Shown piece by piece: positions 1 through 64,000 of a stretch of 64,000 nt of DNA. Within the stretch, counting starts at the first letter, position 1; each line of letters opens with the position of its first letter. The notes beneath the pieces were generated by a model that was not told the origin of the DNA, made no database searches, and saw only the letters and a program-made list of their open reading frames with translations. The DNA lies in sequence record NC_055733.1; one strand, given 5' to 3'. Both the position numbers and the translations under genes were made by a program.

Positions 1-73
1 ACAGAAACCCAGGAGTGTCAATGCAATATATGCCCAGTTTTCCATAATCCAGTGAACAATTGACATAAAAGAA

Positions 74-622
74 TCAAGCATTCAAATGCTCCTTCAAAAC
101 TCGAATATGTTCAGGACTAAGTCCACGAAGACTCTTCTTAACTTCTTCCAGTAGATTATGATCTCGATTTGCGCTTTCGTCAACAACAACCTTATAAGAT
201 TCACCAAAAGATTTTGTAACTTTCACTCCGTTAGCTTCTTTCATATGATCCGCATTGAGGATCTCTACCGGTTGAAAAGTATAGGTGTAATACGGATTCT
301 TTCCCTGCAATAACAGAAGACTTACAATCCGCTTGATCTCTCCGCTATAAACACCAAGCTGACGAACGGAGCGACCTTCACAATCGCCCTCAGTTGAAAC
401 ACGATACGTTGCCATGATAACTCCTTAGATTTTGAATTTCACACATTCCGACCCGTGAATCACAATCACAGTTTGACGACGACGCCAGAATTGGTACCAT
501 TTCACCTTAGCATACTCGGCCATTTGCATTACCTCTTCAACTGACGCGGAAGTAACGGAAATTTCACCGTTTGGCAGAGTCATCATAACTTGATCATTCA
601 CGATTTGCAGATTCATAATCAT
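74..622 (-). CDS. Two small hypothetical ORFs (74..415, 425..622)
   Basis: Co-oriented with the early region, with GGAG/GAGG ribosome-binding sites; no recognisable motif. Confidence 0.6.
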
Positions 623-738
623 TTCCTCAATTAAGTTGATTCAGAGCACTTGACAGGGCTTCGGCATACGCTATTGCAAATCCCATCATCATTATAAAGA
701 ATGCGACTTTCATTTTGTTTGTCCGATTTCGTCTTGAC

Positions 739-772
739 GTGGACATCATATCAGGATGTCCACGAGTGTCAA
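739..772 (-). promoter_or_regulatory. sigma70-type early promoter with -10 box inside an inverted repeat (PeSL-like)
   Basis: Minus strand reads TTGACA-N17-TATGAT; GTGGACATC/GATGTCCAC arms flank the -10 box. Confidence 0.75.
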
Positions 773-1273
773 TCAAATATCGAAAAGATTTTCTAAAGAA
801 TTTTGCTTTACTATGCCACGAGCTTCTAACAGCCAGTCTGGATATTTTCTACCCTCGCTGATATCAGTGTGATCGATTGTGTTACAATACGCAATGTTAT
901 TCAGCGCAATATCTCGGATTTCATCTGTCTGCCAATCACTGGTTAGATTGAGTTCAGCTAATAACGCTCCAATTCGAGCTATAATCGCTTCCCAGTTATC
1001 TCGCATATACTCACAAGCATAAACATCGGAAACAGCTTGGATCGCGTTGGACCGAGTTACGCCGGCTTTCTTGATCTTACGCTCGATAACTCTAACAACA
1101 AAATTACCGTCGCCAGCAGCAGGCTCAAACATGGTAACGCCGAGATTATCCACGTCCGATACCATATCAATCATATGATCAACGATATGAATAGGAGTAA
1201 AAACTTCGTCGGTTTTCTTTTGTCGATCACGACTGATTGGACCAGTAAACGTTCTCGCATCATCTTTTATCAT
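773..1273 (-). CDS. Small N6-adenine DNA methyltransferase-like protein (SAM-binding motif I only)
   Basis: R..Q.K.DEVFTP and MFEPAAGDGNFV (motif I); no NPPY/F motif. Start placed at ATG 1273 after GGAG. Confidence 0.7.
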   Translation of the reverse strand: MIKDDARTFTGPISRDRQKKTDEVFTPIHIVDHMIDMVSDVDNLGVTMFEPAAGDGNFVVRVIERKIKKAGVTRSNAIQAVSDVYACEYMRDNWEAIIARIGALLAELNLTSDWQTDEIRDIALNNIAYCNTIDHTDISEGRKYPDWLLEARGIVKQNSLENLFDI

Positions 1274-1287
1274 AATTATCTCCAAAG

Positions 1288-1309
1288 AAAAAGGGGCCGC
1301 AGCCCCTTT
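1288..1309 (-). terminator. Intrinsic terminator between the two methyltransferase-like genes
   Basis: GGGGC-TGCG-GCCCC followed by TTTTT on the minus strand. Confidence 0.65.
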
Positions 1310-1312
1310 ATA

Positions 1313-2950
1313 TTATCGTACCAATTCAGCAAAATCAACCGGAATTGCATTTCTTTGTTCTTCGGTGATGCCAAAATGGTTGAACAACTTTTCATCGTCC
1401 CAAGACTGGGTGAAATCAAGCCACGGAATGGATTTCAACTCACCTCGGTGTAGATTTCCGTTCATTTTCAGCGTTGCCAGACACGAGCGAAAAAAGAGTG
1501 TTTTGGTATACGATAGGAAATTGTCTGCCTCTTCCTTGGTAGAAAATTCCCAAGATAACCAGCTATTGTTAGTCAGTCTTGAATCCGATACTACCGCATT
1601 TGTAAATCGTTTCCATAGAGTACATACGAACCATTTTCCATTTTTGTATTCCGGTTCGTTATCTCCATTCATATACTTATGATCATCAACGCTATCCGCG
1701 AACGTGATATTATAAAATGGAAGAAGCCATTCGCCGTACATGTTTACTTGATCTATCGTTTCGGCTGTGTATTTTCCATGTTTTGCAATAACTCGAACGC
1801 GATCCAACTTCGTGAGCTTATTGATATAGGTAATTCCAACCGGAGACGAAATATCAGCAGAGAAACAATCAAATCCGATATATTCCCATGAGCAGTCATA
1901 TTTGGAAACATATGTTAGAAATGCCTTGGCATCATTAGAACGACGAACTTCCTTTCTGTTTGTGATTGTGCTACACGGATGAATAGCAACAACGCGATCT
2001 GCCACTTCTAAGCCTATATTCACAAACTTGAGATCTTCCGCAAAAGGAGGATTCTGCAAGCATACATCAAATTTCATTTTTGCTCCCAGTTTATCTTTGT
2101 TTTTCATCGCATCTGTAGAAATTGCTCCAACCAACATAGAACGCATTTCTTTTGCCTTCTTATCAGAAGAAGTTGCCAGAGTAATCTTTGCTGGATTATA
2201 TCCCATTTTAACTAGAGTATAAACAAACTCCACAGCTTCGACAACAAGGACAGACGGCTGCATATACTTACAAAGATCCGCATAGGAGATCATCTTGTGT
2301 GCAGTTTCGAAGTCCATGACATAAGGCTGATTGGATTTCGCGCTATCGACATAAGTCAAATCCTTGATCCGAACTTCGGAGTTATACCAATCGCGCAATC
2401 CGATCATTTCGATGGCATAGTGATTCATGTAAACGGGCTTTTCAATGACGCTTACACTGGCAACCGGAGCAGGAGCGATCATGTTTTCGATAAGAAAAAC
2501 GATACGCTTCATTTTTACGATGATAAAGTTGGAAACAATTTTGTTCATTTGTTCCGGACTAACATTATAGTCGAATGCGTCTTTTACCATGCTTTCAGGA
2601 ACAGCTACTTCGAACCACTCGGTGCTATTCTTTTCTTTGCGGTCCACGCGAACAAAACCACAGTGTTCCATCATCAGGTGAAGTTGGTGATCGGTATTGA
2701 CGGAAGAATTGGACAGTGACATTTTCCAAGCTTCCACGCAATCTTCGCTAACTGCGGTAGTCTTAGTTTGTCCTTTTACACGAAGGGAAGTATCTTCGTG
2801 TTTGGTTTCACCAACTTTGAACTTGATTTTACGCTCGGCTCGAATCATGTTCCGCACTTCGTTCGGATAGAAATATGCGTACACGTTCTTGCTTTTGTTG
2901 GTGCAGTTTTCGCCCAGGGTTTTCAGCTTAGTGATCAGTTCGTTTTTCAT
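1313..2950 (-). CDS. Eco57I/type IIG-like methyltransferase-domain protein with N-terminal T5orf172/GIY-YIG-like domain
   Basis: FDVCLQNPPF (motif IV); C-terminal IPWLDFTQSWDDEKLFNHFGITEE typical of this family; N-terminal FKVGET...H..L...EWFE. True start MKNEL at 2950 after the TGAGGAA RBS and a promoter. Confidence 0.65.
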   Translation of the reverse strand: MKNELITKLKTLGENCTNKSKNVYAYFYPNEVRNMIRAERKIKFKVGETKHEDTSLRVKGQTKTTAVSEDCVEAWKMSLSNSSVNTDHQLHLMMEHCGFVRVDRKEKNSTEWFEVAVPESMVKDAFDYNVSPEQMNKIVSNFIIVKMKRIVFLIENMIAPAPVASVSVIEKPVYMNHYAIEMIGLRDWYNSEVRIKDLTYVDSAKSNQPYVMDFETAHKMISYADLCKYMQPSVLVVEAVEFVYTLVKMGYNPAKITLATSSDKKAKEMRSMLVGAISTDAMKNKDKLGAKMKFDVCLQNPPFAEDLKFVNIGLEVADRVVAIHPCSTITNRKEVRRSNDAKAFLTYVSKYDCSWEYIGFDCFSADISSPVGITYINKLTKLDRVRVIAKHGKYTAETIDQVNMYGEWLLPFYNITFADSVDDHKYMNGDNEPEYKNGKWFVCTLWKRFTNAVVSDSRLTNNSWLSWEFSTKEEADNFLSYTKTLFFRSCLATLKMNGNLHRGELKSIPWLDFTQSWDDEKLFNHFGITEEQRNAIPVDFAELVR

Positions 2951-3057
2951 GATGTATTCCTCAGTGTTTTGTTTCGATGTGGAACATAATAACAGAATTG
3001 GATTACTGTGCAAGCACTTTCTGGAACTTTTTATATAAAAATCCCGACGAAGCGGGA

Positions 3058-3279
3058 TCAGTCTTTCTTGGATGCCAACATTGCTGCCATCAGCATGTCG
3101 TGGCGTTTTTGTTCTTCTTTCTCTTTGCGTAGATTCGGCAGAATCAGTAACAGAATGATAGAGAAAAGAGGAGTCAGAAAAATGGTGATGATTAACCAAC
3201 CCAGAACAGAACGCCAGCGAGAGTTTGCCAATACCAAAGTTACGATCAGAAATACAAGCCAGCCAATTGCGATTGTCAT
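3058..3279 (-). CDS. Small membrane protein
   Basis: Two hydrophobic segments and a charged C-terminal tail. Confidence 0.6.
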   Translation of the reverse strand: MTIAIGWLVFLIVTLVLANSRWRSVLGWLIITIFLTPLFSIILLLILPNLRKEKEEQKRHDMLMAAMLASKKD

Positions 3280-3731
3280 TTAAACACCGTTATGATAGTT
3301 GATAACGTATTCTTTCAGCTCTTGATAAAAAGCCTGATACTCGATAGCGCGAATAATGTCCTTCGGACCAACACCCTTCAAACGTCTTATATCGCTATTG
3401 TGTCGGAGATCGCTCATTTTGATGTAGACAGAACGAATGTCGGACTTGACTCGTTGCTTGTAAGAATCCATACTTTCGCCCTTGATCTTACTCACATTTT
3501 GAACAAGTTGAACGGCTTCTAGCTCATGCCGTTAGAGATCAAGAGATCTCGTCCACCTTCGATATCTTCAATGATATCATGAGCCAACGCTGCCTGTTTA
3601 GTAGCTTCGTCAGCACACTCCGGAAGACCCTCCATAACCGCCAAGCAGTGTTCGAAATAGGGACGTCCACCTTTGTCGTTAGTTTCCGAGAAAGCAGTTG
3701 CTACCAGTGCGTACAGTTTAGCTAAAGTCAT
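3280..3731 (-). CDS. HD-domain (SpoT/Mesh1-like) hydrolase, split by a frameshift near 3520
   Basis: DKGGRPYFEH...AALAHDIIED in 3519..3731, and K.SDLRHN in 3280..3495. The frames join with a one-base shift (GMS / EAVQLVQNVSK). Confidence 0.7.
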
Positions 3732-3962
3732 GTTCCTTCTCCAGTTCGTTTAACTCTTGAGTTAACATCTTATCACGGTTTGCGTGATATTCAACTTTTT
3801 TCTTTGAATGTTCAATTTCTCGGACTAAATGTTTCCTAGTATTGCTTGAACTCGCCGTTTACAACTTCACCCATTTGACACGCAAAACCGTACATCATAT
3901 ATTCCTCAGTTGATTTGAAAGTGCGATCTATAATGATCGCACCGATTTGGATTACAAGCTTT

Positions 3963-5861
3963 TTAGAACTCTGGATTCATTTTGCTGTGAGTGCCAGCGA
4001 CAAGAGCAAATGTCTTGGAGTATAGCCACTGACCAGTCAACTTTTTACGCCAGAACACACGACCGCTGGAAGTCTTGATAGTTTTCAGACTATCGGAAAT
4101 CTTAACGATTGTTCCACACGGGTAATAATCGCCGTTAAACGTCATGCTCACTTCATCACCAACTTTCGGCATTTCGATTACATCAAATCTAGGGCTTGCC
4201 CATTCGCCTTTGTCGATTGCCAGCAGATTTTTACCTTCGAATTCATCAACGATAGCTTGAGCATTCGCCAGTGACTTGAAATCCCAGCGAGAAACGATGT
4301 AGTGAGTACGATCAGCTTCGCGGGCAGCCATGGCGGCTTTGATATCGGTGTAGATTTCTTTGGTGTTCATATTGAAGTGCAGCATGATGTAATCCTCAGA
4401 AGTTGTTTTGTTTTGATGTGGCTATAGTATCAATAGCCACACCTAGCGTCAACTACTTTTTTCGAAAAATTAGTAATCTTTTCCATTTCGACCGGCGTGA
4501 TATATCATTTCTCGATATATCTTGATGCTCTTTTCATACGGATCTGGCACATTATCCATATCTCGATAGAACTCTCTGTTGTTCTTACTGTCTCTGATGT
4601 ATTTTCCGAGATAGCCACTGATTCCATTCAGATAGGTACGCATGGATTGCGTATTGAGCATTTCAGACGGAATTGTTTGGAGTAGTTCTTTCAGTTCGTT
4701 GAAACGTTCTACCACTTTCTGGTATTGTTCATCGAACTTAGAGAACTCGGCCAGATTCATACGAAGTCGATTCATGTGCCTAAGTTCAAACGCGAGTTCG
4801 CGAGAGATTACTCCAAATTTACTTGCAAAATCAGGATTCATTTGATCTCCCTTTTAAGATTCGCATTTCCATTTCAGCGCAAGCGACATTATAGAAATCA
4901 CGCTTTGCTTGAGCCAGTTCCGGAACAACTACGTTCATTCGATGCATATACAGATCATCAAGACGATTCAGAATCTTGACACCATCGCGAGACAGTTTAC
5001 CGTTTTCGGTCTGTGCCTGCTTTTCAATCTCAACTTCTCGAATGCATTCCAACTGATAATCCGCCGACATTTGCCGATCTTTCAGTCGCTTGTATACTTC
5101 CAAAATATCAATTTGCATTTTTCAATCCTATATACCACAGTTTACCAACACTGGTATGTTGATACCGTTCTTTATCCCACATACGGCGTCTAACGGCACT
5201 TGTGTGTTCATTGCCACCGCTTGTTTTGTCTAGCCAGCGCATCATGATACGGAAACAGAGTCCCACGTCCATTCTGAATTCGCAAGCCATTTCGTCATAC
5301 AGTTTATCATTTACATAAAGCCGACAATGATACTTGTTGTTGATCCTTGTCAGCTTGGTCTCGGTTTTTAGTTCGCTCAAATAAGACGCTCCCCAGTTAC
5401 AACAGTTTTACCACTTGAATAGTAGCCGTACTGTTTCCACTTTCTCATATTGCTAATCATGATATTCTTTGCCGCTTGTTCCGCTTTCTCCGCAGTATCA
5501 TAAGAAATAGTATAATCAACACGGGAAATACCTACAGCACATACGAACGGATAAAATTTCATGATTAGCTCCTCGATTTGATAAAGTGATTGTATCAGAG
5601 TCCAAACCGATACGCAATGTATTGTTTGTAAGAATCCAAAGAAATTACGTTTTTGTGCCAACTTACGTGCAGTTCAACACCAGCAACAGAATCAACACTA
5701 CCTAATTTGGTATCCCAGAAGTGAGTTTTCACTTTACGTTTCGGGCGCTCCAAAAAGAAATTTAAACTGCCGTCTTTGTCTTGCGCAACGTATGACCCGC
5801 AGAAGTTTTTGCCTTCTTTAACGAGAGATTCAACAACGATTTCCATGAATGACTTTTTCAT
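3963..5861 (-). CDS. Run of small hypothetical early ORFs (3963..4385, 4470..4841, 4831..5118, 5108..5380, 5595..5861)
   Basis: Tightly packed, with overlapping start/stop codons, RBSs and upstream promoters; no motifs recognised. Confidence 0.6.
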
Positions 5862-5917
5862 AATAAACCTCGGCGTTTCGATGTGGCTATATTATCAGGT
5901 CCATATCCGGTGTCAAC

Positions 5918-5943
5918 AAAAAAGCCACCCGAAGGTGGCTTTT
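5918..5943 (-). terminator. T4-type UUCG intrinsic terminator
   Basis: GCCACC-TTCG-GGTGGC-TTTTTT on the minus strand, after nadV. Confidence 0.85.
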
Positions 5944-5947
5944 ATTT

Positions 5948-7393
5948 TTACGCTTGTTCGTCGCTACGTGCGCGAGCTTCGTCAAACAGTGCTTTGTTGT
6001 AGCTGTGAGCACAAACACCGTCCATCAGATAAGTAACAAACTCGTTACTGTTCTCATACTGTGCGAATCGCGGGTCAAGAACGTTTACAGTCTTATATTG
6101 ACCGTCGATCTTAACGAGACGCATACGACCAGCTTTGGAAGCTTTCCATGCAGCGTCTTTTGGATTCTTACGAACACCACGCCATTTGCCATTTACGCGA
6201 ATCGCAGAGCATTTGTAAGCCCACTTCTGAGTGTCGCGGTCGCATTTTTGCAGCAAGCCACCACCCATACCGAAAGCAACGTTTTCAACACTGAAACCCA
6301 GTTCTTTGATGAACTTCAAGCAAGCTTCGACATCCTTATCGGAACTCAGGCCGTCTCCTTGAATCACGCGGTAGCTACCATGCAGAACTTTATAACCTTT
6401 GCTGTTTACAGTGAAGCCAACGTTTTTCGCGATAGTCTCCAGTGCATATCCGATATTGTCGAACATGTCGCCAGAGTCAGGACGAATCACGCAAGTACCG
6501 CCACGTGCCAAAATCTCTTTCTTGAATTCACCGGTAGTCAGACGATCAACGGCAGATTTGTAGTCGATAGAGTCAGCAACTACAGCATAAACACCGTCAC
6601 CCCATTGACGAATACTGTTCCAGAATGCTTCATCTTCTTGTTCAGGAGTCAGCATACCTTCATCACCATAACAAATGGTAGTGCTGTGCTCACGCGCTGG
6701 AATACTGATACCAACCGCGATATCATGAGCCAGATTATAGATATCTTGTGCCATAATCAGAGCTTCAACGGTATCGGTACCGATAAAGTTGATCAGGTGC
6801 GCCAGACCACCCAGTTTTGCCGCTTGTTCGCAAGTCGCGCCGCGAGCACCGAAGTCGTGCAAGCGAGTTTTCAGAACGAAATCAAAGTCGGCACCGGTCA
6901 GATCTGAGGTTTCTTTCAGATACTTTTTCACCAGCTTCTTGATTTTGAAACTCAGAGTGGCAACAGAACTCGGATACCAGTGACCACGCAACAGGAAAGT
7001 TTCCAGATGCCCACCAATGCTGAATTCAGGACCGAAAGTCTCAACAACCATAGTTGCATTGCGACCGGGGATAACTTGTCCGTCTTTTACACCGTACATA
7101 TTAACCGGCAGCTTACCACCACGTTCAGTTGCAATTTTCATCCACATGTCATAGGCGAATACATCGCGACCGAAATGTGATTTGTAAAGCATGTTAGCGC
7201 GAGTTACGTCAGCGACGGTAATGCCCTGCTCCAGGACACGCGAAACAAAGTGCAGACCCGATACCATCAACTTATCATCAATACGAGGTTCAGCATAGAA
7301 ACTCGCGGCGTCAGTACCTTGTGGGAACTGCCATGGATGAGTGATTTTGTAAGAGTCGGTGGAAGTACACAGGTTAGATTTAAATACGTTCAT
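5948..7393 (-). CDS. nadV: Nicotinamide phosphoribosyltransferase (NAMPT)
   Basis: TDSYK..H, LHDFGARG, PAREHST, VADS.D, IRPDSGD, RVIQGDG, FGMGGGLLQK.DRDT..WAYK motifs. Start at ATG 7393 after GGAG. Confidence 0.93.
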   Translation of the reverse strand: MNVFKSNLCTSTDSYKITHPWQFPQGTDAASFYAEPRIDDKLMVSGLHFVSRVLEQGITVADVTRANMLYKSHFGRDVFAYDMWMKIATERGGKLPVNMYGVKDGQVIPGRNATMVVETFGPEFSIGGHLETFLLRGHWYPSSVATLSFKIKKLVKKYLKETSDLTGADFDFVLKTRLHDFGARGATCEQAAKLGGLAHLINFIGTDTVEALIMAQDIYNLAHDIAVGISIPAREHSTTICYGDEGMLTPEQEDEAFWNSIRQWGDGVYAVVADSIDYKSAVDRLTTGEFKKEILARGGTCVIRPDSGDMFDNIGYALETIAKNVGFTVNSKGYKVLHGSYRVIQGDGLSSDKDVEACLKFIKELGFSVENVAFGMGGGLLQKCDRDTQKWAYKCSAIRVNGKWRGVRKNPKDAAWKASKAGRMRLVKIDGQYKTVNVLDPRFAQYENSNEFVTYLMDGVCAHSYNKALFDEARARSDEQA

Positions 7394-7514
7394 TTTGAAG
7401 GCTCCCTTCATTGATTGTGGTTTGTTTGTGATTTCTTATCACAAAAAGATTGTCTCATATCTTTAGACACAAAACAAGCTTTTTGTGAGGGGTATTTTCT
7501 ACCCCGTCACGTTA

Positions 7515-8192
7515 TCAGAATACCAGTGCGATACCAGCAACAGCAGAGTTATCATAGCCAACACCGGTAGTTACAGTGTGGCGCAGTTTAACATAGGGCT
7601 GGAACAGCTCGCCAGTCAGAGTCATAGCGATTTCGTGTTCATTGGAAGTCGGAAGACCCAGAGAGAAATCGGTACGTTCATGTTGGGTTTTACGGGTAAA
7701 GTTATATCCTACAGTCATTTCGGGGTGAATTTCATAACTCACACCAGCTTTGATCTTGCTATAGTCTTGACCTTCGTTCATGAAGCTATAACCAGCGCCA
7801 GCGTAGGAATACAGTTTGGCGAACGGCATGTATTCAACGATGCCCTGGAAGTAAGTTTCATGATCGGTATTCACATCACCTTCATAGATGCCGTATTCAG
7901 CACTAGGAACAAAGGTAAAATCATCAGAGATCTGAATTGTCTTGCCCAGAGTACCGGCAGTGTGCTTGGTAGTGTCGTGTTTGACTTCCAGGAAGTAGGA
8001 GTCAGGCAGAGCAACGGAAGCACCGTATTCAGAAACATCGGTAGAGACGTTACGCTCTACATAGATCTTTTCAAATTGAACTTGAGCGGCAGCTTCGGTC
8101 AGATCGGAAGCTTGTGCTTGGGTACAGCCAAAAGATGCAGCAGCTACGGCCAAGCCAATGATTACACTGTGAATAAAGTTTTTGGACATCAA
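7515..8192 (-). CDS. Exported outer-membrane beta-barrel-like protein
   Basis: Signal peptide ending AQA, amphipathic aromatic-rich beta strands, and C-terminal ...GIALVF with a terminal Phe. Confidence 0.65.
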   Translation of the reverse strand: MMSKNFIHSVIIGLAVAAASFGCTQAQASDLTEAAAQVQFEKIYVERNVSTDVSEYGASVALPDSYFLEVKHDTTKHTAGTLGKTIQISDDFTFVPSAEYGIYEGDVNTDHETYFQGIVEYMPFAKLYSYAGAGYSFMNEGQDYSKIKAGVSYEIHPEMTVGYNFTRKTQHERTDFSLGLPTSNEHEIAMTLTGELFQPYVKLRHTVTTGVGYDNSAVAGIALVF

Positions 8193-8203
8193 GGTATTAC
8201 CTC

Positions 8204-8931
8204 TTAGTTGATTGAGAATAAAGCAACAACAAGTATCAACATTATTATTAGGATCTTGTTGTCACCATGTTTACTTAACGTTTCCAGTATACGTCGCTCG
8301 ATTGCAACTGTCAACAACTTTTTCGCGATTGCTAACGGTATAACAAGAAACGTTAAGACTAGGAACTTATGTTGATTATACATTAGCTCCAGAAGATTGC
8401 AAACACTATCGTAAAAATCCATATCGTTACTATAGTTGACGGTCGATGAAGAAAAATCAAACCAATCGTCCTTACAGTAACTCCGTCATATAACGGCTAT
8501 ACGAGATTGTATAGTCAGAGCCAAATCCGGTGATATCTTCCCAGTCTTGACCCGGGTCCACTTTTACAATAAACCCGTAACCGAGAAATGGAATTTCATG
8601 ATTGGTTCCTAAACCGACAACGGTACATTTAAACTTTTGAACGTTGCCGAATATACCGGAGACGAGTTCAACTTCAACCCGATCTCCATTTTCAAACGGA
8701 TACATCGAATAGTCCTTGTTGTTTAGCTTTTTCAAAAAGCGGGTGATTGTCCGATATCGAGATATCAAGAGCTTTTATGATAAGACTAATGTCTTCCAAT
8801 GTCAACTCTTTTTTCGTGATTTTATGGGTTTTCGGGATGCGAATAGATCCAGTCAGACTATTGTCACCACGATGATACCAGTCTTCTCGTTGCTCGATCA
8901 GTTCGTCTTGATGGAGTGCGTCCTGACTCAT
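8204..8931 (-). CDS. Small hypothetical ORFs (8204..8422 membrane, 8472..8768, 8692..8931)
   Basis: Co-oriented and tightly packed. Confidence 0.5.
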
Positions 8932-9881
8932 TTGTTGATTTCCTCTACATAAACATCATAAAGGAAATTATCCCAGAATTCCTTGTCCACGGACTCGCGC
9001 ATACCGTTTTTCTTGGCAATAACGATTTCCGCTTCCACGTCATTCATGAGCTGTTCAAGATACGGATTAACTTCATCTACCAGATTACGATTTCCCAACT
9101 TAATGTCAAGAATAAATTCACGATGTTTCAACGGGAATTTCAGATCACCAGTCCGATAAATTTCAAGCAGTTGCTCGCCACCACGGACGGCATGAGAAAG
9201 TGCTTTCCAGTCCACACCGACTTCTTCTTTCGCCTTCTTAGCGCGATCACCGTACTCTTCCCAGATCTTCGTGATCTGTTGTTCAAACTCAGTGAACTTG
9301 ATTCCATAAAGATACTTGCGCCCCAGAACTTCATAGAAGCTCACCGGCTCGCCAGTTCGAGAGAGTTCACACCCAGGGAACGTGAATTCGTCGCTAGGAA
9401 GACGTCCAATAAAGCTGGACAGACGGTAGCCACGTTCGTCTTGTGGTACTGCTTTGACTACTGCCATAACTCGTTCCAGCGCGGCCAAGCGTGTGCCCTT
9501 AACGCCGTACTTGGTAGCTTGCTTACGACAGTAACCCAAGAATGCATCCATTTTTGTGGTATAGAACATCGAGCGATTTTCGTGGATATATTCCCAGTGC
9601 TTTGAAGTCTCCAGCAGTTGATTACTATGCAACATATCAATACACATAGTTTCGCCTTTGCTTGCGAGTCGCAAGAACTGGCGCAAGGACATCATTTCGG
9701 TATCGATATCATCAACGGTATTCTTGCCTTTGCCACCGGTCGATTCGTTGTAGACTTCTCGCCCACCCAGTACGATTTCTCTGGGAGTAGGGATAAAGAT
9801 TCCTTTATAATCTCGATCCGAAGTCGGGGTACTCAGCCCGTACAGGTGCGAGCCGAATACAGTTTTCATCAAAGTTTTCAT
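8928..9881 (-). CDS. nrdC.11: Pol-beta-superfamily nucleotidyltransferase (T4 NrdC.11/RlaP-like)
   Basis: GSHLYGLSTPTSDRDYKGIF (GS..G....SD.D) and the DWKALSHAVR motif. Confidence 0.85.
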   Translation of the reverse strand: MKTLMKTVFGSHLYGLSTPTSDRDYKGIFIPTPREIVLGGREVYNESTGGKGKNTVDDIDTEMMSLRQFLRLASKGETMCIDMLHSNQLLETSKHWEYIHENRSMFYTTKMDAFLGYCRKQATKYGVKGTRLAALERVMAVVKAVPQDERGYRLSSFIGRLPSDEFTFPGCELSRTGEPVSFYEVLGRKYLYGIKFTEFEQQITKIWEEYGDRAKKAKEEVGVDWKALSHAVRGGEQLLEIYRTGDLKFPLKHREFILDIKLGNRNLVDEVNPYLEQLMNDVEAEIVIAKKNGMRESVDKEFWDNFLYDVYVEEINK

Positions 9882-12337
9882 TCTGTTTCCTTAAAGAAAT
9901 CAACACTCTTTTTAATTACACTTGAGCTTTCTTTGTAGTAATCTACCACAAGTTCTTCGTCTCGTCCGAGTGCAAGCATGAATCGTTTTGCTTGACTAAC
10001 TGACATTGGTCCAGTAGTTCTTCCCCAGCCAAGAAAAACGAAATCTTTCTCTTGCTCATGAATTTGAATCCCATATTTGAGCATATTCTTATTCACAACG
10101 GGGAGCTTATTCAAAAATGAATCGCGATCCAGATAGTTCATAATCTTAACATAGATAATACGACACACGATTGAAGACAAAAACAAAACCAAAATAAAAA
10201 TCGCGTATTCTTTGGCACCAATTTCGATAATGTTCATTATTGCATTGCCTTCTGTTGATAGAGTTCAGCCAAGTTTTTGTTCAGTCGCTCGATTGCTTGT
10301 TCCAAAGTCTCAGCATTCGGATCATAGTTATCGGCAGTTGAATCGTAATGTGATTTTGATTTACCATGAGAAACATCCCAATGAGTGGAAGTAGTCTCAG
10401 GACAACGAGTCACATACAGATTTTGATCTGATTTAGACCGTAGATAAAACACTTTACACCCGGCCAGACCACTAGGCATTTGATATGCGTTCGTGGTCTC
10501 AGTTGTTACAGTATCGCATCCAATCAGAGCGAATGCAAGAGTAATTACGGCAAACTTTTTCATATTTCAAGCCGCTCCAGTACAGGTAAAATTGATTTGA
10601 AGACCATGATCATAAAGTCGTTGCTTCCGACCATGGCCCAGATCACAAAGTTAAGAACAATCAGTAACACCCAGATTGCATTTAATCCTTTCGCCACCAT
10701 ACGTCTTCGTCTCTCATGTCACTTGATGTATTGGATCTTATCACAACAGGACGAGGAGTTACAAGTGGATTTTTCATTATTTTTGTTTCTGTGCTTGCGT
10801 AAACAGGGATATATTTCTGGCTGAAATCTTGACCCTGTAGCATTAGCTCAAAGTTACGCAAAACGCTCTCCTTAGAGGGCGCACTAATGTCCTGATACCT
10901 ACTTGACATTAAACTGCCTGTACAGATACTTGCCAAAGATCAGTTTATGAACGTCGTTGGATTTCTCTGCCTGTTGCAGGATATCGTAAAATTCAGGAAT
11001 AGTCAATACTCTGGTTTGTTTTCCGTCTGAACTAACGAAATCATATCCGTGAGTGCTATCAGTCGGCACTTTTGGAATTCCGTAGTGGTCATAAAGGCGA
11101 ATAGTGATTCCTTTCTTTTGGAAAGCATCAACAATTTCATTGAAATGTTGTTTGATCCAAATACGTCGATTGGTTGCTTTTTCGCTACGACGCTTTTTGA
11201 TCAAGTCTGAGATCCAGATAGCAAAAGCGATAATTGCAACAAAAATAATTGTGATCATCGCGGCAACATAAGCCATTTTATTACCTCACAGTGAATAGAT
11301 CAGACGTAACCGGTTTATCGCTCAAAGGAACGGTGTGTTCTTCGAACTTTTCTCCGTATTCACATTTTCGCCAGAACAGCATTACCTCAGACGGATATAG
11401 ATCTCGGCTGATTCTTTCTCCGTTGGTAAACACGAAACGGACTTTGTGTACCTTTTTGAGCTGTACTCCATGTTTCATAAGATTGTGTTGGATGATATCC
11501 CAACTCTTTCTGATACGACGATAGGAGACAAACTCAACGATAGCACACATTAACAATATTGCGGCAAGAATAACTGCCGCAACGATTCCCATGATATCGA
11601 TTGTAGTCATTATACCTCTAGTTTGTAACAGTCAATAAACGCCTGTGCATTCTTATTAACAAAGTCCACGATTTTGTCACAAGCCAACTCACGGGACTTT
11701 TGTTTCCGCAGAACCGGAAACTTAACACCAGATTTCCACTTACAATCACCACAAAGAGATTCGAACTTGGTTTCACCGGCGTGAAGCATGAAATGCGCCC
11801 AACGATTGTTGAAAAACTCAAGATCAGAACAACCGATCTTAGCACCAACCATGATCACTTCCATGATTTCTTCGCCCAGAGATTTACGTGATCTAACTCG
11901 AACATACTCTACCAGACGCGGGTCAATCTTGGATTTTACTTGTTCTACCAGAGCTTGATTCATGATGTTTTCCTCAGAGTGATTGCTTTGTTTCAATGAG
12001 GCCATTATTACATGGCCTCCGATTTATGTCAAACTTATTTTTGAACTTTTTTCTGTTGCTTCTGGATTTCTTTCCAGACTTGCTTTTGCAGCTTTTCGCG
12101 GCAGCCGTTCTTGTTCATCAGATAATCGTTGGTGATCTTCTGTTGAGCGTGGAACCAGTGGGCAACAGCTTCACTAAGAATAACACGTTGTTCGGCTTCT
12201 GGGAGTTTCTTGAACTTCTCAATACCGAAGTATTTGATACGAGATACAACACCGTTTGTCATACGCTCCAGAGCATCACGATTCACATTAAACTGCTTTG
12301 CGATTGCGTCGAATTGTGCTTGAATTGCCATGTCCAT
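9878..12337 (-). CDS. Run of small hypothetical ORFs, several membrane or lipoprotein (e.g. 10237..10563 with lipobox LIGC)
   Basis: N-terminal TM helices in 9878..10237, 10899..11276 and 11281..11610; RBSs and promoters present. Confidence 0.55.
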
Positions 12338-12420
12338 GATGTTTTCCTCAGTGTTTTGTTTTGCGACGAGTCGCGTTGTTTCGATGTGGACATCATAACA
12401 GGCCGATCCTTGCTGTCAAC

Positions 12421-12447
12421 AAAAAAAGGCACCCGAAGGTGCCTTTT
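12421..12447 (-). terminator. UUCG intrinsic terminator
   Basis: GGCACC-TTCG-GGTGCC-TTTTTTT on the minus strand. Confidence 0.85.
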
Positions 12448-12451
12448 ATTT

Positions 12452-15400
12452 TTATAGCTGTTCGGTGAGTTTCAGATAGTCTTTCAACTCTTTGCCTTTC
12501 AGCTTCTTACACGCTGAATACTCGCGGTACTCTGTGCGCTTGGCTGGGATATAGACACGAACGTATCCGTCATCCTCGTTGCCACCTTCGATTTTGATCC
12601 CAGAAGGGAAATCGACTTTCTTGGGTTCCACGTACTCAAGACGTCCGTTCTTCAATCTCGGCAATTCGCCGTCTCGGAAAGAATACACGATATAATCTTG
12701 AACACCGGAACGCTTGGATTCGGTAAGTAGTTCACTGAACTTCATTGTTTTACTTTCTTCCAATGTTCCCTTCATTTTCTCTTGATATGCTTTGAACTTG
12801 TCGTATCGATTCAGTTCAACCTCATAGCATTTTAGAATTCGCAGTTGTTTTTCTGGACTAAACACTGCCCATTCTGGACTGATTACGTTTGATTTTGATG
12901 TTGCATTAGGCACACCAGCAGAACGATAATCCTTGATAGGCTGACCCAGAATAGATTCCATTTCGAAAACATACCCACGGGTACCAGCTTGACGTCCATA
13001 ACCGGAGTTACCAACGTATTGCAAGATCTTATCAATCTTGTTACTAAAGTAAATCCCGTCACCAAGCATACGTCCAACAACAGATGAATCCTTGCTAGGA
13101 ATAATCTTGAAGCCGTAACGCAAGATCATGTTAGCAGCGATACCACCGGTTCCGTGGAAACATGGAACAACTTGTTCAAGTTTACCAGCGTCGATCTGTT
13201 CTTGCATGAACTTTTTGAATTCACCGTCTGGGAAACTCACGGTCATACTACGCAGAATTAGAGGATAAACGTTACCGTGTTTACCAGCGTAATAGTTATC
13301 GATCAAATGCTTACCAATCAGGTATTTCTGTTCGTTGGTAATATTGTCGTCAACTGCTTTAACTTTCGGAACAACACCGTCACCTTTCGCAGCTTCGGCT
13401 TCCACACGCTTGATATAATCGGTGAACTTCTCATTCTTGCCGAGTTTGATCTTCGCTTGTTTCACCAACTCAGTTGGGTTAATTTCGTTAAACTCAAACA
13501 TCTGCTTAACACGACGACGATCCAACTTGTCGAACAAGTTAATTGGACCCTCAAGAACTTGTCCGTAAACAAACTTGATTGCAGCCAATTGATCTCGCAC
13601 TTTACCACGATAATATGTTTCCAAGTTATCGAAGAAAATGTCCGTGATAGCAGGATCAGTTTCTACGGCGTCAGTCATAATGTCTACCAATGCTTGTTGC
13701 ATACCTTGCTTATGATCACGAACACTGATAGATTTACCGTTCTCGGCGTTAAAGAACTTAAATCCGTTCTTAACTTCAAGCTTCATGAATTCTACCGCGT
13801 CTTCTCCATCAAAATCATAATATTTCAGGAAAGCGGAGTAAAGATTATCATACTTACTGTTTTTATTGATGCCAAGATCGTAAATGTCCAGATCTTTGCC
13901 TAGTGCTCTGTATCCACCAAGGAAAATCTTTTGTCTGTATTCGGGCATTGTACCACGATTCGACATAAAGAAAATTCGAGTCTTAGCACCCGCGTTTGGA
14001 GTTCCCTTGATTTTATTGATAACATATTCAGCACCAGCAGCAACGTCGCTTTCACCATGAATGAAGGCAGCGGACATCAAAGCGTTTTCTTGCTCTTCCC
14101 AAGAAGAACCCACGCTGGTATCTTTTGTGATATATGCATCCAATGCGTCTCTAACTCGCTGCTTCATGCTTGGTACCATGTTATAAGCCATAGCATTAAC
14201 ACGATTCGGGAAAATAACACCAAGCTCAAGAGCACGAATAACACACTTAGCAATCATGGAAACATCTGCCGCGTCCATGTTTTCTAGTGGATATTCAACT
14301 GAACTCTTATAAGAGTCTTTTACTCGCTTGATTGTATCAACGAAATCCGCGTCATCGAGTGCGTACAGTTTAGTCCAATGATCGTTGATGAACGAGAAAT
14401 CGGCGTTGGCTTTATTCGCGGGAGTCAACAGAAACTCAAGTCCATGACGACACATCGAAACTTTGTTATTTGCGTTCCAGGAATCCCATTTATAAGGAGG
14501 ATATACTCGCTTGTATCTTTCCAGCACGTAACTCGTTACTGTATCCCAACCAATCATATCAGCAAATGAGCCGTCAAACAACAGAGATTTGAAAGCATCC
14601 GATAGATAGCTAGAATAGGACATCATATAGACATAAGCAGTTGAAATTACTTCCAACAGGCAATTGAAATACATCTGACGGATAGTAGGAGACATTTCAC
14701 GCATGTATCCCAGAATACCAATTACGATACTATCGCCGTTGGCTCCCTTGTAATGATCAAGCATGTCTTTGCCTAGTTTTCCGCTTGTAATCTCAAGAGC
14801 AACGTCGGTAGTATTAAATCCGAATAGCCAGCAAGTTGGGTCAGACTTAATATTGCCAAAAGTCATTGCCATAGTCTGATAAGCAGAATACGGAATTTGA
14901 TTGCCAAGAATGCCGTACTTTTCTTTTAGCCCACGGAAGAATGAAATGTTGTTGCGTAGAAACTCAACGTTTTTCAATTCCAACGCTTCTTCGATTGCGT
15001 ATACACCCGTGGAATTATCCATAAACAGGAATGCAGCGATTCGTTTTCCGATTTCAGTCAACTGGGTAACAGTGTACACATAACGTTGGCGCCACTTGTT
15101 ATGGATTTCAACTTGTTCTTCGTCGGTAAGATCAAACTCGAATCCAGTTACCATATGTCCTTGATTGCTAACAGTAGGATAAGCCAACTGTGACATTGCC
15201 TGTAATCCTCTCAGACCGGTATCAGAATCAACGCACTTTTCAATCTGACTGGAAATGAATTGGAGCAATCCCGCTTCATGATCATATGTCAGATAGTCTG
15301 GCTGAACAGGAACAGCTACAGGCTCGTCCTGGACGCTCGGAGCAGCATCATCGGTAACGTCATTGACGTCAGGAGAAGCGTGGACTTGTGCCACGTTATC

Positions 15401-16090
15401 GTTCTTGTCGTCGTCATCATCGTCACCTACATTCGATGTAACACCTGCACCAGCAGCAGTACCGACAGTTACGGTATTTACACCAGCAAGGCGCGCATAC
15501 TTAACATACATACTAACTGTCCACAAATCTTCACCCGCTTCTGGGAATTTCTTCAAGACTCGACGCAACTCTTTGGAAGTGTCGATCAGACTAATAGCTC
15601 CGGTCTTGAACTTATTCATTAGCTCACGGAGCTTAGGATGCAAGTTCGTCAGCGCGGTAGATTTGATGTTTGCTACCCAACCACGGACGATATCATCATC
15701 AACGGTATTAATAACACCAGCTTTACACTTAACTAGGAAGCGGGTCATTTCGCTTACCTTAGCGTCACTGATAAACATTTTCTTATCAGCCATGAGTTTC
15801 AACACCAGAGAAATGTTATGGTTATCGTCTCCGATATTCTTTAACATCAACTGGCCGTCACTCTTGAAATAACGCTCATACTTGCGCAGGCTAGACAGGT
15901 GATTCATCTGGCGAGCGGCATTGAAACTACCAAGAATACCGATGAAGTTGAACATGAAAGCATTCATGATCGCGGTTTCATCATCAACAAATGTTGCCTT
16001 GTTTGCGGCATCATACATGGTATTTTCTGCCAAGAAGCGTTGGTATTCCTCTTCTTCTTGACGTTCGAATAATTGTTTGGTTGTTAACAT
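12452..16090 (-). CDS. 1212-aa protein with a C-terminal PARP-like (H-Y-E) ADP-ribosyltransferase domain; probably late and virion-packaged (Alt analogue)
   Basis: CFHGTG, GRMLGDGIYFS and SPEWAVF motifs; CTAAATA late-promoter motif at ~16124-16130. Confidence 0.75.
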   Translation of the reverse strand: MLTTKQLFERQEEEEYQRFLAENTMYDAANKATFVDDETAIMNAFMFNFIGILGSFNAARQMNHLSSLRKYERYFKSDGQLMLKNIGDDNHNISLVLKLMADKKMFISDAKVSEMTRFLVKCKAGVINTVDDDIVRGWVANIKSTALTNLHPKLRELMNKFKTGAISLIDTSKELRRVLKKFPEAGEDLWTVSMYVKYARLAGVNTVTVGTAAGAGVTSNVGDDDDDDKNDNVAQVHASPDVNDVTDDAAPSVQDEPVAVPVQPDYLTYDHEAGLLQFISSQIEKCVDSDTGLRGLQAMSQLAYPTVSNQGHMVTGFEFDLTDEEQVEIHNKWRQRYVYTVTQLTEIGKRIAAFLFMDNSTGVYAIEEALELKNVEFLRNNISFFRGLKEKYGILGNQIPYSAYQTMAMTFGNIKSDPTCWLFGFNTTDVALEITSGKLGKDMLDHYKGANGDSIVIGILGYMREMSPTIRQMYFNCLLEVISTAYVYMMSYSSYLSDAFKSLLFDGSFADMIGWDTVTSYVLERYKRVYPPYKWDSWNANNKVSMCRHGLEFLLTPANKANADFSFINDHWTKLYALDDADFVDTIKRVKDSYKSSVEYPLENMDAADVSMIAKCVIRALELGVIFPNRVNAMAYNMVPSMKQRVRDALDAYITKDTSVGSSWEEQENALMSAAFIHGESDVAAGAEYVINKIKGTPNAGAKTRIFFMSNRGTMPEYRQKIFLGGYRALGKDLDIYDLGINKNSKYDNLYSAFLKYYDFDGEDAVEFMKLEVKNGFKFFNAENGKSISVRDHKQGMQQALVDIMTDAVETDPAITDIFFDNLETYYRGKVRDQLAAIKFVYGQVLEGPINLFDKLDRRRVKQMFEFNEINPTELVKQAKIKLGKNEKFTDYIKRVEAEAAKGDGVVPKVKAVDDNITNEQKYLIGKHLIDNYYAGKHGNVYPLILRSMTVSFPDGEFKKFMQEQIDAGKLEQVVPCFHGTGGIAANMILRYGFKIIPSKDSSVVGRMLGDGIYFSNKIDKILQYVGNSGYGRQAGTRGYVFEMESILGQPIKDYRSAGVPNATSKSNVISPEWAVFSPEKQLRILKCYEVELNRYDKFKAYQEKMKGTLEESKTMKFSELLTESKRSGVQDYIVYSFRDGELPRLKNGRLEYVEPKKVDFPSGIKIEGGNEDDGYVRVYIPAKRTEYREYSACKKLKGKELKDYLKLTEQL

Positions 16091-16140
16091 TTATGTTCCT
16101 CATTGGTGAGCTTTAATTTACTATATTTAGTGCGTCCAGC

Positions 16141-16245
16141 ACTGCGGCGTAAGCCGCTAGAGTAGAAAAGACAAAATAAAATCTCTTATAGATCTTTAAT
16201 GAGAATCTATTTTGTCTTCCTTAAGGTAATCAATGAGTTAGCTTC
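16141..16245. repeat. Dispersed palindromic element, copy 1 of 3
   Basis: GCGGCGTAAGCCGC hairpin, AAGACAAAATA...TATTTTGTCTT inverted repeat and AATCAATGAGTTAGCT; near-identical to the copies at ~45800 and ~45990. Confidence 0.9.
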
Positions 16246-16275
16246 GCAGTCGCCGGCGCGACTTCCTACAACTGA

Positions 16276-17178
16276 TTAACTTTTGTGCAAATAACTTGGT
16301 AAATGATCAATCATTGTACAAACAACTCGGTGAGTGAACTCTTTAACAATACTATCAACTAGATCTTGTCGTTTGATATTCTCTACTAGCCAAGGAGTAA
16401 ACTCTTGACTTTTGTACTGGACAGTTGTATATGCGCCAATCATTGATCCATATATACTTGCGATTGTGTCGCTATCTAATCCCATGTTTGCTATGAGAAA
16501 AATCCCATACTCTTTGTGTTCGAACTCTAGGAACACTCTCCAAGCGATTGTGAGCGAGTCCTTAACGTAGCCAGTAGGCAAGCATGAGTCTTCATCGAAA
16601 TACGCTCCAAACTCTTTGGATAGCGTCCTTTTGTTTACTCCGTCGAATATCCGATGCATGATACGAACATATAGCATAGAGTAATGCAGACACAACGGAA
16701 CCGGATGGGTAAACTCCGTCATGTATTTAACGATTCGCTCGATATCTTCTGGACTTCTACCGTAAGTTGCAATCGCGACTGGATACATACGCATGAGCGC
16801 GCCGTTACCGGCACCTTTAGATGGGTCTGTTACCGGTTGGTCCTTGAGTATGGCATAGGCAGTACCTGTACCAACATCAAAGCACTCGCCAGTGGAAGAA
16901 AACGCACCACGCTCGATCCAACGCTTCATATCGCGTTTAATAGCTGGAACATCAAACTCACCATATTTGAAGTTGCGCATGGTGATCAGCGCACAGGTGG
17001 TATCGTCTGTGAAGTTACCGTATTGATTGTTAAAAACATCGCGTTTTGTTTTCAGGAGTTCGAGATCTACGTTACGCAGTCTTTTCTTTCCTTTAGTGCC
17101 GAAATTGAATTCGTTGAATGCGCCTACGCAATCGCCAATGATTGCAGCTTGTGTGGTGTTTTTGATAATGTCGATCAT
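16276..17178 (-). CDS. ADP-ribosylglycohydrolase (ARH/DraG family)
   Basis: IIGDCVG, FTDDT, DVG, GNGALMR..P, THP and G.DSDTIASIYG motifs. Confidence 0.9.
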   Translation of the reverse strand: MIDIIKNTTQAAIIGDCVGAFNEFNFGTKGKKRLRNVDLELLKTKRDVFNNQYGNFTDDTTCALITMRNFKYGEFDVPAIKRDMKRWIERGAFSSTGECFDVGTGTAYAILKDQPVTDPSKGAGNGALMRMYPVAIATYGRSPEDIERIVKYMTEFTHPVPLCLHYSMLYVRIMHRIFDGVNKRTLSKEFGAYFDEDSCLPTGYVKDSLTIAWRVFLEFEHKEYGIFLIANMGLDSDTIASIYGSMIGAYTTVQYKSQEFTPWLVENIKRQDLVDSIVKEFTHRVVCTMIDHLPSYLHKS

Positions 17179-17246
17179 GATATTCTCATAAATGAAAAAG
17201 GGCCTTACTCGATAGGCCCAGATTGTACTTCAACTTTCTATGTAAA

Positions 17247-19742
17247 TCAACGACGATGTGGAATAATTGATTCCATGTAGTTGTTGACATAGACAACATC
17301 ACCAGCAACCCGTTGCAGGTTGCAATCATCCATTTCGGATTTGACAGAGTGGAACACAACTTGATCTTTGCTGTTGTCTTTGCTGATAATTTTCAGCAGG
17401 ATGTATTCTTGTGTCATCGGGTCGATCATAGGCTCACCTCCCATTTTCAGAACTTCGATCCGAGTGCCGCTATTCCGGTACAGTTCGATCATGTCACCTT
17501 CGACGATAGCACGACCTGTAATCAGACCAGGATTCATCACTTTCCGTACTTTGTGAGCGTAGAAACCGCCACGCTTAACCCAGCCCATTGTGCCGACTTC
17601 GATACTTTCGTTGGTGATACCAAAGTTAACTTTGTTGACCCGAGTGATCAGAGCGTTGCCGTTGACAATACGCATAGAAACACGTTCATCGCTCGCTTCT
17701 AGGTTGTAGACTGGCTCAACGTTGGTACCAGTTCGTTCGATATTCAGAAGAACATAAGAACGATCTTTGATTGAAATCGATTCTCCTGGTTTCATGTCAA
17801 TCAGTCGGATATAGTTGTATTCTACTTTCGGGAGAGCTACTTGATGTTTCAGATAATAAGCCATGATATTTCCTTAGTGTGTGATTTCGTTAATACGAGT
17901 TTCGTATGCTTTGATATGACTGCGGAACAAATCCATATTTTCTTTGTGTTCCATGATAACAGCTTGTGACAGTGCGCGTTGTGCGAATGCATGAGATTCG
18001 ATCAAAACTTCTTTCTCAATACCGAATCCACGTTTGGCGCGTTTTGCTTTCAGTTCAGCAGTAGTCATCATGATTTATTCCTCAGTTCGTTTGATGTAGC
18101 TATATTAACAGCTATGAATTTCGTGTCAATCTTTTTTCGGAACTATTCTCACAAAAATTTTCATTGAGATCATGCCGCCTTCATAACAGAACTCTTCGAC
18201 CATACCGGACTTTGGATCTTGTGTGATCTCAGGACACAGCTTAGTGAACATCCAATAGGTGTCGCGTTTGTACTGTTTGAAACTCTCGGTATCTCTGATC
18301 TTCTGTGACTTAGTTTTGCCATAGAAGTCATTCAGAACTCGCAGAATGTAGGCGAATCGATTTATCAATACCGGATGCGTTAGATAATGTTTTGTTTCGT
18401 AATGCATTTTATGCTCCAAAAGGGCCCGAAGGCCCTCGATCAAAATTCGTCATCCGACTCACATAGCTCAACAAAGCCGATTCCATGTGCATCCATAGCG
18501 CCTTCGTCGTTCTTACGGATAAGAATAGTCTTACCTTTAGCGTCACTCAGAACAACGGCATCGGAAGTAATCAACAGAACTTTGCATTTCCCGTTCCGAC
18601 TTTCAACTTCATCGGCGATATCAAGTGGAGCACCGACACCGATCCGATATGCTGCTTTTTCAACAAACAAGCCGTTGGAGCTTGCTTTGCGAACAATACC
18701 GAGAGGCTTCATTTGTTGACGAGTTACGCTATAAGTTTTGGAATCCTTATATACCCGAGTAATCTCGACTTCATACGCACCGAACAGACGGAAAGTAAGC
18801 TCGGTTTTACCGTCTTCGGATTCAGCACGATAGAACGGAGAATATACTCCGGAACCATTGCTCACTCCGTATCGAACAAAATTTTTGAACTTGACGTTAT
18901 TCGCTTCATCAACGAACGGCTTACCGGCTAGGTGAATTTCCACAAGCTCCACAGGAACGTCTTTGATATTGCTCTTATGATAAAACATATTTACCCTTTT
19001 GATTTGTAATAACCGGATTTAACTCGTTCGCGATACGCTCGACGTTGCTCCAAAGTCAAATCGTCTTTCATCAGTGTTACTAGCTTATAAGGTTTCGGCA
19101 TTTCTGTCAACTTCAAATATTGATTTGTTTCGCGTGGCGCACCGGGTCGTTTCTCAGACTCATAGAGAAAAGCTTTGCCAAGAATTTCGCATCCGTCAGA
19201 ATGAAGCCACTTTGAGTAAAGAAATTCAATCGGAGGCGAACATAACCCAGTTACATCGCGATCTTCCGCTAGATCTCGCAGCTTGTCAAATTCTTCTTTG
19301 CTTACTTCCACATAATCATGAGTTACTTCTCCGACGTCGCAATATTCGTCGTGGTCTCGAATTCGTTCTATTCTCATTAGCTATTCACCCAGCAAGAGGA
19401 GTTATTGGTAATAAAAACTTTCGTTTTATAAAACCATTTGATTGCACTATCTTTAGATTTAAACCGTTTTAGATAACTTGTGTTATCGGTTCCCTTGAAA
19501 TATAGAACGGTATTGTGTCCGCTGTCAATAAATTTTTGCTCTTTTCCTTCTTCTTCGGAAACAGGCCATGTTGAACGTTCGTTGAGCAAATGACAAGCGG
19601 CGAACGTCCGTTCGCCAATTTTGATGCCCCAATAATCGTCTTTCTGTATTTCTATGAATCCCAAAAACGTATAGCCTGTTATTCCACTCGACATATAGTT
19701 AATGAGATTCATTTTTGGATCGTCAAGGCACTTATGAATCAC
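17247..19742 (-). CDS. Run of hypothetical ORFs (17247..17864, 17874..18071, 18126..18443, 18440..18988, 18991..19377, 19377..19742)
   Basis: Packed and co-oriented, with promoters and terminators (17196..17219, 18418..18436). Confidence 0.6.
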
Positions 19743-20380
19743 GCTTTACATCCGTAATATTTGGAATCAACAAACTTACCGACGTAGATACCTTCCATAT
19801 CCTGATAAATCACAATCTGAGAATCACGATTTGGCAGCATAGGACTCGCCTTAGTTACGTCGATTGAAACCATATCGATGTTATCGAAACATGGCGGAGT
19901 TTTACCGTCTTTCGACTTGACTTCACGATCTTGCCAGATATCGGTAACTTTCGGACGAGTTACACGTTTGGTCTTGTTAATCACTTGTATAGTGAAAATA
20001 ACATCGATTTCATGAACTACTTCAATCCTCTTGATGTAAGACATAAATTTCAGCAGTCGATTTGCAGAGCCGTTGAAATCTGCATAACCGGAGAAGTCCA
20101 GAACTATAACATCGATTTTACGCTCTCTGCCAAGCTCTACCACAGCGTTATGAACCGCGTCCTGTAGGGCACTCATAGTTACGCCGTCAACTTCACCAAC
20201 AGCGATTTCACCGTCACCAAATTCGGTATCGATATCTGAGATTTTACCAATGATACTTTCTTGGGTTTCTTCGTTGTTCAAAAAGACGACATACTTGCCT
20301 TTCTTCGCTTCTTCTACCGCAAGTTCAATAGCTTTGCTAGTCTTGCCTGCACCGGCACTTGCTTTAATTACCTTGATCAT
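19739..20380 (-). CDS. Small RecA/DnaB-like P-loop ATPase
   Basis: Walker A ASAGAGKTS, then YVVFLNNEET and Walker B-like VIVLDF. Confidence 0.6.
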   Translation of the reverse strand: MIKVIKASAGAGKTSKAIELAVEEAKKGKYVVFLNNEETQESIIGKISDIDTEFGDGEIAVGEVDGVTMSALQDAVHNAVVELGRERKIDVIVLDFSGYADFNGSANRLLKFMSYIKRIEVVHEIDVIFTIQVINKTKRVTRPKVTDIWQDREVKSKDGKTPPCFDNIDMVSIDVTKASPMLPNRDSQIVIYQDMEGIYVGKFVDSKYYGCKA

Positions 20381-22187
20381 TTACTTCCTCGTGATATTCT
20401 TCTAACCAGTAGTTATCTGAGTCTTTGTTCCGACGTTTCAAATCTGCTTGAATGCAATCAATAACGTCTTGATGATTTCGCATTTTCTCCGCATGTGGCT
20501 CAACATCGGATTCTACAGTGAATTTTATCTCACCAATAAGAACAATGCAACTCATAAAATCGCGACGTTTAACCCAAACAGTAACATCATACTTCTTGAG
20601 TTTCGATTTGCGCTTGAAATAGTTAAGTAGATTCATTATAAAAATCTGGGAATTAACCCCGATTCTCCAGAGATTTGATCATCGCATAGAGTCGATCAAT
20701 ATGACGGCGCTGGGAGATTACCATCATCCACATAAACACAAAGAACGACATAGCAGAGATTACAAATGAGCCTTCCACTTGATAGTTTTCGTAGCCAGCA
20801 TACAGATCCATGAAAATGTATGAATAGCCTAGAAACATCAGCAGAAGATAGATAACATTGTCTACCTTGAAATTCCACTTGCCGTCTACTTTCATTCGAG
20901 TATCAATCATTTTTATTTCCTTAGTTCATTACTAACATAAATGGGCAGTTTACGCAAACACCGTACCAAAGTGCGCCGCTTGCTACAACTGGGATAAGAG
21001 TTCCAATATCAATCTTGCCGCTCAACGCAAGTTGCGCATATGTACCAAAAGCGGTAGCGAACGAGACAACAACAGCAATAACGACAAGGACAATCCAACC
21101 GAATATGATCATACAGTTAGATCTCTGTGAATTTGCGACAGTGCCGCTAGTTCGGTTTCGTCTTTGCAATCAAACGCCGCATCTTCAATCAGTCGCATGA
21201 TGATATCATGATGTTTAATCAGGTTCATCATAACACGACGGGCATTTTTGAAATCATGATCACTCATTGACTTCGGTTTGCCTTGAATGCGAAGACCGTT
21301 ACGTGCATTTTCTGGTAACATTTCATTCAGAAACATATTTTACTCCTAACTTTTCGGCGATAGTTTTCAGTCGTTCTTCTCGATCAAGACGAGTCTCAAT
21401 CACCATTCGAGTATAGAACGAGTTGGCAGCAATTTCAACTAATTTCTTCGTTGCTTCTTCAACATCAGATTTCAACACCGCTTGAGAAACGGAAGTTGTT
21501 ACCATTCCGTTGACGATGTTAACATTCTTCATGTTTTCTGACGGGATACGAACCGGACTATTTTGTGCGCTGGTACCGCGAGAATCAGCAGTAACTCGAA
21601 TGTGTACCCAATCACAGTTACTTTCGTTCGGTACGTCAACGTCAATCAGCACGGTATCATCCGTTTGTAGAGACGAGAGAAATGCTAACGGTACTCGACC
21701 CAAATAACGTCCATCGAACTTTCCATCCAGATCAAAGAAGCAAACGTGATAGACTTCTTGATTTTCCACTACCTTAGAAATAGCGTAAACGTTCTTCGGG
21801 TTACCAGTACCCATGATAACATCACGATAACGGAACGTTGCTCCAATTTCTTTCAGCATTTCGGCAATGCTATCGGTTGCTTTAGTGTGCATTTTCATTC
21901 TCCAGAATTTCAATGAGTCCAGTATACAGAGATTTGGCTTCTAGTTCAACAAATTCAGGTAAATCCAGTAGATCGAAACATAGACAACGGCCGTAGTCCC
22001 AGCCAAGATTGTAAGCGATAGACTGCCACTTTGCTTTACTACCGAATGGTCGTTTATCGTGTTTCAGAAACTCGATCATCGTTACTGGGACAAAGCTTTC
22101 ATCTTGCTCGGAGAAATCTGAATAGTAGCCTTTCAGAATCATCATGAGTCGTTCAAGTTCAAACGCCCGTGGCATACGACGCTTCAT
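20364..22187 (-). CDS. Run of small hypothetical ORFs (some membrane)
   Basis: Packed and co-oriented. Confidence 0.5.
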
Positions 22188-22277
22188 GACTTGCGTCCAG
22201 TAGGTAATTCTACGGACGCCAACTACATCCAGATATTGATCGTCTATTTGCTTGATAAGCTTTTCTTTTCGTCCATG

Positions 22278-22562
22278 TTATTCCCCTTTCATATCAGTTT
22301 CGTATTTCTCGATCATCTGCATATTGATCCACTCGGGCTTGGTTTCGAAGCTGTTATACAGAGCTTTCATGCTTTCGATTTGTTCGCCAACACTGCCAGC
22401 CCACAGGCGAGATTCAGAACGATTTCCGTATCCCAGAAAGAACTCACAATCGGATTTCATACGACTCAGTAGCATGTATTTGAATTCGTGGTCCGCTGGA
22501 CGAGTTGCGATAACTTCTTGAATATAGGTCATGATTTGTTCCTCTCGTTTGGATATGTCCAT
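22278..22562 (-). CDS. LPD11-like (large polyvalent protein domain 11) small protein
   Basis: FKYMLLSRMKSDCEFFLGYGNR...LWAG.V.EQI..MK.LYNSF..KPEW pattern. Confidence 0.65.
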   Translation of the reverse strand: MDISKREEQIMTYIQEVIATRPADHEFKYMLLSRMKSDCEFFLGYGNRSESRLWAGSVGEQIESMKALYNSFETKPEWINMQMIEKYETDMKGE

Positions 22563-22971
22563 AATAGCAGGTTAGATTGGCATGTCAAGCACCAAAACGA
22601 AAAGGCACCCGAAGGTGCCTTAATTTATCTTAACTGATCACTCATTATCCCAAGAACGTTTTACGTTACGTCCGTCGCGACGAGGACGAGACTTGTCTTT
22701 GGCTGGTTTTTCGATGTGCTCACGCTCTTCCATGATAGACTTGATCAAATCGTAATACTCGGCCAGATTATGAGCGCGTTCGCGATCTGCATCGGAACAA
22801 TCCTGTTGATCTGCATGATATTGTGCAGCAGCGCGAGACTTCAACACAGTTTTACGCAGTGCATTCAGACGTTCGGTAGTCAGATTGCGGAGTTTTTTCT
22901 CAGTTAGAAATTCCATCTTTGTTTCCTACAGGTGGTTTTAATACACTATCACTATCACTAATGGCAGATAT

Positions 22972-23093
22972 TGGCGGAGAAGGTGGGATTCGAACCCACG
23001 ACCAACAGTTTGATTTTGCAAGGGTTTGCGGTAAAGAATCTTAATCAGATTCCGCTTTTTGCGACTACTGCTCTACCACTGAGCTACTTCCCC
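22972..23093 (-). ncRNA. tRNA-like RNA E1 (122 nt) with a greatly expanded anticodon arm
   Basis: Acceptor GGGGAAG/CTTCTCC with G3-U70 and encoded CCA; canonical D arm GCTC-AGTGGTA-GAGC and T arm GTGGG-TTCGAAT-CCCAC; ~54 nt in place of the anticodon loop. Confidence 0.8.
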
Positions 23094-23101
23094 AAATTTT
23101 T

Positions 23102-23240
23102 AACAACACTATGCTGGCGGTCTGGGCCTCGAACCCAGATTACAGGCTTAACAGGCGAGTATTTATTGCGGAAAACATTCTTATCAGAATGAATTTTACA
23201 GTGTCCTACCAATTAGACGAACCGCCAGCATAATGTTGTT
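23102..23240 (-). ncRNA. tRNA-like RNA E2 with an insertion between the D arm and an Asn-like CTGTTAA loop
   Basis: Acceptor TGGCGGT/ACCGCCA extended by ~13 bp; D arm GTCT-AATTGGT-AGGAC; T arm CTGGG-TTCGAGG-CCCAG. Confidence 0.75.
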
Positions 23241-23241
23241 T

Positions 23242-23365
23242 GTTGTAGCGATACTGGATTCGAACCAGTGACGTTTCTCGATGTGCCCACACTTAACGGA
23301 ATCGAACCGTTCTCGATACTTCTCTGCGATCAGAGGCGTTCTCCCGCTGAACTAATCGCGACAAC
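23242..23365 (-). ncRNA. tRNA-like RNA E3 with two T-psi-C arms
   Basis: D arm GTTC-AGCGGGA-GAAC; T arms AACGG-TTCGATT-CCGTT and ACTGG-TTCGAAT-CCAGT; terminal stem closes the molecule. Confidence 0.75.
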
Positions 23366-23381
23366 AAAACAATCTTAACAC

Positions 23382-23801
23382 TTATTTCTTAGAGGGTAAA
23401 CCTTTTTCGTTGAAATTTTTCACTGCCAGTTTGAACTTCAAACGAATCAACGTTTCCCGATTCGGATTTACTTTCATGATCTTGGCGTTACCGCGATGAA
23501 TCAGCGCGTAAACATCCTCGATCTGATTGCGAGCGATAAGCTCCGCGAACTCCTCACTATATCGAATCTGAGTAGTGAAGTCGATAAACTCCTCACCTGA
23601 AATCAGATCAACAGAACGAGTTACGGCACCATCATACATGTATTCCGTGTTTACAACAACTCGAACATTATCAGCACCGTCGAACGAGATCATTGGAATA
23701 CCAAGAGGACGTTTGTATGAAAGTGACAACAGACGATCTTTCTCTTTCTGTTCTTCTTGTTCTTTACGCTTTGCTTCCGTGCCACTTGCCTTCTTCGACA
23801 A
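23382..23801 (-). CDS. Hypothetical protein
   Basis: 139-aa co-oriented ORF. Confidence 0.55.
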   Translation of the reverse strand: MSKKASGTEAKRKEQEEQKEKDRLLSLSYKRPLGIPMISFDGADNVRVVVNTEYMYDGAVTRSVDLISGEEFIDFTTQIRYSEEFAELIARNQIEDVYALIHRGNAKIMKVNPNRETLIRLKFKLAVKNFNEKGLPSKK

Positions 23802-23881
23802 TAGCAGTATAGGTATTAGGAAACAGCAGTTTAGCCAGATATTTCATACTCATGATAACTTCCTCTTAGTTAATGTCGCCA

Positions 23882-24226
23882 TTATAATGACTCTGGATTA
23901 CCAGTCAAGAAAAAATACGCGATTGCGATCAAAATTTTACACACAATATGAAGTGCTTGATCTTGATGTAATCCAATCTTGCTGTTGCACTTAGCATAAT
24001 CGATGATCCAATGACTCACAAGCTCTGCCAAACTAAGCCAAACGCTCTTGGTTGCAACGTATACCACAAGCGCATGAGTAGCACTATGAGCAGTTAGCCA
24101 GTAGAACCAATGCACCCCATAGAGCGGAGAATTGATTGGATTCTTACCACGAGCAATACTATCGGATTGCAGAACATAATCGGCCACAAAATGGCCGATT
24201 ATGAGAATATACAGAATTTCAAACAT
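23882..24226 (-). CDS. DUF3307-like membrane protein
   Basis: GHFVADYVLQ...H..TH...SHWIID..K...DQALH pattern with TM helices. Confidence 0.75.
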   Translation of the reverse strand: MFEILYILIIGHFVADYVLQSDSIARGKNPINSPLYGVHWFYWLTAHSATHALVVYVATKSVWLSLAELVSHWIIDYAKCNSKIGLHQDQALHIVCKILIAIAYFFLTGNPESL

Positions 24227-25370
24227 TTCCAGGCGCCATCACTAAGAAAACGTGATACCCGTTTTGTTTGATCTGCCTAATATGGAAAGAGTATCCACGC
24301 CTCAACAGCTCGGTGTGATCGTATTGGCTAATGAAATCACTTCTGTCCTGCGGATCGGTACTAACTTCGTCATATCCCATGCACTCGATAATTCGAAGAA
24401 TCCGCTTGAGATTTTCAGATATCATTTACCAGCAATCTCTAATTTACAGTTTGCCAAATGATGTTCGATAACACGGTCATCGGCAAACAGTTTCAGATTC
24501 AAAGCGGCACGATAAAAATCACCTTCGCCTTGATACGAATGAATCCAGAACTCAACGTTTCCTTCGTCATCAATAATAGCGTCGTTCGCTTCCCAATTGG
24601 AATCGTTGTTACGCTTGATCTGATTGGCATATTGTACCAATGCGCGTTTGAATGTCTTGATATTGTAAATCAGCATTGTTGCATTCTGCATTTTATTCTC
24701 CGTTGACCTGTTTGACGAAATCTTCCACTTGCTTTATCCAAGCAGACACGCTAGTTTGATTTCGGAAGAAATCCATTTCGAACTTATGTTCCAAATCCGT
24801 GCCGTTAACATTAAATTTTACCACTATCTCATTCTTGATAAGATTAAACGAAACATCATCGGCTTTAAACTCCATATTGTGGATTTTTGCCATTGCATCG
24901 CCATACATCTTAACGTTAGCAAGGATAAACTCAATAATCGAACTCATTTTTAATTCTCACATTGGAGTTGAAATTTGACCGAACTCAGCTTGCAGCCTCT
25001 TGTATTGCTCTAAACGTTGTTGCTTCTGATTAGCGTCCCATTTTTCTTTTTTAACCCGATAGTCTTCATCACGTTGTTTGATATGCTCGAATGAACGAGC
25101 AATCTCGGACTCGATATCTTCCAGAACGTCATCAATCTCACGATCATCAACAGCAACATCAATGCTACAAACGTGAAAGTCGTCATCCCAGCCAGTCTCA
25201 TACGTGACGCTAATCGTCATATCTTCGAGATCCATACTAACATTCGAATATTTTCCTGTCAACTTCCGAATGTTATCTTTATCGTGAAACTGAGAAACTT
25301 TTTGATTCCAATCAATTCGCAACTCTTCTACTTTCGCCACAATCTTCTTACAATCTTCACTCTTGAACAT
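24219..25370 (-). CDS. Run of small hypothetical ORFs
   Basis: Packed and co-oriented, each with a GGAG RBS. Confidence 0.55.
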
Positions 25371-25422
25371 ATCATTCTCCTAATTAGAATCGTATTATCT
25401 CATATTCAAATCAGTTGTCAAT

Positions 25423-25450
25423 AAAAAAGCCACCTTCGGGTGGCTTTTTT
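25423..25450. terminator. Bidirectional UUCG terminator
   Basis: AAAAAA-GCCACC-TTCG-GGTGGC-TTTTTT. Confidence 0.85.
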
Positions 25451-25451
25451 A

Positions 25452-26888
25452 TTAGAAATCGATACCGACGTAACGGTCGCTCATGATCTTGTCGAGCATG
25501 ATTTGCATCGGGTTAAACTCTTTCGCACTCAGGATTGTCTCCATGATTGCAGGACTAAAACCAGAAACAAGAGCAGTGCCTTGATCATCTTTGGTCACCG
25601 GATTGTTAGTCGGGCGCGGGCAAAGATTCCAGAACACCAGTTTCGGCATTTCGTAACCAGCGTCGCGGTAAGTCTGACGAATCACCTCAAAGTTGGTAGG
25701 CTCACGGTCACGCATACGATAGTAACCACTATAGCCACCATCAGCAACGTTGAATTCCATGTCAGACAAGACAACCAACATAGTCGGCATATCTTCTTGC
25801 GGAACTCGATTGCGTACAGCGCGATCAAGAATGATCTTGAATGCACCAGCAAAGTTGGTAGAGCCACCCCACGGAGCGCGTCTCAGATGATTCACCATGC
25901 TTTGAAGATCGTCGCCTTTCTCTTTGATGTTGTAGAACTCAGGATTATCATCGAAGGTAATCACTTCGTTCCGGAACACACCGCGCGAACGTTCGCCGAT
26001 GTACAGACCCAGAGAAATCGCGATGTCCATAGCAGACAAGCCAGCAACAGCGGTCGGAGTGCTCATAGAGCCGGAAACGTCAACCATTGCGATTACGTTT
26101 TCAGTAGAGCCAGCCATCCAGTCGCGTTGTGCTTTCCACTGTGCATCAGCAGCAACGGAAGAACCAGTACGCAGGGATTTGATCATGTCATACGGATAAA
26201 CCGCAGCAGCGTTGATCTTAGCCTCACCCTTTTTCAAGGACTCAAGGTAAGCAACATAATGCTCATTCGCGTTTTTCAGGAATGCTTTCTGATAACGAGC
26301 AGAAGCAACAGACGGCAGTTTATCGAACTCAATACCGTCCCACTGACGAGCACACATCTTTTGTTCAACGGTGTTCGACATACGGACGATAGTGTGACGA
26401 TATTCTTTAGCAGTCATTCGCATAGCTTTGGCCAGAATACCGGCTTCTTTGCCCTTTCGAGGTGCCCACTTTGCAGCAAGACCGTTTTGCTTGGTCATGA
26501 TTGCATCAACCATGATAGCCACAGCAGCGTCCTGAATCGGAGAATTGAACATTGCTACCACGTCTTTGAAGCGACCGATTTCAGGAGTGTTCATCAGAAC
26601 TACGGTGGCGTCAACAGGGTGACGATGCGCAAGGACTTTCAGCAGGCGGATGAATTGTTCACGTTCACCGGCACCACCGCGAATATCGCGAGCCCATTGC
26701 AGAATGCGAACAGCCCAGTCAGGAGACTCGGTATAAGCATCAACAAACATCTGAGTCAGATCTTTCCCGCGAGAGGAACCAATCTGAGAAAACAGATTCA
26801 GACACTTGTCGCCAGTGGTGTAGTTAGTGACAGCACCGTTAGCAGTGCGGGTTTGAGCTTGTACCATTGCATTCATAAAATTAGACAC
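25452..26888 (-). CDS. DUF2828-family TROVE/Ro60-like protein with C-terminal vWA (MIDAS) domain
   Basis: ARDIRGGAGER, LAAKWAPR, IEFDKLPSVA, MIDAS DVSGSM, WGGSTNF, SDMEF and FWNL motifs. Start GTG 26888 after GAGG. Confidence 0.8.
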   Translation of the reverse strand: MSNFMNAMVQAQTRTANGAVTNYTTGDKCLNLFSQIGSSRGKDLTQMFVDAYTESPDWAVRILQWARDIRGGAGEREQFIRLLKVLAHRHPVDATVVLMNTPEIGRFKDVVAMFNSPIQDAAVAIMVDAIMTKQNGLAAKWAPRKGKEAGILAKAMRMTAKEYRHTIVRMSNTVEQKMCARQWDGIEFDKLPSVASARYQKAFLKNANEHYVAYLESLKKGEAKINAAAVYPYDMIKSLRTGSSVAADAQWKAQRDWMAGSTENVIAMVDVSGSMSTPTAVAGLSAMDIAISLGLYIGERSRGVFRNEVITFDDNPEFYNIKEKGDDLQSMVNHLRRAPWGGSTNFAGAFKIILDRAVRNRVPQEDMPTMLVVLSDMEFNVADGGYSGYYRMRDREPTNFEVIRQTYRDAGYEMPKLVFWNLCPRPTNNPVTKDDQGTALVSGFSPAIMETILSAKEFNPMQIMLDKIMSDRYVGIDF

Positions 26889-26901
26889 AGAATTACCTCT
26901 T

Positions 26902-27501
26902 TCAGGTTTGTTTGAATTTGTCCCAATCATAGGACAGTTTGTTTTTCCAGCACTTGCGGCAGAACGAAATGTAACGTTGTTCAGCCCCAATGCAAATTTG
27001 TTCACCTCGACGGATAACATTGCCGTTATCATCAACGCGAGCTACCATACAGGATTTTCTACCACAATCACAGATACCAGACAGTTGTCTAATTTCATCT
27101 GAAATCGAAAGTAATGCCCTAGAGCCAGGGAACAAGTTACCGAGAAAATCGGTACGCAGTCCGTAGCACATAACAGGGATATCCAGCTTGTCAACAACGT
27201 CGGACAGTTCCCACACTTGTTTTTCAGTCAGGAACTGTGCTTCATCAACAAGAACACAGGCGATATCGGACAGTTTACTCTCTTTTTCGATCATTGTAAA
27301 CATGTTTTCGTCAACATGCACACAGCGACACTCGCGCTGGATACCGATACGTGATCCAATCGTACCTTCTGTTCTAGTGTCAAACGCAGGTTTGTACAGC
27401 AGAACGTTTTGATTTCTCTCGTTGTAGTTGAAAGCCACTTGCAGTAATTGAGTGCTCTTGCCCACGTTCATCGAGGCATGTGTAAAAAACAGCTTTGCCA
27501 T
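26902..27501 (-). CDS. tk: Thymidine kinase
   Basis: ASMNVGKST, DEAQFL, YGLRTDF.GNLFPGS, CDCG and Y...CRKC motifs. Confidence 0.95.
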   Translation of the reverse strand: MAKLFFTHASMNVGKSTQLLQVAFNYNERNQNVLLYKPAFDTRTEGTIGSRIGIQRECRCVHVDENMFTMIEKESKLSDIACVLVDEAQFLTEKQVWELSDVVDKLDIPVMCYGLRTDFLGNLFPGSRALLSISDEIRQLSGICDCGRKSCMVARVDDNGNVIRRGEQICIGAEQRYISFCRKCWKNKLSYDWDKFKQT

Positions 27502-27550
27502 TAGTTCCTCTTTTCTGTTACTTTAACTCGCCTTCCGTGGCAAGTAAACA

Positions 27551-27877
27551 TCAGTAACAATATTTTGCTAAAAAGTTAGCTTGGTATGAATCGTCCTTGA
27601 TGTAGTATTTGATTCCACTCGAATAAACAGCTTTCATCAACACAACGGTTTCTTGTTTGAACTCGGGTACAATCGTACAGCTACCGGTTTCGATTGAGTA
27701 AACAAGAATCCCGTTATATTCAAACTCAACACGAGCAGCTTGATAGAACTTACCACGCCATTCTTCTGGCTTATATCTTGTCGCCTGTGCTGTTACTTCT
27801 CGTACTACGATTGGTTTTTCTGGTTCACCGCACCCAGATAACAGCACGACGAACACAAGAAACATTACACGGAACAT
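27551..27877 (-). CDS. Putative lipoprotein
   Basis: Lipobox LLSGC. Confidence 0.6.
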   Translation of the reverse strand: MFRVMFLVFVVLLSGCGEPEKPIVVREVTAQATRYKPEEWRGKFYQAARVEFEYNGILVYSIETGSCTIVPEFKQETVVLMKAVYSSGIKYYIKDDSYQANFLAKYCY

Positions 27878-27886
27878 AGAATTCCC

Positions 27887-28315
27887 TTACAGAACAGGCA
27901 CCACAGTGATAGCAGAACTAGCGTTGTCGCCGTCCATTTTCTTGGTATAGCTAACATAAACCATGTTCATATGCTCTTTGTCATACACACGGTCGATTAC
28001 CATGTTCTTGAAGAACCAGCTTTTCTTCTGAGAGAATACGTTCTTGCGAGACGTCAATTCAACCCCAGATTCGAACGGAGCAGAAACACACTGCATGGCA
28101 ACATCAGTCTGATCTTCGAAACTCAGAGTTCGAGACGGCAGATTGACATAGCAGGTGATGTTTGGATAATCAGGATCGCTGAATACTTCCACACTCAGAG
28201 TATCTTTGAATACCAGACCAGAGGTCTCTACTTCATACAGAGTATCGGCTTTAACAGCACCGACTGCCAGCATGGCACATACGAATATAACATTTTGAAT
28301 AATCTTTTTCATCAT
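27887..28315 (-). CDS. creA: CreA-family exported protein
   Basis: Signal peptide; FSDPDYPNITCYV, C.., VFSQKKSWFFK...RVYD and VY.SY..K motifs. Confidence 0.8.
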   Translation of the reverse strand: MMKKIIQNVIFVCAMLAVGAVKADTLYEVETSGLVFKDTLSVEVFSDPDYPNITCYVNLPSRTLSFEDQTDVAMQCVSAPFESGVELTSRKNVFSQKKSWFFKNMVIDRVYDKEHMNMVYVSYTKKMDGDNASSAITVVPVL

Positions 28316-29480
28316 ATTTCCTTAGCAATTAGTTTGCAGTTGACAACATAACACGACTTGCCGTTATACTTAAACACAACAAAATCTCGGGTAATACTCA
28401 AGTCGGTAACTATCAAATCCTTAGCAAGGATTTTCTCTCCACTTTCGCTCGGAAGTTGATAGTACGTTTCGTAAGCCTGATCGATGTAATAGATCGATAC
28501 GACATATTGTGTCATTATTTCACATCCCAGAGAACAGAACAAGTGGCATTTGTGACGAAGTATTTCCGCTCATTGAACATAAACATCCAACCGTTGTTGT
28601 TTCTATTCAACTCACTAGCGTGAATGCCATTGATCAGCATACCGTCGGGTGTCTTTACATATCCGCCATTATGAAACCAGCAAGTAATCATGCCAGGAAC
28701 GGCGAACACAGAGCTATTAAACATCATCAGAGCCACAAAAGCAAGAACTTTTTTCATTTTTCACCACACTTTTCTTTCAAACGTTTAATTTCATCGTACA
28801 TTTCGGACACGATGTTGGAAACATAACGGCGACAATCGCCTCCAGTTCCCCAACAAGTGGTACAGCAATATTGATCATCAAAGCCCATTCCGCTACAGTC
28901 GGGACAGCTCACTAGACCGCGGAATTCATCTTCATCGATCATACGCTTGATCATATGAAGTTCGGAGTTATCAATCACCCTTGCACATCCATGAACAGGT
29001 TATCGGCACCATAGAACTTGATAAAGCGTTGTCCAACGATTGCCACCATTGTGCCATACTCGGACATGATAGAACCGCAGTCGTGATACATATTCTTGGT
29101 GAAAACGAATGGACGAACTCCAAAGACGTTTTCGAACAGTTGACCGGCATCATCGTTTCGCTCATAAATTGAGTCCATACAATCAACGATGCGAACACCG
29201 ACAAGGCTCATTGTCAATAACTCTTCCAGATTCTTTACAAATACTTTCATTTTCCATCTTCTCCATACAGTTTAATCAAATCATAGTTACCGAAATCGCA
29301 TGTAAACGCAACAACTTTTCGGTTTTTGTGAACTTGATAATACAACTCTAGTCCACGATTGCGCTTATATAAGTCCGGCTCGCCGTCGAATTTCACGGTA
29401 ATAGTTTCAAACTGACTAAGCTCAGTCTCGGTAAAGTGCAAAATCTCTCTTGCCGAATTGAAAGTTATATTTTTACTCAT
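28312..29480 (-). CDS. Run of small ORFs, including a CxxCxGxG zinc-finger protein (28754..28978)
   Basis: CPDCSGMG...CTTCWGTG; overlapping start/stop codons. Confidence 0.55.
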
Positions 29481-29583
29481 GATTAACCTCCTGTTTCTAT
29501 GTGACCATCATATCAGGTCACAAAAGAGTGTCAACACTTTTTGGAAATAAAAAATCCCGCCGAAGCGGGATTGTGTTTACCAT

Positions 29584-30075
29584 TCAGTCATCGACATATG
29601 ACTTATTGTGAATAATTTTGAAAATTGCAACTTCGGATACCGAATACTTTTTGGATAACATAGCCATGGTAACAACTCTAGGAACATAAGATTCGCGTAT
29701 TTCCTGAACTTGTTTTTGATTCAGTTTCGCTGTAATCGATTTCTCCCCTTTTGGGCTTACAATCAGATTATTTTGATGTGCGTGTTTTACGTTGTCTGAG
29801 TGTGTGCACCATTCCAGATTAGAAACGTGATTGTTTGATTTGTCCCCATCTTTATGATTTACAGCTGGTAAGTTATTTGGATTCGGTAAGTAGGCAGTGG
29901 CAACTAATCTATGTATTGTAAAAAATTTAGCGGTTCTATCCTTTAATTTCGTACAATGACAAGAATATCCTCGATTGTTTGTGAACAACTTTAAAAATCT
30001 ATTTCTACGTTTAGACCAAAGTCGTCCGTCTTCGGTTATTGCAAATCGATCCTCATATCCCAATACATCTTTCAA
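29584..30075 (-). mobile_element. Freestanding HNH homing endonuclease (NUMOD4/HNH type)
   Basis: IHRLVA..YLPNP...VNHKDGDKSNNHVSNLEWCT.SDN..H; AT-rich insert. Confidence 0.88.
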
Positions 30076-30090
30076 TTTATTTTAAACACC

Positions 30091-30252
30091 TTAGCCTTTA
30101 TGTTTTGCAATCTCAATAGCCTGTAGTTGATCTATTGCTTGTTCTTTGGTTTTGTGTGTGCCAAGAACTTTCGTCTTAGCATGATTCAAAACCACCCATT
30201 CGTCGCCTAGTTTTTTAACAAACTCCAGCAACATGAAACTTTTAAAATCCAT
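30091..30252 (-). CDS. Small protein MDFKSFMLLE... (possible internal head protein)
   Basis: True start at 30252; the 5' part of the listed ORF overlaps a tRNA-like element. Confidence 0.5.
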   Translation of the reverse strand: MDFKSFMLLEFVKKLGDEWVVLNHAKTKVLGTHKTKEQAIDQLQAIEIAKHKG

Positions 30253-30269
30253 ACAGATCTCCAAATAAA

Positions 30270-30352
30270 GGCGTCGGAAGGCAGGACTCGAACCCGCACC
30301 CCACTGGGTTTCTGCCCAGTAGCTCTTCCAATTGAGACTTACAACCGACACC
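30270..30352 (-). ncRNA. Aberrant tRNA-like RNA (8-nt anticodon-position loop GCAGAAAC)
   Basis: T arm GCGGG-TTCGAGT-CCTGC; D-like CTC-AATTGGAA-GAG; stem ACTGG/CCAGT; mismatched acceptor; CTAAATA motif just upstream. Confidence 0.6.
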
Positions 30353-31154
30353 TATTATTTAGTTAGATGTTTTCGTGAGCTTCGCACATCATTTCAGCCA
30401 ATGTGTCTTCGTTGTCACTAACAATCAAACAACGAGACTCATGAAGTTCAAGACGATACGGATCCAAATCACCATAGCAGTATTCGGCACCACTTTTCAT
30501 GATATCGCGAATTTCATCGGCACAATCTTCGATGTAATCCTCATCTACAATATCTTTTTGATTCAGAAATGCAATGATTTCCCAACGGTGATGAACAACT
30601 TTCTTTTTATAGCCTTCAATCATCAGAATCATGTTCGTATTCCCAGTTAGCTTGATGTAAAGCTTGGTGCATTTTAAAGTTGAAATCGTCTTTCTGTCTA
30701 GCCAGTTCTCTCCTGAATGCGAACTCACTAACAGAAGCAATCAACATCTTTTTATCTTCTACGGCGTTAAACGGCGACTCCGCAACATAAACAAGTCTAT
30801 TTTGTTGGTGCATTTCGTTGATGTACCGACAAACGCGAGCTCCGTTATGGAACTTACGTGCGAGATAAAGACGTTGAAACCGAGACACCCGGATGTTTTT
30901 CTGCTTGTCAAAGTCGTAATAATGCATTATATGTCCAAATCCCCAAAACTCTCTTCGGTATGTTCTTCTATCGAGAATCGGTAGCTTTCGCTATATCCTT
31001 TATCGGAATACTCAGCACTAGCGCGAGCGACAACGGATTCAGCAACCTTTTTGTCGGTACGAACGGCATAGAACTCTTTGTATTCTCCGCCGTATTCTAT
31101 ATCAAAGAACGAACGGATTACAATATAAAACATGATTATTTCCTCAGATGAATT

Positions 31155-31229
31155 TGGTGGCCCCGAGCGGACTCGAACCGCTTTTCTTCGCTTATGAGGC
31201 GAGCACATTTACCATTATGTTACGGGGCC
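31155..31229 (-). tRNA. trnI2: tRNA-CAT, probably Ile2 (lysidine type)
   Basis: Acceptor GGCCCCG/CGGGGCC-A-CCA resembles enterobacterial tRNA-Ile2; loop CTCATAA. Confidence 0.8.
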
Positions 31230-31271
31230 GTTTGTTTATAGGAACCATTATTACACAGTTCCTAATGATAG

Positions 31272-31658
31272 TCAACCTTTAAGATTCAATTTGTATCTAA
31301 TCGAAGTCAAAAACGTCATGATATCTTCCAGTGCATTCACCAGATCGAAATGTCGTTTAGTCTCCAAATACTCATGCACCATAGTACACTCTTGCAGGAA
31401 ATTGTCAATCAACATTTCAACTTCAACTTCCGCATGAGTAGCAGTAAAGCTCTGAGCATATCCACGAGCGATAGCGTATTCTGCAAAGCTATCAATCAGC
31501 TCTGGAAGTTCTTCGTAATACGCTTGGAGCGCTTTGTGACGGCTATAGATAGTAGTAGTCAGGTGTTGGTGATGAACGTATGCCACGCTTTTCAGAAGCT
31601 TGGAAATTAGTTCGCCAACACTTGAGTTTGTATCACCTTTGAAATCTTTGAAACTCAT
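31272..31658 (-). CDS. Ferritin/Dps-like four-helix protein (DUF5856-like)
   Basis: H.QH..T..YSRHKALQAYYEELPELIDSFAE pattern. Confidence 0.7.
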   Translation of the reverse strand: MSFKDFKGDTNSSVGELISKLLKSVAYVHHQHLTTTIYSRHKALQAYYEELPELIDSFAEYAIARGYAQSFTATHAEVEVEMLIDNFLQECTMVHEYLETKRHFDLVNALEDIMTFLTSIRYKLNLKG

Positions 31659-31704
31659 ATTATACTCCTAATGAAAAAGGGAGCCGAAGCTCCCTTTATT
31701 TATC

Positions 31705-31782
31705 TGGTGCGCCAACTCGGACTCGAACCGAGAAACAACTGATTCTAAATCAGCTAGGTAGACCAATTCCCATCATTGACGC
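31705..31782 (-). tRNA. trnL: tRNA-Leu(TAG), short variable region
   Basis: Loop TTTAGAA, A73, encoded CCA; only 5 nt between the anticodon and T stems. Confidence 0.8.
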
Positions 31783-31788
31783 ATTGTT

Positions 31789-31876
31789 TGGAGGAGAAAG
31801 TGGGATTCGAACCCACGGACCCTTGCGGGCCTACGAATTAGCAATCCGATACGTTCGGCCTCTCTGTCATTTCTCC
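31789..31876 (-). tRNA. trnS: tRNA-Ser(GCT)
   Basis: Loop TTGCTAA, long variable arm, CCA. Confidence 0.92.
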
Positions 31877-32232
31877 GTATTCTTTGATGTATTCGGCAAC
31901 TCGTTTAATCTGTTCCCATTGAGAATCAGTAACACGCTGACCGGATAACACGAACGAGGCTCTTACATTTTCCTCGATCTCTTTCTTTAAGCTTTGCAAT
32001 AGTGAGTGCCTCTTCGAACAAAACCACCAAAATCTTTCTGACCAATGCAGTGAACACCGCGAGTAACTTTAATCAGTCCAAGCTTTAGCAGCTTTTCGAT
32101 TTGTTGATTGGTACATCTGGCATCACCTTGAGTAGTAGCGAAACCGTATGAATCAGCTTTATCAGCGAAACGGGATGCCAGCTCAAGATCTTGTTTTGTT
32201 GCTTTCATGATATAACTCTCTATTGTTTGATT

Positions 32233-32327
32233 TGGCGGAAGCGATCCGATTCGAACGGATGGACGAGGGGATACCTCGCCGTCAGTTTTCAAGACTGGTG
32301 CAATAAGCCGGACTCTGCCACGCTTCC
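32233..32327 (-). tRNA. trnS: tRNA-Ser(TGA)
   Basis: Loop CTTGAAA, long variable arm, G73, CCA. Confidence 0.93.
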
Positions 32328-32467
32328 AAATTCTTCGACACGGCTTTATGTCGTCATGACTCTTGAACATTACGTTCTGGCTACATACGCGCATCACCTT
32401 CCCGTTTGATAATTTAACGAGTTACGGGAATCATAGCAGCTCATTTTTAGCCTTTGCAAGCTAAATT

Positions 32468-32543
32468 TGGCGGGGGTAACTGGGCTCGAACCAGTGCATG
32501 ACGGAATCAAAGTCCGTTGCCTTACCAACTTGGCTATACCCCT
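32468..32543 (-). tRNA. trnQ: tRNA-Gln(TTG)
   Basis: ACGGA-CTTTGAT-TCCGT; CCA. Confidence 0.93.
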
Positions 32544-32555
32544 ATAAACTGGGAC

Positions 32556-32638
32556 GAATATGAACGTTTAACGTGGATCATCGTCTTATCTTTCGGACAA
32601 CGTATTTCTACGGCCTACTAAGGTAACTCCACATATTC
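32556..32638 (-). ncRNA. Candidate multi-junction small RNA
   Basis: GAATATG/CATATTC and TGGA/TCCA close a junction holding GNRA-type hairpins (CGTA-GAAA-TACG). Confidence 0.5.
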
Positions 32639-32831
32639 AAACGATGCAACGCTTGAATCAATTCAAAGAACTCTATATTAGAATACTTTGAAATGATCCA
32701 CAAGTGAATCACTCGCCCCTTAAATCGCATCACCGATCAAATCGGGAGAGGGAATTTTCAGCTGGACTTCTAACAAAGTTTCCTAGGACATCGTTAGCAT
32801 TCTCTTTAACAGGCCTTTGCAGGCAACTCTG

Positions 32832-32905
<74 letters not shown>

Positions 32906-32920
32906 AATATTCTTATAAAA

Positions 32921-33034
32921 TGGGGCGCTAAGGTAGAGAATCGAACTCTACATGAAATCAATACCGACGGGGCAATCTATATCCCGACTTTCGAGAAGCT
33001 ATCTCATTGCACTTAAAAGCATTAGCGATTTCAC
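32921..33034 (-). ncRNA. tRNA-like RNA with T arm and CCA but a non-tRNA core
   Basis: GTAGAG-TTCGATT-CTCTAC, CGCTAA/TTAGCG terminal pairing, 3' CCA, and two internal hairpins. Confidence 0.65.
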
Positions 33035-33052
33035 CTTTCAAAGCGATTAAAC

Positions 33053-33128
33053 TGGTGCGCCGAACTGGAATCGAACCAGTGACCAACGGAATTTCAACCC
33101 GTCACTCTACCTGCTGAGTTATCGACGC
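33053..33128 (-). tRNA. trnF: tRNA-Phe(GAA)
   Basis: ACGGG-TTGAAAT-TCCGT; CCA. Confidence 0.93.
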
Positions 33129-33136
33129 AAAATTTG

Positions 33137-33211
33137 TGGGTGACGGACGGGCTTCGAACCCGTGACTACCAGGATCACAACCTGGAGTTCTACCAACTGA
33201 ACTACCGCCAC
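33137..33211 (-). tRNA. trnH: tRNA-His(GTG)
   Basis: CCAGG-TTGTGAT-CCTGG, C73; the base at -1 is T, not G. Confidence 0.9.
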
Positions 33212-33292
33212 ATAAATGATCACTCGAAAGAAAGCATTTATGTAACGAGTTACACACCAGATGCTACAAACGGGGCATCTGGATCCCTCTTA

Positions 33293-33377
33293 TGGTGCTC
33301 GGCACAAGATTCGAACTTGCGATGCCTTTCGGTCTGGATTACAAAACCAGTGCATTCAACCACTCTGCCAACCGAGC
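33293..33377 (-). tRNA. trnY: tRNA-Tyr(GTA) copy 1
   Basis: Loop TTGTAA in stem CTGG/CCAG, long variable arm, CCA. Confidence 0.9.
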
Positions 33378-33386
33378 GTTTTAAAT

Positions 33387-33478
33387 TGGTGGATGCGGTA
33401 GGATTCGAACCTACAACGTTTACCCTGTGGGGCCAGATTTACAGTCTGGTGCAATACCACCGTCATTGCAGCACATCC
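33387..33478 (-). tRNA. trnY: tRNA-Tyr(GTA) copy 2
   Basis: CCAGA-CTGTAAA-TCTGG, long variable arm, CCA. Confidence 0.92.
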
Positions 33479-33503
33479 ATTATTCGTTATTTAGTACGCT
33501 AAG

Positions 33504-33577
33504 AAGCGAGTACCTGATTCGAACAGGTGATCTCTGGGATATGAGCCCAGCGAGGACGGCCTCTCCTCCAACTCGCA
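33504..33577 (-). tRNA. trnfM: Initiator tRNA-fMet(CAT)
   Basis: Three consecutive G-C pairs (CTGGG/CCCAG) and an unpaired 1:72 position; no CCA. Confidence 0.85.
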
Positions 33578-33597
33578 TCTTAGCGCACTAATCAATT

Positions 33598-33673
33598 TGG
33601 TTCTCCGTATGGAATTCGAATCCATGTTACCGCCGTGAAAGGGCAGTGTCCTAGTCCACTAGACGAACGGAGA
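33598..33673 (-). tRNA. trnE: tRNA-Glu(TTC)
   Basis: CTGCC-CTTTCAC-GGCGG; CCA. Confidence 0.92.
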
Positions 33674-33677
33674 TCTG

Positions 33678-33917
33678 TCAGTAAGCGAAACTAAACAATC
33701 GTCTTTGTTTTGCTTTTAAGTCTTCTTCGACAACAGGAACATTATCACATGTTTCCGCAGTAGAGTAAACATCTTTTTGTTTTTCTTTTTCAGCGGCTTC
33801 CGCAGCTTTCTTTCTAGCAAGTGGACCAACGTTTTTCCACAAAGGCGCGTTGTACCATGCTGCACTACATTGATTCGCTGAGCCACGATTGGCACGAGCG
33901 TCTAAATCATTACTCAT
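33678..33917 (-). CDS. Small late-promoter ORF
   Basis: GGAG RBS and ACTAAATA motif at ~33944-33951. Confidence 0.55.
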   Translation of the reverse strand: MSNDLDARANRGSANQCSAAWYNAPLWKNVGPLARKKAAEAAEKEKQKDVYSTAETCDNVPVVEEDLKAKQRRLFSFAY

Positions 33918-33960
33918 TTACTAACTCCGTCTAAATTACAACAGTATTTAGTAACCAAAT

Positions 33961-34086
33961 TTAAATGCACTGTCGCGATCCCCGTAGGTGGTTCCCACCT
34001 ACTAGCCTTTGTTCGCACAAGCTTGCGGCTCTTAGCTACATACGAGGGCTTATCTCGTCCCATTTAGGTTAGGGCAATGCACTTAA
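33961..34086 (-). ncRNA. Candidate ~125-nt multibranch RNA
   Basis: Terminal TTAAGTGCATTG/CAGTGCATTTAA stem; internal ACGAG/CTCGT, TAGC/GCTA and GTAGGTGG-GAA-CCACCTAC stems. Confidence 0.6.
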
Positions 34087-34089
34087 ATT

Positions 34090-34163
34090 TGGTGGAGACG
34101 GCGGGATTTCCACCCGTATCTCAGATCCCAGTGACCTGCGATTATGAAGTTATCTACGTCCCC
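34090..34163 (-). ncRNA. 74-nt tmRNA-TLD-like / Ala-identity mini-RNA
   Basis: GGGGACG/CGTCTCC with G3-U70, A73 and CCA; no D stem; CAGGTC/GATCTG stem; degenerate T loop TGGAAAT. Confidence 0.65.
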
Positions 34164-34210
34164 GAGAAGGCTTAAACGTAACGAGTCAGAGGTTTAAGCG
34201 CGATTGAATT

Positions 34211-34285
34211 TGGTGGTGCATAGTAGATTTGAACTACTGACCGACGGCGTATGAAACCGCAGCTCTACCACTGAGCTAATGCACC
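34211..34285 (-). tRNA. trnM: tRNA-Met(CAT), elongator type
   Basis: Loop TTCATAC, canonical arms, CCA. Confidence 0.85.
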
Positions 34286-34477
34286 AGACGGTATCAAGAG
34301 TCGATACCGAGGCAATAATATTGATTTAACTCATACTACCGCTATATAGGCCGCAGTATAAGAAGCGCGTTGGTGTCAATAGTAACGTTTAAGTTATTCG
34401 CCCCACACAACAATCACCGCTTTTTATAGCCTATCGCCACGCAATAAGCAATCTACCTATTGATTGACTCGACTATT

Positions 34478-34554
34478 TGGTGAGTCGCCCGAGATTCGAA
34501 CTCGGGACCTTCTGATTAAAAGTCAGATATTCTATCCAACTGAATTAGCGACTC
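34478..34554 (-). tRNA. trnK: tRNA-Lys(TTT)
   Basis: TCTGA-CTTTTAA-TCAGA; CCA. Confidence 0.95.
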
Positions 34555-34560
34555 ATTGTT

Positions 34561-34635
34561 TGGCAGGGCGCGGGAGACTCGAACTCACATCGCGCGGTTT
34601 TGGAGACCGGCATAATACCGTTATACTAACGCCCT
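34561..34635 (-). tRNA. trnW: tRNA-Trp(CCA)
   Basis: CGGT-CTCCAAA-ACCG, G73, CCA. Confidence 0.92.
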
Positions 34636-34814
34636 AGAATTCTTACCAGCTATCAAAATCTGTAATAGGAACGCTCTTTGCGCCTTCTTTGACAGCTTTC
34701 GCACTTACTACAGTACCGATTGAACCGCTTTGATATTCAATGTTTCGTGCATCTGCATGAGTTCCATCATACGCTGTAATTCGGTAACTGAAAATCTTAC
34801 AATCATTTTTGCAC

Positions 34815-35414
34815 CTACACAATAGGACTTTCGATTATGACGTCAAGAACGGAATAATACGTGCTGTATTCCGAACTCATATCATCGTAATATGCGCGAA
34901 CTTTGCTTTCGGCATCGTCTACGTCTTCCGCTTCTACCAACTTAATGGTATCGAATGACTTAGAGGAACCCATGTATTCGCTTTTCATATAACGTATCTT
35001 AGCAAGAAACATCATCGTTGTAAACTACCTTTTAGCCGCTAGTTTGAAATATTCGCTGTTCGGTACCGACATCGGTTGAACACCAGTTAACTCAAGAGCT
35101 ATTAAACTCGGCATAGCTTTGAGGATAAGAGGCATCTGTATCTTATCAGGCAACGGACGCTTTTCAAGTTTGATTTTTCGAATCTCTTGCCACTGATTCC
35201 GTTCTTCGCAGGCTTTCAGTAGCTCAAGTTCTAAGTCATTGCTATAGTTAACACCATACGCGATTACGCTATCAAATTCAACTGGATTTTGATCAACATA
35301 CTCGATGATCTGCCGTAAAGTTTCGACGTCATCTTGAAACCAACCGCAGTTGATAAAACAATTTCCGACACAATCGCCGTTCTTCATGAACAGCGCATAA
35401 CTAGGTGCGCTCAT
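34815..35414 (-). CDS. Two small hypothetical ORFs inside the tRNA cluster
   Basis: 34815..35015 and 35025..35414, with RBSs. Confidence 0.55.
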
Positions 35415-35429
35415 ATTTTATTTCTCATT

Positions 35430-35504
35430 TGGAGTACCGAGTCTGGTTCGAACAGACGATAAAGTGATTTGCAATCACTTGCCTTACCTCTTGGCTATCG
35501 GCAC
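35430..35504 (-). tRNA. trnC: tRNA-Cys(GCA)
   Basis: AGTGA-TTGCAAA-TCACT, U73, CCA. Confidence 0.93.
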
Positions 35505-35511
35505 GTTAATC

Positions 35512-35584
35512 TGGAGCGAGTGAGGAGAATCGAACTCCCTATCTACGGCTTGGAAGGCCGAGCGCGTACCTTACGCACACTCGC
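35512..35584 (-). tRNA. trnG: tRNA-Gly(TCC)
   Basis: CGGC-CTTCCAA-GCCG, U73, CCA. Confidence 0.9.
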
Positions 35585-36203
35585 TTTTACAACTTTTTAT
35601 GTGTTTGATCATTCCACCAGTTTTCTTACCGGTTCTACCGCATTTTGGACACGATATAATTGGTCTATTATCTGGTGCGTTTTTGACCGACTCTGAAATT
35701 TTTCTTCTAGTTTCTTCACTTTTTGGCAAACTGGCAATTTTAGCAAGTTTCTCGAAGTGAAGTTTAGCATTTTCTGGATCTTTACGAACCCAGCTATTAC
35801 TTCGTATTTTATTTTTGGATTCTTCCGAATGTCGGAATTTACTAGCCATTTCACTTAATATTTTCTTGGTTTCTTCTGTGTGATGTTTACCGTGAAATTT
35901 CGAAACAGCTCCAGAGTTTATCCAATCCCACCCGCCTTCTCCACCAATCTTCAAATTGTATGTATCATCGCGGCCTACAAAATCACTGTCAACAATTTCA
36001 CGTTCTTTGAGATACATTTCTTCCTTTGTCTGGAATTCGTAAAGTATCTCCTTTTTGAAGTTATCAATCCCGTATTTGGAAATAGATAGTTTCAAATGTT
36101 TACCGGAGCCCATATACCCATCATTTTCATCTGATGTCTTATGTGCGCCTATGTAGAATTTGCCGTTTATTTTGTTGGTGATTTTATAAATTAAGTATTT
36201 CAT
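35571..36203 (-). mobile_element. Freestanding GIY-YIG (Seg-type) homing endonuclease
   Basis: LIYKITNKINGKFYIG.H...DGYMGSG...KYG..NF.KEIL; NUMOD3-like HTEETKKILSE repeats. Confidence 0.9.
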
Positions 36204-36260
36204 CGGAACTCCAAAAAAGGAATACCGAGCGCCTCACGGCGTGTCATTAAATCAAAAATT

Positions 36261-36334
36261 TGGTGGAGCACGGGGACTCGAACCCCGGATCTCTGCGTGC
36301 AAAGCAGAAGTGTTCCCAATTATACCATGACCCC
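36261..36334 (-). tRNA. trnA: tRNA-Ala(TGC)
   Basis: TCTGC-TTTGCAC-GCAGA, G3-U70, CCA; the 3' acceptor strand is one base short. Confidence 0.85.
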
Positions 36335-36344
36335 AAATTCTAAT

Positions 36345-36550
36345 AGATACTCGAAAGTATACATTAGAATAGGCACTTTATGCAAGTACCTACGCAAGTC
36401 TTCGGATTCACATACGGGAGTGGTGACTAACCCACGTTACTTTTACCTGCTGTTCCCTCTCAGCCGCACATCCAACTACCGAAGCAAAGGAGTGCTATCT
36501 TTTAATAGTAGATTTGAAGTTTTGTATTGGTTGCAGAAGTGAATCCATAC
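36345..36550 (-). ncRNA. Candidate ~150-200-nt structured RNA
   Basis: Long-range GGATTCAC/GTGAATCC helix enclosing several hairpins; no ORF on the sense strand. Confidence 0.55.
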
Positions 36551-36609
36551 ATTTTCAAAGAGCATTGAACTACTGTCGGGTAAGTTCATTTTTCCTACTA
36601 GGTAGAAAC

Positions 36610-36686
36610 TGGCAGTGACGACGGGGCTCGAACCCGCGCTCTCCGACGTGACAGGCCGGAATTTTAACCAACTAAACTACGTCACT
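36610..36686 (-). tRNA. trnD: tRNA-Asp(GTC)
   Basis: CCGGC-CTGTCAC-GTCGG, G73, CCA. Confidence 0.93.
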
Positions 36687-36692
36687 AGAAAC

Positions 36693-36767
36693 TGGTAGCC
36701 ATGGGCAGGCTTGAACTGCCGACCCCACCCTTATCAGGGGTGTGCTCTACCACTGAGCTACATGGCT
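36693..36767 (-). tRNA. trnI: tRNA-Ile(GAT)
   Basis: CACCC-CTGATAA-GGGTG; CCA. Confidence 0.95.
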
Positions 36768-36804
36768 ATAAACTGGAAGACTTTTAACTGCCACCTGGAC
36801 TCTT

Positions 36805-36887
36805 GTGCTAGAGAGTTGAGGAATCGAACCTCACCGTTTTCTTAACAATAGAAAATTCGAATGGTTTGCTGAAATCTTCCGTAGCAC
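36805..36887 (-). ncRNA. Degenerate tRNA-like RNA (T arm, no D arm, GTT-containing hairpin)
   Basis: GTGCTA/TAGCAC ends, TGAGG-TTCGATT-CCTCA, TTTTCT-ATTGTTA-AGAAAA. Confidence 0.55.
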
Positions 36888-36903
36888 GGTAAATTGTTAT
36901 TTG

Positions 36904-36977
36904 CGGAGGAGACCGGACTCGAACCGGTGACCTGTCGCTTAACAGGCGAATGCTCTAACCAACTGAGCTACACCTCC
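36904..36977 (-). tRNA. trnN: tRNA-Asn(GTT)
   Basis: TCGC-CTGTTAA-GCGA, G73; no CCA. Confidence 0.92.
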
Positions 36978-37074
36978 CAAATAACAACTCTAATCAATAA
37001 GAAACGGAATGAACTTTTAGGCTATTTCAATATAATGGCTTTTTAAGTTGGTTGCTGAACTCATTCCTATCTTT

Positions 37075-37290
37075 GTTTACTATACACTACTATTTAGTGA
37101 CTGTAAACAAAGCTTCTTAAATTTTTGACAGGCTCACTTTTGTTTTTCATCCGCAGAAAAGTTTTGATTGCTGAACGGAGCCTTATAAAGATTGTATCAC
37201 GTTTTATCAACGCTGTAAACTATCTTTTATTTATGCTCTACTTTAAGAGCATGTGATAATGATAGCACAGTGTTTTAATAGAGTAAACAA
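37075..37290 (-). promoter_or_regulatory. Three tandem T4-early-type promoters driving the tRNA cluster
   Basis: GTTTAC(A/T)-N17 followed by TATAGT (~37080), TACAAT (~37192) and TATCAT (~37259); the first also contains ACTAAATA. Confidence 0.8.
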
Positions 37291-37324
37291 TCTTTTTCTC
37301 GATATCCCACACATTGTTTCATGC

Positions 37325-37525
37325 TACTGCCGGTTGAGTCCGAAGACCGAATAAGGGTTCACTTCCACGTTAGGTTTACGGCATACCGAGAAAAAGACAG
37401 TCCGCATCACAGTGTTAGCGCAAGGGGTTCCACTGTCACTAAGTTATTTAGTGTCTACTGTCAACCAGCTAGGTGGGCGCTGGTCCCGTCCATACGAGCA
37501 TGATGCCACCAATACATGCTCGGAA
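37325..37525 (-). ncRNA. Candidate ~200-nt structured RNA with possible kissing loops
   Basis: CGAGCATG/CATGCTCG, ACCAGC/GCTGGT, GACAGT/ACTGTC and GGTC-TTCG-GACT stems; loop complementarity GGTGG/CCACC. Confidence 0.6.
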
Positions 37526-37556
37526 AGATCTTACGGTTTTTCAAATCTCGAAATCT

Positions 37557-39781
37557 TTACTTGTCGTAATAATATGGCTTGCATTGACCTTCGAACTTGG
37601 TTTGACCACCGAACAATCCAACGCGATTCTCGCCATATGTATCTTGTGCATTTTCCTCCGCGACTTTCAGCGCGGCTCTGCATTCTGCTTCGGTGTCGAA
37701 CTTCTCAATTGTATGGCTATGTGAGCCATAATTGGTACCAAAGTTAACGAACAACGAAGTAATCAACAAGAACTTAATCATAACATCACCTATTGGCATT
37801 GTAAACTTATTTAGTATCGCAGGAATACACTTCTTTCACGCGAGTTACAGAACGTTTGGTAACGTTAATGGAGCTACCCTGATACCAGCGAGACTCAGAG
37901 TCCAGCACTTTGTCAACAACTGCCTCAGACTTAGGCAGAATCACATCAAAGCAGGTTTGTCCCATTTTGTCTTTCATGTGCGACCAGATAGACAGCGAGA
38001 AACGTTCGAGTTTGTTACAGACTTTTACCTTGCACATTTCTTCGGACTGAGCGCCGAAAGATAACAGCGCGAGCAGAATTACGGCAGCTTTCATTCTTCA
38101 ATCTCCACAACTCGATTTGTTTTTACAAGATGATCCCACAGCTTTTGATAAGAGATTGAATAATCTTCTTTATCGTTGCAGCAAGAACAGCCTTGTTCAT
38201 AGTAAACGGTGATCCAGTTCATGTCAAGCTTATAGCCACATCCGTAGAAATGACGACTACCGTGACTGGGTTTACCCAGCTCATAGTTTACGACCTCTTC
38301 CAGTGCGGTATCAATACCGTCAGAATCGATGAAGTCTTCCGCCGCGTCTTGCTTACGCAAAGCGTCCATAAAGTCAAACAGATTATCAATGTTCATGATT
38401 ATTTCTCACAATTAACACACATATAAAAAGGCATTGATGCTGCAACGGCACCACTAATGGTAAGACCATACGGGAGAAAATTGCCACATTTGCATTTTGA
38501 TTGCTTTCGATAGTTGACTTTCTCAACAGAACGAATCATAACACGGCACAACGATTGAAGCAAGAACTTATTCATTTTATTTTCCTCATTAGCCATAGTA
38601 ATACGTTATCGCATTAATATGGCGGCTCTTTCGAGCCACCTTTTAGAAATCGGGCCATTCGTCTCTCACGATTAGACCCCCCCCTTGAACTCCACGATAT
38701 TTGAAATCTCGTTGAACTCACCGTACTTCTGCATTGACGGAACAATGTTGCCATTCTCGTCATGAATCAGATCTGGATTTTCTTTCCAGCTACCGACTGG
38801 ATACATGTATTCTGACACAGCATCCGAATTCAAGTCAACAACTAATTTCGGACTGATTTTTAGTGGGTATTCGCGAGTCTGATCATTCTCAGCACCAGCT
38901 ACCACAATTCGAGTCATCAGATCGGCATGATACAGATGATCGTTGTCCTGACTGCCGTATTGTTGTGGGTTAAACTCGATGATGAGTTCACACAACATGC
39001 TAACAAACTTACGGAGTCCGATATGCAGATCTGCATTAGCAGCGGTGAGTTTAATAACAAGGTTTGTCAAGTTGTTTTTAGAGTAAGGACCCATTCCTAC
39101 ATTGACAACGCTATCATATTCCCAGGAGAAACCCATACTGAGATATTCATTGAACAGATCCTTTCTCAGTTCATCACGAATGATCTCTGGCTCCTTCTCG
39201 ATTTCTTCCAGTCTAAAAGTGAGTTCTTCTTTAGTCAAGCGTTTTTTATCTGGATCACGAATTGCAAGCCTGGCGAAAGTATCGCGGATCTCTTTATGCG
39301 ACTTGATAGCGTAGTCTTTGTTCCATGATTGTTCCAATTTGCGGTCATATTCTGCTACCATCAGATCATAGACTTTCCGCTTGATTACCATGAACATAAC
39401 TGGAGATTTCTTTGCACCGCTGAATGAGAAAGCTGGCTGAATATACAAAGCTTCTTCGTGCATCAAGTCCTGATATGACAGCTTTTTCGGATCGAATAGA
39501 TCATCAATGTTAACATTACGTTCTTCGTCACAAACGATATAAGTCTTTACCATGTCTTGGAACGCTTGGTATGCGTCGTTATCTTCGATCTCGAAGTTAC
39601 CATAGTCATCATATGTCGCATACATCGGAAGATGCATAGCGAGCTGGTATCGATCCCAGTTATAGCAACCAGGTGCGGCTGGAATAGTTTCTCCGTTACA
39701 AACGAGTGCCAGCAGAACAACCGGTTCGCCACATGTAACGATATGACGACTAACGCCACAAATAGTATTGAAAGAACCCAC
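37557..39781 (-). CDS. Hypothetical ORFs (two exported small proteins, 38091..38396, 38399..38596, 369-aa 38672..39781)
   Basis: Signal peptides in 37557.. and 37807..; co-oriented. Confidence 0.55.
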
Positions 39782-39836
39782 GTAATTTTCCCTTGATTAG
39801 GTTACAAAAAAGCCCCAGTTAAGGGGCTTATGATAA

Positions 39837-40226
39837 TTAAGCGATAGCTTCCAGAACAGCTTCCAGAGATTCTTCGATCATGACGCGATTCGGTACGTCA
39901 TACTCGGAAGTGCGGAAACTCAGAAGAACTTCACCGTGAATGTTCTCATGCAGACCAACGATCTTGTCGGCACCAACTACGAACTTCGCAATGCCACGAT
40001 GTTCAACCGGAGTAACAACAGCGCGTTTGATGTAGCAATCTTTCAGTTTCAGCGCCAGATCTTCGAAACGCTCGGCAACAGTATACACAGTCGGCAGTTG
40101 ACCGTCAACTTTTACAGTCAGCAGAGTCTTACCAGAATGCAGCTTTACCAGACCAACAACTTTCTCGGAGTTGACTACGAAACGGGTGATTTTACCAGCT
40201 ACAGGGGATACAACAAAACGGGACAT
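39837..40226 (-). CDS. Protein of two tandem FlbD-like repeats
   Basis: Internal duplication: FVVNSEKVVGL...TVAERFEDL / FVVGADKIVGL...IEESLEAV. Confidence 0.55.
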   Translation of the reverse strand: MSRFVVSPVAGKITRFVVNSEKVVGLVKLHSGKTLLTVKVDGQLPTVYTVAERFEDLALKLKDCYIKRAVVTPVEHRGIAKFVVGADKIVGLHENIHGEVLLSFRTSEYDVPNRVMIEESLEAVLEAIA

Positions 40227-40492
40227 TTTAGTTCCTTAAACAGTGATAGAAAATACATGCTGGTCATTCTCAATGATTCCAGCGTTGTTGTCAACGAAAA
40301 TTTCAAAATTCATTTCCTTTGACGCTTCGATGTGAGCTTTCGCAGCTTCTAATGCCACTACACTCGGGTATTCCGAACGATTTCCAGCGAAAATACAGAT
40401 GCCGTTTAGACCATAAACACGTCCACTAAAGCTTCCGTCTTCATCTTGGTCCAGTATACAGACAAGTTTCAACGTGTCAACCTCTTTTCGTT

Positions 40493-40577
40493 TGGTGGGG
40501 ATAGTGGGACTCGAACCCACACGTCCGAAGACTTGGGATTTTAAATCCCCCGCGGCTACCGATTACGCCATATCCCC
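40493..40577 (-). tRNA. trnL: tRNA-Leu(TAA)
   Basis: GGGA-TTTAAAA-TCCC, long variable arm, CCA. Confidence 0.93.
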
Positions 40578-40582
40578 GAATT

Positions 40583-40667
40583 TGGTGGGAATAGTGGGAG
40601 TCGAACCCACACGACTTTCGTCAACAAGGTTTGAGCTTGTCCTGTATGCCTGTTCCAGCATATTCCC
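40583..40667 (-). tRNA. trnL: tRNA-Leu(CAA)
   Basis: ACAAG-CTCAAAC-CTTGT, long variable arm, CCA. Confidence 0.92.
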
Positions 40668-40759
40668 AAAAATAATGCGCGTCCGGAACTCTCTTGTGTA
40701 CATTGGACTTTATGAGTGTCAGTTCCGACGCGACTTTTTCTTTTGTGTAAAACACATTG

Positions 40760-40861
40760 CCGAGGATACTGGATTCGAACCAGTGACCCACTGCTTCTTC
40801 TGTACTCTCGTTGGAAAGCACAGGAGAAGGCAGTTGTTCTATCCCACTGAACTAATCCCCG
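40760..40861 (-). tRNA. tRNA-Arg(TCT)-like gene with a 28-nt insertion in the anticodon loop
   Basis: Canonical acceptor, D and T arms; ACTGC-CTTCT-[28 nt]-AA-GCAGT. Confidence 0.8.
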
Positions 40862-40885
40862 TCAATGTGTTCTAATAGACTGGAA

Positions 40886-41380
40886 TCAAGGACTCCAGTC
40901 AAAATTTAAATCTTCCATGTATTCTTCGAGTATACATAGCTTGTAATCGATTGTAAAGCTTTTTGGCAAAACAAAATCAGGACCAACATCATAACTAGCG
41001 GTAATGTGTGGATGATAGTCAGGATAATCATGAGTTGCACCATGTTTCTCTCTGATCTCTTTGTGTCTAGCACCGAACCATGGGTCGGTGAGCTTCAACA
41101 CCAAAGCACGTTTGCCGCTTTGAGTTTCAAAGATATCAGGTATCATGACACCTTGCAACACTTTATCGATCTTACCACTTGCCTGAAACTCAGGCAAGTA
41201 TTTTCTTGAGTAGATCAAGGTAGTGTGTAGCTTATCATAGGGGACAAGATTAGGTATCCCCATTTCCCTACATCTTCGAACAATTGCCATTGCAGTGCGC
41301 GGCTTGTAACGTACTGCTACATAAGTGCCGCGCGTGTCTTGCTTATTCGCTTCTGTGAATTCAGAAAACGACTTTAACAT
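40886..41380 (-). CDS. 57B: gp57B / Acb1-family 2H phosphoesterase (anti-CBASS nuclease family)
   Basis: Two HxT motifs (LHTTL, PHITASY) and position next to 57A. Confidence 0.88.
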   Translation of the reverse strand: MLKSFSEFTEANKQDTRGTYVAVRYKPRTAMAIVRRCREMGIPNLVPYDKLHTTLIYSRKYLPEFQASGKIDKVLQGVMIPDIFETQSGKRALVLKLTDPWFGARHKEIREKHGATHDYPDYHPHITASYDVGPDFVLPKSFTIDYKLCILEEYMEDLNFDWSP

Positions 41381-41613
41381 TACTCGGTTACCAGCTCGCC
41401 GTCAACTGCTTTCGGAGCTTTCAGTTCAGCGATTGCTTTCAGATAAGCTTCTGGTTGAGTAGCAGCTTCGCCTTCCAGGCCCAGTTCTTTAGCCAGTTGA
41501 GCAAAGAAACCCTGATAGAATTCAGTTTCTTGGGTGCGAGCTTCTTGAGCATCAAACAGACGAACTTTGAGAGTGTTCAGTTGTGCTTGCAGTTGTTGAA
41601 CTTGTTCTTGCAT
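41380..41613 (-). CDS. 57A: Tail-fibre assembly chaperone gp57A
   Basis: Coiled coil with LKVRLFDAQE; synteny. Confidence 0.85.
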   Translation of the reverse strand: MQEQVQQLQAQLNTLKVRLFDAQEARTQETEFYQGFFAQLAKELGLEGEAATQPEAYLKAIAELKAPKAVDGELVTE

Positions 41614-42263
41614 TTCAATTCCTTATAAGTGTTTAAGACATCATAACGGAAGCTATCTAATGTGCTATCGTTATGAATAATTGGTTCATGTTCTAACGGA
41701 GTCAGACCCCGCTCTGTGATATGATTATCACACATTTTTGTGTCGCGATAAACAAAGAACATTAATCCGTGTTTTCGCACGTATTCGATTTCGTGTTCTT
41801 GTCTAATGTCCGGAATAACAACATCGAGTCCCCAAACGCGGACTTCCGATTCAATGCACTTGATCCAATAATCGCGATCAACACGATCAACGATAATATC
41901 GGTACCTAGCAACTGCATCATCCGTCGCATTGTAATAGGACGTTCAACGTCGAGTCCGATTATAATGTTATTTAGTACGTCAGATTGGTCATTGCTGAAT
42001 TTGATATAGGTATCATTGAGATATTTTATTGCTTCAAGCCAGAATTGGCGAGTAAGCTTAAACTCAACAACGTCTCTATCTTTTCCTTTGCCGTCAATAT
42101 CAGCGTAGCTAAATCCAGCACAGGTTTTCATTGAAGCAAATTCCAATGCCCGTTTTATAGGAGTAGCAAGCGAACAAACGGTGATTGAGTTGTCATATTC
42201 CGCAATGAATTTAGCAGCGGTATCTTTACCGCTGCGCTTTTTACCATGAATACCGAATATCAT
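41577..42263 (-). CDS. 1: dNMP kinase gp1
   Basis: GKKRSGKDTAA, RRMMQLLGTD, PDIRQEHE and HITERG. Confidence 0.92.
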   Translation of the reverse strand: MIFGIHGKKRSGKDTAAKFIAEYDNSITVCSLATPIKRALEFASMKTCAGFSYADIDGKGKDRDVVEFKLTRQFWLEAIKYLNDTYIKFSNDQSDVLNNIIIGLDVERPITMRRMMQLLGTDIIVDRVDRDYWIKCIESEVRVWGLDVVIPDIRQEHEIEYVRKHGLMFFVYRDTKMCDNHITERGLTPLEHEPIIHNDSTLDSFRYDVLNTYKELKCKNKFNNCKHN

Positions 42264-42271
42264 ACTGATCC

Positions 42272-42841
42272 TTATGTGTGGGAATAAAATGGATGCAAAG
42301 TAGGAGCACTGCCATTAGATCCGGCAACGTAAGGACGTATTTCCACACCGTCTTTTTCTATGACAAATGACTTATACATAAACTGAACGGGAAGAACGAT
42401 CGGACTATTAATTTCGTCGGTGTATGTAAACTCTACCTCACCTAAATTTGACGGCCAAGCGTCAATGAACTTGAATGTTAGAACGATTTTCTTCTTGGAG
42501 TTATCCAGAACGTGAAGTAGCAAAGTTCTAGGAACAGTGCCTTCGATTTGTGCAGTGCTGTTTAGCTTTGCATAGTCTACTACAGATAACATCCACTTGT
42601 AAACTTCCACATATGCACTTAATTCCTCATCAAGCAACACACGTATGTTAAGCGGCTCGAAATCAACAACAGTGCCTGGAAGTTTACCAGTTGTCATTGG
42701 GTTAATTGGTATTTCAATGGGGTTAATATTGATTCCAGGGATACCCAATCCCTGGACTGCCATCTCAAACGCAATTGTACCTCCAGAGTCTGGAATATCC
42801 AGTCGGAAGTTCGTTACGTGTGCTGGGTTACTATGTATCAT
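42272..42841 (-). CDS. 3: Tail tube terminator/completion protein gp3
   Basis: TNFRLDIPD, IPGI, FEPL..RVLLDEEL..Y.EVYKWM and F..AWPS.L.E.EF. Confidence 0.9.
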   Translation of the reverse strand: MIHSNPAHVTNFRLDIPDSGGTIAFEMAVQGLGIPGININPIEIPINPMTTGKLPGTVVDFEPLNIRVLLDEELSAYVEVYKWMLSVVDYAKLNSTAQIEGTVPRTLLLHVLDNSKKKIVLTFKFIDAWPSNLGEVEFTYTDEINSPIVLPVQFMYKSFVIEKDGVEIRPYVAGSNGSAPTLHPFYSHT

Positions 42842-44691
42842 CGATTTTGCATCCCGTATGGTGTTGAGTTTGAATATCCGTGATCTGACGGGAATCCAAA
42901 TGAGCTTGTGTAAATGCTGGTATTGTTGTTGTTAACGTTACTCGTCATTGCCATTTGTGCTCGCATCGCCGTTGCGTCGCGTTGTCTATCTCGTTCTTTC
43001 TTTTCTGCCTCGGCTCGCTTCAAATTCTCTCCACTAGCTTCAACGGCAGCACTTTCTGGTGCCATACCACTTTGAATATTAGCAACAGGAGATAGTTTCT
43101 CTTTCAAAGCATCCCCGGCGCTGTTTACCATGTCAGAAACTTTACCGTCGGTAACATAGTCCGCAATATCGTAAAGATCGCTCAGTAGTAACGCGGTTCC
43201 GACAAACGGAATAAACTTAGTCGCAACTCTACCCACAACTTTAGCCGCTCCAGTCAATGCAGCTTTACCACCGATTTTTTCAAGGAAACCTTTTGTGCCC
43301 GCAGCAGCGGCTTTTTGTCCAGCTTTTCCTTCAATAGTCTCAGCAGCTTCACCAAGAGCTTTGCCAGATTTCATTTCAACATCAGGCGTTTTACCTGGCT
43401 CAATAGTCGGCTTAGGCTTACCGTTAATATCAACATCAACGTTTGGTCTAGGCTTACCCTTCGAATCAACATCTGGTTTTGGCTTTTTGCCGTCGGCGTC
43501 AACATCCGGTCTATGCTTTTTGCCGTCAACATCGATATCGGGCTTCGGCTTTTTAAATCCAGGGAAAGCTTTCTCAAACATTGAGCCAAGCGACGATTTA
43601 ATCGCAGACGCAAATTTAGCAGCTAATCCACCAAGAGTCGTGATCAATAATCCGAATCGCGAGAATAGTCCTGTACCAAGACTTGCTAATCCTCCAAGTA
43701 AGCCACCGAACATCTTCATGATGCCACCAATCAACAGCATTTTGCCCAGATCTTTCAGTGTGCTGATTAGTGTCTTGTGACGCTTGTCGTTTTCTCCTCG
43801 CTCTTTCCTATTCTCACCTCTCTCCTGACGCTGCTCTTGACTCTCTTTTTTGGATTGTTCTTCCGCATTAACATCTTCGCCAGTTTCAACTTCGCGAGAA
43901 GATTGGAATTTACTAATCTCTTTTTCTCTCAGTCGCTCAAATCTATTTTCCTTGAGCTTTTCAATTCCTCTACTACCAACGTCCTTGATAAATTTAGAAC
44001 CTTTACTAGCGACTGTATTCACCGCAGATCGAGCCATGCCGTATCCAGGAATATCTTTAAACACAGCAGATTCAACTCCACTGACCATTTGACTAAACGC
44101 ACCTGACGCCGTTTCATGAATAGTGGAAAGAGTATTCTTGACAAGGGATTCAGCGGACTTGCGAATAAATCCTTTATTTTCTTCTCGCTCCTGCTTGTCT
44201 GCTTTCTTCTTGTCCTCATACTCCTTGCGACTTGTTAAACCTTTCTCTTTCAGGAACTTTTTCAGCTCCGCATCAACGTCCGGTTTTGTTTCCGGCGTCG
44301 GTGATGGACTAGGTGCGTCTCCGGCTGGAATATCAGTCTGCGCGGCAGCATTAGCCGCTTGTTCAGAATATCGAATAATAGGACTCTGACTCGATATTTT
44401 ATTTTCCAACTCTGTTCTTCGCTGTAATGCCTTCTGATATTCGTCCTCAATTTGAGAACTATTTCGTTGAGCGTAGGCAACCGTGTCCATATATTCAGTG
44501 GCGCGTTCAGTTGCCTTTACTTTAGACGAAATAGACTTAACAAGCGAGTCCTCGGCTTTCGCAACGTCGAGACTAGAATCGGTAGTCATATCAAATGCCG
44601 TTTCCAGATCCCTCGCTTGTTTTCGGGTATCATCAAGTTGCACAGCGAGCTTTAAACTAGAGTCTTCCAGTATTTCGTTTGTTTCTTTCAC
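42838..44691 (-). CDS. 29: Tape-measure / baseplate hub protein gp29-like
   Basis: Helical Ala/Gly/Lys-rich protein with hydrophobic segments and P-D-V-D-x-x-G-K repeats (~43380-43560); next to 51/26. Confidence 0.7.
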   Translation of the reverse strand: MKETNEILEDSSLKLAVQLDDTRKQARDLETAFDMTTDSSLDVAKAEDSLVKSISSKVKATERATEYMDTVAYAQRNSSQIEDEYQKALQRRTELENKISSQSPIIRYSEQAANAAAQTDIPAGDAPSPSPTPETKPDVDAELKKFLKEKGLTSRKEYEDKKKADKQEREENKGFIRKSAESLVKNTLSTIHETASGAFSQMVSGVESAVFKDIPGYGMARSAVNTVASKGSKFIKDVGSRGIEKLKENRFERLREKEISKFQSSREVETGEDVNAEEQSKKESQEQRQERGENRKERGENDKRHKTLISTLKDLGKMLLIGGIMKMFGGLLGGLASLGTGLFSRFGLLITTLGGLAAKFASAIKSSLGSMFEKAFPGFKKPKPDIDVDGKKHRPDVDADGKKPKPDVDSKGKPRPNVDVDINGKPKPTIEPGKTPDVEMKSGKALGEAAETIEGKAGQKAAAAGTKGFLEKIGGKAALTGAAKVVGRVATKFIPFVGTALLLSDLYDIADYVTDGKVSDMVNSAGDALKEKLSPVANIQSGMAPESAAVEASGENLKRAEAEKKERDRQRDATAMRAQMAMTSNVNNNNTSIYTSSFGFPSDHGYSNSTPYGMQNR

Positions 44692-44852
44692 GACTCACTA
44701 GCCTCCTTAGCTCGTTTATTTCTGTCATTAATGAATAGAGTACGATATATGGCACGTTCGAAGGGAGTTGTAGTTTCCAACTCTTCAATCGACCAACCCT
44801 CTTTGTGCATTTCGTAATTTACGTTGAATAAATCGTAAACCGAATCATTCAC
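44688..44852 (-). CDS. 51: gp51-like C-terminal ORF (54 aa; not in the ORF track)
   Basis: Reads NDSVYDLFNVNYEMHKEGWSIEELETTTPFERAIY; it lies in the -1 frame of gene 26 and its stop overlaps the gp29 start (GTGA). Confidence 0.7.
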   Translation of the reverse strand: MNDSVYDLFNVNYEMHKEGWSIEELETTTPFERAIYRTLFINDRNKRAKEASES

Positions 44853-44857
44853 GAGGG

Positions 44858-45634
44858 TCAGTCGAAAAAATCGGATAGCCCTCTCAGTGTAACGGGTTCA
44901 GCATGTCCGCAATGAGGACATTTTACTGCCAAGTCAAGAGTCGTTTGTGGAATATCATTAACAAACTTAGCCATTTTCTCATAGCCGTCTTTGTCCAAAT
45001 AATCCAATAGTTCGATCAACTCTTCATGTTGAATATCTTCTCCGACTTTCATAACATCGCCGTTAAGATGAACTTCCTGAACACAACGCATAGTGATATC
45101 AAACAAATCGGATTCTTTTTCTACGTCAAAGAATTCAGATTCATATACAGTCGGATAACGCATCTTGATAGAAAGCTTATCGTTGATCTTAATCATACTT
45201 TCCGGGACTCTTGACAACTTCGCACGACGCAGATCCGCATTTACCTTGATCTGAGTTGAGCACTGACGTTTAGCCGGTTCATCGCCAATCATTACGGGAT
45301 TACCCTCTTCGTCCAAAGCGTCGATCATATTCTGACAAATAAACGACACAGGAACGACTGACGTACCCTTGGAGAGCTTCCACACTGCTAGATAGATAGT
45401 CTCTATGTCAAAGATCGGAAGCGTCTCCAAATCGATTCCAGACGTATCAATCACGCAGTTTTTCAGAATTTGGATCATAGCGTCTTCCATAGGAGAGCCA
45501 CTTTCATGAGCCAACATCAAAATTTTATATTCTTTCACCAAGAAAGCACGAACTCGAACTTTCTTTCCACTAGACAGCTTGACGCTCGATTGTTGAACAG
45601 CTTCAAGAAGCATGTCCCTTGTAAACTTTGCCAT
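44858..45634 (-). CDS. 26: Baseplate hub assembly protein gp26
   Basis: VRAFLVKEYK, MRYP, CPHCG...RGLSDFF; canonical TATAAATA late promoter at 45657..45664. Confidence 0.88.
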   Translation of the reverse strand: MAKFTRDMLLEAVQQSSVKLSSGKKVRVRAFLVKEYKILMLAHESGSPMEDAMIQILKNCVIDTSGIDLETLPIFDIETIYLAVWKLSKGTSVVPVSFICQNMIDALDEEGNPVMIGDEPAKRQCSTQIKVNADLRRAKLSRVPESMIKINDKLSIKMRYPTVYESEFFDVEKESDLFDITMRCVQEVHLNGDVMKVGEDIQHEELIELLDYLDKDGYEKMAKFVNDIPQTTLDLAVKCPHCGHAEPVTLRGLSDFFD

Positions 45635-45789
45635 TTAAAAACTCCTTATTTGTTCTTATTTATAGAAACGCTCGTAAACTTCACCAAACAACTGGTGAAG
45701 CGTTTCGACTCAATATGAGTATGAACGTATCAACTCACCAATGAATCGATTATAGAGCATTCCAACGAGATAGTAATCAAGTCGAGATA

Positions 45790-46118
45790 GTCGATAGACT
45801 GCGGCGTAGCCGCTAGATTGTTACTACCTTGTTATAAAAAGACAAAATAAAATCTCTTATAGATCTTTAATGAGAATCTATTTTGTCTTCTTCAATGAAA
45901 TCAATGAGTTAGCTCACTACGTTCGCAATCTTGCGATCATCGATTTCTGGAAGAGTATAGTATTTGAACTAATGTAAACCGTCGATAGACCGCGGCGTAG
46001 CCGCTCGCTATTTGATCAAAGACAAAATAAAATCTCTTATAAATCTTTAATGAGAATCTATTTTGTCTTCTTCAATGAAATCAATGAGTTAGCTCACTAC
46101 GTTCGCAATCTGACGATC
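45790..46118. repeat. Tandem copies 2 and 3 (180-bp period) of the palindromic element
   Basis: Cores AAAGACAAAATAAAATCTCTTAT...CTATTTTGTCTTC start at 45838 and 46018, each preceded by GCGGCGTAGCCGC and followed by AATCAATGAGTTAGCTCACTACGTTCGCAATCT. Confidence 0.92.
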
Positions 46119-46153
46119 AATGTTTACTGGATAGTATTGCAATCATATAATGA

Positions 46154-47141
46154 TTATGCATTCCTGATTCCACGTACCATTTGTTTAGTTCTGTTATAGA
46201 ACGACTCTACGGAGTTGATCAAGTTATCTTTACCGGCATGTTCAGCATGAATCATTGTGCTAACGGTAAATTCTACCTCGAACGTCGCTACCTGATTATT
46301 GTTTTCGTAATCCAGTTGAACTTCGCCAACTCGAACTGGAAAACACCCGTCACTATGAACAACGGAAGTCATTACTCCGCGTCTGTTTAAAGTCACGATA
46401 TCAATGTCCCGAGCGTAATTGCTATAAAAGCCGAATGTACCTTCTTGGATTATGAATCGAGTTCATCCAAGTTAGGAACCAAATACGTTCCGCGTAATCG
46501 GAAGAGCAATAGAATGTCATTCTGATCGGATCAACCGTTCTATTTCGAACTTCGGTAAACGGCTTTCTTTCGTTGTAGTTTGATTGTGTATCAAAGCTAA
46601 CACCAGGCAAGCTTACCGATTTTACCATAAGCGCCAGATCTCTGTTTACGTCATAATCAGACCCCAAGAATCCGTCAAGCAGTTCACCTGCACCCGGAAT
46701 CATTCTCACTAGAGTTGGGTCAATCGCGCCCATAATATTTTTGATCTTCGGACTCAATAACTTTTTGCCCTGATTCATCGCGATATCTTGAATACGATGC
46801 CAACTAAAATTTGTTCCTCCGAAGAATCCACCAGTTGATTTGTTAATCGCATCGCCAATTCCACCAATAGTCTCGCCCAGTGGACCCAAATGTCCCAAAA
46901 TGCCGTCAGCGGAAGCAACGGATTTAAAATCACCAAATCGAACAAGAAACGTATTCGATCTTGCTAAATCTTTATTTTCAATCACTCGCATAAAACGCGC
47001 AAAGTCCGGAGTAGAATTCGGATCATCTGCTAATTTATCCGCAATATAATCAATACCGTCAGATAATGCCGTACTCGCCATTCCAGGAATTTTACCCGGA
47101 ATCTCTTTAATATAATTCGCGGCTGTATCTAATAAGCCCAT
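46154..47141 (-). CDS. 54: Baseplate-tail tube initiator gp54 (frameshifted near 46440)
   Basis: KDLARSN.F.V, MVKSVSLPG, R.VDPIRMTF; continues in another frame as GTFGFYSNYARDIDI...FPVRVGEVQLDYE.NNQVATFEVEF. Confidence 0.85.
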
Positions 47142-47190
47142 TATAAACTCCTTTAGTAAAAAGGCGGCATTCGCCGCCTTGTGTAAATTA

Positions 47191-48189
47191 TTAATAGCCC
47201 TTCCAGACTTTCTGTGCACCAAACGATTTGCTCTGAGGACCAGAAACAAATTTTTGGAAAGGTAAGAAGCAAACATTCACCCAGTCTTGTGGCTTGATCT
47301 CAATCATACCACCTTTAATTCGCTGAGGAATATATGCCTTGATCATATGCTCGGCACCACGCATTGATTTAACTTTGTCCCAGTTAATCTTCAACGAAGT
47401 TTTGTTGGTAATGCGATCTGTACTTGCATATTTCAACAACTCTTCCAAAAAGTCCTTACGTGCTTTCGGCGGAATATAGTGCAAGTTCAAGCCCATCATT
47501 AATCCTGGATATCTCAAACTCGGACCAAGATAAACAATAAGCGGATACACGTCCCAATATGGCAGAGTGTCTTTATGCTTCGCGTCATATATGTAGGTAT
47601 ACAGTTTGCCAATCTGTGGCTTATTCGGCCTGAATCCACGAACGTTCTTTTTGATAATATCAGTAAACCACTCGTTGGATTTCTTCTCGTTCTTTTGAAC
47701 GCTATCCCGAGTTCTTAGCTTCACCTGGGCATTGAAATCCTGTTTCAGCAAATCATATTTCTGTTTTGCCGTCAACTTGGACTTATTCCTCATACTATCT
47801 TCCAGATTCTTCTTGATGATGATATCATCCCTGAATTTTCTGAAAGCACGACTCATGGTTTCTTTATTAAGATTCTTATCATCTGCGAATTGGGAGATTG
47901 TGATTCCTTTCTCCTTTGCTCTTAGATAAGCCACACCAAGCTCTACCCATTGCGCTTTATTCTTATTTGGATTAATCGCGCTGTAATATTCCTTGATATC
48001 GTCTTTATAACGACGCATAGCACGACCAAACGTTTCGTATTTAAGTCCGTTATCGTCTGCGAACTTCTTTACCGTTAAGCTTGGATTCTTTTTCTTTGCG
48101 TCAAGAAAACGGACACCTATATCAATCCAGGCTTTCTTATTACGCTTTTCAGCCGGAGTTTCCGGAATCTGAACTTCCTCAAATATCAT
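47191..48189 (-). CDS. 2: DNA end-protector protein gp2 with a duplicated N-terminal HTH-like repeat
   Basis: PQIGKLYTYIYDAKHKDTLPYWD.YPLI, GLNLHYIPPKAR and HMIKAYI. Confidence 0.92.
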   Translation of the reverse strand: MIFEEVQIPETPAEKRNKKAWIDIGVRFLDAKKKNPSLTVKKFADDNGLKYETFGRAMRRYKDDIKEYYSAINPNKNKAQWVELGVAYLRAKEKGITISQFADDKNLNKETMSRAFRKFRDDIIIKKNLEDSMRNKSKLTAKQKYDLLKQDFNAQVKLRTRDSVQKNEKKSNEWFTDIIKKNVRGFRPNKPQIGKLYTYIYDAKHKDTLPYWDVYPLIVYLGPSLRYPGLMMGLNLHYIPPKARKDFLEELLKYASTDRITNKTSLKINWDKVKSMRGAEHMIKAYIPQRIKGGMIEIKPQDWVNVCFLPFQKFVSGPQSKSFGAQKVWKGY

Positions 48190-48649
48190 CTTTCACCCCT
48201 TTGAATCCCATTCGTTTCAAGGTATCTTCTGTGATTATATTAAATCTCCAACCTTTTTGCTCGCATATTTTAATCGCGGCTTTCCACTTTGATGTATTAA
48301 CACCCCAAGTATATACTTCCTGTGCAAATCGTTTCTTTGCCGCTGCCGTATTTCTAGTTGGCATTTGTGGAGGCATTGTCTCTTTTCGAGGCTTTACTTC
48401 CCAGAGTGAAATATCTCCGTTTTTCCAGCATACAGTCATGTCCATGAAGTATCTTCTTTTCTTACCGTCTGCTTCTGAGAAATAAGGAATTACAGTTTCC
48501 TCTGAATTCCACCACTTGACTTCTGGGTTTCTGTCAAGCATTTTCATGATGAAAAGTTCCCAGCTACTGCGATACGTTATTTTTGAGGCATCGCCTCTAT
48601 ATTTTTCTTTGTTTTCAGGCACAAACTTGCCTTTATATGTTTCTGCCAT
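48179..48649 (-). CDS. 4: Head completion nuclease gp4
   Basis: YKGKF.PEN.EKYRGD..KITYRSSWE, WNSEE..IPY, RRYFMD, EVKP..ET.PP. Confidence 0.95.
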   Translation of the reverse strand: MAETYKGKFVPENKEKYRGDASKITYRSSWELFIMKMLDRNPEVKWWNSEETVIPYFSEADGKKRRYFMDMTVCWKNGDISLWEVKPRKETMPPQMPTRNTAAAKKRFAQEVYTWGVNTSKWKAAIKICEQKGWRFNIITEDTLKRMGFKGVKDDI

Positions 48650-48667
48650 AACTAACTCCTTTAACTG

Positions 48668-48681
48668 TATTTAGCTAAATA
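48668..48681. promoter_or_regulatory. Back-to-back late promoters for genes 4 and 48
   Basis: Perfect palindrome TATTTAGCTAAATA gives TAAATA on both strands. Confidence 0.75.
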
Positions 48682-48700
48682 ATCATAAAAGGAGCTTAAT

Positions 48701-49773
48701 ATGGCCAACAAAACAATCACTATGTTAAACAACGGTGTCAAGACGATTTCAGATGCCGCTGGTAAATTTATTGGTGAATTTCTTAGCTCGCCAAGTGGAG
48801 AGACAGGGATTCAAGCACTACAATATCCTCTCGCAATGAAGGGAGAGGCAGACAGACACAAGAACTACCTATGCTTTTATGCCGTTGATGCCGCCGCTCA
48901 AGGTTTGAGCAATGCAGATATTCAGACCCGAAGCTTGAATAGCGTTAGTGTAAGTTCAACGAGAAGACTATTGCCGTTATTCAGATGTATATGCCAAATC
49001 TTAATCAGAATATCGGTCACGAATACAGCGATAATGACGGTGGATTCTTGCAAGATATGATGATGAATTACGCTGGCTCTGCTGGCTCTGGACTTATTGA
49101 AACTGGTAAAGATCTGGGTGTGGCATTTGCGAAAACTGCGATTCAACAAGTAACTGTTAATTTGGGTAAAGCGACTCAACAATATAATGCGCAACTGAGT
49201 GGCAAGGTGTTGGGTAGCAGAAGCGCGAACATGTATAAAAATACATCTTTGCGATCACAGACGTTTCTATATAACTTGCGTCCAAAGAATCTGGCTGAAT
49301 TGAAAGAAGTTGGACAGATCATACGTGCGTTTCTGATTTATAGCTCTGCATCTGTTACAGGAACAACTTCTATCAACGAAATGGTGGGCAGTATTACTGG
49401 CGGATCAAACGCTCTTGGATCGATTGGTGCGGGTGGTGGTACTGAGAGTATCCAAGTTCTAAAAGTTCCTCCGCTGTGGTATCTTGAGGAGAGAGTTAAT
49501 AGCCAATCCGCATCGGCTGAAATCAGATACACTCCCAAGTTTGCAATGGGTCCGTGTGCGTTAACGAATATTAGAATCACAAGTACACCGGAACAGATTT
49601 ATAACTCATTCGAGGGAACAGCCGGTGACCCAATTGCTATTGATTTGGAACTAACATTCACCGAATTGCGTCCAGTGTTCAAAGAATATTGGGAAAGTCT
49701 GACAAAGAATTTGGGCTCACAAGATACCGGTCAATTCTTCTTTGGCTCATATGCAAGTAAGGAAAGCAAATAA
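48701..49773 (+). CDS. 48: Baseplate tail-tube cap gp48 (frameshifted near 48960)
   Basis: LQYP; R.Q.F..NLRPKN..E...V..II; P.L..IR...TP; IDLELTFTEL. The frames join as SST/EKTIAVIQMYMP. Confidence 0.82.
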
Positions 49774-50339
49774 TGTTGATGCAATTTTTTGACCCGATTA
49801 ACTACAACGGTATTCCAACTGCGAATATTTTTAAGAGTTACGGTAAGTATTTTAATGAAGTCGCTGGTAGTTTCGTATTGCGTCGTTATTTCGTGACGGG
49901 TGATCCCCGTCCTGAATTGCTGGCTCATAGACTTTATGGAAACAGTTCGTATTACTGGATTCTGTTGATGTTGAATAATATATATGATCCGTTTCATGGA
50001 TGGATTAAATCGCAGGAGCAAGTTTATAGCTCTGCCGCGCAAAAATATAAGAATCTACCAGACAAAGAAAACACGGTATTATATCATGTTGATTCTGACG
50101 GCAAACGATATTACCGAATGAAAGAGTTTCCTGTTGGATCAAAGAACTGGTATGATATTGGAGACACACTTCATCGATTTGTTCAGCACACGGGTGCGCT
50201 TGCTCCCGTTAGTGCGATTGAACATGAGTTGAATGAGAATGAAAACAAGAGAAACATTTTTATTTTGAGTCCGGCTGATTTGCAGACTTTTCTGGATATG
50301 TTGACTCGTAGAATGGAGAGAGTTCGTCGTGGCAGTTGA
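49773..50339 (+). CDS. 53: Baseplate wedge protein gp53 (LysM)
   Basis: RPELLAHRLYGNSSYYWILLMLNNIYDPFHGWIKS. Confidence 0.93.
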   Translation: MLMQFFDPINYNGIPTANIFKSYGKYFNEVAGSFVLRRYFVTGDPRPELLAHRLYGNSSYYWILLMLNNIYDPFHGWIKSQEQVYSSAAQKYKNLPDKENTVLYHVDSDGKRYYRMKEFPVGSKNWYDIGDTLHRFVQHTGALAPVSAIEHELNENENKRNIFILSPADLQTFLDMLTRRMERVRRGS

Positions 50340-51554
50340 CCGTATTAGTACCAACTCGCTTGAGAATTTCACGATTGAGCGAATTCTGGTAATGCAAGGT
50401 GAAAACGGATTTGAAGTCAGTGATGCGTTTTACTCAATCGAGATAAACGAGGGAATGACTAAGGGATTTATGACTGGTGTTCTTACGATTAAGAATGATG
50501 CTGATTTTCTCGATGTTGCTATGAATCCTAGAGGTGATGAATACATCGAGATCAGCTTTTATCACAAATACCCAGGTGGTGCTTCTGGTAAAAAGTTCAC
50601 CAAGCTATTCCGTGTTAACTCTTATAAAGAGTTTACCGACGCAAATACAATGAGTCGTGGTGTAATTGAATTCCATTTTGAGAGTGTTGGATCTATTGAT
50701 AACGAATTCGTTAGAGTTTCTAAGTCTTATTCCAACGTTGTACCCATGTTATTGTTGCTGATATGCTCAAACTTCTTGGATACAAAGACATTGATATGAA
50801 GATTGAGCCAACTCTTTATAACAAAGATATTGTTATTCCTAATTTGACTCCGATTGAAGTGATAGGACATCTTGTTAATCATTCTCAATCGGGTGATAGT
50901 ATTACGAAAGGAGATAGCAACTTTTATTTCTTTGAGAACAGGGATCAGATCAACTTTGTTAGTGGATCGAGTATTGTCAACACTGCTCCGGTTGCGACTT
51001 ATGTTTATAACATGACAAGCGATCAGAATTTCCAAGGAAAGGTAATCAAGTTTGTTCGAGATCGCGGATATAACTTGCGGGATCAGGCAAGAAACGGTGC
51101 TTTTGGTGTGACTGTTATTTCAAACAGTCTTGTTGATAAGAGTTATAGAGTTACTCCCTTGGAAGTTGAAAGTGTCAAAGCGGTATATAAGACTTTGAAT
51201 ACGGATAAGTGGTATGGAGGCACAGTTGGAAACAATCGTGATTCATGTATTCTTATGTCTAGTGAGGATCAGATGTATCAATATTTGAACATGGGTTCTA
51301 ACGGTAATAGCCTCGGTATTCAAAGAGTAAATAGATCAAACTTTAATGCCAAACGCGCATTCGCTCGTATTGGTGGAAATACCGACATTACAAGCGGAAG
51401 TGTTATCGACTTGAAAGTGCCGAGTATGAGTGGAAATAGCAATAACAGAGATAGCGGCAAGTGGATCGTTTTCTCTGTTCGTCACTTCCTAACTCGGGAG
51501 CAATATTTTATGGATCTTGAGTTAATGAGTGATTCCGATATTAGGAGAACTTAA
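50329..51554 (+). CDS. 27: Baseplate hub protein gp27-like (frameshifted near 50740)
   Basis: Between 53 and 5; FYFFENR..INF and SGKWIVFSVRH. The frames join as SNV/CTHVIVADMLK. Confidence 0.72.
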
Positions 51555-53368
51555 TGTTTTACGGATTACAATATAAGTGGTTCGAAGGAGTCGTGGAGGA
51601 TCGATTTGATCCTCTCGATCTGGGACGTGTTCGTGTTCGTGTGATGGGAATTCATAGCAATCAAAAAGCAAAGAACGACAAGAATGGTATCCCAACAGAA
51701 GAGTTATTGTGGATGCATCCAATGCTCCCAATTACATCTGCATCTATGTCCGGTATAGGACAAAGTCCAACTGGATTAGTTGAAGGCTCACATGTTGTTG
51801 GATATTTTAGAGATTCATTTTGTCAAGATGGTGTTATTATAGGATCTCTACCTGGGATTTATAAAAATAAGCCAGATTCGACAAAAGGATTCGCTGATCC
51901 GAACGGACAATATCCGAGATACGTCGGCAATGACGTAAACGTATTGGCTGGAGGTGGACAACCAGGAAGCGGAGGTTCTGGTAGCGGAGCTATGGTAGGT
52001 CCAAACGGTGAGCCTATTTCCGTTTATACTCAGAATGAGAATACTGGACTAGCAGTTAAGCCGGATGATACACCAGCCGGAGAATATATTCCAGACGATG
52101 ATCCAAATTTCACGATTGAAAAGATGCTTGTTCAAGACGAAGGTGTCCGCACTAAATGGTATCTTGACTCGGAGGGATATCCAACAATTGGAATCGGTCA
52201 TTTGATTATAAGAGAAAGAACGAGTAACTTGGTAACGATCAACTCTATTTTGAGTGCTCAATTAGGAAGAGTTGTTACTGGTGGTGTTATTACTTCGGAA
52301 GAAGTTAGCAAACTATTTCAACAAGACTTGAATAAAGTTCGGGCTGATATTATGCGGTTTACTTCTATTGCTCAAGTTTATATGAAAGCAAACAGATCTC
52401 GCCAAATGGCAATCGAGAATATGTGCTTTCAAATGGGTGCAGGTGGTCTCGCTAAGTTCAAAAACACACTAGCGGCTATGGCGCGTGAAGATTGGCCGGC
52501 GGCTTACAACGGATTACGCGACTCATTGTGGGCTAGACAAACTCCAGGACGCTCTGCTAGAGTTTCCAAGATTATTCTAACGGGTAACTTAGAGTCGTAT
52601 GGCGTAATGACTCCAGAAGCGGCTCCAAAGCTTATGCGAGTGAATAACGAAGACCCCATTGGCACAGTATCTCCTAGAGCTACAATCGAAGACTCTGATG
52701 ACCCAGAAAATCCGCCAGAAGAGCCGAAGACTCGAATAATGTTCGAGGAGCCCAAATCAAGCTACGCGGCTCAATATCCATATAATCACGTTTATGAATC
52801 TGAGAGTGGGCATATTCAGGAATTCGATGATACTCCTGGCAAAGAACGTTACCACAGAAAACACCCGACTGGCACTTTTGAAGAAATACGCCCAGACGGA
52901 ACACGTTTAGTTAAAATCGTTGGTGAGGATTATCTAATCGTCAAAAACGGAAGAAATCTAAACGTAAAGGGTAATTTGAAAGTTGTTATAGAGGGCAACG
53001 CGGAAATGTATTATATGGGAAATGTTACACAAACAATCGACGGTAACATGACTCAAATGATACGCGGTAATGTTCAAGAGACGGTAGAAGGAAACGTTAA
53101 TCAACATGTTGTTGGCAACGTTGATCAATTTATCGAAGGTAACGTGGGTCAACTTATTAGTGGCAACGTCAATCAAAATATAGACGGTAATGTTACACAG
53201 GGGATTAAAGGAAATCAAACATCAAATGTTGACGGAAACTATAAATTAACTGTCAAGGGAAACTATGATGTTGTTGCTACTGGTAACGCTAAGATGAAGG
53301 GACAAAACGCTACTATGGAAGCTTCTGCTACCGCCCAAGTCAGCGGCTCAACTATTAATCTAAACTAA
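51554..53368 (+). CDS. 5: Baseplate hub spike / tail lysozyme gp5
   Basis: OB fold DPLDLGRVRVR; T4-lysozyme domain DEG..Y.DSEGYPTIGIGH; C-terminal VxGN beta-helix repeats. Confidence 0.97.
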   Translation: MFYGLQYKWFEGVVEDRFDPLDLGRVRVRVMGIHSNQKAKNDKNGIPTEELLWMHPMLPITSASMSGIGQSPTGLVEGSHVVGYFRDSFCQDGVIIGSLPGIYKNKPDSTKGFADPNGQYPRYVGNDVNVLAGGGQPGSGGSGSGAMVGPNGEPISVYTQNENTGLAVKPDDTPAGEYIPDDDPNFTIEKMLVQDEGVRTKWYLDSEGYPTIGIGHLIIRERTSNLVTINSILSAQLGRVVTGGVITSEEVSKLFQQDLNKVRADIMRFTSIAQVYMKANRSRQMAIENMCFQMGAGGLAKFKNTLAAMAREDWPAAYNGLRDSLWARQTPGRSARVSKIILTGNLESYGVMTPEAAPKLMRVNNEDPIGTVSPRATIEDSDDPENPPEEPKTRIMFEEPKSSYAAQYPYNHVYESESGHIQEFDDTPGKERYHRKHPTGTFEEIRPDGTRLVKIVGEDYLIVKNGRNLNVKGNLKVVIEGNAEMYYMGNVTQTIDGNMTQMIRGNVQETVEGNVNQHVVGNVDQFIEGNVGQLISGNVNQNIDGNVTQGIKGNQTSNVDGNYKLTVKGNYDVVATGNAKMKGQNATMEASATAQVSGSTINLN

Positions 53369-53377
53369 GGAAAAAGA

Positions 53378-53932
53378 ATGGCAAATATAGTCGATCCGCT
53401 TGGTGGATGGGAACAATATGCCAATATCTACGAGTATTACGAGGGGGCAGGAAATCTGCCCGTTCGTCAGACGATTGAATTTGGCGCAAATATCGATCCA
53501 CTAACGGAAGTTGTATTATCGGTTCGCGTTGATGTTAACGTGTTAATCGAAGATTACGGCGGAAGTAGAAGGGGCTTGCTTGTTGAGCCTAAGTTTGTTG
53601 ATTATTTTGAAAAGAACGGAGCTAAGTTCACAATAAAATATAGGGATCGGAAAACACTTGAAATAAAAACTGCCAATGGTTTCTCCGAGTTGCCTTTTGA
53701 TCCAAAAACTTGTGATATTATTGAGTTTAATCCACCCGGTGAATTGTCAGCTCAAATAATATACAAACCTACTATCACTTATAGAAAATACGATCCTCTC
53801 AATCCAGGACTTCCTGGCACAGTTCAAAACACCTCAAAAACATACATTCAGACGCTTCATGGATCATATCAGGGATGGGCAAATAAACTCAAAGATTACA
53901 TAAATAAGAGTGGACCATTTCCGAGGATATAA
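53378..53932 (+). CDS. Hypothetical baseplate-region protein (5.1-like position)
   Basis: Position after gene 5; no clear motif. Confidence 0.5.
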   Translation: MANIVDPLGGWEQYANIYEYYEGAGNLPVRQTIEFGANIDPLTEVVLSVRVDVNVLIEDYGGSRRGLLVEPKFVDYFEKNGAKFTIKYRDRKTLEIKTANGFSELPFDPKTCDIIEFNPPGELSAQIIYKPTITYRKYDPLNPGLPGTVQNTSKTYIQTLHGSYQGWANKLKDYINKSGPFPRI

Positions 53933-53933
53933 C

Positions 53934-54227
53934 ATGGCAGGAATTGTATTAAACATGGCCCCAACTATTGGACCGGGGCCGTGGAAACCTTCAAAAGTTG
54001 TTGGCACTAGCTCTACTGTATTTGCAGAGGGCCAACAAATCGTAGTTAAACAAGATGATCAAGTAATAAAACATGAAAGGCCAGACGGACCTGATTGGAA
54101 GCAAGGCAAAGTTATCGCAAGCACTTCTAAAGTATTTGTTGAAGGAAAGCCAATTGCTCAAATCGGAGACGTATGCACCGATGGTGAAATACTGGTGAAG
54201 TCGGCAACAAGCGTATTTGCTTCATAA
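53934..54227 (+). CDS. 5.4: PAAR-like spike tip gp5.4
   Basis: STVFAEG...SKVFVEGKPIAQIGD.C..G.....A.SVF. Confidence 0.8.
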   Translation: MAGIVLNMAPTIGPGPWKPSKVVGTSSTVFAEGQQIVVKQDDQVIKHERPDGPDWKQGKVIASTSKVFVEGKPIAQIGDVCTDGEILVKSATSVFAS

Positions 54228-54236
54228 GGAGAAATC

Positions 54237-54659
54237 ATGAGTTTGTTTAAAAATCGACTGCGAATGTTAGCGGTTGATACAAAAGAGTATTATTCCGATA
54301 TTTCTGCTGATTTTAGCCGAGACTTCCGAGACAACGATATTAGTGTAGTCACGAATGTTAGTGCTGTTCAACAATCTATGGCAGGAATTATTGGAACGCG
54401 ACGTGGTGAACGTCCATTCGACCCCAATTTCGGATGCGATATTCATAACTCGCTGTTTGAAAACATGAGCGAGGCATCGGCTACCGCGATTGAACGCTCG
54501 ATATACGACGCAATAGGCAACTATGAGCCTCGTGTTCGAATTGAAAACGTATCCGTTATTCCAGTATATGACAGAAACGAATATATCGTTACTCTGTATT
54601 ATCGGCTAATAACAGATCTCAACTATTTGTACGAACTTAAAATGGGAGTAGCTGGATAA
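54237..54659 (+). CDS. 25: Baseplate wedge/sheath initiator gp25
   Basis: TRRGERPFDPNFGCDI...LFE and IGNYEPRV. Confidence 0.95.
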   Translation: MSLFKNRLRMLAVDTKEYYSDISADFSRDFRDNDISVVTNVSAVQQSMAGIIGTRRGERPFDPNFGCDIHNSLFENMSEASATAIERSIYDAIGNYEPRVRIENVSVIPVYDRNEYIVTLYYRLITDLNYLYELKMGVAG

Positions 54660-56602
54660 TGGCTAATAAGATTAATGCAGTGGATTTGCCGAAGGATTTT
54701 ACCGGTGCTTCGTTTGAGCAAATCAAAGTAAAGCTGATTCGTTGGTTGCAGAATCAGGATGAATTTAAAGATTATAATTTCGCTGGCAGTCGCTTATCCG
54801 TTTTGACTGATTTACTGGCATACGCAACCCTGTATATTCAACAGTTTGGTAACGCCGCTGTATTTGAAAGCTTCTTGCGTCTTGCACAACTGAGATCGTC
54901 GGTTGTTCAGCATGTACAGGATCAGGGTTATTTGCCTTCTACTGCGAGCGCGAGTGGAACAACTGTTCGATTCACTGGATATTACAGTCCTATGGAATCA
55001 AGTCCGATTTCTATTACTATTCCTCGTGGAACAAAGTTCACCGGCTCGATTGAAGATATCGATTTCTATGATTATGTAACTTGGGATGATGTTCAAGTTA
55101 TCCGAGGCATTAACAATCGTTATATTACAGATCTTGCGTTGAAACAGGGTAGAATTATTCGTCAGGAAATGATTTACCAGAAAGATAGTATTATCGAGAT
55201 TAACGATACCAGTATTGATAGAAACTATGTTCGTGTTTATGTTGACGGCGCTCCTTGGACGGACTGGACCACTAAGCCTCTTGTTAGTGTTGGTGGTACA
55301 AGCACTGTATTTTATCAGCGTGAAACAATCGACGGATATACCGAGATTTTCTTCGGTGAAGGCGAGAAAGTAATTAAAGCTAATGGACAGTTGAGTTCAA
55401 GCTTTGTTGGTGGATTAAAGCCTTCCGTTGGCTCAACTATCGTTATTGAATATCTGACTACCGACGGCAAAGTCGCTAACGGGTGTCGTAATTTTGCATA
55501 CGTTGATACTATTCCAAATATTGTCGTTGAGCGCATCGAAGAAAATCCAACTTCTCCGCTTGGAAAAGATGACCCAAATTATACAGGTGCAGCCGGTGGT
55601 GGTGGAGAGGAAGATATTGAGCGTCTGCGCGAACTTGGACCTATTATGAGAGAGACCCAGCGCCGTGCGGTTACTCGATCTGATTATGAGGCTTTCGTCA
55701 ACTACCGTTTTGGTAACATCGTTCAAGCTGTTCAATGTTATACAGATTCAGAAAAGCCTGGATATGCATTTATTGCTATCAAGCCAAAAGACGGGCTTTA
55801 TTTGACTACCGTTCAGAAAGAAGATATTCAAAACTTCCTGCGCGAATACAACGTGGCAACAATTACCCCCGTTGTTCATAGTCCGAATTACCTATATGTC
55901 AAATCGAACGTGAAGGTAACATACGCAATGAATAACTTGAGTCAAACAGAAGAGTGGCTACAGGGTAAAGTATTGGACGCAATTGACCGCTATTACATCG
56001 AAGAAGTTGAGATTTTCAACAAGGGCTTCTATACATCCAAATTGAACGGACGAATTGATGATGCGGATATATCAATTCTTGGTACTACTACGAATATCGG
56101 TCTTGTTCGCGAAATTGAGAATTTCTATTCTTCTCCAATGATTGGCATTAAATACTTGAATAAGATTACCGAAGGATCAGTATACAGCTCTGATATCAAG
56201 TATACTCCAAGAGCGGGAACAAGTTATAATGTTCATTATGTCGGTACAAGAAAGAACAATGTTTCATTTAACGGCAAAGTTGGAATGACTTTGATTGGAC
56301 CATTCGCCGTTGGTGATATCACCGGTGTTCCTGCATATACAGGAAACGACTTTGATCGCAAAGTTATTGACGGCAGAAATCTATATTATGCTGTTGGTGA
56401 AGTTGATTATGTTGCCGATGCGATTTCTTTCAATCTAGGTGTTCTAAATCAGAATATCGATAAGTTTAGTTCTGCTTATATTGAACTTCATGCAACACCC
56501 GTCGAAGATAACATTTATACTTCCGACGGAACAATGATTGTGTTCGAAAATAACCTCAGACCACAATATACCACTATTCAAATGGAGGCGGTAGTTCGCT
56601 AA
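54659..56602 (+). CDS. 6: Baseplate wedge protein gp6
   Basis: FKDYNFAGSRLSVLTDLLAY and RRAVTRSDYE. Confidence 0.95.
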   Translation: MANKINAVDLPKDFTGASFEQIKVKLIRWLQNQDEFKDYNFAGSRLSVLTDLLAYATLYIQQFGNAAVFESFLRLAQLRSSVVQHVQDQGYLPSTASASGTTVRFTGYYSPMESSPISITIPRGTKFTGSIEDIDFYDYVTWDDVQVIRGINNRYITDLALKQGRIIRQEMIYQKDSIIEINDTSIDRNYVRVYVDGAPWTDWTTKPLVSVGGTSTVFYQRETIDGYTEIFFGEGEKVIKANGQLSSSFVGGLKPSVGSTIVIEYLTTDGKVANGCRNFAYVDTIPNIVVERIEENPTSPLGKDDPNYTGAAGGGGEEDIERLRELGPIMRETQRRAVTRSDYEAFVNYRFGNIVQAVQCYTDSEKPGYAFIAIKPKDGLYLTTVQKEDIQNFLREYNVATITPVVHSPNYLYVKSNVKVTYAMNNLSQTEEWLQGKVLDAIDRYYIEEVEIFNKGFYTSKLNGRIDDADISILGTTTNIGLVREIENFYSSPMIGIKYLNKITEGSVYSSDIKYTPRAGTSYNVHYVGTRKNNVSFNGKVGMTLIGPFAVGDITGVPAYTGNDFDRKVIDGRNLYYAVGEVDYVADAISFNLGVLNQNIDKFSSAYIELHATPVEDNIYTSDGTMIVFENNLRPQYTTIQMEAVVR

Positions 56603-59600
56603 TGATTAAGGCACCCACGATTACCAGCTTGCGTATAGCAAAGCTTGGTGCAAACTTCTTGCACTTGAAATGGGATGACGTGGGTTCTAACTTCTTTTAC
56701 ATCGTAGAATATTCCATCGATAACGGTGATGGAAATTATGCGTGGATTCAGCGCGGGGTCACACCAGACCCAGACTGGTTCGAAGATAGAATCCTTGCAC
56801 CCAACACAAAATACATTTTTAGAATCTCTACCACTTTCTCTGGATTTGAGCCGTCGGATTGGGTTTATTCTGATGTTTTTGAAACATTCGACACAAACGC
56901 TTATTCCGTTAGTACAATGTCGCAGTTGATTCCTAATAATGTTTTTGTAAAAAACAAATTGACTGATAACAAAAATTACGTGAACTTTGACAAGGATCCG
57001 ATCTATGCAACGCTGATGAACGAAAACTTTGTATATGACCCGGGTATTGCTAATATCACCAATATAGAAAACTTTATTGCCGCTGATGAGGAATCACACC
57101 TAATACAAGAAGAAGTTGAAAAGGTTTGTGTTAGCGTTGACCGTACTTATCTCGGATATAAGGACGAAGTTCTTTATACATTCGAGCGTTTCCAGAATAT
57201 GGCAAAAGTATCGAATGACGGAGGCCAAAACTGGTGGTATTATCAAGCTCTAACCGGTAGAATTGGATATCCAGTTGCTCGAACAATCATGTATCAAAAC
57301 TCAAACAGTAGTTTCCTGTTGGGTTATGATGATGTTTTCTACGGACGTCAGTCTGATGAAATCCGATTCAGTAGCAATACGCATTTCTGGTCTGACGATC
57401 AAATCACATTCGTTCGTATGGACGTCGATGCCAGTATCCCATTTAAGACTCTGGTATTCGGTCGCTACACTTCATATCCGGAAGATATTCGACGCAAGGT
57501 AGAAGCACAGGCGGCGTCCAATCAGTGGATTTATGCTGTAGCGGAAGATAAATTTCGTCGCATTCTCGTTAAGAACGCTCCTATTGGCACAGACGCAGAG
57601 GGCAACACAATCAAGATGTGGGACAGTAATGTTTACCATATCACAAATAACCCGCTTTGCGTTGTCAAGAAACTTGATGTATTCAAGGACAAATGCTACG
57701 CATTGGTAACTGGTAAAGTTGCAACTATGGAAACAGATCGTCGCAATCCGGATAATATTTTGCCTGCGTCGGAAGCCGGTGTATATCGATTTGATGAAGT
57801 ATATAAACCAGAATTATTCAAGCTTGGGAATATTAACTCGAACGGATACACAAAAGGAATTGACTTTGCAAAAATGTCGGTTACTTTTGCGGGTGGGTCA
57901 CATGCCGGTCAAGTAACAACGTCTTGGGAAAATCGAGTATTCAGGGGAAAGAACGGTGTCCAGATGACCGTTGTTCGCACTATTAGTAGCAAGAACAAAG
58001 ACGCATTTATTTTTGATGCGGATTTGAAAGATGCTGACGGAAATTTGGTTCAGGCTAAAGTTGATGCATTCAATGCCGCATTTGCAAATCCAAATGAGTT
58101 TGAGCTTATCATGGAAAATGGTCAGATTGTACTACCTGGTATTCCAAACGGTGGTTCTTGGGTCAGAGTTTTCGGTAATACCGAACAGGAAAGACTTAGC
58201 ATTGAACATAAGTTCAGCAACATGAGTACCGACGGAGTAAACATCTTTGTTAGTTCCGCTGCTTATAAGTTTGATGAAACTGTTGTTGATTCTGATTTGC
58301 CACAAAAATATCCAGATGATGTTAGTTCAGCAGTAAAATATAGTTCCGAATATCCATATTTGTCTTACAAGAGACACCACTTCTATGTATGGAAATCGGA
58401 GGACGGTGAAGAATATACAAGACGTCCGCAGACTTATTATAACGAGGCAAACTTTAGCTGGATGGCCACACATGGACAACGTTGCTGGATTTCTCATGAC
58501 AATAAAGCAGTCGTTATTAATCCGAGAAAAACACATAGCTACAGATTAGATCCGGATTACAAAACAAACAAGGAAGTATGGAATAAAGGAAACGTCAAGT
58601 TCTATCTCGAAAACGTCAAGTTTAGTGGGTTCACCCAATACTGTAACGGTATCATGATTCATAAGGGATATGATCGCGAACGCGCTTCTGGAGGAGAAAT
58701 AATTGCCTATTACGAATATCCATATCGTGTTCGTGATAATGCAACGATTGTTTGGAGACCTGAATTGGTAGCGATTGAGGCAAACTTACAAGATCAAGAA
58801 CGTCCGACACCTCCTGTTGTGAAAGATGAAACTGGACTTGTTGATCCGGACTTGAGTCACTTTATCAGAATAATGGGACCGGAAGTATATTTTGATGATG
58901 AATCCAATTTCTCTAAGTTTGGTGAATACTATCTGAAATATATTTCAGAAGGGTCTGAAACTTATTACAACAGACTTTTGAATCTGATTCGTAATAAGTA
59001 TCCAAGAGAGAAAGACAACTTCGAATATCTGTGGTCAGAAATTAGACGTCGTAACATTTATTTGGATCAGGAAAAGCGCGATTCGGTTATTAGATTCTTC
59101 GAATCAAAAGCAGCAAATTTCTATAGTTCAAAGGGAACAGAAGCGAGTTATAAATTCCTGTTCAAACTGCTATATGACGCGGACGTGGAAATCGAAGTAG
59201 AGAGTTCGGTTGGTATTGATTATGATATCGTTGTTAAGTCTGGAAACGTAGATCAAAGTCTCGTAGGACGCACTATATACACTCCTACCGGTAGAGCTAA
59301 CGTTACCTATATCGAGCGTATCTATGATAGCGGCCTGCTTCGCTGGAAGATTACATTGCATAACTTGATTGGTAAGTACGTCGAAGGGCAGATTATCAAA
59401 TCAGAGAGTTCCGCATTTGAGGGTGAAATTGTTCGTGGTGTTCGAGGTAAAGAACTTGCTTATTCTGACATTGATTATATCAACCGGAATCGTTCTTACT
59501 ATGTGATGAAAATTCGCTCCGAGTTGAACACCGCTAGGTATCGAGACGATATTTTGCGTTTTGTTCATCCTGTTGGATTCGGGTTTATTGGTATTGCTAT

Positions 59601-60093
59601 GCTAACTGTTTTTATTAACGGTGGTATTAGTATGGTGCCGCAGCAAACCATGATTGAGATAAATAAGACATACAGATGGGACTCAGGGCTTCCTAGTGTA
59701 ACTCCAAAACTGAAAACGAGTGTTAACCCGGATTCGCCGCTAGATAATCCAGATCCGTTATTTGATAGTAAAACCGGAGAATTGATCGAAGTTCAACAAG
59801 CACAGACTGCTTTTGATATTGCTAAATGGCAGACTGCGAAAGATTCAAACGGTGTTGCTTACGGAAACAGGAATTATGACGCAAACGAATCAAACGTTAC
59901 TTGGAACGGAAAAGTTTATAAACCGTCCGAAAGACGTTTAGAATGGAGTCCTTTGTTCAGTGATTTTAGTACACGATTCAGTGATTATCGCCGTCTCGTA
60001 GAACAAAGACTGAAAGACGACTTGGGAGATCCTCGTGATGTTAGTCGTTTGGTAGCTTTGAAAGAACCGTCACAAACAAGAATTGAGGAATAA
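56602..60093 (+). CDS. 7: Baseplate wedge initiator gp7
   Basis: KAP.ITSLRI.KL..N...LKWDDVG.NF.Y; KGTEASYKFLFKLLY; FVHPVGFGF. Confidence 0.93.
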   Translation: MIKAPTITSLRIAKLGANFLHLKWDDVGSNFFYIVEYSIDNGDGNYAWIQRGVTPDPDWFEDRILAPNTKYIFRISTTFSGFEPSDWVYSDVFETFDTNAYSVSTMSQLIPNNVFVKNKLTDNKNYVNFDKDPIYATLMNENFVYDPGIANITNIENFIAADEESHLIQEEVEKVCVSVDRTYLGYKDEVLYTFERFQNMAKVSNDGGQNWWYYQALTGRIGYPVARTIMYQNSNSSFLLGYDDVFYGRQSDEIRFSSNTHFWSDDQITFVRMDVDASIPFKTLVFGRYTSYPEDIRRKVEAQAASNQWIYAVAEDKFRRILVKNAPIGTDAEGNTIKMWDSNVYHITNNPLCVVKKLDVFKDKCYALVTGKVATMETDRRNPDNILPASEAGVYRFDEVYKPELFKLGNINSNGYTKGIDFAKMSVTFAGGSHAGQVTTSWENRVFRGKNGVQMTVVRTISSKNKDAFIFDADLKDADGNLVQAKVDAFNAAFANPNEFELIMENGQIVLPGIPNGGSWVRVFGNTEQERLSIEHKFSNMSTDGVNIFVSSAAYKFDETVVDSDLPQKYPDDVSSAVKYSSEYPYLSYKRHHFYVWKSEDGEEYTRRPQTYYNEANFSWMATHGQRCWISHDNKAVVINPRKTHSYRLDPDYKTNKEVWNKGNVKFYLENVKFSGFTQYCNGIMIHKGYDRERASGGEIIAYYEYPYRVRDNATIVWRPELVAIEANLQDQERPTPPVVKDETGLVDPDLSHFIRIMGPEVYFDDESNFSKFGEYYLKYISEGSETYYNRLLNLIRNKYPREKDNFEYLWSEIRRRNIYLDQEKRDSVIRFFESKAANFYSSKGTEASYKFLFKLLYDADVEIEVESSVGIDYDIVVKSGNVDQSLVGRTIYTPTGRANVTYIERIYDSGLLRWKITLHNLIGKYVEGQIIKSESSAFEGEIVRGVRGKELAYSDIDYINRNRSYYVMKIRSELNTARYRDDILRFVHPVGFGFIGIAMLTVFINGGISMVPQQTMIEINKTYRWDSGLPSVTPKLKTSVNPDSPLDNPDPLFDSKTGELIEVQQAQTAFDIAKWQTAKDSNGVAYGNRNYDANESNVTWNGKVYKPSERRLEWSPLFSDFSTRFSDYRRLVEQRLKDDLGDPRDVSRLVALKEPSQTRIEE

Positions 60094-60094
60094 A

Positions 60095-61080
60095 ATGTCT
60101 TCTATTATCTATCGTTCAATTGTAACAAGTAAGTTCAGGACAGAAAACCTCCTGAACTTTTATAACTCGATTGGCGATACGGCAGACAAACATACGATTT
60201 ACGCGACATTTGGCCGCCCAGATAAATGGGCGGACAATGAGACGGATTCTAAGTTTGCTCCACCGTATCCAGATGATTCAATCGAGGGAATCGCTGATGT
60301 ATGGTCCCGTATGTTGGGTGCTGTAAAAATCCAGCAAGCTTTATTGCGTCCTGTTGTTCCTCGTGACGACTGGGGAGATCAGCGATTTACTGATCCGTTT
60401 ATTCATCATATCGGTGATATTGTTGTAACAAACAGTGCTCCCTATAATAGAACAGAGATTGGTTCTGGGTGGATGATTTATCGTTGCGTTGATGTTCCTA
60501 ACGTCGGACAATGTAGTATTAAAAGCATTGTTGAAAAGGGCGAGTGTATGAAAATCGGAGGTAAGTGGACACCTAGCGTGAATCGCTTTTGCCTGTTGGT
60601 AAGAGTGACGGCGTTGATATGAAAGACGGATATATCTGGGAATATCTATATACGATTCCGCCCGATGTGGCAATTAACGAATGCACAAACGAGCATATTG
60701 TTGTGCCGACTCCACAGGAATTGATTTCTAATCCAACTCGTTGGGGTTATCAACATGTATTGAAGTGGTATCCCAATAAATACGATGTTATCTATAGAAT
60801 GAAATGTCATACGTTGCGATTCCGAGCGTACATTGACAGTATTTATTTTAAAGAAGCGTCTATGGTAGGTAACAAAGGTTTCCGTCAAATGAGTGTTATT
60901 CTTGATCCTATTTTGGTGAAAAATAACCCAGCAAGCCCTGATGTTAAAGCGACGGGTGCAAACTATTTGCCAAGTCAACTTGAAAGACATTCGGGCGAAA
61001 TGATTTATATGGAAAACAGACAGCCTATTATTCGTTCGCGAGATCAAACGGAAGAGTTCAACTTAGTATTTGAGTTTTAA
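60095..61080 (+). CDS. 8: Baseplate wedge protein gp8 (frameshifted near 60580)
   Basis: IYRSIVTSKFRTENLLNFY; YRCVDVP; DGYIWEYLYTIPPDV; SGEMIYMENRQPIIRS.DQTEE. Confidence 0.92.
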
Positions 61081-61085
61081 TGAGA

Positions 61086-61107
61086 GCCACCTTCGGGTGG
61101 CTTTTTT
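61086..61107 (+). terminator. UUCG terminator, followed by a CTAAATA late promoter (~61121)
   Basis: GCCACC-TTCG-GGTGGC-TTTTTT. Confidence 0.85.
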
Positions 61108-61155
61108 ATTGGTGATTTTGCTAAATAAGTTAATATAACAACGGAGAACTTTATA

Positions 61156-62082
61156 ATGCAGCAAACTAAGATTTTGATTGACACCGGTGAAGAAGGTGTG
61201 GAAGGAACAGGCGATACCCTATACCAAGGCGGTACTTCGCTTAATAGAAACTTGAATAGCTTGTATAATGTGTTTGGTGATTACAGACAATTTAAGTCTG
61301 ATGCCGGACAAGGAAATCAAGTAATGACTCTTCATGCCGGTGGATATTATCAGAAGCACTCCCGTGCATATTATGCAGGAGCAGAGCAACCCAGCGGTAA
61401 CCCAGTTGAGTTCGGATCGCTTCACGATCTCTCTGTTACAAGAGACGGTGCAGGCGATTTGATTGTTACTCTTCCTGCTGGTAACAATCACCAGGGAGAA
61501 TATGTCCACGTTATCAACACAGACGGTTCTGTTGGTGTTGGATCAGGCAAAGAAGTTATTATTCGTGTGAGTGGTTCCGGTGATAGTATTGGAACTCTAG
61601 GAACACAGATGAAAATCCAGAAACCATATTTTTCTATTCGCCTATGGGTGGATAAAGCAAACCCAACTGGTTCACATTGGAGCTATAAAGTTGAGAGTTT
61701 GTTTGGTGACGGATCTGTTCCATATAACAGTGTCATTTCAAACATCGGCACAGGAGTAACCAAAGATATTCCTCTGTTCAACAAATTCCAGTATAACGCA
61801 GTTAAGCATATGGTATTTGTTACCGAGCGTGGATCGAATATTCAGCAAGAAGCGAGTGAAGTTTTGGTACTCGTAAATAACAGCAACAATAACGACAACA
61901 CTGTTTATATGACGGAATACGCTCGTATCCGCACTAAGTCAACTGCAAATTCAAAAGACGATTTGCTATATGAAGCTGATTATAGAATTGTGAATGGAGT
62001 TGTTAGAATGTATGTCAAGAACATCGGTTCGACTGCAATTGACGTTACCGTTAAAGCAATCGAATCCATTGGGGGTCAATAA
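61156..62082 (+). CDS. 9: Baseplate wedge tail-fibre connector gp9
   Basis: LIDTGEEG..GTGDTLYQGG..LN.N.N.LYN.FGD and HAGGYYQK. Confidence 0.92.
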   Translation: MQQTKILIDTGEEGVEGTGDTLYQGGTSLNRNLNSLYNVFGDYRQFKSDAGQGNQVMTLHAGGYYQKHSRAYYAGAEQPSGNPVEFGSLHDLSVTRDGAGDLIVTLPAGNNHQGEYVHVINTDGSVGVGSGKEVIIRVSGSGDSIGTLGTQMKIQKPYFSIRLWVDKANPTGSHWSYKVESLFGDGSVPYNSVISNIGTGVTKDIPLFNKFQYNAVKHMVFVTERGSNIQQEASEVLVLVNNSNNNDNTVYMTEYARIRTKSTANSKDDLLYEADYRIVNGVVRMYVKNIGSTAIDVTVKAIESIGGQ

Positions 62083-64000
62083 TGAGTAAACAATCTATTA
62101 TCATCGGTAACGCAGTTGATGACGGCACCGGTGATTACATGCGTCGTGGTGGACAGAAGATTAACGACAACTTCACTGAACTATATAGTGAATTGGGCGA
62201 CGGTTCTGTTCCTCACGCTGCTGGCGCGTGGAAGCGTTATTCTACAGTCGGCACACCGCTTAATGTTGTGTTCGGTAAAGCATACACAATCGACACAACC
62301 GGCGGACAAATCACAGTTAACTTGCCTGCTGGTAAGCCATCCGATTACGGTAAAGTAATTCGTCTTCGCGATGTTAACGGCTCTTGGGCAACTAACCCAG
62401 TTAACTTAGTTCCGGGTGGTACCGATACCGTTAAAGGAACAACTAAGAAACACAAGCTTTGGAAGAACTATCTTGACGCCGAACTGGTATATTGCAGTCC
62501 TGGTAAATGGGAATATGCAGATAACAAGCGGGTGAACGGAATTAGTACCGCAAACGGTGCCACTGTTGCAAGAAAGGAATTTATTGCGGTAGAAGGCCAA
62601 ACTGATTTCATTAATATTTTCGAATCCAGTTATAACCCAGCTGCGGTAGAAGTTTATCGTCGCGGTAACTTGCTCTATTACGGAGATCGCATTTCCGAGA
62701 ATACTGACTACGGATCAATGACAGCAAAAACTCCTGTTGTTAGTGATGTGACTATTACAGGTGGCAAGAAAAATGATACTGTTGGCTATTCTCAGGGTGT
62801 GGTTGGAACAATCAACGCAACAAAAAATAAAGTTGAAGGACTTGTTATTGTTGATTTTCGTGGAGAAGTGTCAACAAATACCGTTATCATGCAATTTGCA
62901 AACGGCGCTAAGCCGATGGACGCAAACGTAATTTACGTTCAAAACGGAACTTCTGGACCATGGTTCTTACAATATGATTCAAGTCGTACCGCATATATTG
63001 GTGTTTATCCAGATCTGATTACAAAGCTAACATCTACCGAGAGTCAGACATATAAGGTATCGGTATATAAACTGAATACACTTGACGGATTTTCTATTCG
63101 TTTATCAGAGCCATGTTTTGCGGGTGACGTTGTTACCGTTGTGACTTATCTCGATGGAATTGCGTCATATCGTAGCTCATATCAACGTTATACTCTTAGA
63201 GTGTATGACGAAAAACTTACAACCGCTGACATTAAGACTGTTCCGGGACAGCGTTGGGTAGGAGATCTGAGTAAGAAAGCTAGATTCAGTTTAAACGACT
63301 TTGACCTGCTGGAGAACGAGACTTATAACCCGTTTAGTATGGAGATACTTGTAAACGGTAGATCTCTTACCAGAGCAGGAGAGGGAGATTTGCCTGCGTT
63401 TATTTGTGAGGGCGCAAATGCGAATGACGAAACATCTTGTATCGCACTTGGTGGTGCGTGGGTACCATCTGGTGGTGATTTCTCTACAGTAACGGATTTG
63501 AATGATCGTTATCGTGAGTTTGTTATCAACCAACCACTAAATCACAAAGATATCATTACTATTCGCTGGTATAATAACGATATCGGGACAACGCTTGATT
63601 GGGAAGGCGACGGTGGAATCAAAGAATTGGCAGATGCTCGATTCCTAGTTTCCGATAGAACGTTCAATCGAAATAGCAAAATTATGTACACCGATACAAA
63701 TAATCCCAATGCATCAACTGCTGTAGCAGATCCAGAAACGGAAGATGCAATTAGATTTACAAGTGTAGATAGTTTACTTGAGTCGATTTATCCTGTTGGG
63801 TCAATTTATATCAACGCACACAACCCAAATAATCCAAAGTCATATATGGGATTTGGAGAATGGCGTAGATTTGGACAAGGTAGAGTTCCAGTTTCGTGGA
63901 ACGAAGATAATCCGAATGACCCGAATTTTGGATTGAATACCAATGATAAAGACGTCAACGGAAACCCAAGACATTCTGCTGGTAATACCGGAGGTGCGGT
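62082..64000 (+). CDS. 10: Baseplate wedge subunit and tail pin gp10 (truncated by the window end)
   Basis: KQSIIIGNAVDDGTGDYMRRGGQKINDNFTELY; the same frame continues to IYPVGSIYINA.NPNNP..YMGFG.W. Confidence 0.93.
   Translation, partial: MSKQSIIIGNAVDDGTGDYMRRGGQKINDNFTELYSELGDGSVPHAAGAWKRYSTVGTPLNVVFGKAYTIDTTGGQITVNLPAGKPSDYGKVIRLRDVNGSWATNPVNLVPGGTDTVKGTTKKHKLWKNYLDAELVYCSPGKWEYADNKRVNGISTANGATVARKEFIAVEGQTDFINIFESSYNPAAVEVYRRGNLLYYGDRISENTDYGSMTAKTPVVSDVTITGGKKNDTVGYSQGVVGTINATKNKVEGLVIVDFRGEVSTNTVIMQFANGAKPMDANVIYVQNGTSGPWFLQYDSSRTAYIGVYPDLITKLTSTESQTYKVSVYKLNTLDGFSIRLSEPCFAGDVVTVVTYLDGIASYRSSYQRYTLRVYDEKLTTADIKTVPGQRWVGDLSKKARFSLNDFDLLENETYNPFSMEILVNGRSLTRAGEGDLPAFICEGANANDETSCIALGGAWVPSGGDFSTVTDLNDRYREFVINQPLNHKDIITIRWYNNDIGTTLDWEGDGGIKELADARFLVSDRTFNRNSKIMYTDTNNPNASTAVADPETEDAIRFTSVDSLLESIYPVGSIYINAHNPNNPKSYMGFGEWRRFGQGRVPVSWNEDNPNDPNFGLNTNDKDVNGNPRHSAGNTGGA

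Follow-up and report, generated by a model that had tools for sequence, protein, structure and literature searches.

The pairing of a PARP-like protein with an ARH-family hydrolase is already known (PMC1266365, PMC4245714, PMC9503650, PMC10789625). The PARP-like protein of phage Aeh1, ORF131c (Aeh1p141), was recognized as a pART/PARP homologue with the H-Y-E signature (Otto 2005, PMC1266365; Perina 2014, PMC4245714), an account from 2022 speaks of an 'ART-ARG pair in Aeromonas phages', and a Cell review of 2023 calls the Aeh1 protein a 'putative functional PARP-like protein of unknown function' (PMC10789625). Published accounts of ORF131c are silent on its expression class, on any packaging signal, on how far its family extends and on what it does. 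Here we describe the orthologous locus in a window of 64,000 nucleotides (NC_055733.1), which is from the T4-like Aeromonas phage Ah1 (100% identity). The Ah1 protein, gp126, carries no annotation beyond 'hypothetical protein'; it is 85% identical to ORF131c and equal to it in length, likewise neighbors ARH and NadV genes, and differs from it in nothing essential. The extent of its family, the evidence for a late transcription unit and for a packaging signal, a module found in a Ralstonia phage, and the optional status of the hydrolase are additions of the present analysis. The reading that we consider most likely, albeit roughly an even bet, is that gp126 is a late, head-packaged and injected PARP-type (H-Y-E) ADP-ribosyltransferase, acting as a second effector beside Alt.

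The gp126 frame is open throughout on the minus strand from 12452 to 16090 (stop codon included; 1212 aa) and matches phrog_18612 over its full length. The PARP-type signatures that the sequence-only reading had picked out lie at residues 978-981 (FHGT), 1006-1015 (GRMLGDGIYF) and 1071-1076 (SPEWAV), and the triad H979-Y1014-E1073 is intact. Against a cut-off of 26.7, the Pfam profile PF00644 reaches 24.5 bits with the full-length protein, just short of it, and 26.8 bits with the C-terminal fragment. The profile matches all 22 of 22 homologues, and in an alignment of 22 sequences the tyrosine and glutamate of the triad are invariant and the histidine is present in at least 90%. Moreover, residues 761-1212 as modeled by AlphaFold (pLDDT 81) match the catalytic domains of PARPs with Z-scores of 15-15.7. 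The C-terminal 450 residues comprise three parts, all on the minus strand: a helical region conserved in the family (residues 761-905; 13376..13810), the PARP-type ART catalytic domain with a complete NAD-site triad (residues 906-1100; 12791..13375; H979, Y1014, K1021, Y1025, E1073) and a conserved beta-rich domain (residues 1101-1212; 12455..12790).

The protein had been said to contain about 950 unassigned residues; this stands for residues 1-760, for which no known fold was found, and falls for residues 761-905, which form the helical region preceding the ART fold. The N-terminal part, also on the minus strand, begins with a leader (residues 1-22; 16025..16090) containing LFE (7-9) and YQRFLAE (16-22), followed by a conserved all-alpha N-domain that is the signature of the family (residues ~23-205; 15476..16024), an acidic low-complexity linker predicted to be disordered (residues ~206-265; 15296..15475; pLDDT 35-40) and, judging from the AlphaFold model and fold searches, a variable all-alpha middle region (residues 266-760; 13811..15295). 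The structure prediction that had been proposed for this part models the N-domain with pLDDT >90, and fold searches with the predicted structure matched it to no known fold; residues 445-760 recovered generic alpha-solenoids only.

Searches with a profile of the N-domain recovered at least 210 sequence clusters of phage proteins, 1050-1560 aa in length, in which the all-alpha domain is N-terminal and a PARP cassette C-terminal. The PARP domain is C-terminal in all 137 of the 137 long members, and the N-domain always stands at the extreme N-terminus of PARP-ending proteins. For instance, the giant PARPs of Stenotrophomonas phage Ps15 and Xanthomonas phage BUDD carry the same N-domain (hhalign 98% and 97.5%, respectively). 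gp126 belongs to this large family, whose giant proteins are encoded by T4-like phages.

The gp126 gene forms a separate, insulated unit, with a motif of late-promoter type in front of it and a terminator behind it. A late promoter had been claimed for it: the canonical T4 sequence TATAAATA is absent upstream, and the Ah1-type late-promoter motif ACTAAATA is found instead 33 nt 5' of the ATG (16124..16131, minus strand). This motif is kept before the orthologues in Aeh1, phiAS5 and PX29, and CTAAATA also occurs 18-60 nt upstream of Ah1 gp9, wac, gp15, gp19, gp20, gp22, gp23, uvsW and alt. Across the family, 26 of 40 dereplicated clusters have NTAAATA between -26 and -64, versus 106 of 1401 other ORFs (7.6%; Fisher p 7e-19). 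The conserved gp127-gp126 intergenic region (16091..16275, minus strand; 185 nt) holds three hairpins and a predicted long-range stem (16231-16237 with 16099-16105) that covers part of the ribosome-binding site. Immediately 3' of the gp126 stop lies a strong terminator-like hairpin (12424..12447, minus strand), after which a near-consensus sigma-70-type promoter (12392-12419) serves the next genes. These features are consistent with late transcription of gp126, presumably by gp55-type machinery. T4 late promoters also drive genes for non-packaged proteins, which counts against deducing packaging from them, and a search for virion proteome or transcript data found none.

In the T4 capsid-targeting sequence (CTS), residues 4 and 7 set targeting, and residues 8 and 10 set cleavage (PMC9026906; for further CTS properties see PMC9958956). 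T4 IPII and IPIII begin with MKTYQEFIAE, and the gp126 leader has YQRFLAE where these have YQEFIAE, so that aromatic residues fill both targeting positions and [LI]-x-E spans those for cleavage. A six-frame translation of the Ah1 genome contains a single match to YQxF[LI]AE, namely gp126 residues 16-22. Many family leaders resemble MKKFNEFIQE or MKRLQSFIAE; the glutamate is present in 133 of 133 members and preceded two positions earlier by L, I or V in 129 of them, and among 121 members E22 is the sole invariant residue within the N-terminal 760 aa. A prohead-protease-type [LIV]-x-E site is nearly universal in the family; cleavage at it is putative, and Ah1 encodes a gp21 protease. Several observations count against this interpretation. 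The heptad starts at residue 16 in gp126 versus residue 4 in T4, i.e. 12 residues further from the initiator methionine, and the full aromatic/hydrophobic pattern is found in only 23-38 of 103 family leaders. Furthermore, conservation extends to an N-[ST]-L-Y directly after the glutamate, so the motif may have a structural role instead of marking a cleavage site. gp126 is acidic and ~137 kDa, unlike the small, basic internal proteins.

On the reading that we favor, the leader (YQRFLAE, then N23) would work like a T4 CTS, so that gp126 would join the prohead core and be trimmed after the glutamate by a gp21-type protease. It would then enter the next host along with the DNA and ADP-ribosylate host (or nucleic-acid) targets at the expense of host NAD, complementing Alt with a different chemical class of enzyme. 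That gp126 belongs to a different class from Alt is borne out: it has an H-Y-E triad and a PARP fold, and a comparison with Ah1 Alt (gp251) found no similarity. In Ralstonia phage RSP15, an Alt-like protein of 1047 aa and an adjacent PARP giant have a common N-terminal module of 200 aa (66% identity, E 4e-81). Taken with the late motif, the CTS-like leader and [LIV]-x-E, this module renders plausible the late expression and head packaging implied by the earlier proposal of an injected PARP-like enzyme; the accompanying notions of its own eraser and NAD supply do not hold up as general rules. Counted against the injected effector is the isoleucine that gp126 aligns with PARP1 Ser904.

The gene upstream, gp127 (16276..17178, minus strand; 300 aa), was correctly read as encoding a complete DraG/ARH hydrolase (PF03747, 115.8 bits, E 3.8e-33), with the metal-site motifs TDDT (57-60) and DSDT (235-238). 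In structure and family it comes closest to Lmo0067, Tri1 and DraG, with ARH3 matching at only ~1e-4, and it is of the DraG/Tri1-like, arginine-specific type rather than ARH3-like. This type fits arginine-linked ADP-ribose, a linkage atypical for PARP chemistry, again counting against an injected PARP. As a general rule, the dedicated reversal enzyme fails: ARH adjacency is restricted to an Aeromonas subclade and one metagenome relative, ARH is absent within 10 kb of the giant PARP in ~60 other family members and entirely from five complete genomes with a giant PARP, and a Macro domain occurs near the gene in pf16 only. The NAMPT gene (NadV, gp114; 5948..7411, minus strand) does lie about 5 kb downstream, 5041 bp from the PARP stop, as a weak, recurrent neighbor, and a dedicated NAD supply is no rule either, since only 7 of 63 loci have NAMPT at a distance of up to 10 kb. 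gp127 is an optional neighbor whose link to gp126 is weak; it is probably an accessory specific to its lineage and expressed from separate, non-late transcripts, which may limit or reset ADP-ribosylation in the infected cell and is not an obligatory partner.

One alternative, which we regard as possible on a minority estimate, is that the hydrolase is not tied to gp126, and serves the arginine-specific Alt by resetting RNA polymerase or other targets, or strips ADP-ribose added by host-defence ARTs, the adjacency being inherited synteny. The above affinities of gp127, the presence of Alt in Ah1, the PARP giants lacking ARH and the ARH homologues found apart from PARP giants in Cronobacter S13, jumbo Erwinia, Serratia and Salmonella phages, and Streptomyces phages all favor it. 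However, adjacency with the conserved spacer is kept down to 40-45% protein identity, and Ahp1_CNU-2021 carries Alt and a PARP giant without ARH, so the distribution of ARH does not follow that of Alt either.

Somewhat less probable is that gp126 is an unpackaged, late intracellular enzyme whose targets, as for a DNA-responsive PARP, would be DNA ends of the phage or the host, or else proteins of replication, recombination or packaging. Most relatives have the gene within a replication region (gp32, dexA, rnh, gp43, gp44/62, regA), directly after gp32 and near DNA polymerase, clamp loader, uvsW and gp46, which counts against packaging; in favor of packaging, one relative has it between gp23 and tail and lysis genes. 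The helical region before the ART domain, as in PARP1-3, and the use of Ah1 late promoters for uvsW also agree with such a role. Yet these positions are boundaries of conserved gene blocks, common insertion sites in T4-like phages; a search of the 900 residues for a DNA-binding domain detected none; and the invariant [LIV]-x-E with its CTS-like heptad at the extreme N-terminus would be left unexplained. The RSP15 module shared with an Alt-like protein also speaks against this role.

The published proposal of a toxin-antitoxin-like pair for superinfection exclusion or self-protection, with the PARP-like ART as toxin and the ARH as enzymatic antitoxin (cf. DraT-DraG), has Iyer et al. in its favor and can invoke adjacency in four Aeromonas phage genera and a metagenome relative (40% identity) and the apparent joint movement of ARH, spacer and PARP gene 5' end in AsFcp_1, but we consider it improbable given the ~60 members without a nearby ARH, the five ARH-less genomes and the lone Macro domain of pf16, the 185 nt of hairpins and late-promoter motif on account of which gp126 and gp127 are probably not co-regulated, the lack of an obvious use for a classical addiction module in a lytic T4-like phage, and a 1212-aa size with 900 extra residues unlike known toxins.

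Compared with DraT-DraG and Tre1-Tri1, the locus likewise has an ART gene adjoining an ARH-family gene, and gp127 is closest to Tri1 and DraG; those ARTs, however, are of the R-S-E class and modify arginine, the N-terminal extension of Tri1 is missing from gp127 (which aligns to Tri1 model positions 104-354), and most of the PARP-giant family does without writer/eraser pairing. With eukaryotic PARPs (PARP1/2/3, tankyrases, PARP10), gp126 shares the ART fold (rmsd 3.2-3.4 Å over ~170 residues), the NAD-site histidine, two tyrosines, lysine and glutamate, and a helical region N-terminal to the fold, which may or may not resemble the PARP1-3 helical regulatory domain; it differs in its identity of only 14-20%, the Ser904 replacement, the absence of all their accessory domains, and its unique N-terminal and C-terminal beta domains. 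Finally, T4 Alt, a head-packaged, injected mono-ADP-ribosyltransferase, is an arginine-specific R-S-E (ARTC-type) enzyme without sequence similarity to the H-Y-E PARP fold of gp126, Ah1 encodes its own Alt elsewhere, and packaging of gp126 is deduced from sequence. Both are nonetheless large proteins of T4-like phages, from late genes (putatively so for gp126), with extra regions around the ART domain, both would follow the logic of an N-terminal propeptide cleaved by gp21 after glutamate, and the two RSP15 proteins described above, one Alt-like and the other a PARP giant, carry the same N-terminal module.

The window matches positions 62001-126000 of the genome of Aeromonas phage Ah1 (Cinqassovirus, Straboviridae; NC_055733 / MG250483) with 100% identity; its identity to avDM12-TAAL is 99% and to Aeh1 85%. 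The frame in question, gp126 (12452-16090, minus strand; 1212 aa), is annotated as a hypothetical protein, and both the frame and all three signatures that the sequence-only reading had ascribed to it (FHGT, GRMLGDGIYF and SPEWAV) were recovered. The match of gp126 to the Pfam profile PF00644 is marginal, at 24.5 bits for the whole protein and 26.8 bits for its C-terminal fragment against a gathering cut-off of 26.7; all 22 homologues retrieved with that fragment match the profile, the best with an e-value of 4.5e-11. In the alignment of these homologues Y1014 and E1073 are invariant and H979 is retained in at least 90%, and across 121 family members each of the three residues is at least 90% conserved. 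HMMER comparisons with PDB sequences place the FHGT block opposite the His block of PARP1 and the GDGIYF block opposite its Tyr block, and match K1021 and Y1025 to its lysine and second tyrosine, whereas the equivalent of PARP1 Ser904 is an isoleucine. An AlphaFold model of residues 761-1212 (pLDDT 81) retrieved PARP1 catalytic domains or fragments as the top Foldseek matches (e-value 1e-10), and VIA-align superposed it on tankyrase 1 (Z 15.7, rmsd 3.3 Å, 173 residues aligned), PARP10 (Z 15.3) and PARP1 (Z 15.2), with the tankyrases, PARP10 and PARP1 covering model residues 148-337. On this evidence the ADP-ribosyltransferase (ART) assignment is sound, and we hold with high confidence, from sequence and model, that gp126 is an authentic enzyme of PARP fold whose NAD site is intact. 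The H-Y-E active site also bears out the earlier proposal that it belongs to a different enzyme class from the R-S-E transferase Alt. The ART core further shows a weak match to phrog_23333 (383 positions).

The core is accompanied by two other conserved regions. Residues 761-905 are helical in the AlphaFold model and conserved in the family; against the regulatory domain of PARP1-3, Foldseek aligned about 370 columns to fragments combining HD and ART, but with a TM-score of only 0.3-0.4, and the VIA-align superposition reached only model residue 88. Pfam searches with separate pieces of gp126 gave no matches, PARP_reg included. Residues 1101-1212 form a beta-rich C-terminal domain, for which a WWE identity was set aside, as the match was found in just one of 22 relatives (e-value 0.008) and is not general.

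The N-terminal region defines a large family. A word search with residues 1-760 recovered full-length relatives only. A profile built from six of these and run against 1.84 billion representative sequences matched at least 210 clusters, 180 of them with e-values of 1e-10 or better. The matching stretch always covers profile positions of about 15-250, and in the proteins, which are 1050-1560 aa long, it invariably stands at the very N-terminus. Among the 150 listed matches together with gp126 and its close relatives, every protein of at least 900 aa (137 of 137) contains the PARP ART domain and 115 of these also contain the helical region and the C-terminal domain, while 17 short sequences look like fragments. 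Profile-profile comparison with hhalign related the gp126 N-domain to the N-termini of two annotated proteins: in Stenotrophomonas phage Ps15 a "PARP catalytic domain protein" of 1202 aa (probability 98%), and in Xanthomonas phage BUDD an "ADP-ribosyltransferase" of 1394 aa (97.5%). AlphaFold, run on residues 1-760 with a 60-sequence alignment, predicts an all-alpha N-domain at 25-195 with very high confidence (pLDDT above 90), a disordered acidic linker at 202-253 and an all-alpha remainder of moderate confidence. With this model, Foldseek searches of PDB and BFVD and a wide VIA-align search returned just the family itself or generic alpha-solenoids (Z at most 10), and the ESM Atlas gave no usable match to residues 1-760. 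Provisionally, the N-domain would thus have no known fold, the searches having used the model of the N-terminal region rather than the N-domain alone.

Several loci display variations on this architecture. Tandem giant genes coding for the N-domain and PARP combination (about 1050-1310 aa and 1310-1540 aa) occur in some uncultured phages (contig loci L032:7163-15138, L039:7883-16466 and L043:7883-16451). In two viral contigs (L036:2334-5286 and L037:7897-10849) the gene is split into an N-domain ORF of 411 aa and a PARP ORF of 526 aa; a frameshift, an assembly error or genuine splitting of the gene may lie behind this. Phage AsFcp_1 (MN871440) is 89% identical at the DNA level to window positions 15663-17178, comprising the upstream hydrolase gene, the spacer and the first ~140 codons of the PARP gene; its hydrolase is 99% identical to that of Ah1, and the remainder of its PARP protein is 44% identical and PX29-like. 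This pattern indicates, at the sequence level, a recombination junction within the conserved N-domain.

Pseudomonas phage pf16, Ralstonia phage RSP15 and some metagenomic relatives combine the same C-terminal PARP cassette with a different N-terminal module, to which the Ah1-type N-domain shows no relation; nor is the gp126 N-terminal profile related to Alt of Ah1 (hhalign probability 0.4%). RSP15 possesses two adjacent giant ART genes (L047:3765-11083), with an Alt-like protein of 1047 aa encoded directly upstream of a PARP-like protein of 1373 aa. The ART region of the former is similar to Ah1 Alt (e-value 1.2e-15), and the first 200 residues of the two giants are 66% identical (e-value 4e-81). 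An Alt-class ART is packaged in the head of T4. Of the indirect arguments for the N-terminal parts being delivery modules, the strongest is this presence of two ART classes on one RSP15 N-module, one of them belonging to the class packaged in T4. T4 Alt itself has no significant similarity to the RSP15 module. The pf16 protein and three metagenomic giants begin with an RSP15-like module, whose LxTELF[DN] start recalls the MELITELFDE of T4 Alt; the resemblance is not significant and serves as a lead only.

The sequence-only reading had placed a late promoter ahead of gp126. The canonical T4 late promoter TATAAATA, of which the genome has six copies, one of them in the window, is not found upstream of the gene, and we dropped it as a candidate in favor of Ah1's own motif; that claim stands in the form of an Ah1-type motif (ACTAAATA), with CTAAATA 33 nt upstream of gp126. 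The same heptamer lies 18-60 nt upstream of Ah1 gp9, wac, gp15, gp19, gp20, gp22, gp23, uvsW and the alt region, and at the equivalent position upstream of the gp126 orthologues of Aeh1, phiAS5 and PX29. A strong terminator hairpin at the end of gp126 (12424-12447) is followed by a near-consensus sigma-70 promoter, so that motif, terminator and new promoter make gp126 an insulated unit among small early-type genes. We extended this to 72 IMG/VR loci, dereplicated at 80% identity to 40 family clusters: NTAAATA occurs at -26 to -64 in 26 of the 40, as against 106 of 1401 other ORFs (odds ratio 22.7, p 7e-19), with several of the clusters lacking it having doubtful start codons. The motif is retained even by family genes surrounded by replication genes: in Ps15 and Moby, for example, a terminator is followed by GATAAATA and then the family gene. 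On these sequence patterns, late expression of gp126 is likely.

Two further observations concern the same record. The tRNA-gene region (genome 92362-103975, window ~30360-41975, minus strand) contains a cluster of seven CTAAATA motifs, several with no ORF behind them; they may be late promoters of tRNA or small-RNA transcripts. Moreover, gp8 (8_1/8_2, window 60095-61080), wac (wac_1/wac_2, genome 128563-131669) and the major head protein gene gp23 (23_1/23_2, genome 146478-148090) are each annotated as two overlapping coding sequences, a sign that these essential structural genes may contain frameshifts or sequencing errors.

The 185-nt spacer between the hydrolase gene and gp126 (16091-16275, minus strand) contains three predicted hairpins in addition to the separate late-promoter motif. 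Among Ah1, Aeh1, phiAS5 and PX29 it is more conserved than either gene that it separates. Its long AU-rich hairpin (16166-16220) shows three compensatory pair changes in PX29, and a GC hairpin in the spacer has UUAC as its loop. Positions 16231-16237 are predicted to pair over a long range with 16099-16105; this 7-bp stem, found in both the MFE and the centroid folds (z = -4.9), would mask part of the gp126 Shine-Dalgarno sequence. By analogy with T4 gene e, early transcripts reading through into gp126 might be untranslatable, with those from the late promoter alone being translated.

The extreme N-terminus of gp126 bears on where a late product would go. T4 internal proteins IPII and IPIII begin with MKTYQEFIAE; the first ten residues of this capsid-targeting sequence (CTS) are enough to direct a protein to the head, positions 4 and 7 being important for targeting and 8 and 10 for cleavage by the prohead protease gp21, which also processes T4 Alt (PMC9026906). 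In gp126 the corresponding peptide is YQRFLAE at residues 16-22, against YQEFIAE at 4-10 in IPII and IPIII, and thus lies 12 residues further in; both targeting positions hold aromatics, and the cleavage positions read [IL]-x-E. The pattern YQxF[LI]AE has a single match in the six-frame translation of the Ah1 genome, namely gp126, and no other Ah1 ORF shares the leader. A second L-x-E precedes it at residues 7-9. When 133 family members are aligned on the glutamate it is present in all, with L, I or V two residues earlier in 129, and in the 121-sequence alignment E22 is the sole invariant residue of the N-terminal 760 aa. Many family leaders comprise ten residues, for instance MKKFNEFIQE, MKNFKDHLKE and MKRLQSFIAE; the complete aromatic/hydrophobic pattern is found in only 23-38 of 103 leaders. 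N-[ST]-L-Y is conserved just behind the glutamate in the 133 members, which leaves room for a purely structural role. As for the head-targeting reading, Ah1 encodes the gp21 protease and core proteins; our literature search found a virion proteome for no carrier of the family, pf16 and Ps15 included.

The gene upstream of gp126, gp127 (16276-17178, minus strand; annotated as draG / ADP-ribosylglycohydrolase), is a complete DraG/ARH-family hydrolase, as had been proposed: it matches PF03747 over its full length (115.8 bits, cut-off 26.2) and phrog_6572 (6.5e-114), and is the sole ARH copy in the Ah1 genome. Its metal-binding motifs TDDT (57-60) and DSDT (235-238) align with those of Lmo0067 and the T. 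thermophilus ARH. These two, with Tri1 and DraG, are its best solved relatives, ARH3 reaching only ~1e-4. NCBIfam likewise ranks Tri1 and DraG on top; gp127 resembles both but is not a member of either equivalog (71 bits against 490 for NF041672 and 62.6 against 337 for TIGR02662), and it lacks the N-terminal extension of Tri1.

The idea that gp126 travels with its own reversal enzyme survives as a lineage-specific association, but not as a property of the family. ARH adjoins the PARP gene in Cinqassovirus, Angelvirus, Chrysonvirus and one metagenomic relative (PARP 40% identical). It is found neither beside the distant full-length relatives P0029 and P0030, nor within 10 kb at any non-Aeromonas IMG/VR locus, nor in the complete genomes of Ps15, BUDD, pf16, Ahp1_CNU-2021 and RSP15, and ARH homologues occur in many phages that have no PARP giant. 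It is on co-conservation, the refuting condition set by the sequence-only reading itself, that the dedicated eraser fails for the family as a whole. Type II-like ART-ARG toxin-antitoxin pairs (Iyer et al. 2022) would be adjacent and co-inherited; here the adjacency is limited to an Aeromonas subclade. That gp127 acts on the products of gp126 is a tentative proposal that we would not favor, and reducing the hydrolase to an optional neighbor corrects an attractive writer-plus-eraser picture: being optional, lineage-specific and of the arginine-specific type, it should not be presumed in experiments to act on the PARP's products. In pf16 a Macro-domain protein annotated as hypothetical, gp88 (L016:7987-8472), is encoded four genes and ~2 kb downstream of the giant PARP gp92. 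Pf16 is the only one of the genomes examined with a Macro domain near the giant gene, and gp88 might take the place of ARH as the eraser there.

A gene for NAMPT, gp114 (5948-7411, minus strand), does lie ~5 kb from gp126. NAMPT is found within 10 kb at seven of 63 loci, in three lineages, and at a few others the immediate neighbor of the giant gene is cytidylyltransferase-like (NMNAT-type); the suggested NAD supply is thus reflected in recurrent neighbors, but the link is weak.

The Aeh1 orthologue was reported as one of two viral pART homologues with a large unrelated N-terminal part (Otto et al. 2005, PMC1266365), was listed among viral PARPs with a conserved triad (Perina et al. 2014, PMC4245714), and was described in a 2023 Cell review as a putative functional PARP-like protein of unknown function (PMC10789625); an ART-ARG pair of Aeromonas phages was described, and head packaging argued in general for many phage ARTs, by Iyer et al. 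2022 (PMC9503650). The finding as originally worded is hence already in the literature as a prediction, and we found no published experiment on a gp126-type protein. The original observation was real and accurately described, and its interpretation partly right; gp126 is already known as an uncharacterized prediction, and what the present analysis adds is evidence for late expression and for its targeting to the head, along with the reassessment of the hydrolase as an optional neighbor.

Taking the fold, triad, architecture, family and motif-and-terminator layout of gp126 as established, the following course may be envisaged. The protein would be transcribed late, directed by its leader to the prohead core, and trimmed after Glu22 and perhaps also after Glu9; it would then be injected and ADP-ribosylate host or nucleic-acid targets, and gp127, made from other transcripts, may limit this modification. 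We regard packaging and injection of gp126 as an evenly balanced prospect, and the late motif, the YQRFLAE leader and the Glu22 site make the packaging question directly testable. Phage PARP-type enzymes have for twenty years been listed as "putative, function unknown". A broader conjecture, which we advance with distinctly less assurance, is that T4-like phages of many hosts carry hitherto unrecognized giant internal head proteins, each joining a CTS leader, a "loading" N-domain and a PARP ART, that are injected and whose modules are interchangeable. If so, biochemists could readily draw on the family's 210 or more clusters for PARPs with bacterial targets. In the Aeromonas lineage an ARH made early would erase the mark once it had served. 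Alt-type and PARP-type enzymes would be able to trade loading modules, as RSP15 illustrates, and in phages in which Alt is not detectable, such as Ps15, BUDD and pf16, the giant would be the sole effector of this kind. Elsewhere it would accompany the injected DNA as an additional ADP-ribosylating effector whose chemistry differs from that of Alt, such that these phages would deliver two chemically different ADP-ribosylation weapons at injection.

What the first reader, a model, noticed from the sequence alone, without database searches (positions are those of the whole stretch)
22972..23365. Tandem trio of tRNA-shaped RNAs with remodelled anticodon regions and a shared inserted motif
Seen: three adjacent genes keep the acceptor, D and T arms (the elbow and CCA-end surfaces) but have no usable anticodon arm. 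E1 and E2 share an inserted module, A(A/T)TCTGAT(T)AAGA(T/A)T-x-TTT-x-CCGCAA, which forms a hairpin (AATCT-GATTA-AGATT; CATTCT-GATA-AGAATG). E3 has a related CTCT-GATCGC-AGAG hairpin. A motif shared between different tRNA scaffolds argues for selection, not decay. Established: T4 encodes two stable non-tRNA species in its tRNA cluster with no known function, and tRNA-targeting defences (PrrC, RloC, PARIS AriB) recognise tRNA shape. Inference: a family of phage tRNA mimics (decoys or protein-guiding RNAs) carrying a protein-binding TCTGAT hairpin.
Basis: partly seen in the sequence, partly recalled or inferred. Interest (0 to 1): 0.85.

Follow-up and report, generated by a model that had tools for sequence, protein, structure and literature searches.

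The report
tRNA-shaped Y RNAs of phage Ro60
Two of the three odd tRNA-shaped genes are most likely the RNA partners (Y-RNA-like RNAs) of a Ro60-like protein that the same phage encodes 2 kb upstream; they are built as real tRNAs with the protein-binding module inserted beside the anticodon arm, a design not described for Y RNAs.

Summary
The window is Aeromonas phage Ah1, a T4-like phage. Three tRNA-shaped genes lie on the minus strand: E1 22972-23093, E2 23114-23227 and E3 23245-23361. They are conserved in the Aeh1 group, with compensatory changes in their stems.

E1 and E2 share a real module: a 6-bp hairpin (WUCU-GNNA-AGAW) followed by YUUAC-N-GCAA. The loop varies, so "TCTGAT" as such is not the conserved unit.

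The module recurs in about 25 tRNA-shaped genes of unrelated, mostly uncultivated phages. It sits on three scaffolds:
- full tRNA paralogues (Asp, Lys, Phe, Asn, Tyr, His and others)
- anticodon-less E1-type RNAs
- one minihelix

ORF 25452-26930(-), 2.1 kb upstream on the same strand, carries Pfam DUF2828 plus a vWA domain. Its model folds as Ro60 over its full length (Foldseek E 2e-8, TM 0.5-0.6). Across 80 viral contigs, the module core UNCNGCAA is strongly enriched next to DUF2828 genes, on the gene strand only (112 observed against 23.5 expected; P 1e-39). In mycobacteriophage and Felix-O1-like YrlA-type RNAs the same motif follows the terminal stem.

Best reading: E1 and E2 are Y-RNA-like partners of a phage Ro60-like protein, arranged as a circular permutation of YrlA. 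No binding or expression was shown. E3 lacks the motif and stays unassigned.

This is a new variant of a known kind.

The parts
22972..23093 (-). E1: tRNA-shaped RNA without an anticodon loop. Acceptor stem GGGGAAG/CUUCUCC (G3.U70 in Ah1), D arm, stem GUAGU/ACUGU enclosing a 53-nt insert, T arm, and encoded G-CCA.
   Evidence: Rfam tRNA 54.3 bits with a 53-nt insert. Homologous anticodon-less RNAs with the same acceptor stem and the same GCAAAAAUCAAAC stretch occur in L166, L168 and L154.
23023..23063 (-). E1 module: hairpin GGAAUCU-GAUUA-AGAUUCU followed by UUAC-C-GCAA. This is the proposed binding site for the Ro60-like protein.
   Evidence: R1 scores it 47 bits. The hairpin shows a compensatory change in phiAS5 (AUUCU/AGAAU).
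23114..23227 (-). E2: tRNA paralogue. Acceptor UGGCGGU/ACCGCCA, tRNA-Glu-like D arm, the module inserted after nt 26/27, a degenerate Asn-type anticodon arm CUCGC-CUGUUAA-GCCUG, and a T arm. It encodes no CCA.
   Evidence: Sequence reading and numbering. Helix counts. The loop is identical to that of the phage's own tRNA-Asn.
23163..23202 (-). E2 module: hairpin CAUUCU-GAUA-AGAAUG followed by UUUUC-C-GCAA.
   Evidence: R1 scores it 51 bits. It is nearly invariant in six phages.
23104..23238 (-). E2 with its leader-trailer helix: CAACAUUAUGC pairs with GCAUAGUGUUG, extending the acceptor stem to about 18 bp.
   Evidence: 18 of 18 pairs are kept in six phages, one through A-U to G.U (helix 8).
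23245..23361 (-). E3: tRNA-shaped RNA. Acceptor UCGCGAU/AUCGC(U)A, D arm, a short hairpin CUCUG-AUCG-CAGAG in the anticodon-arm position, then a branched variable region (helix UCGA/UCGA enclosing a second T-arm-like hairpin and GUG-UGGG-CAC), and a T arm. It has no module motif, so its membership in the family is open.
   Evidence: Rfam tRNA 25.9 bits, below threshold. Compensatory changes occur at pair 1-72, in the D stem, the UCGA helix, the inner T stem and the outer T stem (helices 1-7).
25452..26930 (-). Gene for a Ro60-like protein (DUF2828 plus DUF7788/vWA; MIDAS motif DVSGSM). The ORF runs up to 27035 and overlaps tk; the true start is probably near 26930 or slightly downstream.
   Evidence: Pfam. 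PHROG 850 'RNA-binding protein'. AlphaFold model with pLDDT 82 and pTM 0.82. The top nine Foldseek PDB hits are all Ro60, E 2e-8 to 8e-7, TM 0.47-0.59, aligned over the full length.
22602..22621 (-). Intrinsic-terminator-like hairpin downstream of the rI.1-like ORF. It is the likely end of the transcription unit that holds E3-E2-E1.
   Evidence: Consensus scan.

Best explanation
E1 and E2 are non-coding RNAs of the Y RNA kind. They are the RNA partners of the phage's own Ro60-like ring protein (DUF2828/vWA, 25452-26930, minus strand).

The shared module is the protein-binding site. It consists of a short helix ending in ...AAGA(A/U)N, followed by single-stranded YUUAC-N-GCAA and an A/C-rich tail.

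The tRNA body serves three likely purposes. It lets the host tRNA machinery (RNase P, 3' trimming, CCA addition) cut the RNAs out of a polycistronic transcript. It stabilises them. And, as in bacterial YrlA, it offers a tRNA-like surface for a second partner.

In architecture the E1 type is a circular permutation of YrlA. In YrlA the RNA ends sit on the Ro-binding stem and the acceptor stem is closed by a loop. Here the ends sit on the acceptor stem and the Ro-binding stem is closed by a GNNA loop.

By analogy with Rsr-YrlA-PNPase in bacteria and with the phiLo Ro60-Yrl-PNPase complex, the RNP would gate or tether the Ro-like ring to host RNA-decay or RNA-repair enzymes during infection.

Shown here: the anatomy, the family, the Ro60 fold of the model, and the genomic association between motif and gene. 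Inferred: binding, processing and downstream function.
For: (1) Fold. The model of the 492-aa protein matches only Ro60 structures over its full length: phiLo Ro60 9l5y, Xenopus 1yvp/2i91, human 9nf8/9nep, with E 2e-8 to 8e-7 and TM 0.47-0.59. Generic vWA hits reach only TM about 0.2. The sequence profile also picks the phiLo TROVE protein first, weakly. Homologues in mycobacteriophages are annotated 'Ro-like RNA binding protein'.

(2) Position. The trio lies 2.1 kb downstream on the same strand in Ah1, and the arrangement is the same in Aeh1 and PX29. Chen et al. 2014 (PMC4201824) found YrlA genes within 4 kb of Ro60 genes on the same strand.

(3) Motif-gene association. In 80 IMG/VR loci centred on DUF2828 genes, UNCNGCAA on the gene strand occurs 112 times within 1 kb downstream (23.5 expected, P 1.5e-39) and 68 times upstream (23.7 expected, P 1e-13). 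There is no excess on the other strand. The consensus of the 179 flanking instances, AAGGAU-NNN-UACAGCAA, matches the hairpin 3' strand plus motif of E1 and E2.

(4) Whole-module hits. Model R1 finds tRNA-form members near DUF2828 genes in L249, L247, L172 (two in tandem), L229 and L192. All 10 hits are on the gene strand. In 118 other phage tRNA-cluster loci the only hit was a weak 19.4-bit match that was not inspected.

(5) Isolated phages. In Aeromonas phage LAh_6, from a different phage family, an E1-like RNA and nine motifs within 920 nt lie just upstream of the gene. In mycobacteriophage Lewan, three RNAs follow the Ro-like gene, each with a terminal stem followed by UA(A)C-A-GCAA-UUAAAC; the middle one has a T-AS-D core whose best Rfam hit is YrlA. 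In Felixounavirus Alf5 there are four such units, the fourth with a permuted tRNA core.

(6) The module is the functional unit. It sits on full tRNAs, on anticodon-less tRNAs and on one minihelix, and its hairpin covaries.
Against: No binding, expression or RNA ends were measured. The Rfam YrlA model does not match E1-E3; the only 15-bit hit spans the E2 T arm and the E1 D arm, the tandem-tRNA artefact that the YrlA authors warn about. The canonical YrlA motif GNCGAAN0-1G is absent. In Ah1, eight small ORFs separate the gene from the RNAs. Most other module-bearing contigs could not be checked for a DUF2828 gene because only short stretches were fetched. DUF2828 genes and tRNA clusters are both common in large phages, so part of the co-location could be shared synteny. 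The strand-specific 1-kb enrichment argues against that. Within the Aeh1 group, sequence identity of E1-E3 (86-91%) is no higher than that of flanking ORFs, so in-clade conservation alone is weak evidence.
Confidence: 0.68

Rival explanations
1. The RNAs are decoys or sponges for host tRNA-targeting defence nucleases or acceptor-end toxins (PrrC, RloC, AriB, colicin-like enzymes, MenT or CapRel type), acting independently of the Ro-like protein. They would mimic tRNA shape while the module blocks or traps the enzyme.
For: Full-tRNA members keep anticodon loops identical to those of canonical phage tRNAs of types often attacked: Tyr, Asn, Asp, Lys, Phe, His. Each has a canonical twin in the same contig. 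Many members keep an acceptor stem and CCA.
Against: It does not explain why the module motif is enriched, on one strand only, next to DUF2828 genes. It does not explain why the same motif sits on non-tRNA-form Y-like RNAs. E1-type members have no anticodon loop at all. No defence gene or nuclease was tied to them here. This reading could coexist with the Ro reading, for example as bait plus repair.
Confidence: 0.12
2. The genes are tRNAs interrupted by a new kind of short (about 41-45 nt) intron or mobile insert. The insert is removed to give ordinary tRNAs.
For: In full-tRNA members the insertion point varies (26/27, 27/28, 28/29, 29/30, 31/32). The flanks always restore a 5-bp anticodon stem with a 7-nt loop.
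Against: E1-type RNAs and the minihelix have nothing to splice into a tRNA, yet they are conserved across very different phages. In E2 the restored stem has two mismatches in all six phages. Every member is redundant with a canonical tRNA. There is no bulge-helix-bulge motif, the insert is far too small for a group I or II intron, and no ribozyme family matches.
Confidence: 0.07
3. The RNAs are tRNA-scaffolded small regulatory RNAs. The single-stranded A/C-rich stretch (UUAC-N-GCAA AAAUCAAAC) would base-pair with host or phage RNA, and the tRNA body would only supply processing and stability.
For: A conserved, G-poor, probably unpaired 20-nt stretch lies next to a hairpin. Engineered tRNA scaffolds are known to stabilise inserted RNAs (own knowledge: Ponchon and Dardel 2007).
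Against: No target was identified. The motif is the same in phages of Aeromonas, Mycobacterium, Escherichia and in marine contigs, which fits a conserved protein partner better than host-specific base pairing.
Confidence: 0.06
4. The elements are decaying tRNA pseudogenes with no function.
For: The Aeh1 genome paper lists them as 'Val CAC' plus three pseudogenes (PMC1524935). In-clade identity is not above background. Ah1 E3 carries a C2.U71 mismatch.
Against: Twelve compensatory pairs within the clade. The module and the E1-type sequence are conserved in unrelated phages. The motif is associated with a specific gene.
Confidence: 0.03

Closest known systems
Bacterial and phage YrlA-type Y RNAs bound by Ro60/Rsr (Rfam RF02553; Chen et al. 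2014, PMC4201824; phiLo Ro60-Yrl1/2, PMC12135203)
   Same: Both are non-coding RNAs with tRNA-like D and T arms. Both are encoded within a few kb of a Ro60-type protein gene on the same strand, often as several RNAs in a row. Both have a short conserved motif next to a helix as the presumed protein site. The motif UA(A)C-A-GCAA-UUAAAC seen in mycobacteriophage YrlA-like RNAs matches the E1/E2 module.
   Different: In YrlA the RNA ends form the Ro-binding stem, which takes the anticodon-stem position, and the acceptor stem is closed by a loop. In E1 and E2 the ends are a normal tRNA acceptor stem (E1 with encoded CCA) and the binding stem is closed by a GNNA loop. Some relatives keep a complete anticodon arm as well. 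The Rfam YrlA model does not detect them, and the bacterial motif GNCGAAN0-1G is replaced by UNCNGCAA. The protein belongs to the divergent DUF2828 branch, 12-15% identical to solved Ro60 structures.
Phage T4 species 1 and 2 RNAs (rnaC, rnaD)
   Same: They are stable small RNAs of unknown function encoded beside T4-type tRNA genes. rnaC has a T arm and an acceptor-like end.
   Different: There is no module (R1 finds nothing in the T4 region) and no sequence similarity. T4 was not examined here for a DUF2828 gene.
tmRNA tRNA-like domain
   Same: It is an anticodon-less, tRNA-shaped RNA with an acceptor stem and CCA. Some E1-type members have the G3.U70 plus A73 alanine identity set (Ah1, L166, L168).
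   Different: E1-type RNAs have no pseudoknots and no conserved tag reading frame. ARAGORN calls no tmRNA in the window. G3.U70 is not conserved in Aeh1, PX29, phiAS5 or L154.
Engineered tRNA scaffolds for RNA expression (own knowledge: Ponchon and Dardel 2007)
   Same: A foreign RNA module is placed in the anticodon region of a tRNA so that tRNA processing enzymes release and stabilise it.
   Different: The case here is natural, and the module has its own conserved partner gene.

Membership tests
Y RNA (YrlA-like, Ro60-associated) | Encoded close to (within about 4 kb) a Ro60-type protein gene, on the same strand. | tested here: met
   The gene lies at 25452-26930(-) and the RNAs at 22972-23361(-). 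The Ro60 fold rests on an AlphaFold model and Foldseek. The layout is the same in Aeh1 and PX29.
Y RNA (YrlA-like, Ro60-associated) | A tRNA-like domain with D- and T-arm mimicry. | tested here: met
   Canonical D arms (A14, G18G19, A21) and GGUUCGAAUCC-type T arms are present, with covariation in the stems.
Y RNA (YrlA-like, Ro60-associated) | Match to the Rfam YrlA covariance model (RF02553), i.e. the order terminal stem, T arm, closed acceptor-like stem, D arm, terminal stem. | tested here: not met
   The only hit is 15.4 bits (gathering score 69). It spans the E2 T arm and the E1 D arm, which is a tandem-tRNA artefact. The order of parts is circularly permuted relative to YrlA.
Y RNA (YrlA-like, Ro60-associated) | A conserved Ro-binding motif beside a helix (GNCGAAN0-1G in bacteria). 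| tested here: inconclusive
   The bacterial motif is absent. A different motif, helix plus UNCNGCAA, is shared with phage YrlA-like RNAs (Lewan, Alf5) and is enriched beside DUF2828 genes.
Y RNA (YrlA-like, Ro60-associated) | Physical association with the Ro60 protein. | not testable with these tools
   This needs immunoprecipitation or EMSA.
Functional (decoding) tRNA | A 5-bp anticodon stem with a 7-nt loop (U33, purine 37), and detection by tRNA finders. | tested here: not met
   ARAGORN calls none of the three. E1 has no such loop. In E2 the loop is canonical but the stem has U.U and C.C mismatches and a 41-nt insert lies 5' of it. In E3 the loop is only 4-6 nt.
tRNA with group I intron or archaeal-type BHB intron | A group I core (over 200 nt), or a bulge-helix-bulge motif at the exon-intron junctions. 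| tested here: not met
   The inserts are 41-53 nt. No intron or ribozyme family matches in Rfam at E up to 10. No 3-4-3 bulge-helix-bulge can be drawn at the junctions by sequence inspection.
T4 rnaC/rnaD | Sequence or structure similarity to the T4 species 1 and 2 RNAs. | tested here: not met
   R1 has no hit in the T4 tRNA region L006. blastn of the trio finds only Aeh1-group phages.
Ro60/TROVE protein (for the partner gene) | A HEAT-repeat ring plus a vWA domain with a MIDAS motif. | tested here: met
   The model aligns over its full length (520-590 columns) to nine Ro60 structures. DVSGSM is invariant in the alignment. Pfam TROVE itself is not hit; the protein matches DUF2828 and DUF7788.

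The most novel reading that the evidence does not exclude
The tRNA-form Y RNAs are working adaptors that couple the phage Ro60-like ring to tRNA biology. They keep a true acceptor end, and in many relatives a true anticodon arm identical to that of a canonical phage tRNA. They would therefore be recognised by the same enzymes, whether synthetases, modification enzymes or host anticodon nucleases. This would bring the Ro-like ring, and through it PNPase or an RNA ligase, to damaged or attacked tRNAs. That would amount to a phage tRNA surveillance or repair RNP, or a bait that senses tRNA-directed defence. It would also make these RNAs living intermediates between tRNAs and Y RNAs.
Probability: 0.15. 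Interest if true: 0.85.

Novelty: new variant of a known kind. Interest (0 to 1): 0.66.

Why it matters
Ro60-Y RNA particles are conserved from bacteria to humans, where Ro60 is a lupus and Sjogren autoantigen. What the tRNA-like part of bacterial Y RNAs does, and where Y RNAs came from, remain open questions.

Here the same binding motif sits inside otherwise ordinary tRNA genes, some with intact anticodon arms and CCA ends, in T4-like and other large phages. This gives a natural series from tRNA to Y RNA. It also gives a simple sequence signature, helix plus UACAGCAA, for finding the RNA partners of the large DUF2828 branch of Ro-like proteins. That branch has 704 phage records, including Felix-O1-like, KVP40-like, Listeria, Staphylococcus and Campylobacter phages.

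Culturable test systems exist: Aeromonas phages Aeh1, Ah1 and LAh_6, and E. coli Felixounaviruses.

It also corrects annotations. These genes are filed as tRNA-Val, tRNA-Leu, tRNA-Ala, tRNA-OTHER or pseudogenes, or are not annotated at all.

Tried and rejected
- Rfam at gathering score and at E up to 10 gave nothing beyond tRNA.
- ARAGORN called no tRNA or tmRNA in the trio.
- blastn against 50,697 phage records found the trio only in 13 Aeh1-group records. Two metagenomic members found nothing among isolates.
- IMG/VR searches with a flanking protein and with an exact E2 21-mer recovered only the same four phages.
- Anticodon display. E2 contains three heptamers identical to the Tyr, Ile and Asn loops of the phage's own tRNAs (P about 0.003, chosen after the fact). 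I dropped the idea because the Ile match is just the variable GNNA loop of the hairpin.
- GCGG/CCGC pairing around the E1 hairpin is not supported by covariation.
- A pseudoknot between the hairpin loop and the AAAUCAAAC stretch is not conserved.
- A tmRNA-like tag reading frame in E1 is not conserved, because an indel shifts the frame.
- Alanine identity (G3.U70) is present in only about half of the lineages.
- Neighbouring ORFs gave no RNA-related domains apart from the Ro-like gene.
- A shared 210-aa protein in several module loci turned out to be a GIY-YIG homing endonuclease typical of tRNA clusters.
- The genome-contig scan gave three hits that look like chance.
- My script test for a 6-bp terminal stem next to the motif is uninformative, because chance alone would give more than one match per instance.
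- The double-T-arm pattern of E3 was not found in the 80 DUF2828 loci.
Full report
**Identity of the window and the observation.** The window is Aeromonas phage Ah1 (MG250483), a T4-like Straboviridae phage of the Aeh1 group. Three tRNA-shaped elements lie head to tail on the minus strand, between ORF 23382-23801 and an rI.1-like ORF at 22638-22916. A terminator-like hairpin follows at 22602-22621. ARAGORN finds 23 ordinary tRNAs at 31-41 kb but none of the three. Rfam's tRNA model scores E1 (22975-23093) at 54.3 bits with a 53-nt insert in the anticodon region. It scores E3 at 25.9 bits, below threshold, and does not detect E2. In relatives the elements are annotated inconsistently: tRNA-Val CAC in Aeh1, tRNA-Leu with an intron and tRNA-OTHER in PX29, tRNA-Ala in phiWae14, and nothing in Ah1. 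The Aeh1 genome paper lists 'Val CAC' and three pseudogenes without comment (PMC1524935).

**Anatomy of E1.** With canonical numbering, E1 has acceptor GGGGAAG/CUUCUCC, a normal D arm, a 5-bp stem GUAGU/ACUGU enclosing 53 nt, a T arm and an encoded G-CCA.

**Anatomy of E2.** E2 has acceptor UGGCGGU/ACCGCCA, U8, and a tRNA-Glu-like D arm and variable loop. A 41-nt insert follows nt 26/27. Next comes an anticodon-like arm, CUCGC-CUGUUAA-GCCUG. Its loop and 13 nt in all are identical to the phage's own tRNA-Asn, but its stem has two mismatches.

**Anatomy of E3.** E3 has a normal acceptor stem, D arm and T arm. A short hairpin with a 4-6-nt loop sits where the anticodon arm should be. The variable region is branched and holds a second T-arm-like hairpin.

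**Ends and covariation.** E2 and E3 lack CCA. Their leaders and trailers pair, extending the acceptor helix to about 18 and 14 bp. The canonical tRNA-Asn and a weak 'Met' call show the same feature. On an alignment of six phages, 93% of cells in the 17 proposed helices are paired, against 39-50% when partners are slid. Twelve pairs carry compensatory changes. Overall identity of E1-E3 to Aeh1 and PX29 (86-91%) is no higher than that of the flanking ORFs. The in-clade signal is therefore the pattern of change, not the amount.

**The shared module is real and is found well beyond this clade.** E1 and E2 share a hairpin followed nine nucleotides later by GCAA. A strict pattern search (hairpin, spacer, GCAA, T loop) in IMG/VR and in JGI metagenomes recovered E1 and E2 of the four Aeh1-group phages. 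It also recovered tRNA-shaped genes from unrelated large phage contigs. An alignment of 18 modules shows invariant UCUG, AGA and U-N-C-N-GCAA. The loop is variable and mostly GNNA. Two hairpin pairs covary (UA 7 / CG 5 / GC 5, and AU 9 / UA 9).

**Where covariance model R1 does and does not match.** R1, built from that alignment, scores members at 25-52 bits. In 118 other phage tRNA-cluster loci (about 1 Mb) its only hit was a weak 19.4-bit match (E 0.48, L110) that I did not inspect, and it finds nothing in the T4 rnaC/rnaD region. Rfam has no family for these RNAs.

**Three kinds of scaffold carry the module.**
- *Full tRNA paralogues.* The module lies on the 5' side of the anticodon arm. 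The insertion point differs between genes (26/27 to 31/32), and the flanks always restore a 5-bp stem and a 7-nt loop. Loop types seen are Asp, Lys, Phe, Asn, Tyr, His, CAU and CUA. For the six contigs checked with ARAGORN (L140, L145, L083, L139, L150 and the window), each also has a canonical tRNA with the same anticodon.
- *Anticodon-less E1-type RNAs.* L166, L168 and L154 share E1's acceptor stem GGGGAAG/CUUCUCC, the stretch GCAAAAAUCAAAC and a CCA end, although they come from quite different contigs.
- *A minihelix.* This is an acceptor stem plus the module only (L168).

This spread argues that the module itself is the functional unit. It argues against a simple intron.

**The partner gene.** An all-against-all comparison of ORFs in module loci pointed to a 527-codon ORF in the window, 25452-27035(-), with a homologue in L160. 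It carries Pfam DUF2828 and DUF7788/vWA, and matches PHROG 850 'RNA-binding protein'. An AlphaFold model built on 20 homologues has pLDDT 82 and pTM 0.82. It matches nine Ro60 structures over its full length: Thermus phage phiLo, Xenopus and human, with E 2e-8 to 8e-7 and TM 0.47-0.59. All other hits are isolated vWA domains at TM about 0.2. A sequence profile also ranks the phiLo TROVE protein first, weakly. Homologues occur in 704 phage records and are annotated 'Ro-like RNA binding protein' in mycobacteriophages. Ro60 proteins of bacteria and phages bind Y RNAs. The YrlA class of Y RNAs has a tRNA-like domain and is encoded within about 4 kb of the Ro60 gene on the same strand (PMC4201824; PMC12135203). 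The trio lies 2.1 kb downstream of the Ro-like gene on the same strand, in Ah1, Aeh1 and PX29 alike.

**Testing the association with R1.** I fetched 80 IMG/VR loci centred on DUF2828 genes. R1 found tRNA-form members in L249, L247, L172 (two in tandem, 0.5-0.7 kb after the gene; the second has E2's D arm), L229 and L192. All ten hits were on the gene strand. That is 5 of 80 loci against 0 of 118 controls, for which I calculate a Fisher P of about 0.01 by hand.

**Testing the association with the 8-mer.** The invariant 8-mer UNCNGCAA gives a much stronger signal.

| Region (relative to the DUF2828 gene) | Strand | Observed | Expected | P |
|---|---|---|---|---|
| 1 kb downstream | gene strand | 112 | 23.5 | 1.5e-39 |
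| 1 kb upstream | gene strand | 68 | 23.7 | 1e-13 |
| 1 kb downstream | opposite strand | 29 | 23.5 | no excess |
| 1 kb upstream | opposite strand | 21 | 23.7 | no excess |

Distant flanks and control loci sit at background, about 0.3 per kb. The consensus around the 179 flanking instances is AUUAAAGGAU-NNN-UACAGCAA-A.UAAAAAA. This is the same as the 3' strand of the E1/E2 hairpin plus the motif (A-AGAAU-G-UUUUCCGCAA and A-AGAUU-C-UUUACCGCAA).

**Isolated phages.**
- *Aeromonas phage LAh_6*, from a different phage family, has an E1-like tRNA-form RNA and nine motifs within 920 nt immediately upstream of its DUF2828 gene. A DUF3307 membrane-protein gene, also present beside the Ah1 trio, lies among them.
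- *Mycobacteriophage Lewan* has three RNAs after its 'Ro-like' gene. Each has a terminal stem whose 5' strand is followed by UA(A)C-A-GCAA-UUAAAC. The middle RNA has a T arm, closed acceptor-like stem and D arm core, and its best Rfam match is YrlA (21 bits, E 0.033).
- *Felixounavirus Alf5* has four units of the form CAGAAGACC(G/A)-(U)UUAC-A-GCAA...(C/U)GGUCUGG just after its 'RNA-binding protein' gene. The fourth encloses a permuted tRNA core.
- *Contig L160* has a distant DUF2828 homologue. A terminator and a strong promoter follow, and then an array of four hairpin-plus-AAC-A-GCAAAAAUUAAAU units that includes an E1-type RNA.

**Interpretation.** In the order of its parts, the E1 type is a circular permutation of the phage YrlA type. 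The order is D arm, helix strand, [loop or RNA ends], helix strand, UAC-N-GCAA-(A/U-rich, UUAAAC-like), T arm, acceptor strand, [RNA ends or loop], acceptor strand. I therefore read E1 and E2 as Y-RNA-like partners of the phage Ro60-like protein. The module is the protein site. The tRNA body gives processing, stability and a tRNA-like handle. By analogy with Rsr-Y RNA-PNPase in bacteria and with the phiLo complex, the particle would direct or gate host RNA decay or repair during infection. Binding, RNA ends, expression and function are inferred, not shown. E3 has no UNCNGCAA motif, and its double-T-arm pattern was absent from the 80 DUF2828 loci. It may be a second kind of partner RNA, as YrlB is to YrlA, or it may be unrelated.

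**Rivals.** Decoy action against tRNA-targeting defences remains possible and could coexist with the Ro reading, but it does not explain the link between motif and gene. An intron reading is attractive for the full-tRNA members, because their anticodon stems are restored across the insert. It fails for the E1-type RNAs, the minihelix and E2's mismatched stem. A base-pairing small RNA is disfavoured because the same motif serves phages of very different hosts. Pseudogenes are disfavoured by the covariation and by conservation across unrelated phages.

**Novelty.** Y RNAs with tRNA-like domains and phage Ro-like proteins are both known, and YrlA-like RNAs were reported in 22 phages in 2014. I found no description of three things: the tRNA-form, unpermuted architecture, in some cases with a complete anticodon arm and CCA; the UACAGCAA signature; and the link to DUF2828 proteins of T4-like, Felix-O1-like and other phages. 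Five papers in the library mention DUF2828, none about phages or RNA. Other literature searches found nothing relevant. I rate it a new variant of a known kind.

Noticed in passing
window 40760-40861 (-): A fourth odd tRNA-shaped gene (E4) sits just after gene 57B. It has a tRNA-Arg-like body (D loop GGAUAG with A20) and a conserved 28-nt insert that turns the anticodon arm into a long helix, in which UCU pairs with AGA. Removing the 28 nt would give the loop CUUCUAA, the Arg UCU type. The long helix has a compensatory change in PX29, and the leader and trailer pair over about 11 bp. Relatives annotate it as tRNA-Glu or tRNA-Lys. The phage's tRNA set lacks any canonical Arg or Val tRNA. The cut sites needed to excise the insert would leave 2-nt 3' overhangs, as RNase III does. 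That is speculation only.
   Followed up: partly
window 36903-36977 (-) and 33503-33577 (-): The canonical tRNA-Asn, and a weak ARAGORN-only 'tRNA-Met' that Rfam does not find, lack an encoded CCA. Both have 9-11 bp of leader-trailer complementarity, like E2, E3 and E4. These may be RNase III-type processing sites.
   Followed up: no
Some are a tRNA followed by a lone T arm. About 20-30 are nested, with one acceptor stem enclosing two T arms; examples are L041/L106/L113 and the recurrent TAGTCAGG...CCTGACTAC group. Rfam has no dedicated family for them. Some lie next to GOLLD RNA or tmRNA.
   Followed up: partly
L140, L150, L151, L145 (uncultivated phage contigs): tRNAs come in pairs with the same anticodon: one canonical and one with a long variable arm. 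Examples are Cys 87 nt, Glu 86-87 nt, Lys 89 nt, Pro 97 nt and His 92 nt. In bacteria long variable arms are normally limited to Leu, Ser, Tyr and Sec.
   Followed up: no
L253 (Aeromonas phage LAh_6) 3980-4920; window 23882-24226 (-): Nine UNCNGCAA motifs lie within 920 nt upstream of the LAh_6 DUF2828 gene and partly overlap a DUF3307 membrane-protein ORF. A homologous DUF3307 ORF (29% identity, E 7e-8) lies between the Ro-like gene and the trio in Ah1. An RNA ligase 2 gene lies 3.7 kb downstream in LAh_6.
   Followed up: partly
L254 (Escherichia phage Alf5) 6760-7640: Four unannotated Y-RNA-like units and at least two unannotated tRNA-like sequences lie between annotated tRNA genes, right after the 'RNA-binding protein' gene. 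One region is annotated as an antisense hypothetical ORF (7375-7698).
   Followed up: partly
window 35571-36203 (-): A GIY-YIG/NUMOD3 (Seg-like) homing endonuclease gene sits inside the tRNA cluster between tRNA-Gly and tRNA-Ala. Homologues sit in the tRNA clusters of several unrelated contigs.
   Followed up: yes
window 23247 (-), E3 position 71: Ah1 alone has U at position 71 of E3, giving a C2.U71 mismatch in the acceptor stem. All five relatives have G.
   Followed up: no
window 25554-26961 (-): Five UNCNGCAA motifs fall inside the coding sequence of the Ro-like gene itself, where about 0.4 are expected. Across 80 loci the gene body shows a mild excess on the sense strand (55 observed, 35 expected). 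The cause is unknown; it could be a codon or peptide effect or embedded sites.
   Followed up: no

What the first reader, a model, noticed from the sequence alone, without database searches (positions are those of the whole stretch)
22972..23093. E1: Ala-identity tRNA mimic (G3-U70, CCA) with two mutually pairing anticodon-like triplets
Seen: acceptor GGGGAAG/CTTCTCC has the G3-U70 alanine determinant, G73 and an encoded CCA. The ~54-nt anticodon replacement contains GCAA near its 5' side and CTTGCAA (an Ala-type loop) near its 3' side; GCAA can pair with TTGC around a GCGG/CCGC helix. Inference: it could be alanylated without being able to decode, so it might act as an EF-Tu/AlaRS sink or an aminoacyl donor.
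Basis: partly seen in the sequence, partly recalled or inferred. Interest (0 to 1): 0.65.

Follow-up and report, generated by a model that had tools for sequence, protein, structure and literature searches.

The report
Phage Y RNA in tRNA form
This 122-base gene of Aeromonas phage Ah1 is most likely a "Y RNA", not an alanine-tRNA decoy: a tRNA-shaped scaffold whose anticodon loop is replaced by the conserved module found in RNAs next to phage Ro60-like genes, in an ordinary tRNA layout with a CCA end that the papers I read do not describe for Y RNAs.

Summary
The window is Aeromonas phage Ah1, a T4-like phage. E1 (23093..22972, minus strand) is a real tRNA-shaped RNA (Rfam tRNA 54.3 bits). A 54-nt insert replaces its anticodon loop.

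- G3-U70 occurs only in Ah1 and avDM12; the other orthologs have G3-C70.
- The discriminator base varies (G, U or A).
- The GCAA/TTGC and GCGG/CCGC pairings fail in most orthologs.

What is conserved is a module inside the insert: an A-rich strand, a hairpin with an invariant CU/AG top and a covarying stem, then a UUYAC-N-GCA motif.

- The same module sits in RNAs next to Ro60-like genes in unrelated phages: 21 hits in 17 of 80 such loci against 1 in 117 control loci.
- Most of those RNAs have the circularly permuted YrlA layout (closed acceptor hairpin).
- Ah1 encodes such a protein 2.4 kb upstream on the same strand. Its AlphaFold model matches Ro60 over its full length.

Best reading (0.7): E1 and its neighbour E2 are Y-RNA-like tRNA mimics in native tRNA topology that partner the phage Ro60. 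Binding, expression and charging are untested. Earlier notes of this scan, on this same genome, had already suggested the Ro link.

The parts
22972..23093 (-). E1: 122-nt tRNA-shaped RNA with a Y-RNA-type module in place of the anticodon loop
   Evidence: Rfam tRNA 54.3 bits. Own model R1 scores 119.4 bits. Conserved in 13 Aeromonas phage records.
23087..23093 (-). E1 acceptor stem, 5' strand (GGGGAAG). It pairs with 22976..22982.
   Evidence: All 7 pairs show compensatory changes and are 100% paired in 12 family members. The G3-U70 wobble is seen only in Ah1 and avDM12.
23070..23084 (-). E1 D arm with canonical A14, G18 and G19
   Evidence: Rfam alignment. The stem changes in a compensatory way in phiAS5.
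23054..23063 (-). Module, A-rich 5' strand (CGCAAAAAGC)
   Evidence: The A run is conserved in E1 orthologs and LAh_9. It corresponds to the A-rich stretch before the 3' stem strand of the permuted forms.
23035..23053 (-). Module hairpin. Stem 23047..23052 pairs with 23036..23041; loop 23042..23046. The top is an invariant CU...AG.
   Evidence: 100% paired. Three pairs are invariant (A-U, C-G, U-A) and three covary. The loop sequence equals the junction between the 3' and 5' ends of the permuted forms.
23026..23035 (-). Module motif UUUACCGCAA (family consensus UUYAC-N-GCA), directly 3' of the hairpin
   Evidence: Invariant T60, T61, A62, C63, G65, C66, A67 and A68 in E1 orthologs plus LAh_9. 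Shared with FelixO1, Listeria P100 and metagenomic RNAs near Ro60-like genes. Enriched against controls and decoy motifs.
23010..23025 (-).
   Evidence: Least conserved part, 31-62% identity to orthologs.
23005..23009 (-). E1 anticodon-stem 3' strand (ACTGT). It pairs with 23064..23068 (GTAGT).
   Evidence: G-U to A-U changes keep the pairing in orthologs. The stem is weak in distant members, 60% paired.
22983..22999 (-). E1 T arm with TTCGAAT loop
   Evidence: 100% paired, with 4 of 5 pairs showing compensatory changes.
22972..22975 (-). Discriminator G73 and encoded CCA
   Evidence: CCA is encoded in 9 of the 12 aligned family members, including all E1 orthologs from complete phage genomes. 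N73 varies.
23112..23229 (-). E2: second tRNA-shaped RNA with the same module (hairpin CATTCT/AGAATG, then TTTTCCGCAA). It has a 9-bp acceptor stem and no encoded CCA.
   Evidence: R1 68.5 bits. The insert is almost invariant among six phages. Orthologs lie at L136:8439-8558, L158, L197 and L138:9037-9152.
23244..23362 (-). E3: third tandem tRNA-shaped RNA, divergent, with two T-arm-like hairpins. The module is not clearly recognisable.
   Evidence: Rfam tRNA 25.9 bits. R1 23.5 bits. ARAGORN intron mode.
25452..26930 (-). Ro60-like gene (TROVE-type ring plus vWA domain; Pfam DUF2828, DUF7788 and VWA_2)
   Evidence: Pfam and PHROG 850 'RNA-binding protein'. AlphaFold2 model pLDDT 86.5; Foldseek hits Ro60 structures 1yvr, 1yvp and 2i91 and phage phiLo Ro60 9l5y at E about 3e-9, TM about 0.6, full length.
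23881..23908 (-). Sigma-70-like promoter (TTGACT, 16 nt, TATAAT) upstream of ORF 23801..23382 and the three RNAs
   Evidence: 11 of 12 consensus match. A consensus match only.
22602..22621 (-). Terminator-like hairpin after the rI.1-like ORF (22916..22638) that follows E1
   Evidence: 8-bp stem followed by a T run.

Best explanation
E1, and its neighbour E2, is a phage Y-RNA-like tRNA mimic. The acceptor, D and T arms form a normal tRNA L-shape with an encoded CCA end. The anticodon loop is replaced by a module made of three parts: an A-rich strand, a hairpin with a conserved CU/AG top, and a UUYAC-N-GCA motif.

I infer that this module docks the phage's own Ro60-like ring protein, encoded 2.4 kb upstream on the same strand.

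Inferred life cycle: the three RNAs are transcribed early with their neighbours. Host RNase P and 3' processing enzymes cut them out like tRNAs. Each then forms a ribonucleoprotein with Ro60. In that particle the tRNA-like half recruits or gates a host factor, such as an exoribonuclease like PNPase or some tRNA-handling enzyme. This would reshape RNA decay or repair, or counter a host defence.

Shown here:
- the tRNA fold;
- conservation and covariation of the module;
- its enrichment next to Ro60-like genes;
- its homology with circularly permuted (YrlA-layout) RNAs;
- the Ro60 fold of the protein.

Inferred only: expression, processing, Ro60 binding and the effector.
For: (1) tRNA body. Rfam tRNA 54.3 bits. 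Acceptor, T arm and module hairpin are 100% paired with compensatory changes in 12 members; 0 of 500 shuffles reach the observed covariation score.

(2) The insert, not the body, is what selection keeps. Ah1 against the unrelated Aeromonas phage LAh_9: module 74% identical, tRNA stems 43%.

(3) The neighbouring protein is a Ro60 homolog. It belongs to a family found in 708 phage records.

(4) Co-location.
- A pattern of stem, motif and T arm gives 21 hits in 17 of 80 Ro60-like loci, 20 of them on the gene's strand and 11 of those 20 within 0.9 kb.
- The same pattern gives 1 hit in 117 control loci of equal total length (Fisher p = 9e-7 by locus, 5e-4 per T-arm-like site).
- 66 decoy motifs average 0.7 hits, maximum 4.

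(5) Fifteen hits have the YrlA layout: module 3' half, T arm, closed acceptor hairpin, D arm, module 5' half. Examples are L141, L159, L209 and FelixO1 L130:7448-7578. E1's hairpin loop reads as the joined 3' and 5' ends of those RNAs.

(6) Listeria phage P100 has three tandem RNAs carrying the same stem and ACAGCAA motif, without a tRNA part, just upstream of its Ro60-like gene. In the P100-like phage CKA15, highly transcribed unannotated regions lie within 2 kb of that gene (PMC12282133).

(7) Literature.
- YrlA RNAs lie within 4 kb of Ro60 on the same strand and mimic tRNA (PMC4201824).
- Phage phiLo Ro60 binds two neighbouring Y-like RNAs and host PNPase (PMC12135203).
- The FelixO1-like phage Bas63 Ro60-like gp130 counters the Ppl defence system (PMC11482910).
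Against: - There is no expression or binding data for Ah1. The only RNA-type runs holding any of the region are wastewater contigs that match generic tRNA arms of other organisms.
- The published YrlA motif GNCGAAN0-1G is not literally present in Ah1 E1. The conserved motif here is a different one, though it sits at the equivalent position.
- Only 17 of 80 Ro60-like loci score with my narrow pattern.
- Ro60-like genes tend to sit beside tRNA clusters anyway: 261 R1 hits in 1.19 Mb against 51 in 0.88 Mb. Part of the co-location could therefore be indirect.
- The control loci were not matched phage tRNA clusters.
- Five small ORFs separate the Ro60-like gene from the RNAs in Ah1.
Confidence: 0.7

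Rival explanations
1. E1 is a tRNA-scaffolded stable RNA whose conserved module works independently of Ro60. Examples would be a decoy or inhibitor for a host tRNA-targeting defence nuclease, or a small regulatory RNA that uses the tRNA body only for processing and stability, like the unexplained stable RNAs C and D of the T4 tRNA cluster.
For: T4 encodes tRNA-cluster stable RNAs, one with a T arm, whose function is not given in the record. The tRNA body would provide RNase P processing. The link to Ro60 rests on location alone.
Against: The module tracks Ro60-like genes across unrelated phages of Gram-negative and Gram-positive hosts. It also occurs without any tRNA part in P100. T4 has no such module; its rnaC scores 22.8 bits with R1, below ordinary tRNAs, and rnaD scores nothing.
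Confidence: 0.15
2. E1 is a genuine tRNA gene interrupted by a short intron, as GenBank records imply (Aeh1: tRNA-Val CAC; PX29: tRNA-Leu in two joined pieces). It would be spliced to a decoding tRNA, perhaps filling the missing Val or Arg.
For: The 23 ordinary tRNAs lack Val and Arg. ARAGORN in intron mode and the depositors call it a tRNA with an intron. T4-like phages are known to carry RNA ligases and polynucleotide kinase (general knowledge; not checked in Ah1).
Against: - No splice choice gives a loop with U33.
- Orthologs get five different anticodons.
- The insert is better conserved than the tRNA stems.
- The insert is homologous to RNAs in which the same module forms the termini, where splicing has no meaning.
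- There is no group I intron or ribozyme match.
- 54 nt is far below the size of known bacterial tRNA introns (general knowledge).
Confidence: 0.07
3. One reading: an alanine-accepting, non-decoding tRNA mimic. It would act as an AlaRS/EF-Tu sink or aminoacyl donor, or as a miniature tmRNA-like molecule, since G3-U70, CCA and a large insert recall the tmRNA tRNA-like domain.
For: G3-U70 and CCA are present in Ah1. G3-U70 is the main AlaRS determinant (established knowledge). The insert holds a five-codon frame ending at the UGA of the hairpin (read).
Against: - G3-U70 is absent from Aeh1, PX29, phiAS5, phiWae14 and LAh_9, and the discriminator varies.
- The short frame is not kept in phiAS5, L138 or E2 (read).
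- ARAGORN finds no tmRNA.
- The 'frame' lies inside a conserved, covarying hairpin.
Confidence: 0.06
4. E1 is a decaying tRNA pseudogene with a chance insertion.
For: The Aeh1 genome paper lists three tRNA 'pseudogenes' from tRNAscan-SE (PMC1524935).
Against: All helices are kept by compensatory changes. The insert is conserved across phage genera, and the CCA end is retained.
Confidence: 0.02

Closest known systems
YrlA-type bacterial and phage Y RNAs (Chen et al. 2014, PMC4201824; Wang et al. 2018, bioRxiv 10.1101/312249)
   Same: Both are tRNA-like, with D arm, T arm, acceptor helix and elbow nucleotides. Both are encoded within 4 kb of a Ro60 homolog on the same strand. Both carry a second module with a conserved short motif on the strand that leads into the variable loop and T arm. 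Both often occur in sets of two or three RNAs.
   Different: YrlA is a circularly permuted tRNA: its ends lie in the Ro-binding stem, its acceptor stem is a closed hairpin, and it has no free CCA. E1 and E2 have ordinary tRNA topology: an open 7-bp acceptor stem, CCA encoded in E1, and the module closed by a small loop where the anticodon loop would be. The motif is UUYAC-N-GCA rather than GNCGAAN0-1G.
Permuted module-bearing RNAs beside DUF2828-type Ro60-like genes
   Same: Same stem top (CU/AG), same motif after the stem, same A-rich opposite strand, and the same kind of tRNA-like domain.
   Different: Circular permutation of E1. To my knowledge they are not annotated in the records I looked at.
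Yrl1 and Yrl2 of Thermus phage phiLo with phiRo60 (PMC12135203)
   Same: Phage-encoded RNAs next to a phage Ro60. Binding to Ro60 and to host PNPase was shown in vitro.
   Different: Described as stem-bulge-stem RNAs with a CGAA motif, with no tRNA-like domain reported. The protein is a distant relative; it appears among the fold matches.
Deinococcus radiodurans Yrn1 with Rsr and PNPase (RYPER)
   Same: It serves as the mechanistic model: the Y RNA tethers Ro60 to an exoribonuclease. It has some tRNA-like features.
   Different: The Ro-binding stem takes the place of the acceptor stem. The D arm is doubtful (PMC4201824).
T4 stable RNAs C and D (rnaC, rnaD)
   Same: Small stable RNAs of a T4-type phage, made alongside tRNAs. 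rnaC has a T arm.
   Different: No shared module and no Ro60 gene in T4. The R1 score is below that of ordinary tRNAs.
tmRNA
   Same: A tRNA-like acceptor and T arm with CCA, G3-U70 in Ah1, and a large insert where the anticodon arm would be. tmRNA also exists in permuted two-piece forms (general knowledge).
   Different: No conserved tag frame, no pseudoknots, and no ARAGORN tmRNA call. G3-U70 is not conserved.

Membership tests
Y RNA of the YrlA type | Encoded within about 4 kb of a Ro60 ortholog, on the same strand | tested here: met
   E1 lies 2.36 kb downstream of ORF 26930..25452, same strand. The Ro60 fold is confirmed. The same arrangement is seen in Aeh1, LAh_9, L136, L138, L158 and L197.
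Y RNA of the YrlA type | Domain that mimics the tRNA D arm, T arm, acceptor helix and elbow | tested here: met
   Rfam tRNA 54.3 bits. Covariation in the helices.
Y RNA of the YrlA type | Conserved GNCGAAN0-1G motif on the 5' strand of the Ro-binding module | tested here: not met
   Ah1 E1 has CGCAA-type words, not GNCGAA; only phiAS5 has GUCGAA. A different motif, UUYAC-N-GCA, is conserved at the equivalent position.
Y RNA of the YrlA type | Circularly permuted tRNA layout with closed acceptor hairpin and no free CCA | tested here: not met
   E1 has an open acceptor stem, whose two strands covary with each other, and an encoded CCA. Neighbouring units cannot pair across the spacers (read).
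Y RNA of the YrlA type | Physical association with Ro60 | not testable with these tools
   No RNA-protein complex tool was available, and no informative RNA data exist.
Decoding tRNA with an intron | After intron removal, a 7-nt anticodon loop with U33 and a purine at 37, and the same anticodon in orthologs | tested here: not met
   No splice choice gives U33. ARAGORN in intron mode gives Val, Cys, SeC, Arg and Pro for the orthologs.
Decoding tRNA with an intron | A recognisable splicing device (group I intron or self-cleaving ribozyme) | tested here: not met
   Rfam at E up to 1 finds nothing but tRNA across 22800..23600.
AlaRS substrate (tRNA-Ala identity) | G3-U70 in the acceptor stem, kept among orthologs | tested here: not met
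   Present in Ah1 and avDM12 only. G3-C70 in five other lineages.
AlaRS substrate (tRNA-Ala identity) | Actual alanylation | not testable with these tools
   Needs charging assays.
tmRNA | Tag reading frame with resume and stop codons, conserved, plus pseudoknots | tested here: not met
   No tmRNA call by ARAGORN. The short frame is not conserved (read).
T4 rnaC/rnaD stable RNAs | Sequence or structure similarity to rnaC or rnaD | tested here: not met
   R1 gives 22.8 bits on part of rnaC and nothing on rnaD.

The most novel reading that the evidence does not exclude
E1-type RNAs are functional Ro60-bound Y RNAs that keep a live tRNA acceptor end. Unlike every YrlA described in the papers read here, they could be handled by RNase P, the CCA-adding enzyme, a synthetase or EF-Tu. 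That would let the phage Ro60 particle plug into the tRNA machinery, or into a tRNA-directed host defence. They would also be the unpermuted form from which permuted YrlA RNAs arose by tandem duplication, or the reverse. This would show that Y RNAs of this kind began as tRNAs with a Ro60-docking insert in the anticodon loop.
Probability: 0.2. Interest if true: 0.8.

Novelty: new variant of a known kind. Interest (0 to 1): 0.58.

Why it matters
Bacterial and phage Y RNAs are known tRNA mimics, but the job of the tRNA-like half is unknown. The described ones lack a free CCA end.

- A natural Y-RNA-like molecule in ordinary tRNA topology, sitting beside permuted relatives, offers a direct handle on that question. 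One can ask whether the acceptor end is processed, CCA-tailed or charged, and which tRNA-binding factor is recruited.
- It also bears on how Y RNAs evolved from tRNAs.
- It defines a simple sequence module (stem with CU/AG top plus UUYAC-N-GCA) that seems to mark partner RNAs of a very large phage Ro60-like family: 708 phage records, and at least 7,937 proteins in metagenomes.
- One member of that family has been reported to counter a bacterial defence system.
- It corrects database annotations that call these genes tRNA-Val, tRNA-Leu or tRNA-Ala.

Tried and rejected
- The 14-nt pattern from the 5' end of E1, scanned in viral contigs, was too unspecific: 119 mostly chance loci. I reused them as controls.
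- A strict pattern for the insert found only known relatives.
- Rfam holds no match other than tRNA, and no ribozyme or Y RNA family matched here. It also found nothing in a mycobacteriophage Ro-like locus.
- A sequence search of PDB with the Ro60-like protein was blank. Only the fold search showed the relation.
- A literature search for DUF2828 gave nothing useful.
- RNA evidence: the only RNA-type runs are wastewater contigs. They match the D and T arms with other letters in between, so they are ordinary tRNAs of other organisms. One 'skip 61' joint at depth 2 is of that kind and is not evidence of splicing.
- Pairwise alignment of a permuted E1 to the FelixO1 RNA was collinear but only modestly above shuffles: 34 against 20.3 +/- 3.8, with native order scoring 32. 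The case for permutation rests on the shared motifs and layouts.
- Considered and rejected: intron-bearing tRNA, mini-tmRNA, relative of T4 rnaC/rnaD, pseudogene. Reasons are given under the rival explanations.

Full report
**What the DNA is.** The region is 100% identical to Aeromonas phage Ah1, a T4-like Straboviridae phage, and 84-98% identical to twelve further records of Aeh1-like phages: avDM12, Aeh1, PX29, AsFcp, phiAS5 and phiWae14. The window is bases 62001-126000 of the 221-kb genome.

**Checking the observation.**
- On the minus strand, 23093..22972 reads as a tRNA with a 7-bp acceptor stem, canonical D and T arms, a 5-bp anticodon stem, G73 and an encoded CCA.
- 54 nt stand where the 7-nt anticodon loop should be.
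- Rfam's tRNA model scores it at 54.3 bits and puts the whole insert in the anticodon loop. ARAGORN in default mode skips it.
- Two more elements of the same kind lie directly upstream on the same strand: E2 (23229..23112) and E3 (23362..23244).

I aligned the orthologs (A1; A5) and read off the quoted positions.
- G3-U70 exists only in Ah1 and its near-twin avDM12. Five other lineages have G3-C70.
- The discriminator is G, U or A.
- GCAA/TTGC can pair only in Ah1.
- GCGG/CCGC can pair only in Ah1 and Aeh1, and it overlaps a better-supported hairpin.
- CTTGCAA lies in the least conserved stretch of the insert.
- ARAGORN in intron mode assigns the E1 orthologs Val, Cys, SeC, Arg and Pro. GenBank records call them tRNA-Val (Aeh1) or tRNA-Leu with an intron (PX29).

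There is therefore no stable anticodon or amino-acid identity. No splice choice yields a loop with U33.

**What is conserved instead.** An E1 homolog turned up in the unrelated Aeromonas phage LAh_9 (Lahexavirus), 2.4 kb from that phage's 'RNA-binding protein' gene.
- Between Ah1 and LAh_9 the tRNA stems are 43% identical, but positions 31-68 of the insert are 74% identical.
- The conserved module has three parts: an A-rich strand; a hairpin whose top is always CU...AG, closed by a 3-5 nt loop; and, directly after the hairpin, UUYAC-N-GCA.
- In an alignment of 12 members from six lineages, the acceptor stem, T arm and module hairpin are 100% paired.
- 19 of 27 pairs show compensatory changes, and 0 of 500 shuffles reach the observed covariation score.
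- E2 carries the same module.

**The neighbouring protein.** ORF 26930..25452, on the same strand 2.4 kb upstream, matches Pfam DUF2828, DUF7788 and VWA_2 and PHROG 850 'RNA-binding protein'.
- A sequence search of PDB was blank.
- An AlphaFold2 model from a 36-sequence alignment (pLDDT 86.5) matches Ro60 over its full length. Hits include Xenopus Ro60 1yvr/1yvp/2i91, human Ro60 complexes, the Ro60 of Thermus phage phiLo 9l5y/9kop, and Deinococcus Rsr 2nvo. E is about 3e-9 and TM about 0.6.
- Homologs occur in 708 phage records, including FelixO1-like, KVP40-like, mycobacteriophage 'Ro-like', Listeria P100-like and Campylobacter phages. At least 7,937 metagenomic proteins belong to the family.

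**Co-location test.** I fetched 80 viral contigs encoding relatives of this protein. As controls I used 117 unrelated viral loci of equal total length.
- A covariance model built on the 12 members (R1) found full-length members above the scores of ordinary tRNAs (at most about 72 bits) only in Ro60-like loci. It found none in T4.
- R1 cannot see permuted layouts. I therefore scanned for the module itself: a 6-bp stem with AG/CT top, the motif T[ACT]C-N-GC[AG] within 3 nt, and a T arm within 80 nt. The partner strand of the stem could lie either just upstream (native layout) or downstream of the T arm (permuted layout).
- Result: 21 hits in 17 of 80 Ro60-like loci, 20 of them on the gene's strand, against 1 hit in 117 controls.
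- Fisher p is 9e-7 by locus and 5e-4 per T-arm-like site.
- 66 decoy motifs give a mean of 0.7 hits and a maximum of 4.
- Eleven of the 20 same-strand hits lie within 0.9 kb of the gene.

**Native and permuted forms.** Six hits are native (like E1) and fifteen are permuted.
- The permuted ones read: module 3' half with the motif, variable region, T arm, closed acceptor hairpin, D arm, A-rich strand and module 5' half. This is the published YrlA layout.
- Their 3' ends finish in ...UCUGAU and their 5' ends start UAAAGA... E1's hairpin loop reads UCUGAU-UAAGA, which is the junction of those ends.
- FelixO1 has such an RNA in an unannotated gap of its tRNA cluster, 1 kb downstream of its Ro60-like gene. 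A second, tRNA-less RNA with the same stem and motif lies beside it.
- Contig L138 carries, behind its own promoter, two native members and one permuted member in tandem.
- Listeria phage P100 has three tandem RNAs with the same stem, ACAGCAA motif and A-rich strand, directly upstream of its Ro60-like gene.

**Literature.**
- Chen et al. 2014 (PMC4201824) showed that bacterial and some phage Ro60 genes have tRNA-mimicking YrlA RNAs within 4 kb on the same strand.
- Wang et al. 2018 (bioRxiv 10.1101/312249) solved the YrlA tRNA-like domain. They describe YrlA as a circularly permuted tRNA without a free CCA end and propose an origin from a dimeric tRNA.
- The phiLo study (PMC12135203) showed a phage Ro60 binding two neighbouring Y-like RNAs and host PNPase.
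- A preprint on the FelixO1-like phage Bas63 (PMC11482910) found that its Ro60-like gp130 counters the Ppl defence system, and guessed that some neighbouring 'tRNAs' might be Y RNAs.
- A multi-omics study of the P100-like phage CKA15 (PMC12282133) found three very highly transcribed unannotated regions within 2 kb of its Ro60-like gene.
- I found no description of a Y RNA in native tRNA topology. My search was limited to the held library.

**Mechanism.**
- Shown: the fold, the conserved module, its homology to YrlA-layout RNAs, its enrichment beside Ro60-like genes, and the Ro60 fold of the protein.
- Inferred, transcription: a promoter-like site at 23908..23881 and a terminator-like hairpin at 22621..22602 bracket ORF 23801..23382, then E3, E2, E1 and an rI.1-like ORF.
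- Inferred, processing: tRNA-type excision, with CCA encoded in E1 and probably added to E2.
- Inferred, function: docking of Ro60 on the module, and use of the tRNA-like half to recruit or gate a host factor. This follows the Deinococcus Rsr-Yrn1-PNPase particle and the phiLo data.

**Limits.**
- There are no RNA data for this phage. The runs found are DNA metagenomes, plus wastewater RNA-type contigs that only match generic tRNA arms.
- The published GNCGAA motif is not met.
- My pattern is narrow and the controls are not matched tRNA clusters.
- Ro60-like genes sit near tRNA clusters in general.
- E3 is a divergent member whose module I could not recognise.

**Verdict.** The alanine-decoy reading is not supported as a conserved function. 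E1 is best read as a Y-RNA-like tRNA mimic of a new layout, partner of the phage Ro60 (confidence 0.7). Earlier first-reader notes of this scan, on this same genome, had already suggested a Ro60 link and a shared inserted motif. I reached the Ro60 link before reading them, then tested it further.

Noticed in passing
window 40757..40861 (-): A fourth long tRNA-shaped gene (Rfam tRNA 53.7 bits), with a ~28-nt hairpin insert beside a CUUCU...AA loop. It reads as tRNA-Arg(UCU) with the anticodon paired into the insert; ARAGORN in intron mode calls it Leu(aag). It lacks the Y-RNA module. An earlier scan note covers it.
   Followed up: partly
window 31155..40667 (-): The 23 ordinary tRNAs cover every amino acid except Arg and Val.
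   Followed up: no
window 30270..30348 (-): A tRNA-shaped sequence found only by model R1 (33.4 bits). Its anticodon-like loop is CAGAAAC, with A where U33 should be. Neither ARAGORN nor Rfam at gathering score calls it.
   Followed up: partly
window 34090..34163 (-): A weak R1 match (24.5 bits) at the 74-nt odd tRNA-like RNA that an earlier scan note describes.
   Followed up: no
window 23244..23362 (-): E3 has two T-arm-like hairpins and a direct repeat, AUCGAGAA. In Ah1 its acceptor stem has a C3/U70 mismatch where the other five aligned phages (avDM12, Aeh1, PX29, phiAS5, phiWae14) have C-G. A near-identical abattoir-metagenome contig differs at 23344.
   Followed up: partly
L138:8860-9303 (+): A metagenomic phage contig with a strong sigma-70-like promoter driving three tandem module-bearing RNAs 0.5 kb downstream of its Ro60-like gene. 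Two are in native tRNA layout and one in permuted layout.
   Followed up: partly
L217:3134-3460 (+), Listeria phage P100: A promoter, then three tandem RNAs with the same stem, ACAGCAA motif and A-rich strand but no tRNA part, directly upstream of gp165 (Ro60-like). The record annotates the nearby tRNAs on the opposite strand from where R1 finds them.
   Followed up: partly
L130:7330-7578 (+), Salmonella phage FelixO1: The unannotated 430-nt gap in the tRNA cluster holds two module-bearing RNAs. One has a permuted tRNA-like domain (T arm, closed acceptor hairpin, D arm).
   Followed up: partly
L137-L216 against L006-L106: Phage Ro60-like genes sit in tRNA-rich neighbourhoods: 261 R1/tRNA hits in 1.19 Mb against 51 in 0.88 Mb of control loci.
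   Followed up: no
GenBank records AY266303, GU396103, LC778249: Database annotation of these RNAs is inconsistent. E1 is tRNA-Val(CAC) in Aeh1 and tRNA-Leu in two joined pieces in PX29. E3 is tRNA-OTHER in PX29 and tRNA-Ala in phiWae14. Ah1, avDM12 and phiAS5 annotate nothing there.
   Followed up: yes
window 22278..22562 (-) and 23882..24226 (-): Flanking small ORFs carry an LPD11 domain (large polyvalent protein-associated domain 11) and a DUF3307 membrane-protein domain.
   Followed up: no

Follow-up and report, generated by a model that had tools for sequence, protein, structure and literature searches.

The DNA analysed here is a window of 64,000 nucleotides from the record NC_055733.1, and comes from Aeromonas phage Ah1 (MG250483.1), which is of the T4 type and belongs to the genus Cinqassovirus. 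A non-canonical, tRNA-shaped RNA gene of 74 nt lies on the minus strand of this window, at positions 34090–34163 (read from 34163 to 34090), within the tRNA operon of the phage, where ARAGORN identifies 23 tRNA genes on the same strand. The whole gene scores 96.6 bits with a model of its family (R1), and is further supported by the covariation of its cloverleaf. It is flanked by tRNA-Met(CAU), its upstream neighbour in the same operon (34211–34285, minus strand), which is recognized by both ARAGORN and Rfam, and by a small conserved ORF (33678–33917). The alignment of the relatives defines a hairpin, GCUUAAAC/GUUUAAGC, in the spacer upstream of the 74-mer (34170–34199, minus strand), between this gene and the tRNA-Met, which is missing from phage Aeh1, and is therefore dispensable. 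No promoter-like or terminator-like site was found between the 74-mer and the tRNA operon.

The genes that flank the region encode dNMP kinase, Acb1 (T4 gp57B), and Seg-type GIY-YIG and HNH endonucleases, which identifies this part of the Ah1 genome as the counterpart of the tRNA region of T4 itself. No partner protein was found near the 74-mer, the neighbours of which are these homing endonucleases, Acb1, dNMP kinase, and unknowns. The gene is absent from the annotation of the deposited records checked, that is, those of Ah1 and its relatives, and is reported neither by ARAGORN at its default settings nor by Rfam, including RF00005, at the gathering threshold.

The 74-nt string, as it was segmented in the initial annotation, is the reverse complement of window positions 34090–34163, and the direct reading of the sequence confirms the G3·U70 pair, A73, and the encoded CCA, as well as the degenerate state of the T loop, which has the non-canonical form UGGAAAU. 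All of the parts lie on the minus strand. The acceptor stem has 7 bp, GGGGACG/CGUCUCC, its 5′ strand (34157–34163) occupying nucleotides 1–7 of the RNA and contributing G3 of the G3·U70 pair, and its 3′ strand being followed by the discriminator A73 and the encoded CCA (34090–34100). The D arm (34140–34154) consists of a 3-bp stem, GAU/AUC, and a loop, AACUUCAUA, without GG, and is followed by the arm found in the anticodon position, CAGGUC-ACUGG-GAUCUG (34122–34138), the loop of which reads, in tRNA numbering, C32 A33 C34 U35 G36 G37 G38. A variable region of 4 nt, AGAU (34118–34121), separates this arm from the T arm, ACGGG-UGGAAAU-CCCGC (34101–34117), with its non-canonical loop, where an A49·C65 mismatch in the stem of Ah1 is replaced by an A-U pair in most relatives. 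These assignments are based on covariation in the acceptor strands (together with the sequence itself in the case of the 3′ strand) and in the D arm, where the rival pairing breaks, on three compensatory pairs out of five in the T arm, and on a descriptor search, relaxed ARAGORN, and the alignment in the case of the anticodon-position arm.

The same 74-nt gene is found in the phages PX29, AsFcp_1, AsFcp_2, Aeh1, avDM12-TAAL, phiWae14, and phiAS5, and a focused BLAST search recovered a divergent copy, with 76% identity, from Aeromonas phage Ahp1_CNU-2021. A scan of metagenomes with the core motif added a phage contig, L133, which carries two tandem members of the family, L133a and L133b, the latter being a paralogue of the same design with the triplet UCA. 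The motif scans of metagenomes and genomes returned at least 240 matches, most of them due to chance, and L133 alone was in the right context among the matches listed. This recurrence is well beyond chance, and an architecture descriptor, applied to 2.1 Mb of sequence, matched only genuine tRNAs and members of the 74-mer family. No further lineage was recovered by BLAST with the divergent copies, and no further homologue by a synteny search via an L133 protein; pattern scans of IMG/VR for the 74-mer yielded the four known isolates alone, and a scan of IMG/VR with a 15-mer of the RNA found downstream returned 41 unscreened loci. The family is carried by Aeromonas phages of the T4 type and by one or more uncultured phages. 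Within the Ah1 window, model R1 found no second close paralogue, the top non-tRNA match reaching 14 bits at 35350–35420. The search for a parent tRNA inside the Ah1 cluster also produced no convincing candidate, global identity being no higher than about 67%.

In the seven relatives, the identity with Ah1 is 93–100% for the 74-mer, 76–100% for the adjacent, genuine tRNA-Met, 84–99% for the downstream structured RNA, and 62–65% for the untranslated leader of the next ORF, so that the 74-mer is under the tightest constraint in its region, tighter even than that on the neighbouring real tRNA. Its rare substitutions either keep or improve the pairing, as in the replacement of a G·U by a G-C, for example, the lone exception being a G-to-A change that breaks one pair of the T stem in AsFcp_1, an unverified record. 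The most invariant segment of the family is formed by the anticodon-position arm and the variable region, which is AGAU in nine sequences and AAAU in L133b, while changes in the acceptor and T stems accumulate and are compensated. The anticodon-position arm of L133a, for example, is nearly identical to that of Ahp1_CNU, and the acceptor and T stems of the two differ.

The alignment of the family (A2) contains ten homologues, that is, seven from the Aeh1 group, Ahp1_CNU-2021, and the two L133 copies, which represent nine distinct sequences. As judged from this alignment, the 74-mer is a complete cloverleaf, with a 7-bp acceptor stem, a 3-bp D stem, an arm in the anticodon position, a variable region of 4 nt, and a 5-bp T stem. 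This structure pairs 98.4% of the cells of the alignment, with changes on both sides of 13 pairs, including two of the three in the D stem, although these covariation statistics are inflated by relatedness, given that the alignment in effect amounts to four independent sequences (Ahp1_CNU, L133a, L133b, and the Aeh1 group). None of 500 shuffled controls was as good, and the displacement of the 3′ partners by one to three columns reduced the pairing to 37–60%. The acceptor helix is paired in 100% of the cells, with compensatory changes at five of its seven pairs, and the D stem is also paired in 100% of the cells, with compensation in two of three pairs, the stem being GAU/AUC in Ah1, GUU/AAC in Ahp1_CNU, and GUG/CAC and GUC/GAC in the L133 copies.

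This covarying 3-bp stem contradicts the earlier description of an unpaired D region with no D stem, as does the behaviour of the alternative fold, of the type found in the tRNA-like domain (TLD) of tmRNA, in which the D region is unpaired and the hairpin is extended by AUC/GAU, and which breaks in up to three of the nine distinct sequences, with zero compensation. The short P2-like helix capped by 5 nt, which was described at the same time, stands in part, in that the 6-bp hairpin with its ACUGG cap is real, but it occupies the position of the anticodon arm of a tRNA. This hairpin is equivalent to a 5-bp stem and a 7-nt loop, with C at position 32 and G at position 38, and the descriptor search indicates that a 6-bp stem with a 5-nt loop is an ordinary anticodon arm with complementary 32/38 positions, given that the same descriptor is matched by the real tRNA-Cys, tRNA-Trp, tRNA-Phe, and tRNA-Pro of these phages. 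At thresholds of 85%, ARAGORN called tRNA-Gln(CUG) or (UUG) and tRNA(UCA), and never a tmRNA. The real tRNAs of the window align with model R1 from end to end, with scores of up to 32 bits, compared with the 96.6 bits of the 74-mer.

The loops depart systematically from those of the real tRNAs. Each of the 23 genuine tRNAs in the cluster carries U33, R37, GG in the D loop, and UUCRA in the T loop, and C32:G38 occurs in none of them, whereas C32, A33, and G38 never vary across the ten sequences of the family, in which C32-G38 forms a Watson–Crick pair that can close the loop to 5 nt. Position 34 is either C or U, the loop triplet is UUG in both L133a and phiWae14, and L133b combines UCA with C37. 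The confinement of the variation to position 34 (C/U), together with the existence of a UCA paralogue, would also be expected of a real decoder, and counts against the interpretation of the molecule as a tRNA mimic. The T loop has the form UGNRAAU, or has 8 nt in Ahp1_CNU, with the UGGAAAU of Ah1 being represented in the relatives by variants such as CGGAAAU, UGUAAAU, and UAGUAAGC. The D loop has AACU in all members of the family except L133a, and a GG of the G18G19 type is not present in the family, the sole GG of L133b straddling the junction between the D loop and its stem. The invariant positions of the family also include U8, A14, G10:C25, A58, A73, and the CCA, on the basis of which the L-shaped scaffold is probably maintained.

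The acceptor end carries the alanyl-tRNA synthetase (AlaRS) identity set, that is, G3·U70, A73, G1-C72, G2-C71, and the CCA, which is conserved in two divergent lineages of Aeromonas phages. Position 3:70 is a G·U in all seven of the distinct Aeromonas phage sequences, and the G3·U70 remained in place even though the adjacent pair, 4:69, went from G-C to A-U between these lineages. Position 3:70 is C3-G70 in L133a and A3-U70 in L133b, however, so that G3·U70 is not invariant in the family, and alanine charging may not be its common denominator. Every member does have a G·U pair in the acceptor stem, which is found at 4:69 (G4·U69) in both L133 copies. The real tRNA-Gln(UUG) of the phage has an acceptor end of the type recognized by GlnRS, with A1·C72, G3-C70, and G73, all of which are lacking in the 74-mer. 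By the established identity rules, as given in the passages of PMC3968760 that draw on Hou and Schimmel (1988), the 74-mer should be a substrate of AlaRS, rather than of GlnRS. Given an acceptor end of the alanine type and a glutamine triplet (CUG/UUG), the acceptor identity and the “anticodon” of this molecule disagree.

One explanation of this combination is that the 74-mer is a genuine, if eccentric, decoder, either a second Gln isoacceptor (CUG/UUG) or a reader of CAG/CAA that inserts alanine, perhaps with a loop that resists a host anticodon nuclease. The tRNA-Gln(CUG/UUG) calls of relaxed ARAGORN are consistent with this possibility, as is the wobble position, 34, being the only variable position of the loop, and the paralogue L133b, the only member to do so, keeps the frame with UCA and passes the Rfam tRNA threshold (RF00005) at 39.9 bits. 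The phage also already has UAA/CAA pairs of Leu isoacceptors. Against this, the C32-G38 pair that closes the anticodon loop, the A33 found in place of the U33 of 23 out of 23 real tRNAs, and the altered elbow, which lacks both the GG and the UUCRA, suggest that the 74-mer is not an ordinary decoder. The Ala-type acceptor end, unlike that of the real tRNA-Gln of the phage, would also mean that decoding would put alanine at glutamine codons, and the gene is not seen by either default ARAGORN or Rfam at its gathering threshold. Decoding in either form is considered improbable.

Downstream of the 74-mer, and overlapping the end of its CCA, a separate, conserved, structured RNA of 138 nt occupies positions 33955–34092 on the minus strand, and is supported by a fold z-score of −4.56 and by covariation. 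Its 19-bp closing helix, which contains five compensatory pairs, pairs with the CCA of the 74-mer, and although the 138-nt RNA is not part of the tRNA-like molecule, it probably governs the processing of the 3′ end of the 74-mer. In the phages Aswh_1 and ZPAH1, the 138-nt RNA follows a genuine tRNA-Leu, and any 74-mer is absent, whereas Ahp1_CNU has the 74-mer without the structured RNA, and no significant CCA-clamping fold was found downstream of this copy (z = −1.0). A tag-like or other reading frame was also sought in the 150 nt downstream, but the ATG varies among the relatives and the frame is disrupted by indels, so that this possibility was rejected; the region is a separate, covarying RNA instead.

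The 74-mer might then be a form of tRNA-shaped “punctuation”, which would recruit RNase P and the enzymes of 3′-end processing to release its neighbours, in particular the 138-nt RNA, the 74-mer itself being a by-product. The 138-nt RNA always follows a tRNA-shaped unit that ends in CCA, with which it pairs, and the tRNA operon of T4 contains, in the corresponding position, stable RNAs of unknown role. A tRNA shape would be sufficient for such a role, however, yet there is almost no variation in the loops and in the anticodon-position arm, less than in a real tRNA, and the two RNAs occur separately, in Ahp1_CNU (the 74-mer) and Aswh_1 (the structured RNA). This role is quite unlikely.

The initial annotation favoured a third possibility, that the 74-mer corresponds to the TLD of tmRNA without the mRNA domain, and serves either as a decoy of trans-translation, by binding SmpB, or as a tag-less rescue RNA. 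The idea of inhibiting trans-translation with a phage TLD-only tmRNA is not new, having been published before (PMC4131195, PMC11915505). Mycobacteriophage DS6A is listed with a “TLD only” tmRNA by Hudson, Lau and Williams (PMC4131195), and according to PMC4131195 and PMC11915505, a molecule similar to that of DS6A inhibits tmRNA in E. coli, perhaps through the titration of SmpB. The 2025 tmRNA database, which screened the RefSeq viruses, lists further forms without the coding sequence only from jakobid mitochondria and two plastids (PMC11915505), and the supplement files examined contain no entry for an Aeromonas phage. The TLD is defined by an acceptor stem that ends in CCA, by G3·U70 and A73, through which it is alanylated exclusively, and by a reduced, stemless D loop, the contacts of which with the T loop are required for the binding of SmpB, a protein that sits, in TLD complexes, where a tRNA has its D and anticodon stems (PMC3968760).

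The principal evidence for the TLD is the Rfam tmRNA model, which is the top match of its clan in permissive mode, at exactly 34090–34163, and the conservation of G3·U70, A73, and the CCA in the Aeromonas phages, to which the DS6A precedent can be added. The match scores 17.2 bits, where the gathering score is 47, and deletes 324 central positions of the model, so that essentially only the acceptor and T stems are aligned, and its E-value of 9e-5 refers to a search of 801 nt, which would be roughly 80-fold weaker if scaled to the whole window. As a positive control, the same model (RF00023) recognized the TLD gene of DS6A (L295, 28478–28560) at 43.2 bits, with E = 6.5e-14. This gene keeps an unpaired D loop with UGG, a CGAC/GCAC helix 2a junction, and a UUCGAUU T loop, and reaches only 19 bits with the family model R1, which is no better than ordinary tRNAs. 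ARAGORN finds nothing at its default settings, and when relaxed, even to 85% thresholds, it calls a tRNA-Gln and never a tmRNA.

The TLD-only tmRNAs of DS6A, the jakobid mitochondria, and the Mallomonadaceae plastids (PMC4131195, PMC11915505, PMC3590771) resemble the 74-mer in their length of approximately 65–85 nt, their G3·U70, A73, and T arm, and the combination of alanine identity with the lack of a tag-coding region, the DS6A form also being phage-borne. They differ in having an unpaired D loop with GG, a P2a junction, a UUCGA T loop, and no anticodon arm, whereas the 74-mer has a covarying D stem, a full arm in the anticodon position, and a non-canonical T loop. The only TLD features found in the 74-mer are thus those of alanine identity, and three others that define the domain, that is, the absence of a D stem, the absence of an arm in the anticodon position, and canonical T and D loops, do not apply to it. 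In the divergent copies, the TLD-type fold does not hold, the D and anticodon-position arms fill the space that SmpB takes in TLD complexes (PMC3968760), the UGGAAAU T loop and GG-less D loop replace the elements said to be needed for the binding of this protein, and G3·U70 itself is missing from both L133a and L133b.

A permuted, two-piece tmRNA, suggested by a weak match of RF04321 that extends into the spacer (13.8 bits, where the gathering score is 47), was also considered. Its downstream 5′ strand, GGGACG, varies without compensation in the relatives (GTGACG, GAGACG, TGGACG, and GAGGCG), and as this second 5′ acceptor strand is neither conserved nor complementary, this variant was rejected. 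By the features tested, the 74-mer does not belong to the tmRNA family, and a role in either decoying SmpB or rescuing ribosomes without a tag is very unlikely.

The fallback proposed together with the TLD, a functionless tRNA-Ala pseudogene in decay, would account for the Ala-type acceptor, the degenerate D, T, and anticodon loops, and the failure of the gene finders, but is effectively refuted and hardly credible, and can be discarded for practical purposes, because the 74-mer is the most conserved feature of its region, with divergent homologues in which 13 compensatory pairs maintain the helices over a deep divergence, and A33, C32-G38, the lack of GG, and UGNRAAU recur in every lineage, including the metagenomic phage.

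Given this, the 74-mer is interpreted here as a functional member of a small family of non-canonical, tRNA-shaped RNAs, which would be charged with alanine, take no part in decoding, and act as a decoy or bait. As a whole, this combination is considered moderately probable, and most of that confidence belongs to the narrower proposition that the 74-mer would be a functional, non-canonical tRNA mimic, neither a TLD nor a pseudogene, which is the best reading of the data. Beyond the conserved cloverleaf, we infer these properties from the sequence. The molecule is probably alanine-accepting, and a non-decoding mimic of this type is plausible because the 74-mer is not a normal tRNA, retains the AlaRS identity set, and is under strong selection.

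In the proposed mechanism, RNase P would cut the 5′ end of the 74-mer at G1, and the CCA at the 3′ end would be released from the helix of 19 bp formed with the downstream RNA, and then trimmed by exonucleases. The host AlaRS would charge the product with alanine, and the charged molecule would take little or no part in ordinary decoding. The weakest step is the next one, in which the near-invariant anticodon-position arm and variable region would provide the working surface. If abundant, the 74-mer would occupy a host or phage protein that recognizes tRNAs, and would thus act as a decoy or bait, rather than as an adaptor.

A more tentative, and on balance rather unlikely, proposal is that this RNA represents a new class of phage tRNA mimics, chargeable with alanine but non-decoding, the invariant anticodon-position arm of which would bait a host factor directed at tRNAs, and thereby protect the translation of the phage. 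As part of the same joint proposal, the class would be recognized by a G·U pair in the acceptor stem, by C32-A33-NNN-N37-G38, and by a T loop of the form UGNRAAU together with a GG-less D loop, and the candidates for the baited factor would include an anticodon nuclease or other tRNA-targeting immune effector, and a tRNA-modifying enzyme, with SmpB being the least likely.

The clusters of tRNA genes found in phages are usually explained by the supply of codons, and more recently, by the replacement of tRNAs destroyed by the defences of the host. A 74-mer that is conserved beyond the level of a real tRNA, without the features of decoding, but with its alanine signals maintained, suggests that some phage “tRNA genes” are not adaptors at all, and as this gene escapes the standard annotation tools in all of the genomes in which it occurs, the number of such mimics may be underestimated. 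The bait interpretation, if true, would represent an RNA-based form of counter-defence, hidden among the ordinary tRNA genes of the phage. The locus also provides a clean negative example, in which a resemblance to the TLD based on the acceptor and T stems alone is insufficient for the inference of an SmpB decoy, and the published DS6A case is the reference for a true TLD-only gene.

The cluster tRNAs, such as tRNA-Ala(UGC) (36262–36335) and tRNA-Gln(UUG) (32468–32543), have the operon, the strand, the cloverleaf, the size of 74 nt, and the CCA in common with the 74-mer. The acceptor end of tRNA-Ala(UGC), GGGG.../...CUCCACCA, resembles that of the 74-mer, and the triplet of the latter is a Gln anticodon, as in isoacceptors of the tRNA-Gln(UUG) type. 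Unlike the cluster tRNAs, the 74-mer has no U33, D-loop GG, or UUCRA, and has C32-G38 instead. The closest working analogy may be found in the pseudo-tRNAs that function outside translation. Altered D and T loops, for example, are found in the non-proteinogenic tRNA-Gly species of the staphylococci. The tRNA-Other of Bacillus cereus (PMC3399842) is, like the 74-mer, tRNA-shaped, deviant at conserved loop positions, and apparently outside normal decoding, and it is chargeable, whereas the charging of the 74-mer is only predicted. These pseudo-tRNAs come from other organisms, have other amino-acid identities, and have no sequence relationship with the 74-mer, so that the likeness would be functional only.

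In T4 itself, the tRNA region encodes two stable RNAs of unknown function, RNAC (species 1) and RNAD (species 2) (PMC3014915). No homology of the 74-mer to T4 rnaC/rnaD was detected by eye, through a shared Rfam family, or with model R1 (L010, 1909–2172, with the filters off), and the T4 RNAs, at 119 and 139 nt, are not cloverleaves, unlike the 74-mer. They share with it a small size, a non-coding nature, and a position directly after a tRNA, in a syntenic tRNA region of the T4 type with the same neighbourhood of Acb1/gp57B, dNMP kinase, and Seg endonucleases. RNAC, like the 74-mer, has a tRNA-like T arm and acceptor at its end.

Directly after the 74-mer, the 74-nt non-canonical tRNA-shaped RNA gene of the phage tRNA operon, lies a second conserved structured RNA of approximately 138-144 nt, which is unannotated (window 33955-34092, minus strand), and has homologues at positions 1417-1560 of both locus L053 and locus L054. 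The closing helix of this RNA is 19 bp long, and takes in, through CCA:UGG pairing, the CCA that ends the tRNA-shaped unit before it, with five compensatory pairs being found in the helix when the Aeh1 group is compared with Aswh_1/ZPAH1. In the latter phages, the RNA is preceded by a genuine tRNA-Leu(UAA) in place of the 74-mer. The structure has an MFE z of -4.56. The RNA belongs to no Rfam family, and it does not encode a protein.

On the other side of the 74-mer, the spacer that separates it from the tRNA-Met contains an 8-bp hairpin, GCUUAAAC/GUUUAAGC, with a 14-nt loop (34170-34199, minus strand), which is kept in most relatives, while the entire spacer is deleted in Aeh1.

Within the cluster, the annotated tRNA-Ala(UGC) of the phage (36262-36335, minus strand) scores lowest on the Rfam tRNA model, at 41.2 bits, and the lower part of its acceptor stem is imperfect. 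Both its termini, GGGG at the 5' end and CUCCACCA at the 3' end, are shared with the 74-mer, as is a 4-nt variable region of the GAUC/AGAU type.

Two further Rfam tRNA matches on the minus strand, neither of which was called by ARAGORN, have insertions in the anticodon region. The first (40760-40861, 102 nt, 53.7 bits) resembles, by eye, a tRNA-Arg(UCU) gene whose anticodon loop carries an insertion of approximately 28 nt, which is possibly an intron. The second (22975-23093, 119 nt, 54.3 bits) is distant from the main tRNA cluster; its acceptor, D, and T arms are normal, and its anticodon arm carries an insertion of approximately 45 nt.

The metagenomic phage contig L133, which carries two tandem members of the 74-mer family, has three further RNA features on its plus strand, and these make up a cluster of tRNA mimics. 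They are a third tRNA-like unit with a CCACCA 3' end and a near-consensus promoter upstream (271-343), a sub-threshold match to YrlA, a Y-RNA-like tRNA mimic (802-913; 44.1 bits, where the gathering score is 69), and a tRNA whose anticodon loop (UUCA) is 8 nt long (3539-3613).

Near the tRNA region of Ah1, an ORF on the minus strand (40886-41380) strongly matches Acb1, an anti-CBASS protein (Pfam PF23474, E = 1.9e-35). This ORF adjoins a dNMP kinase gene, the same neighbour as that of T4 gene 57B.
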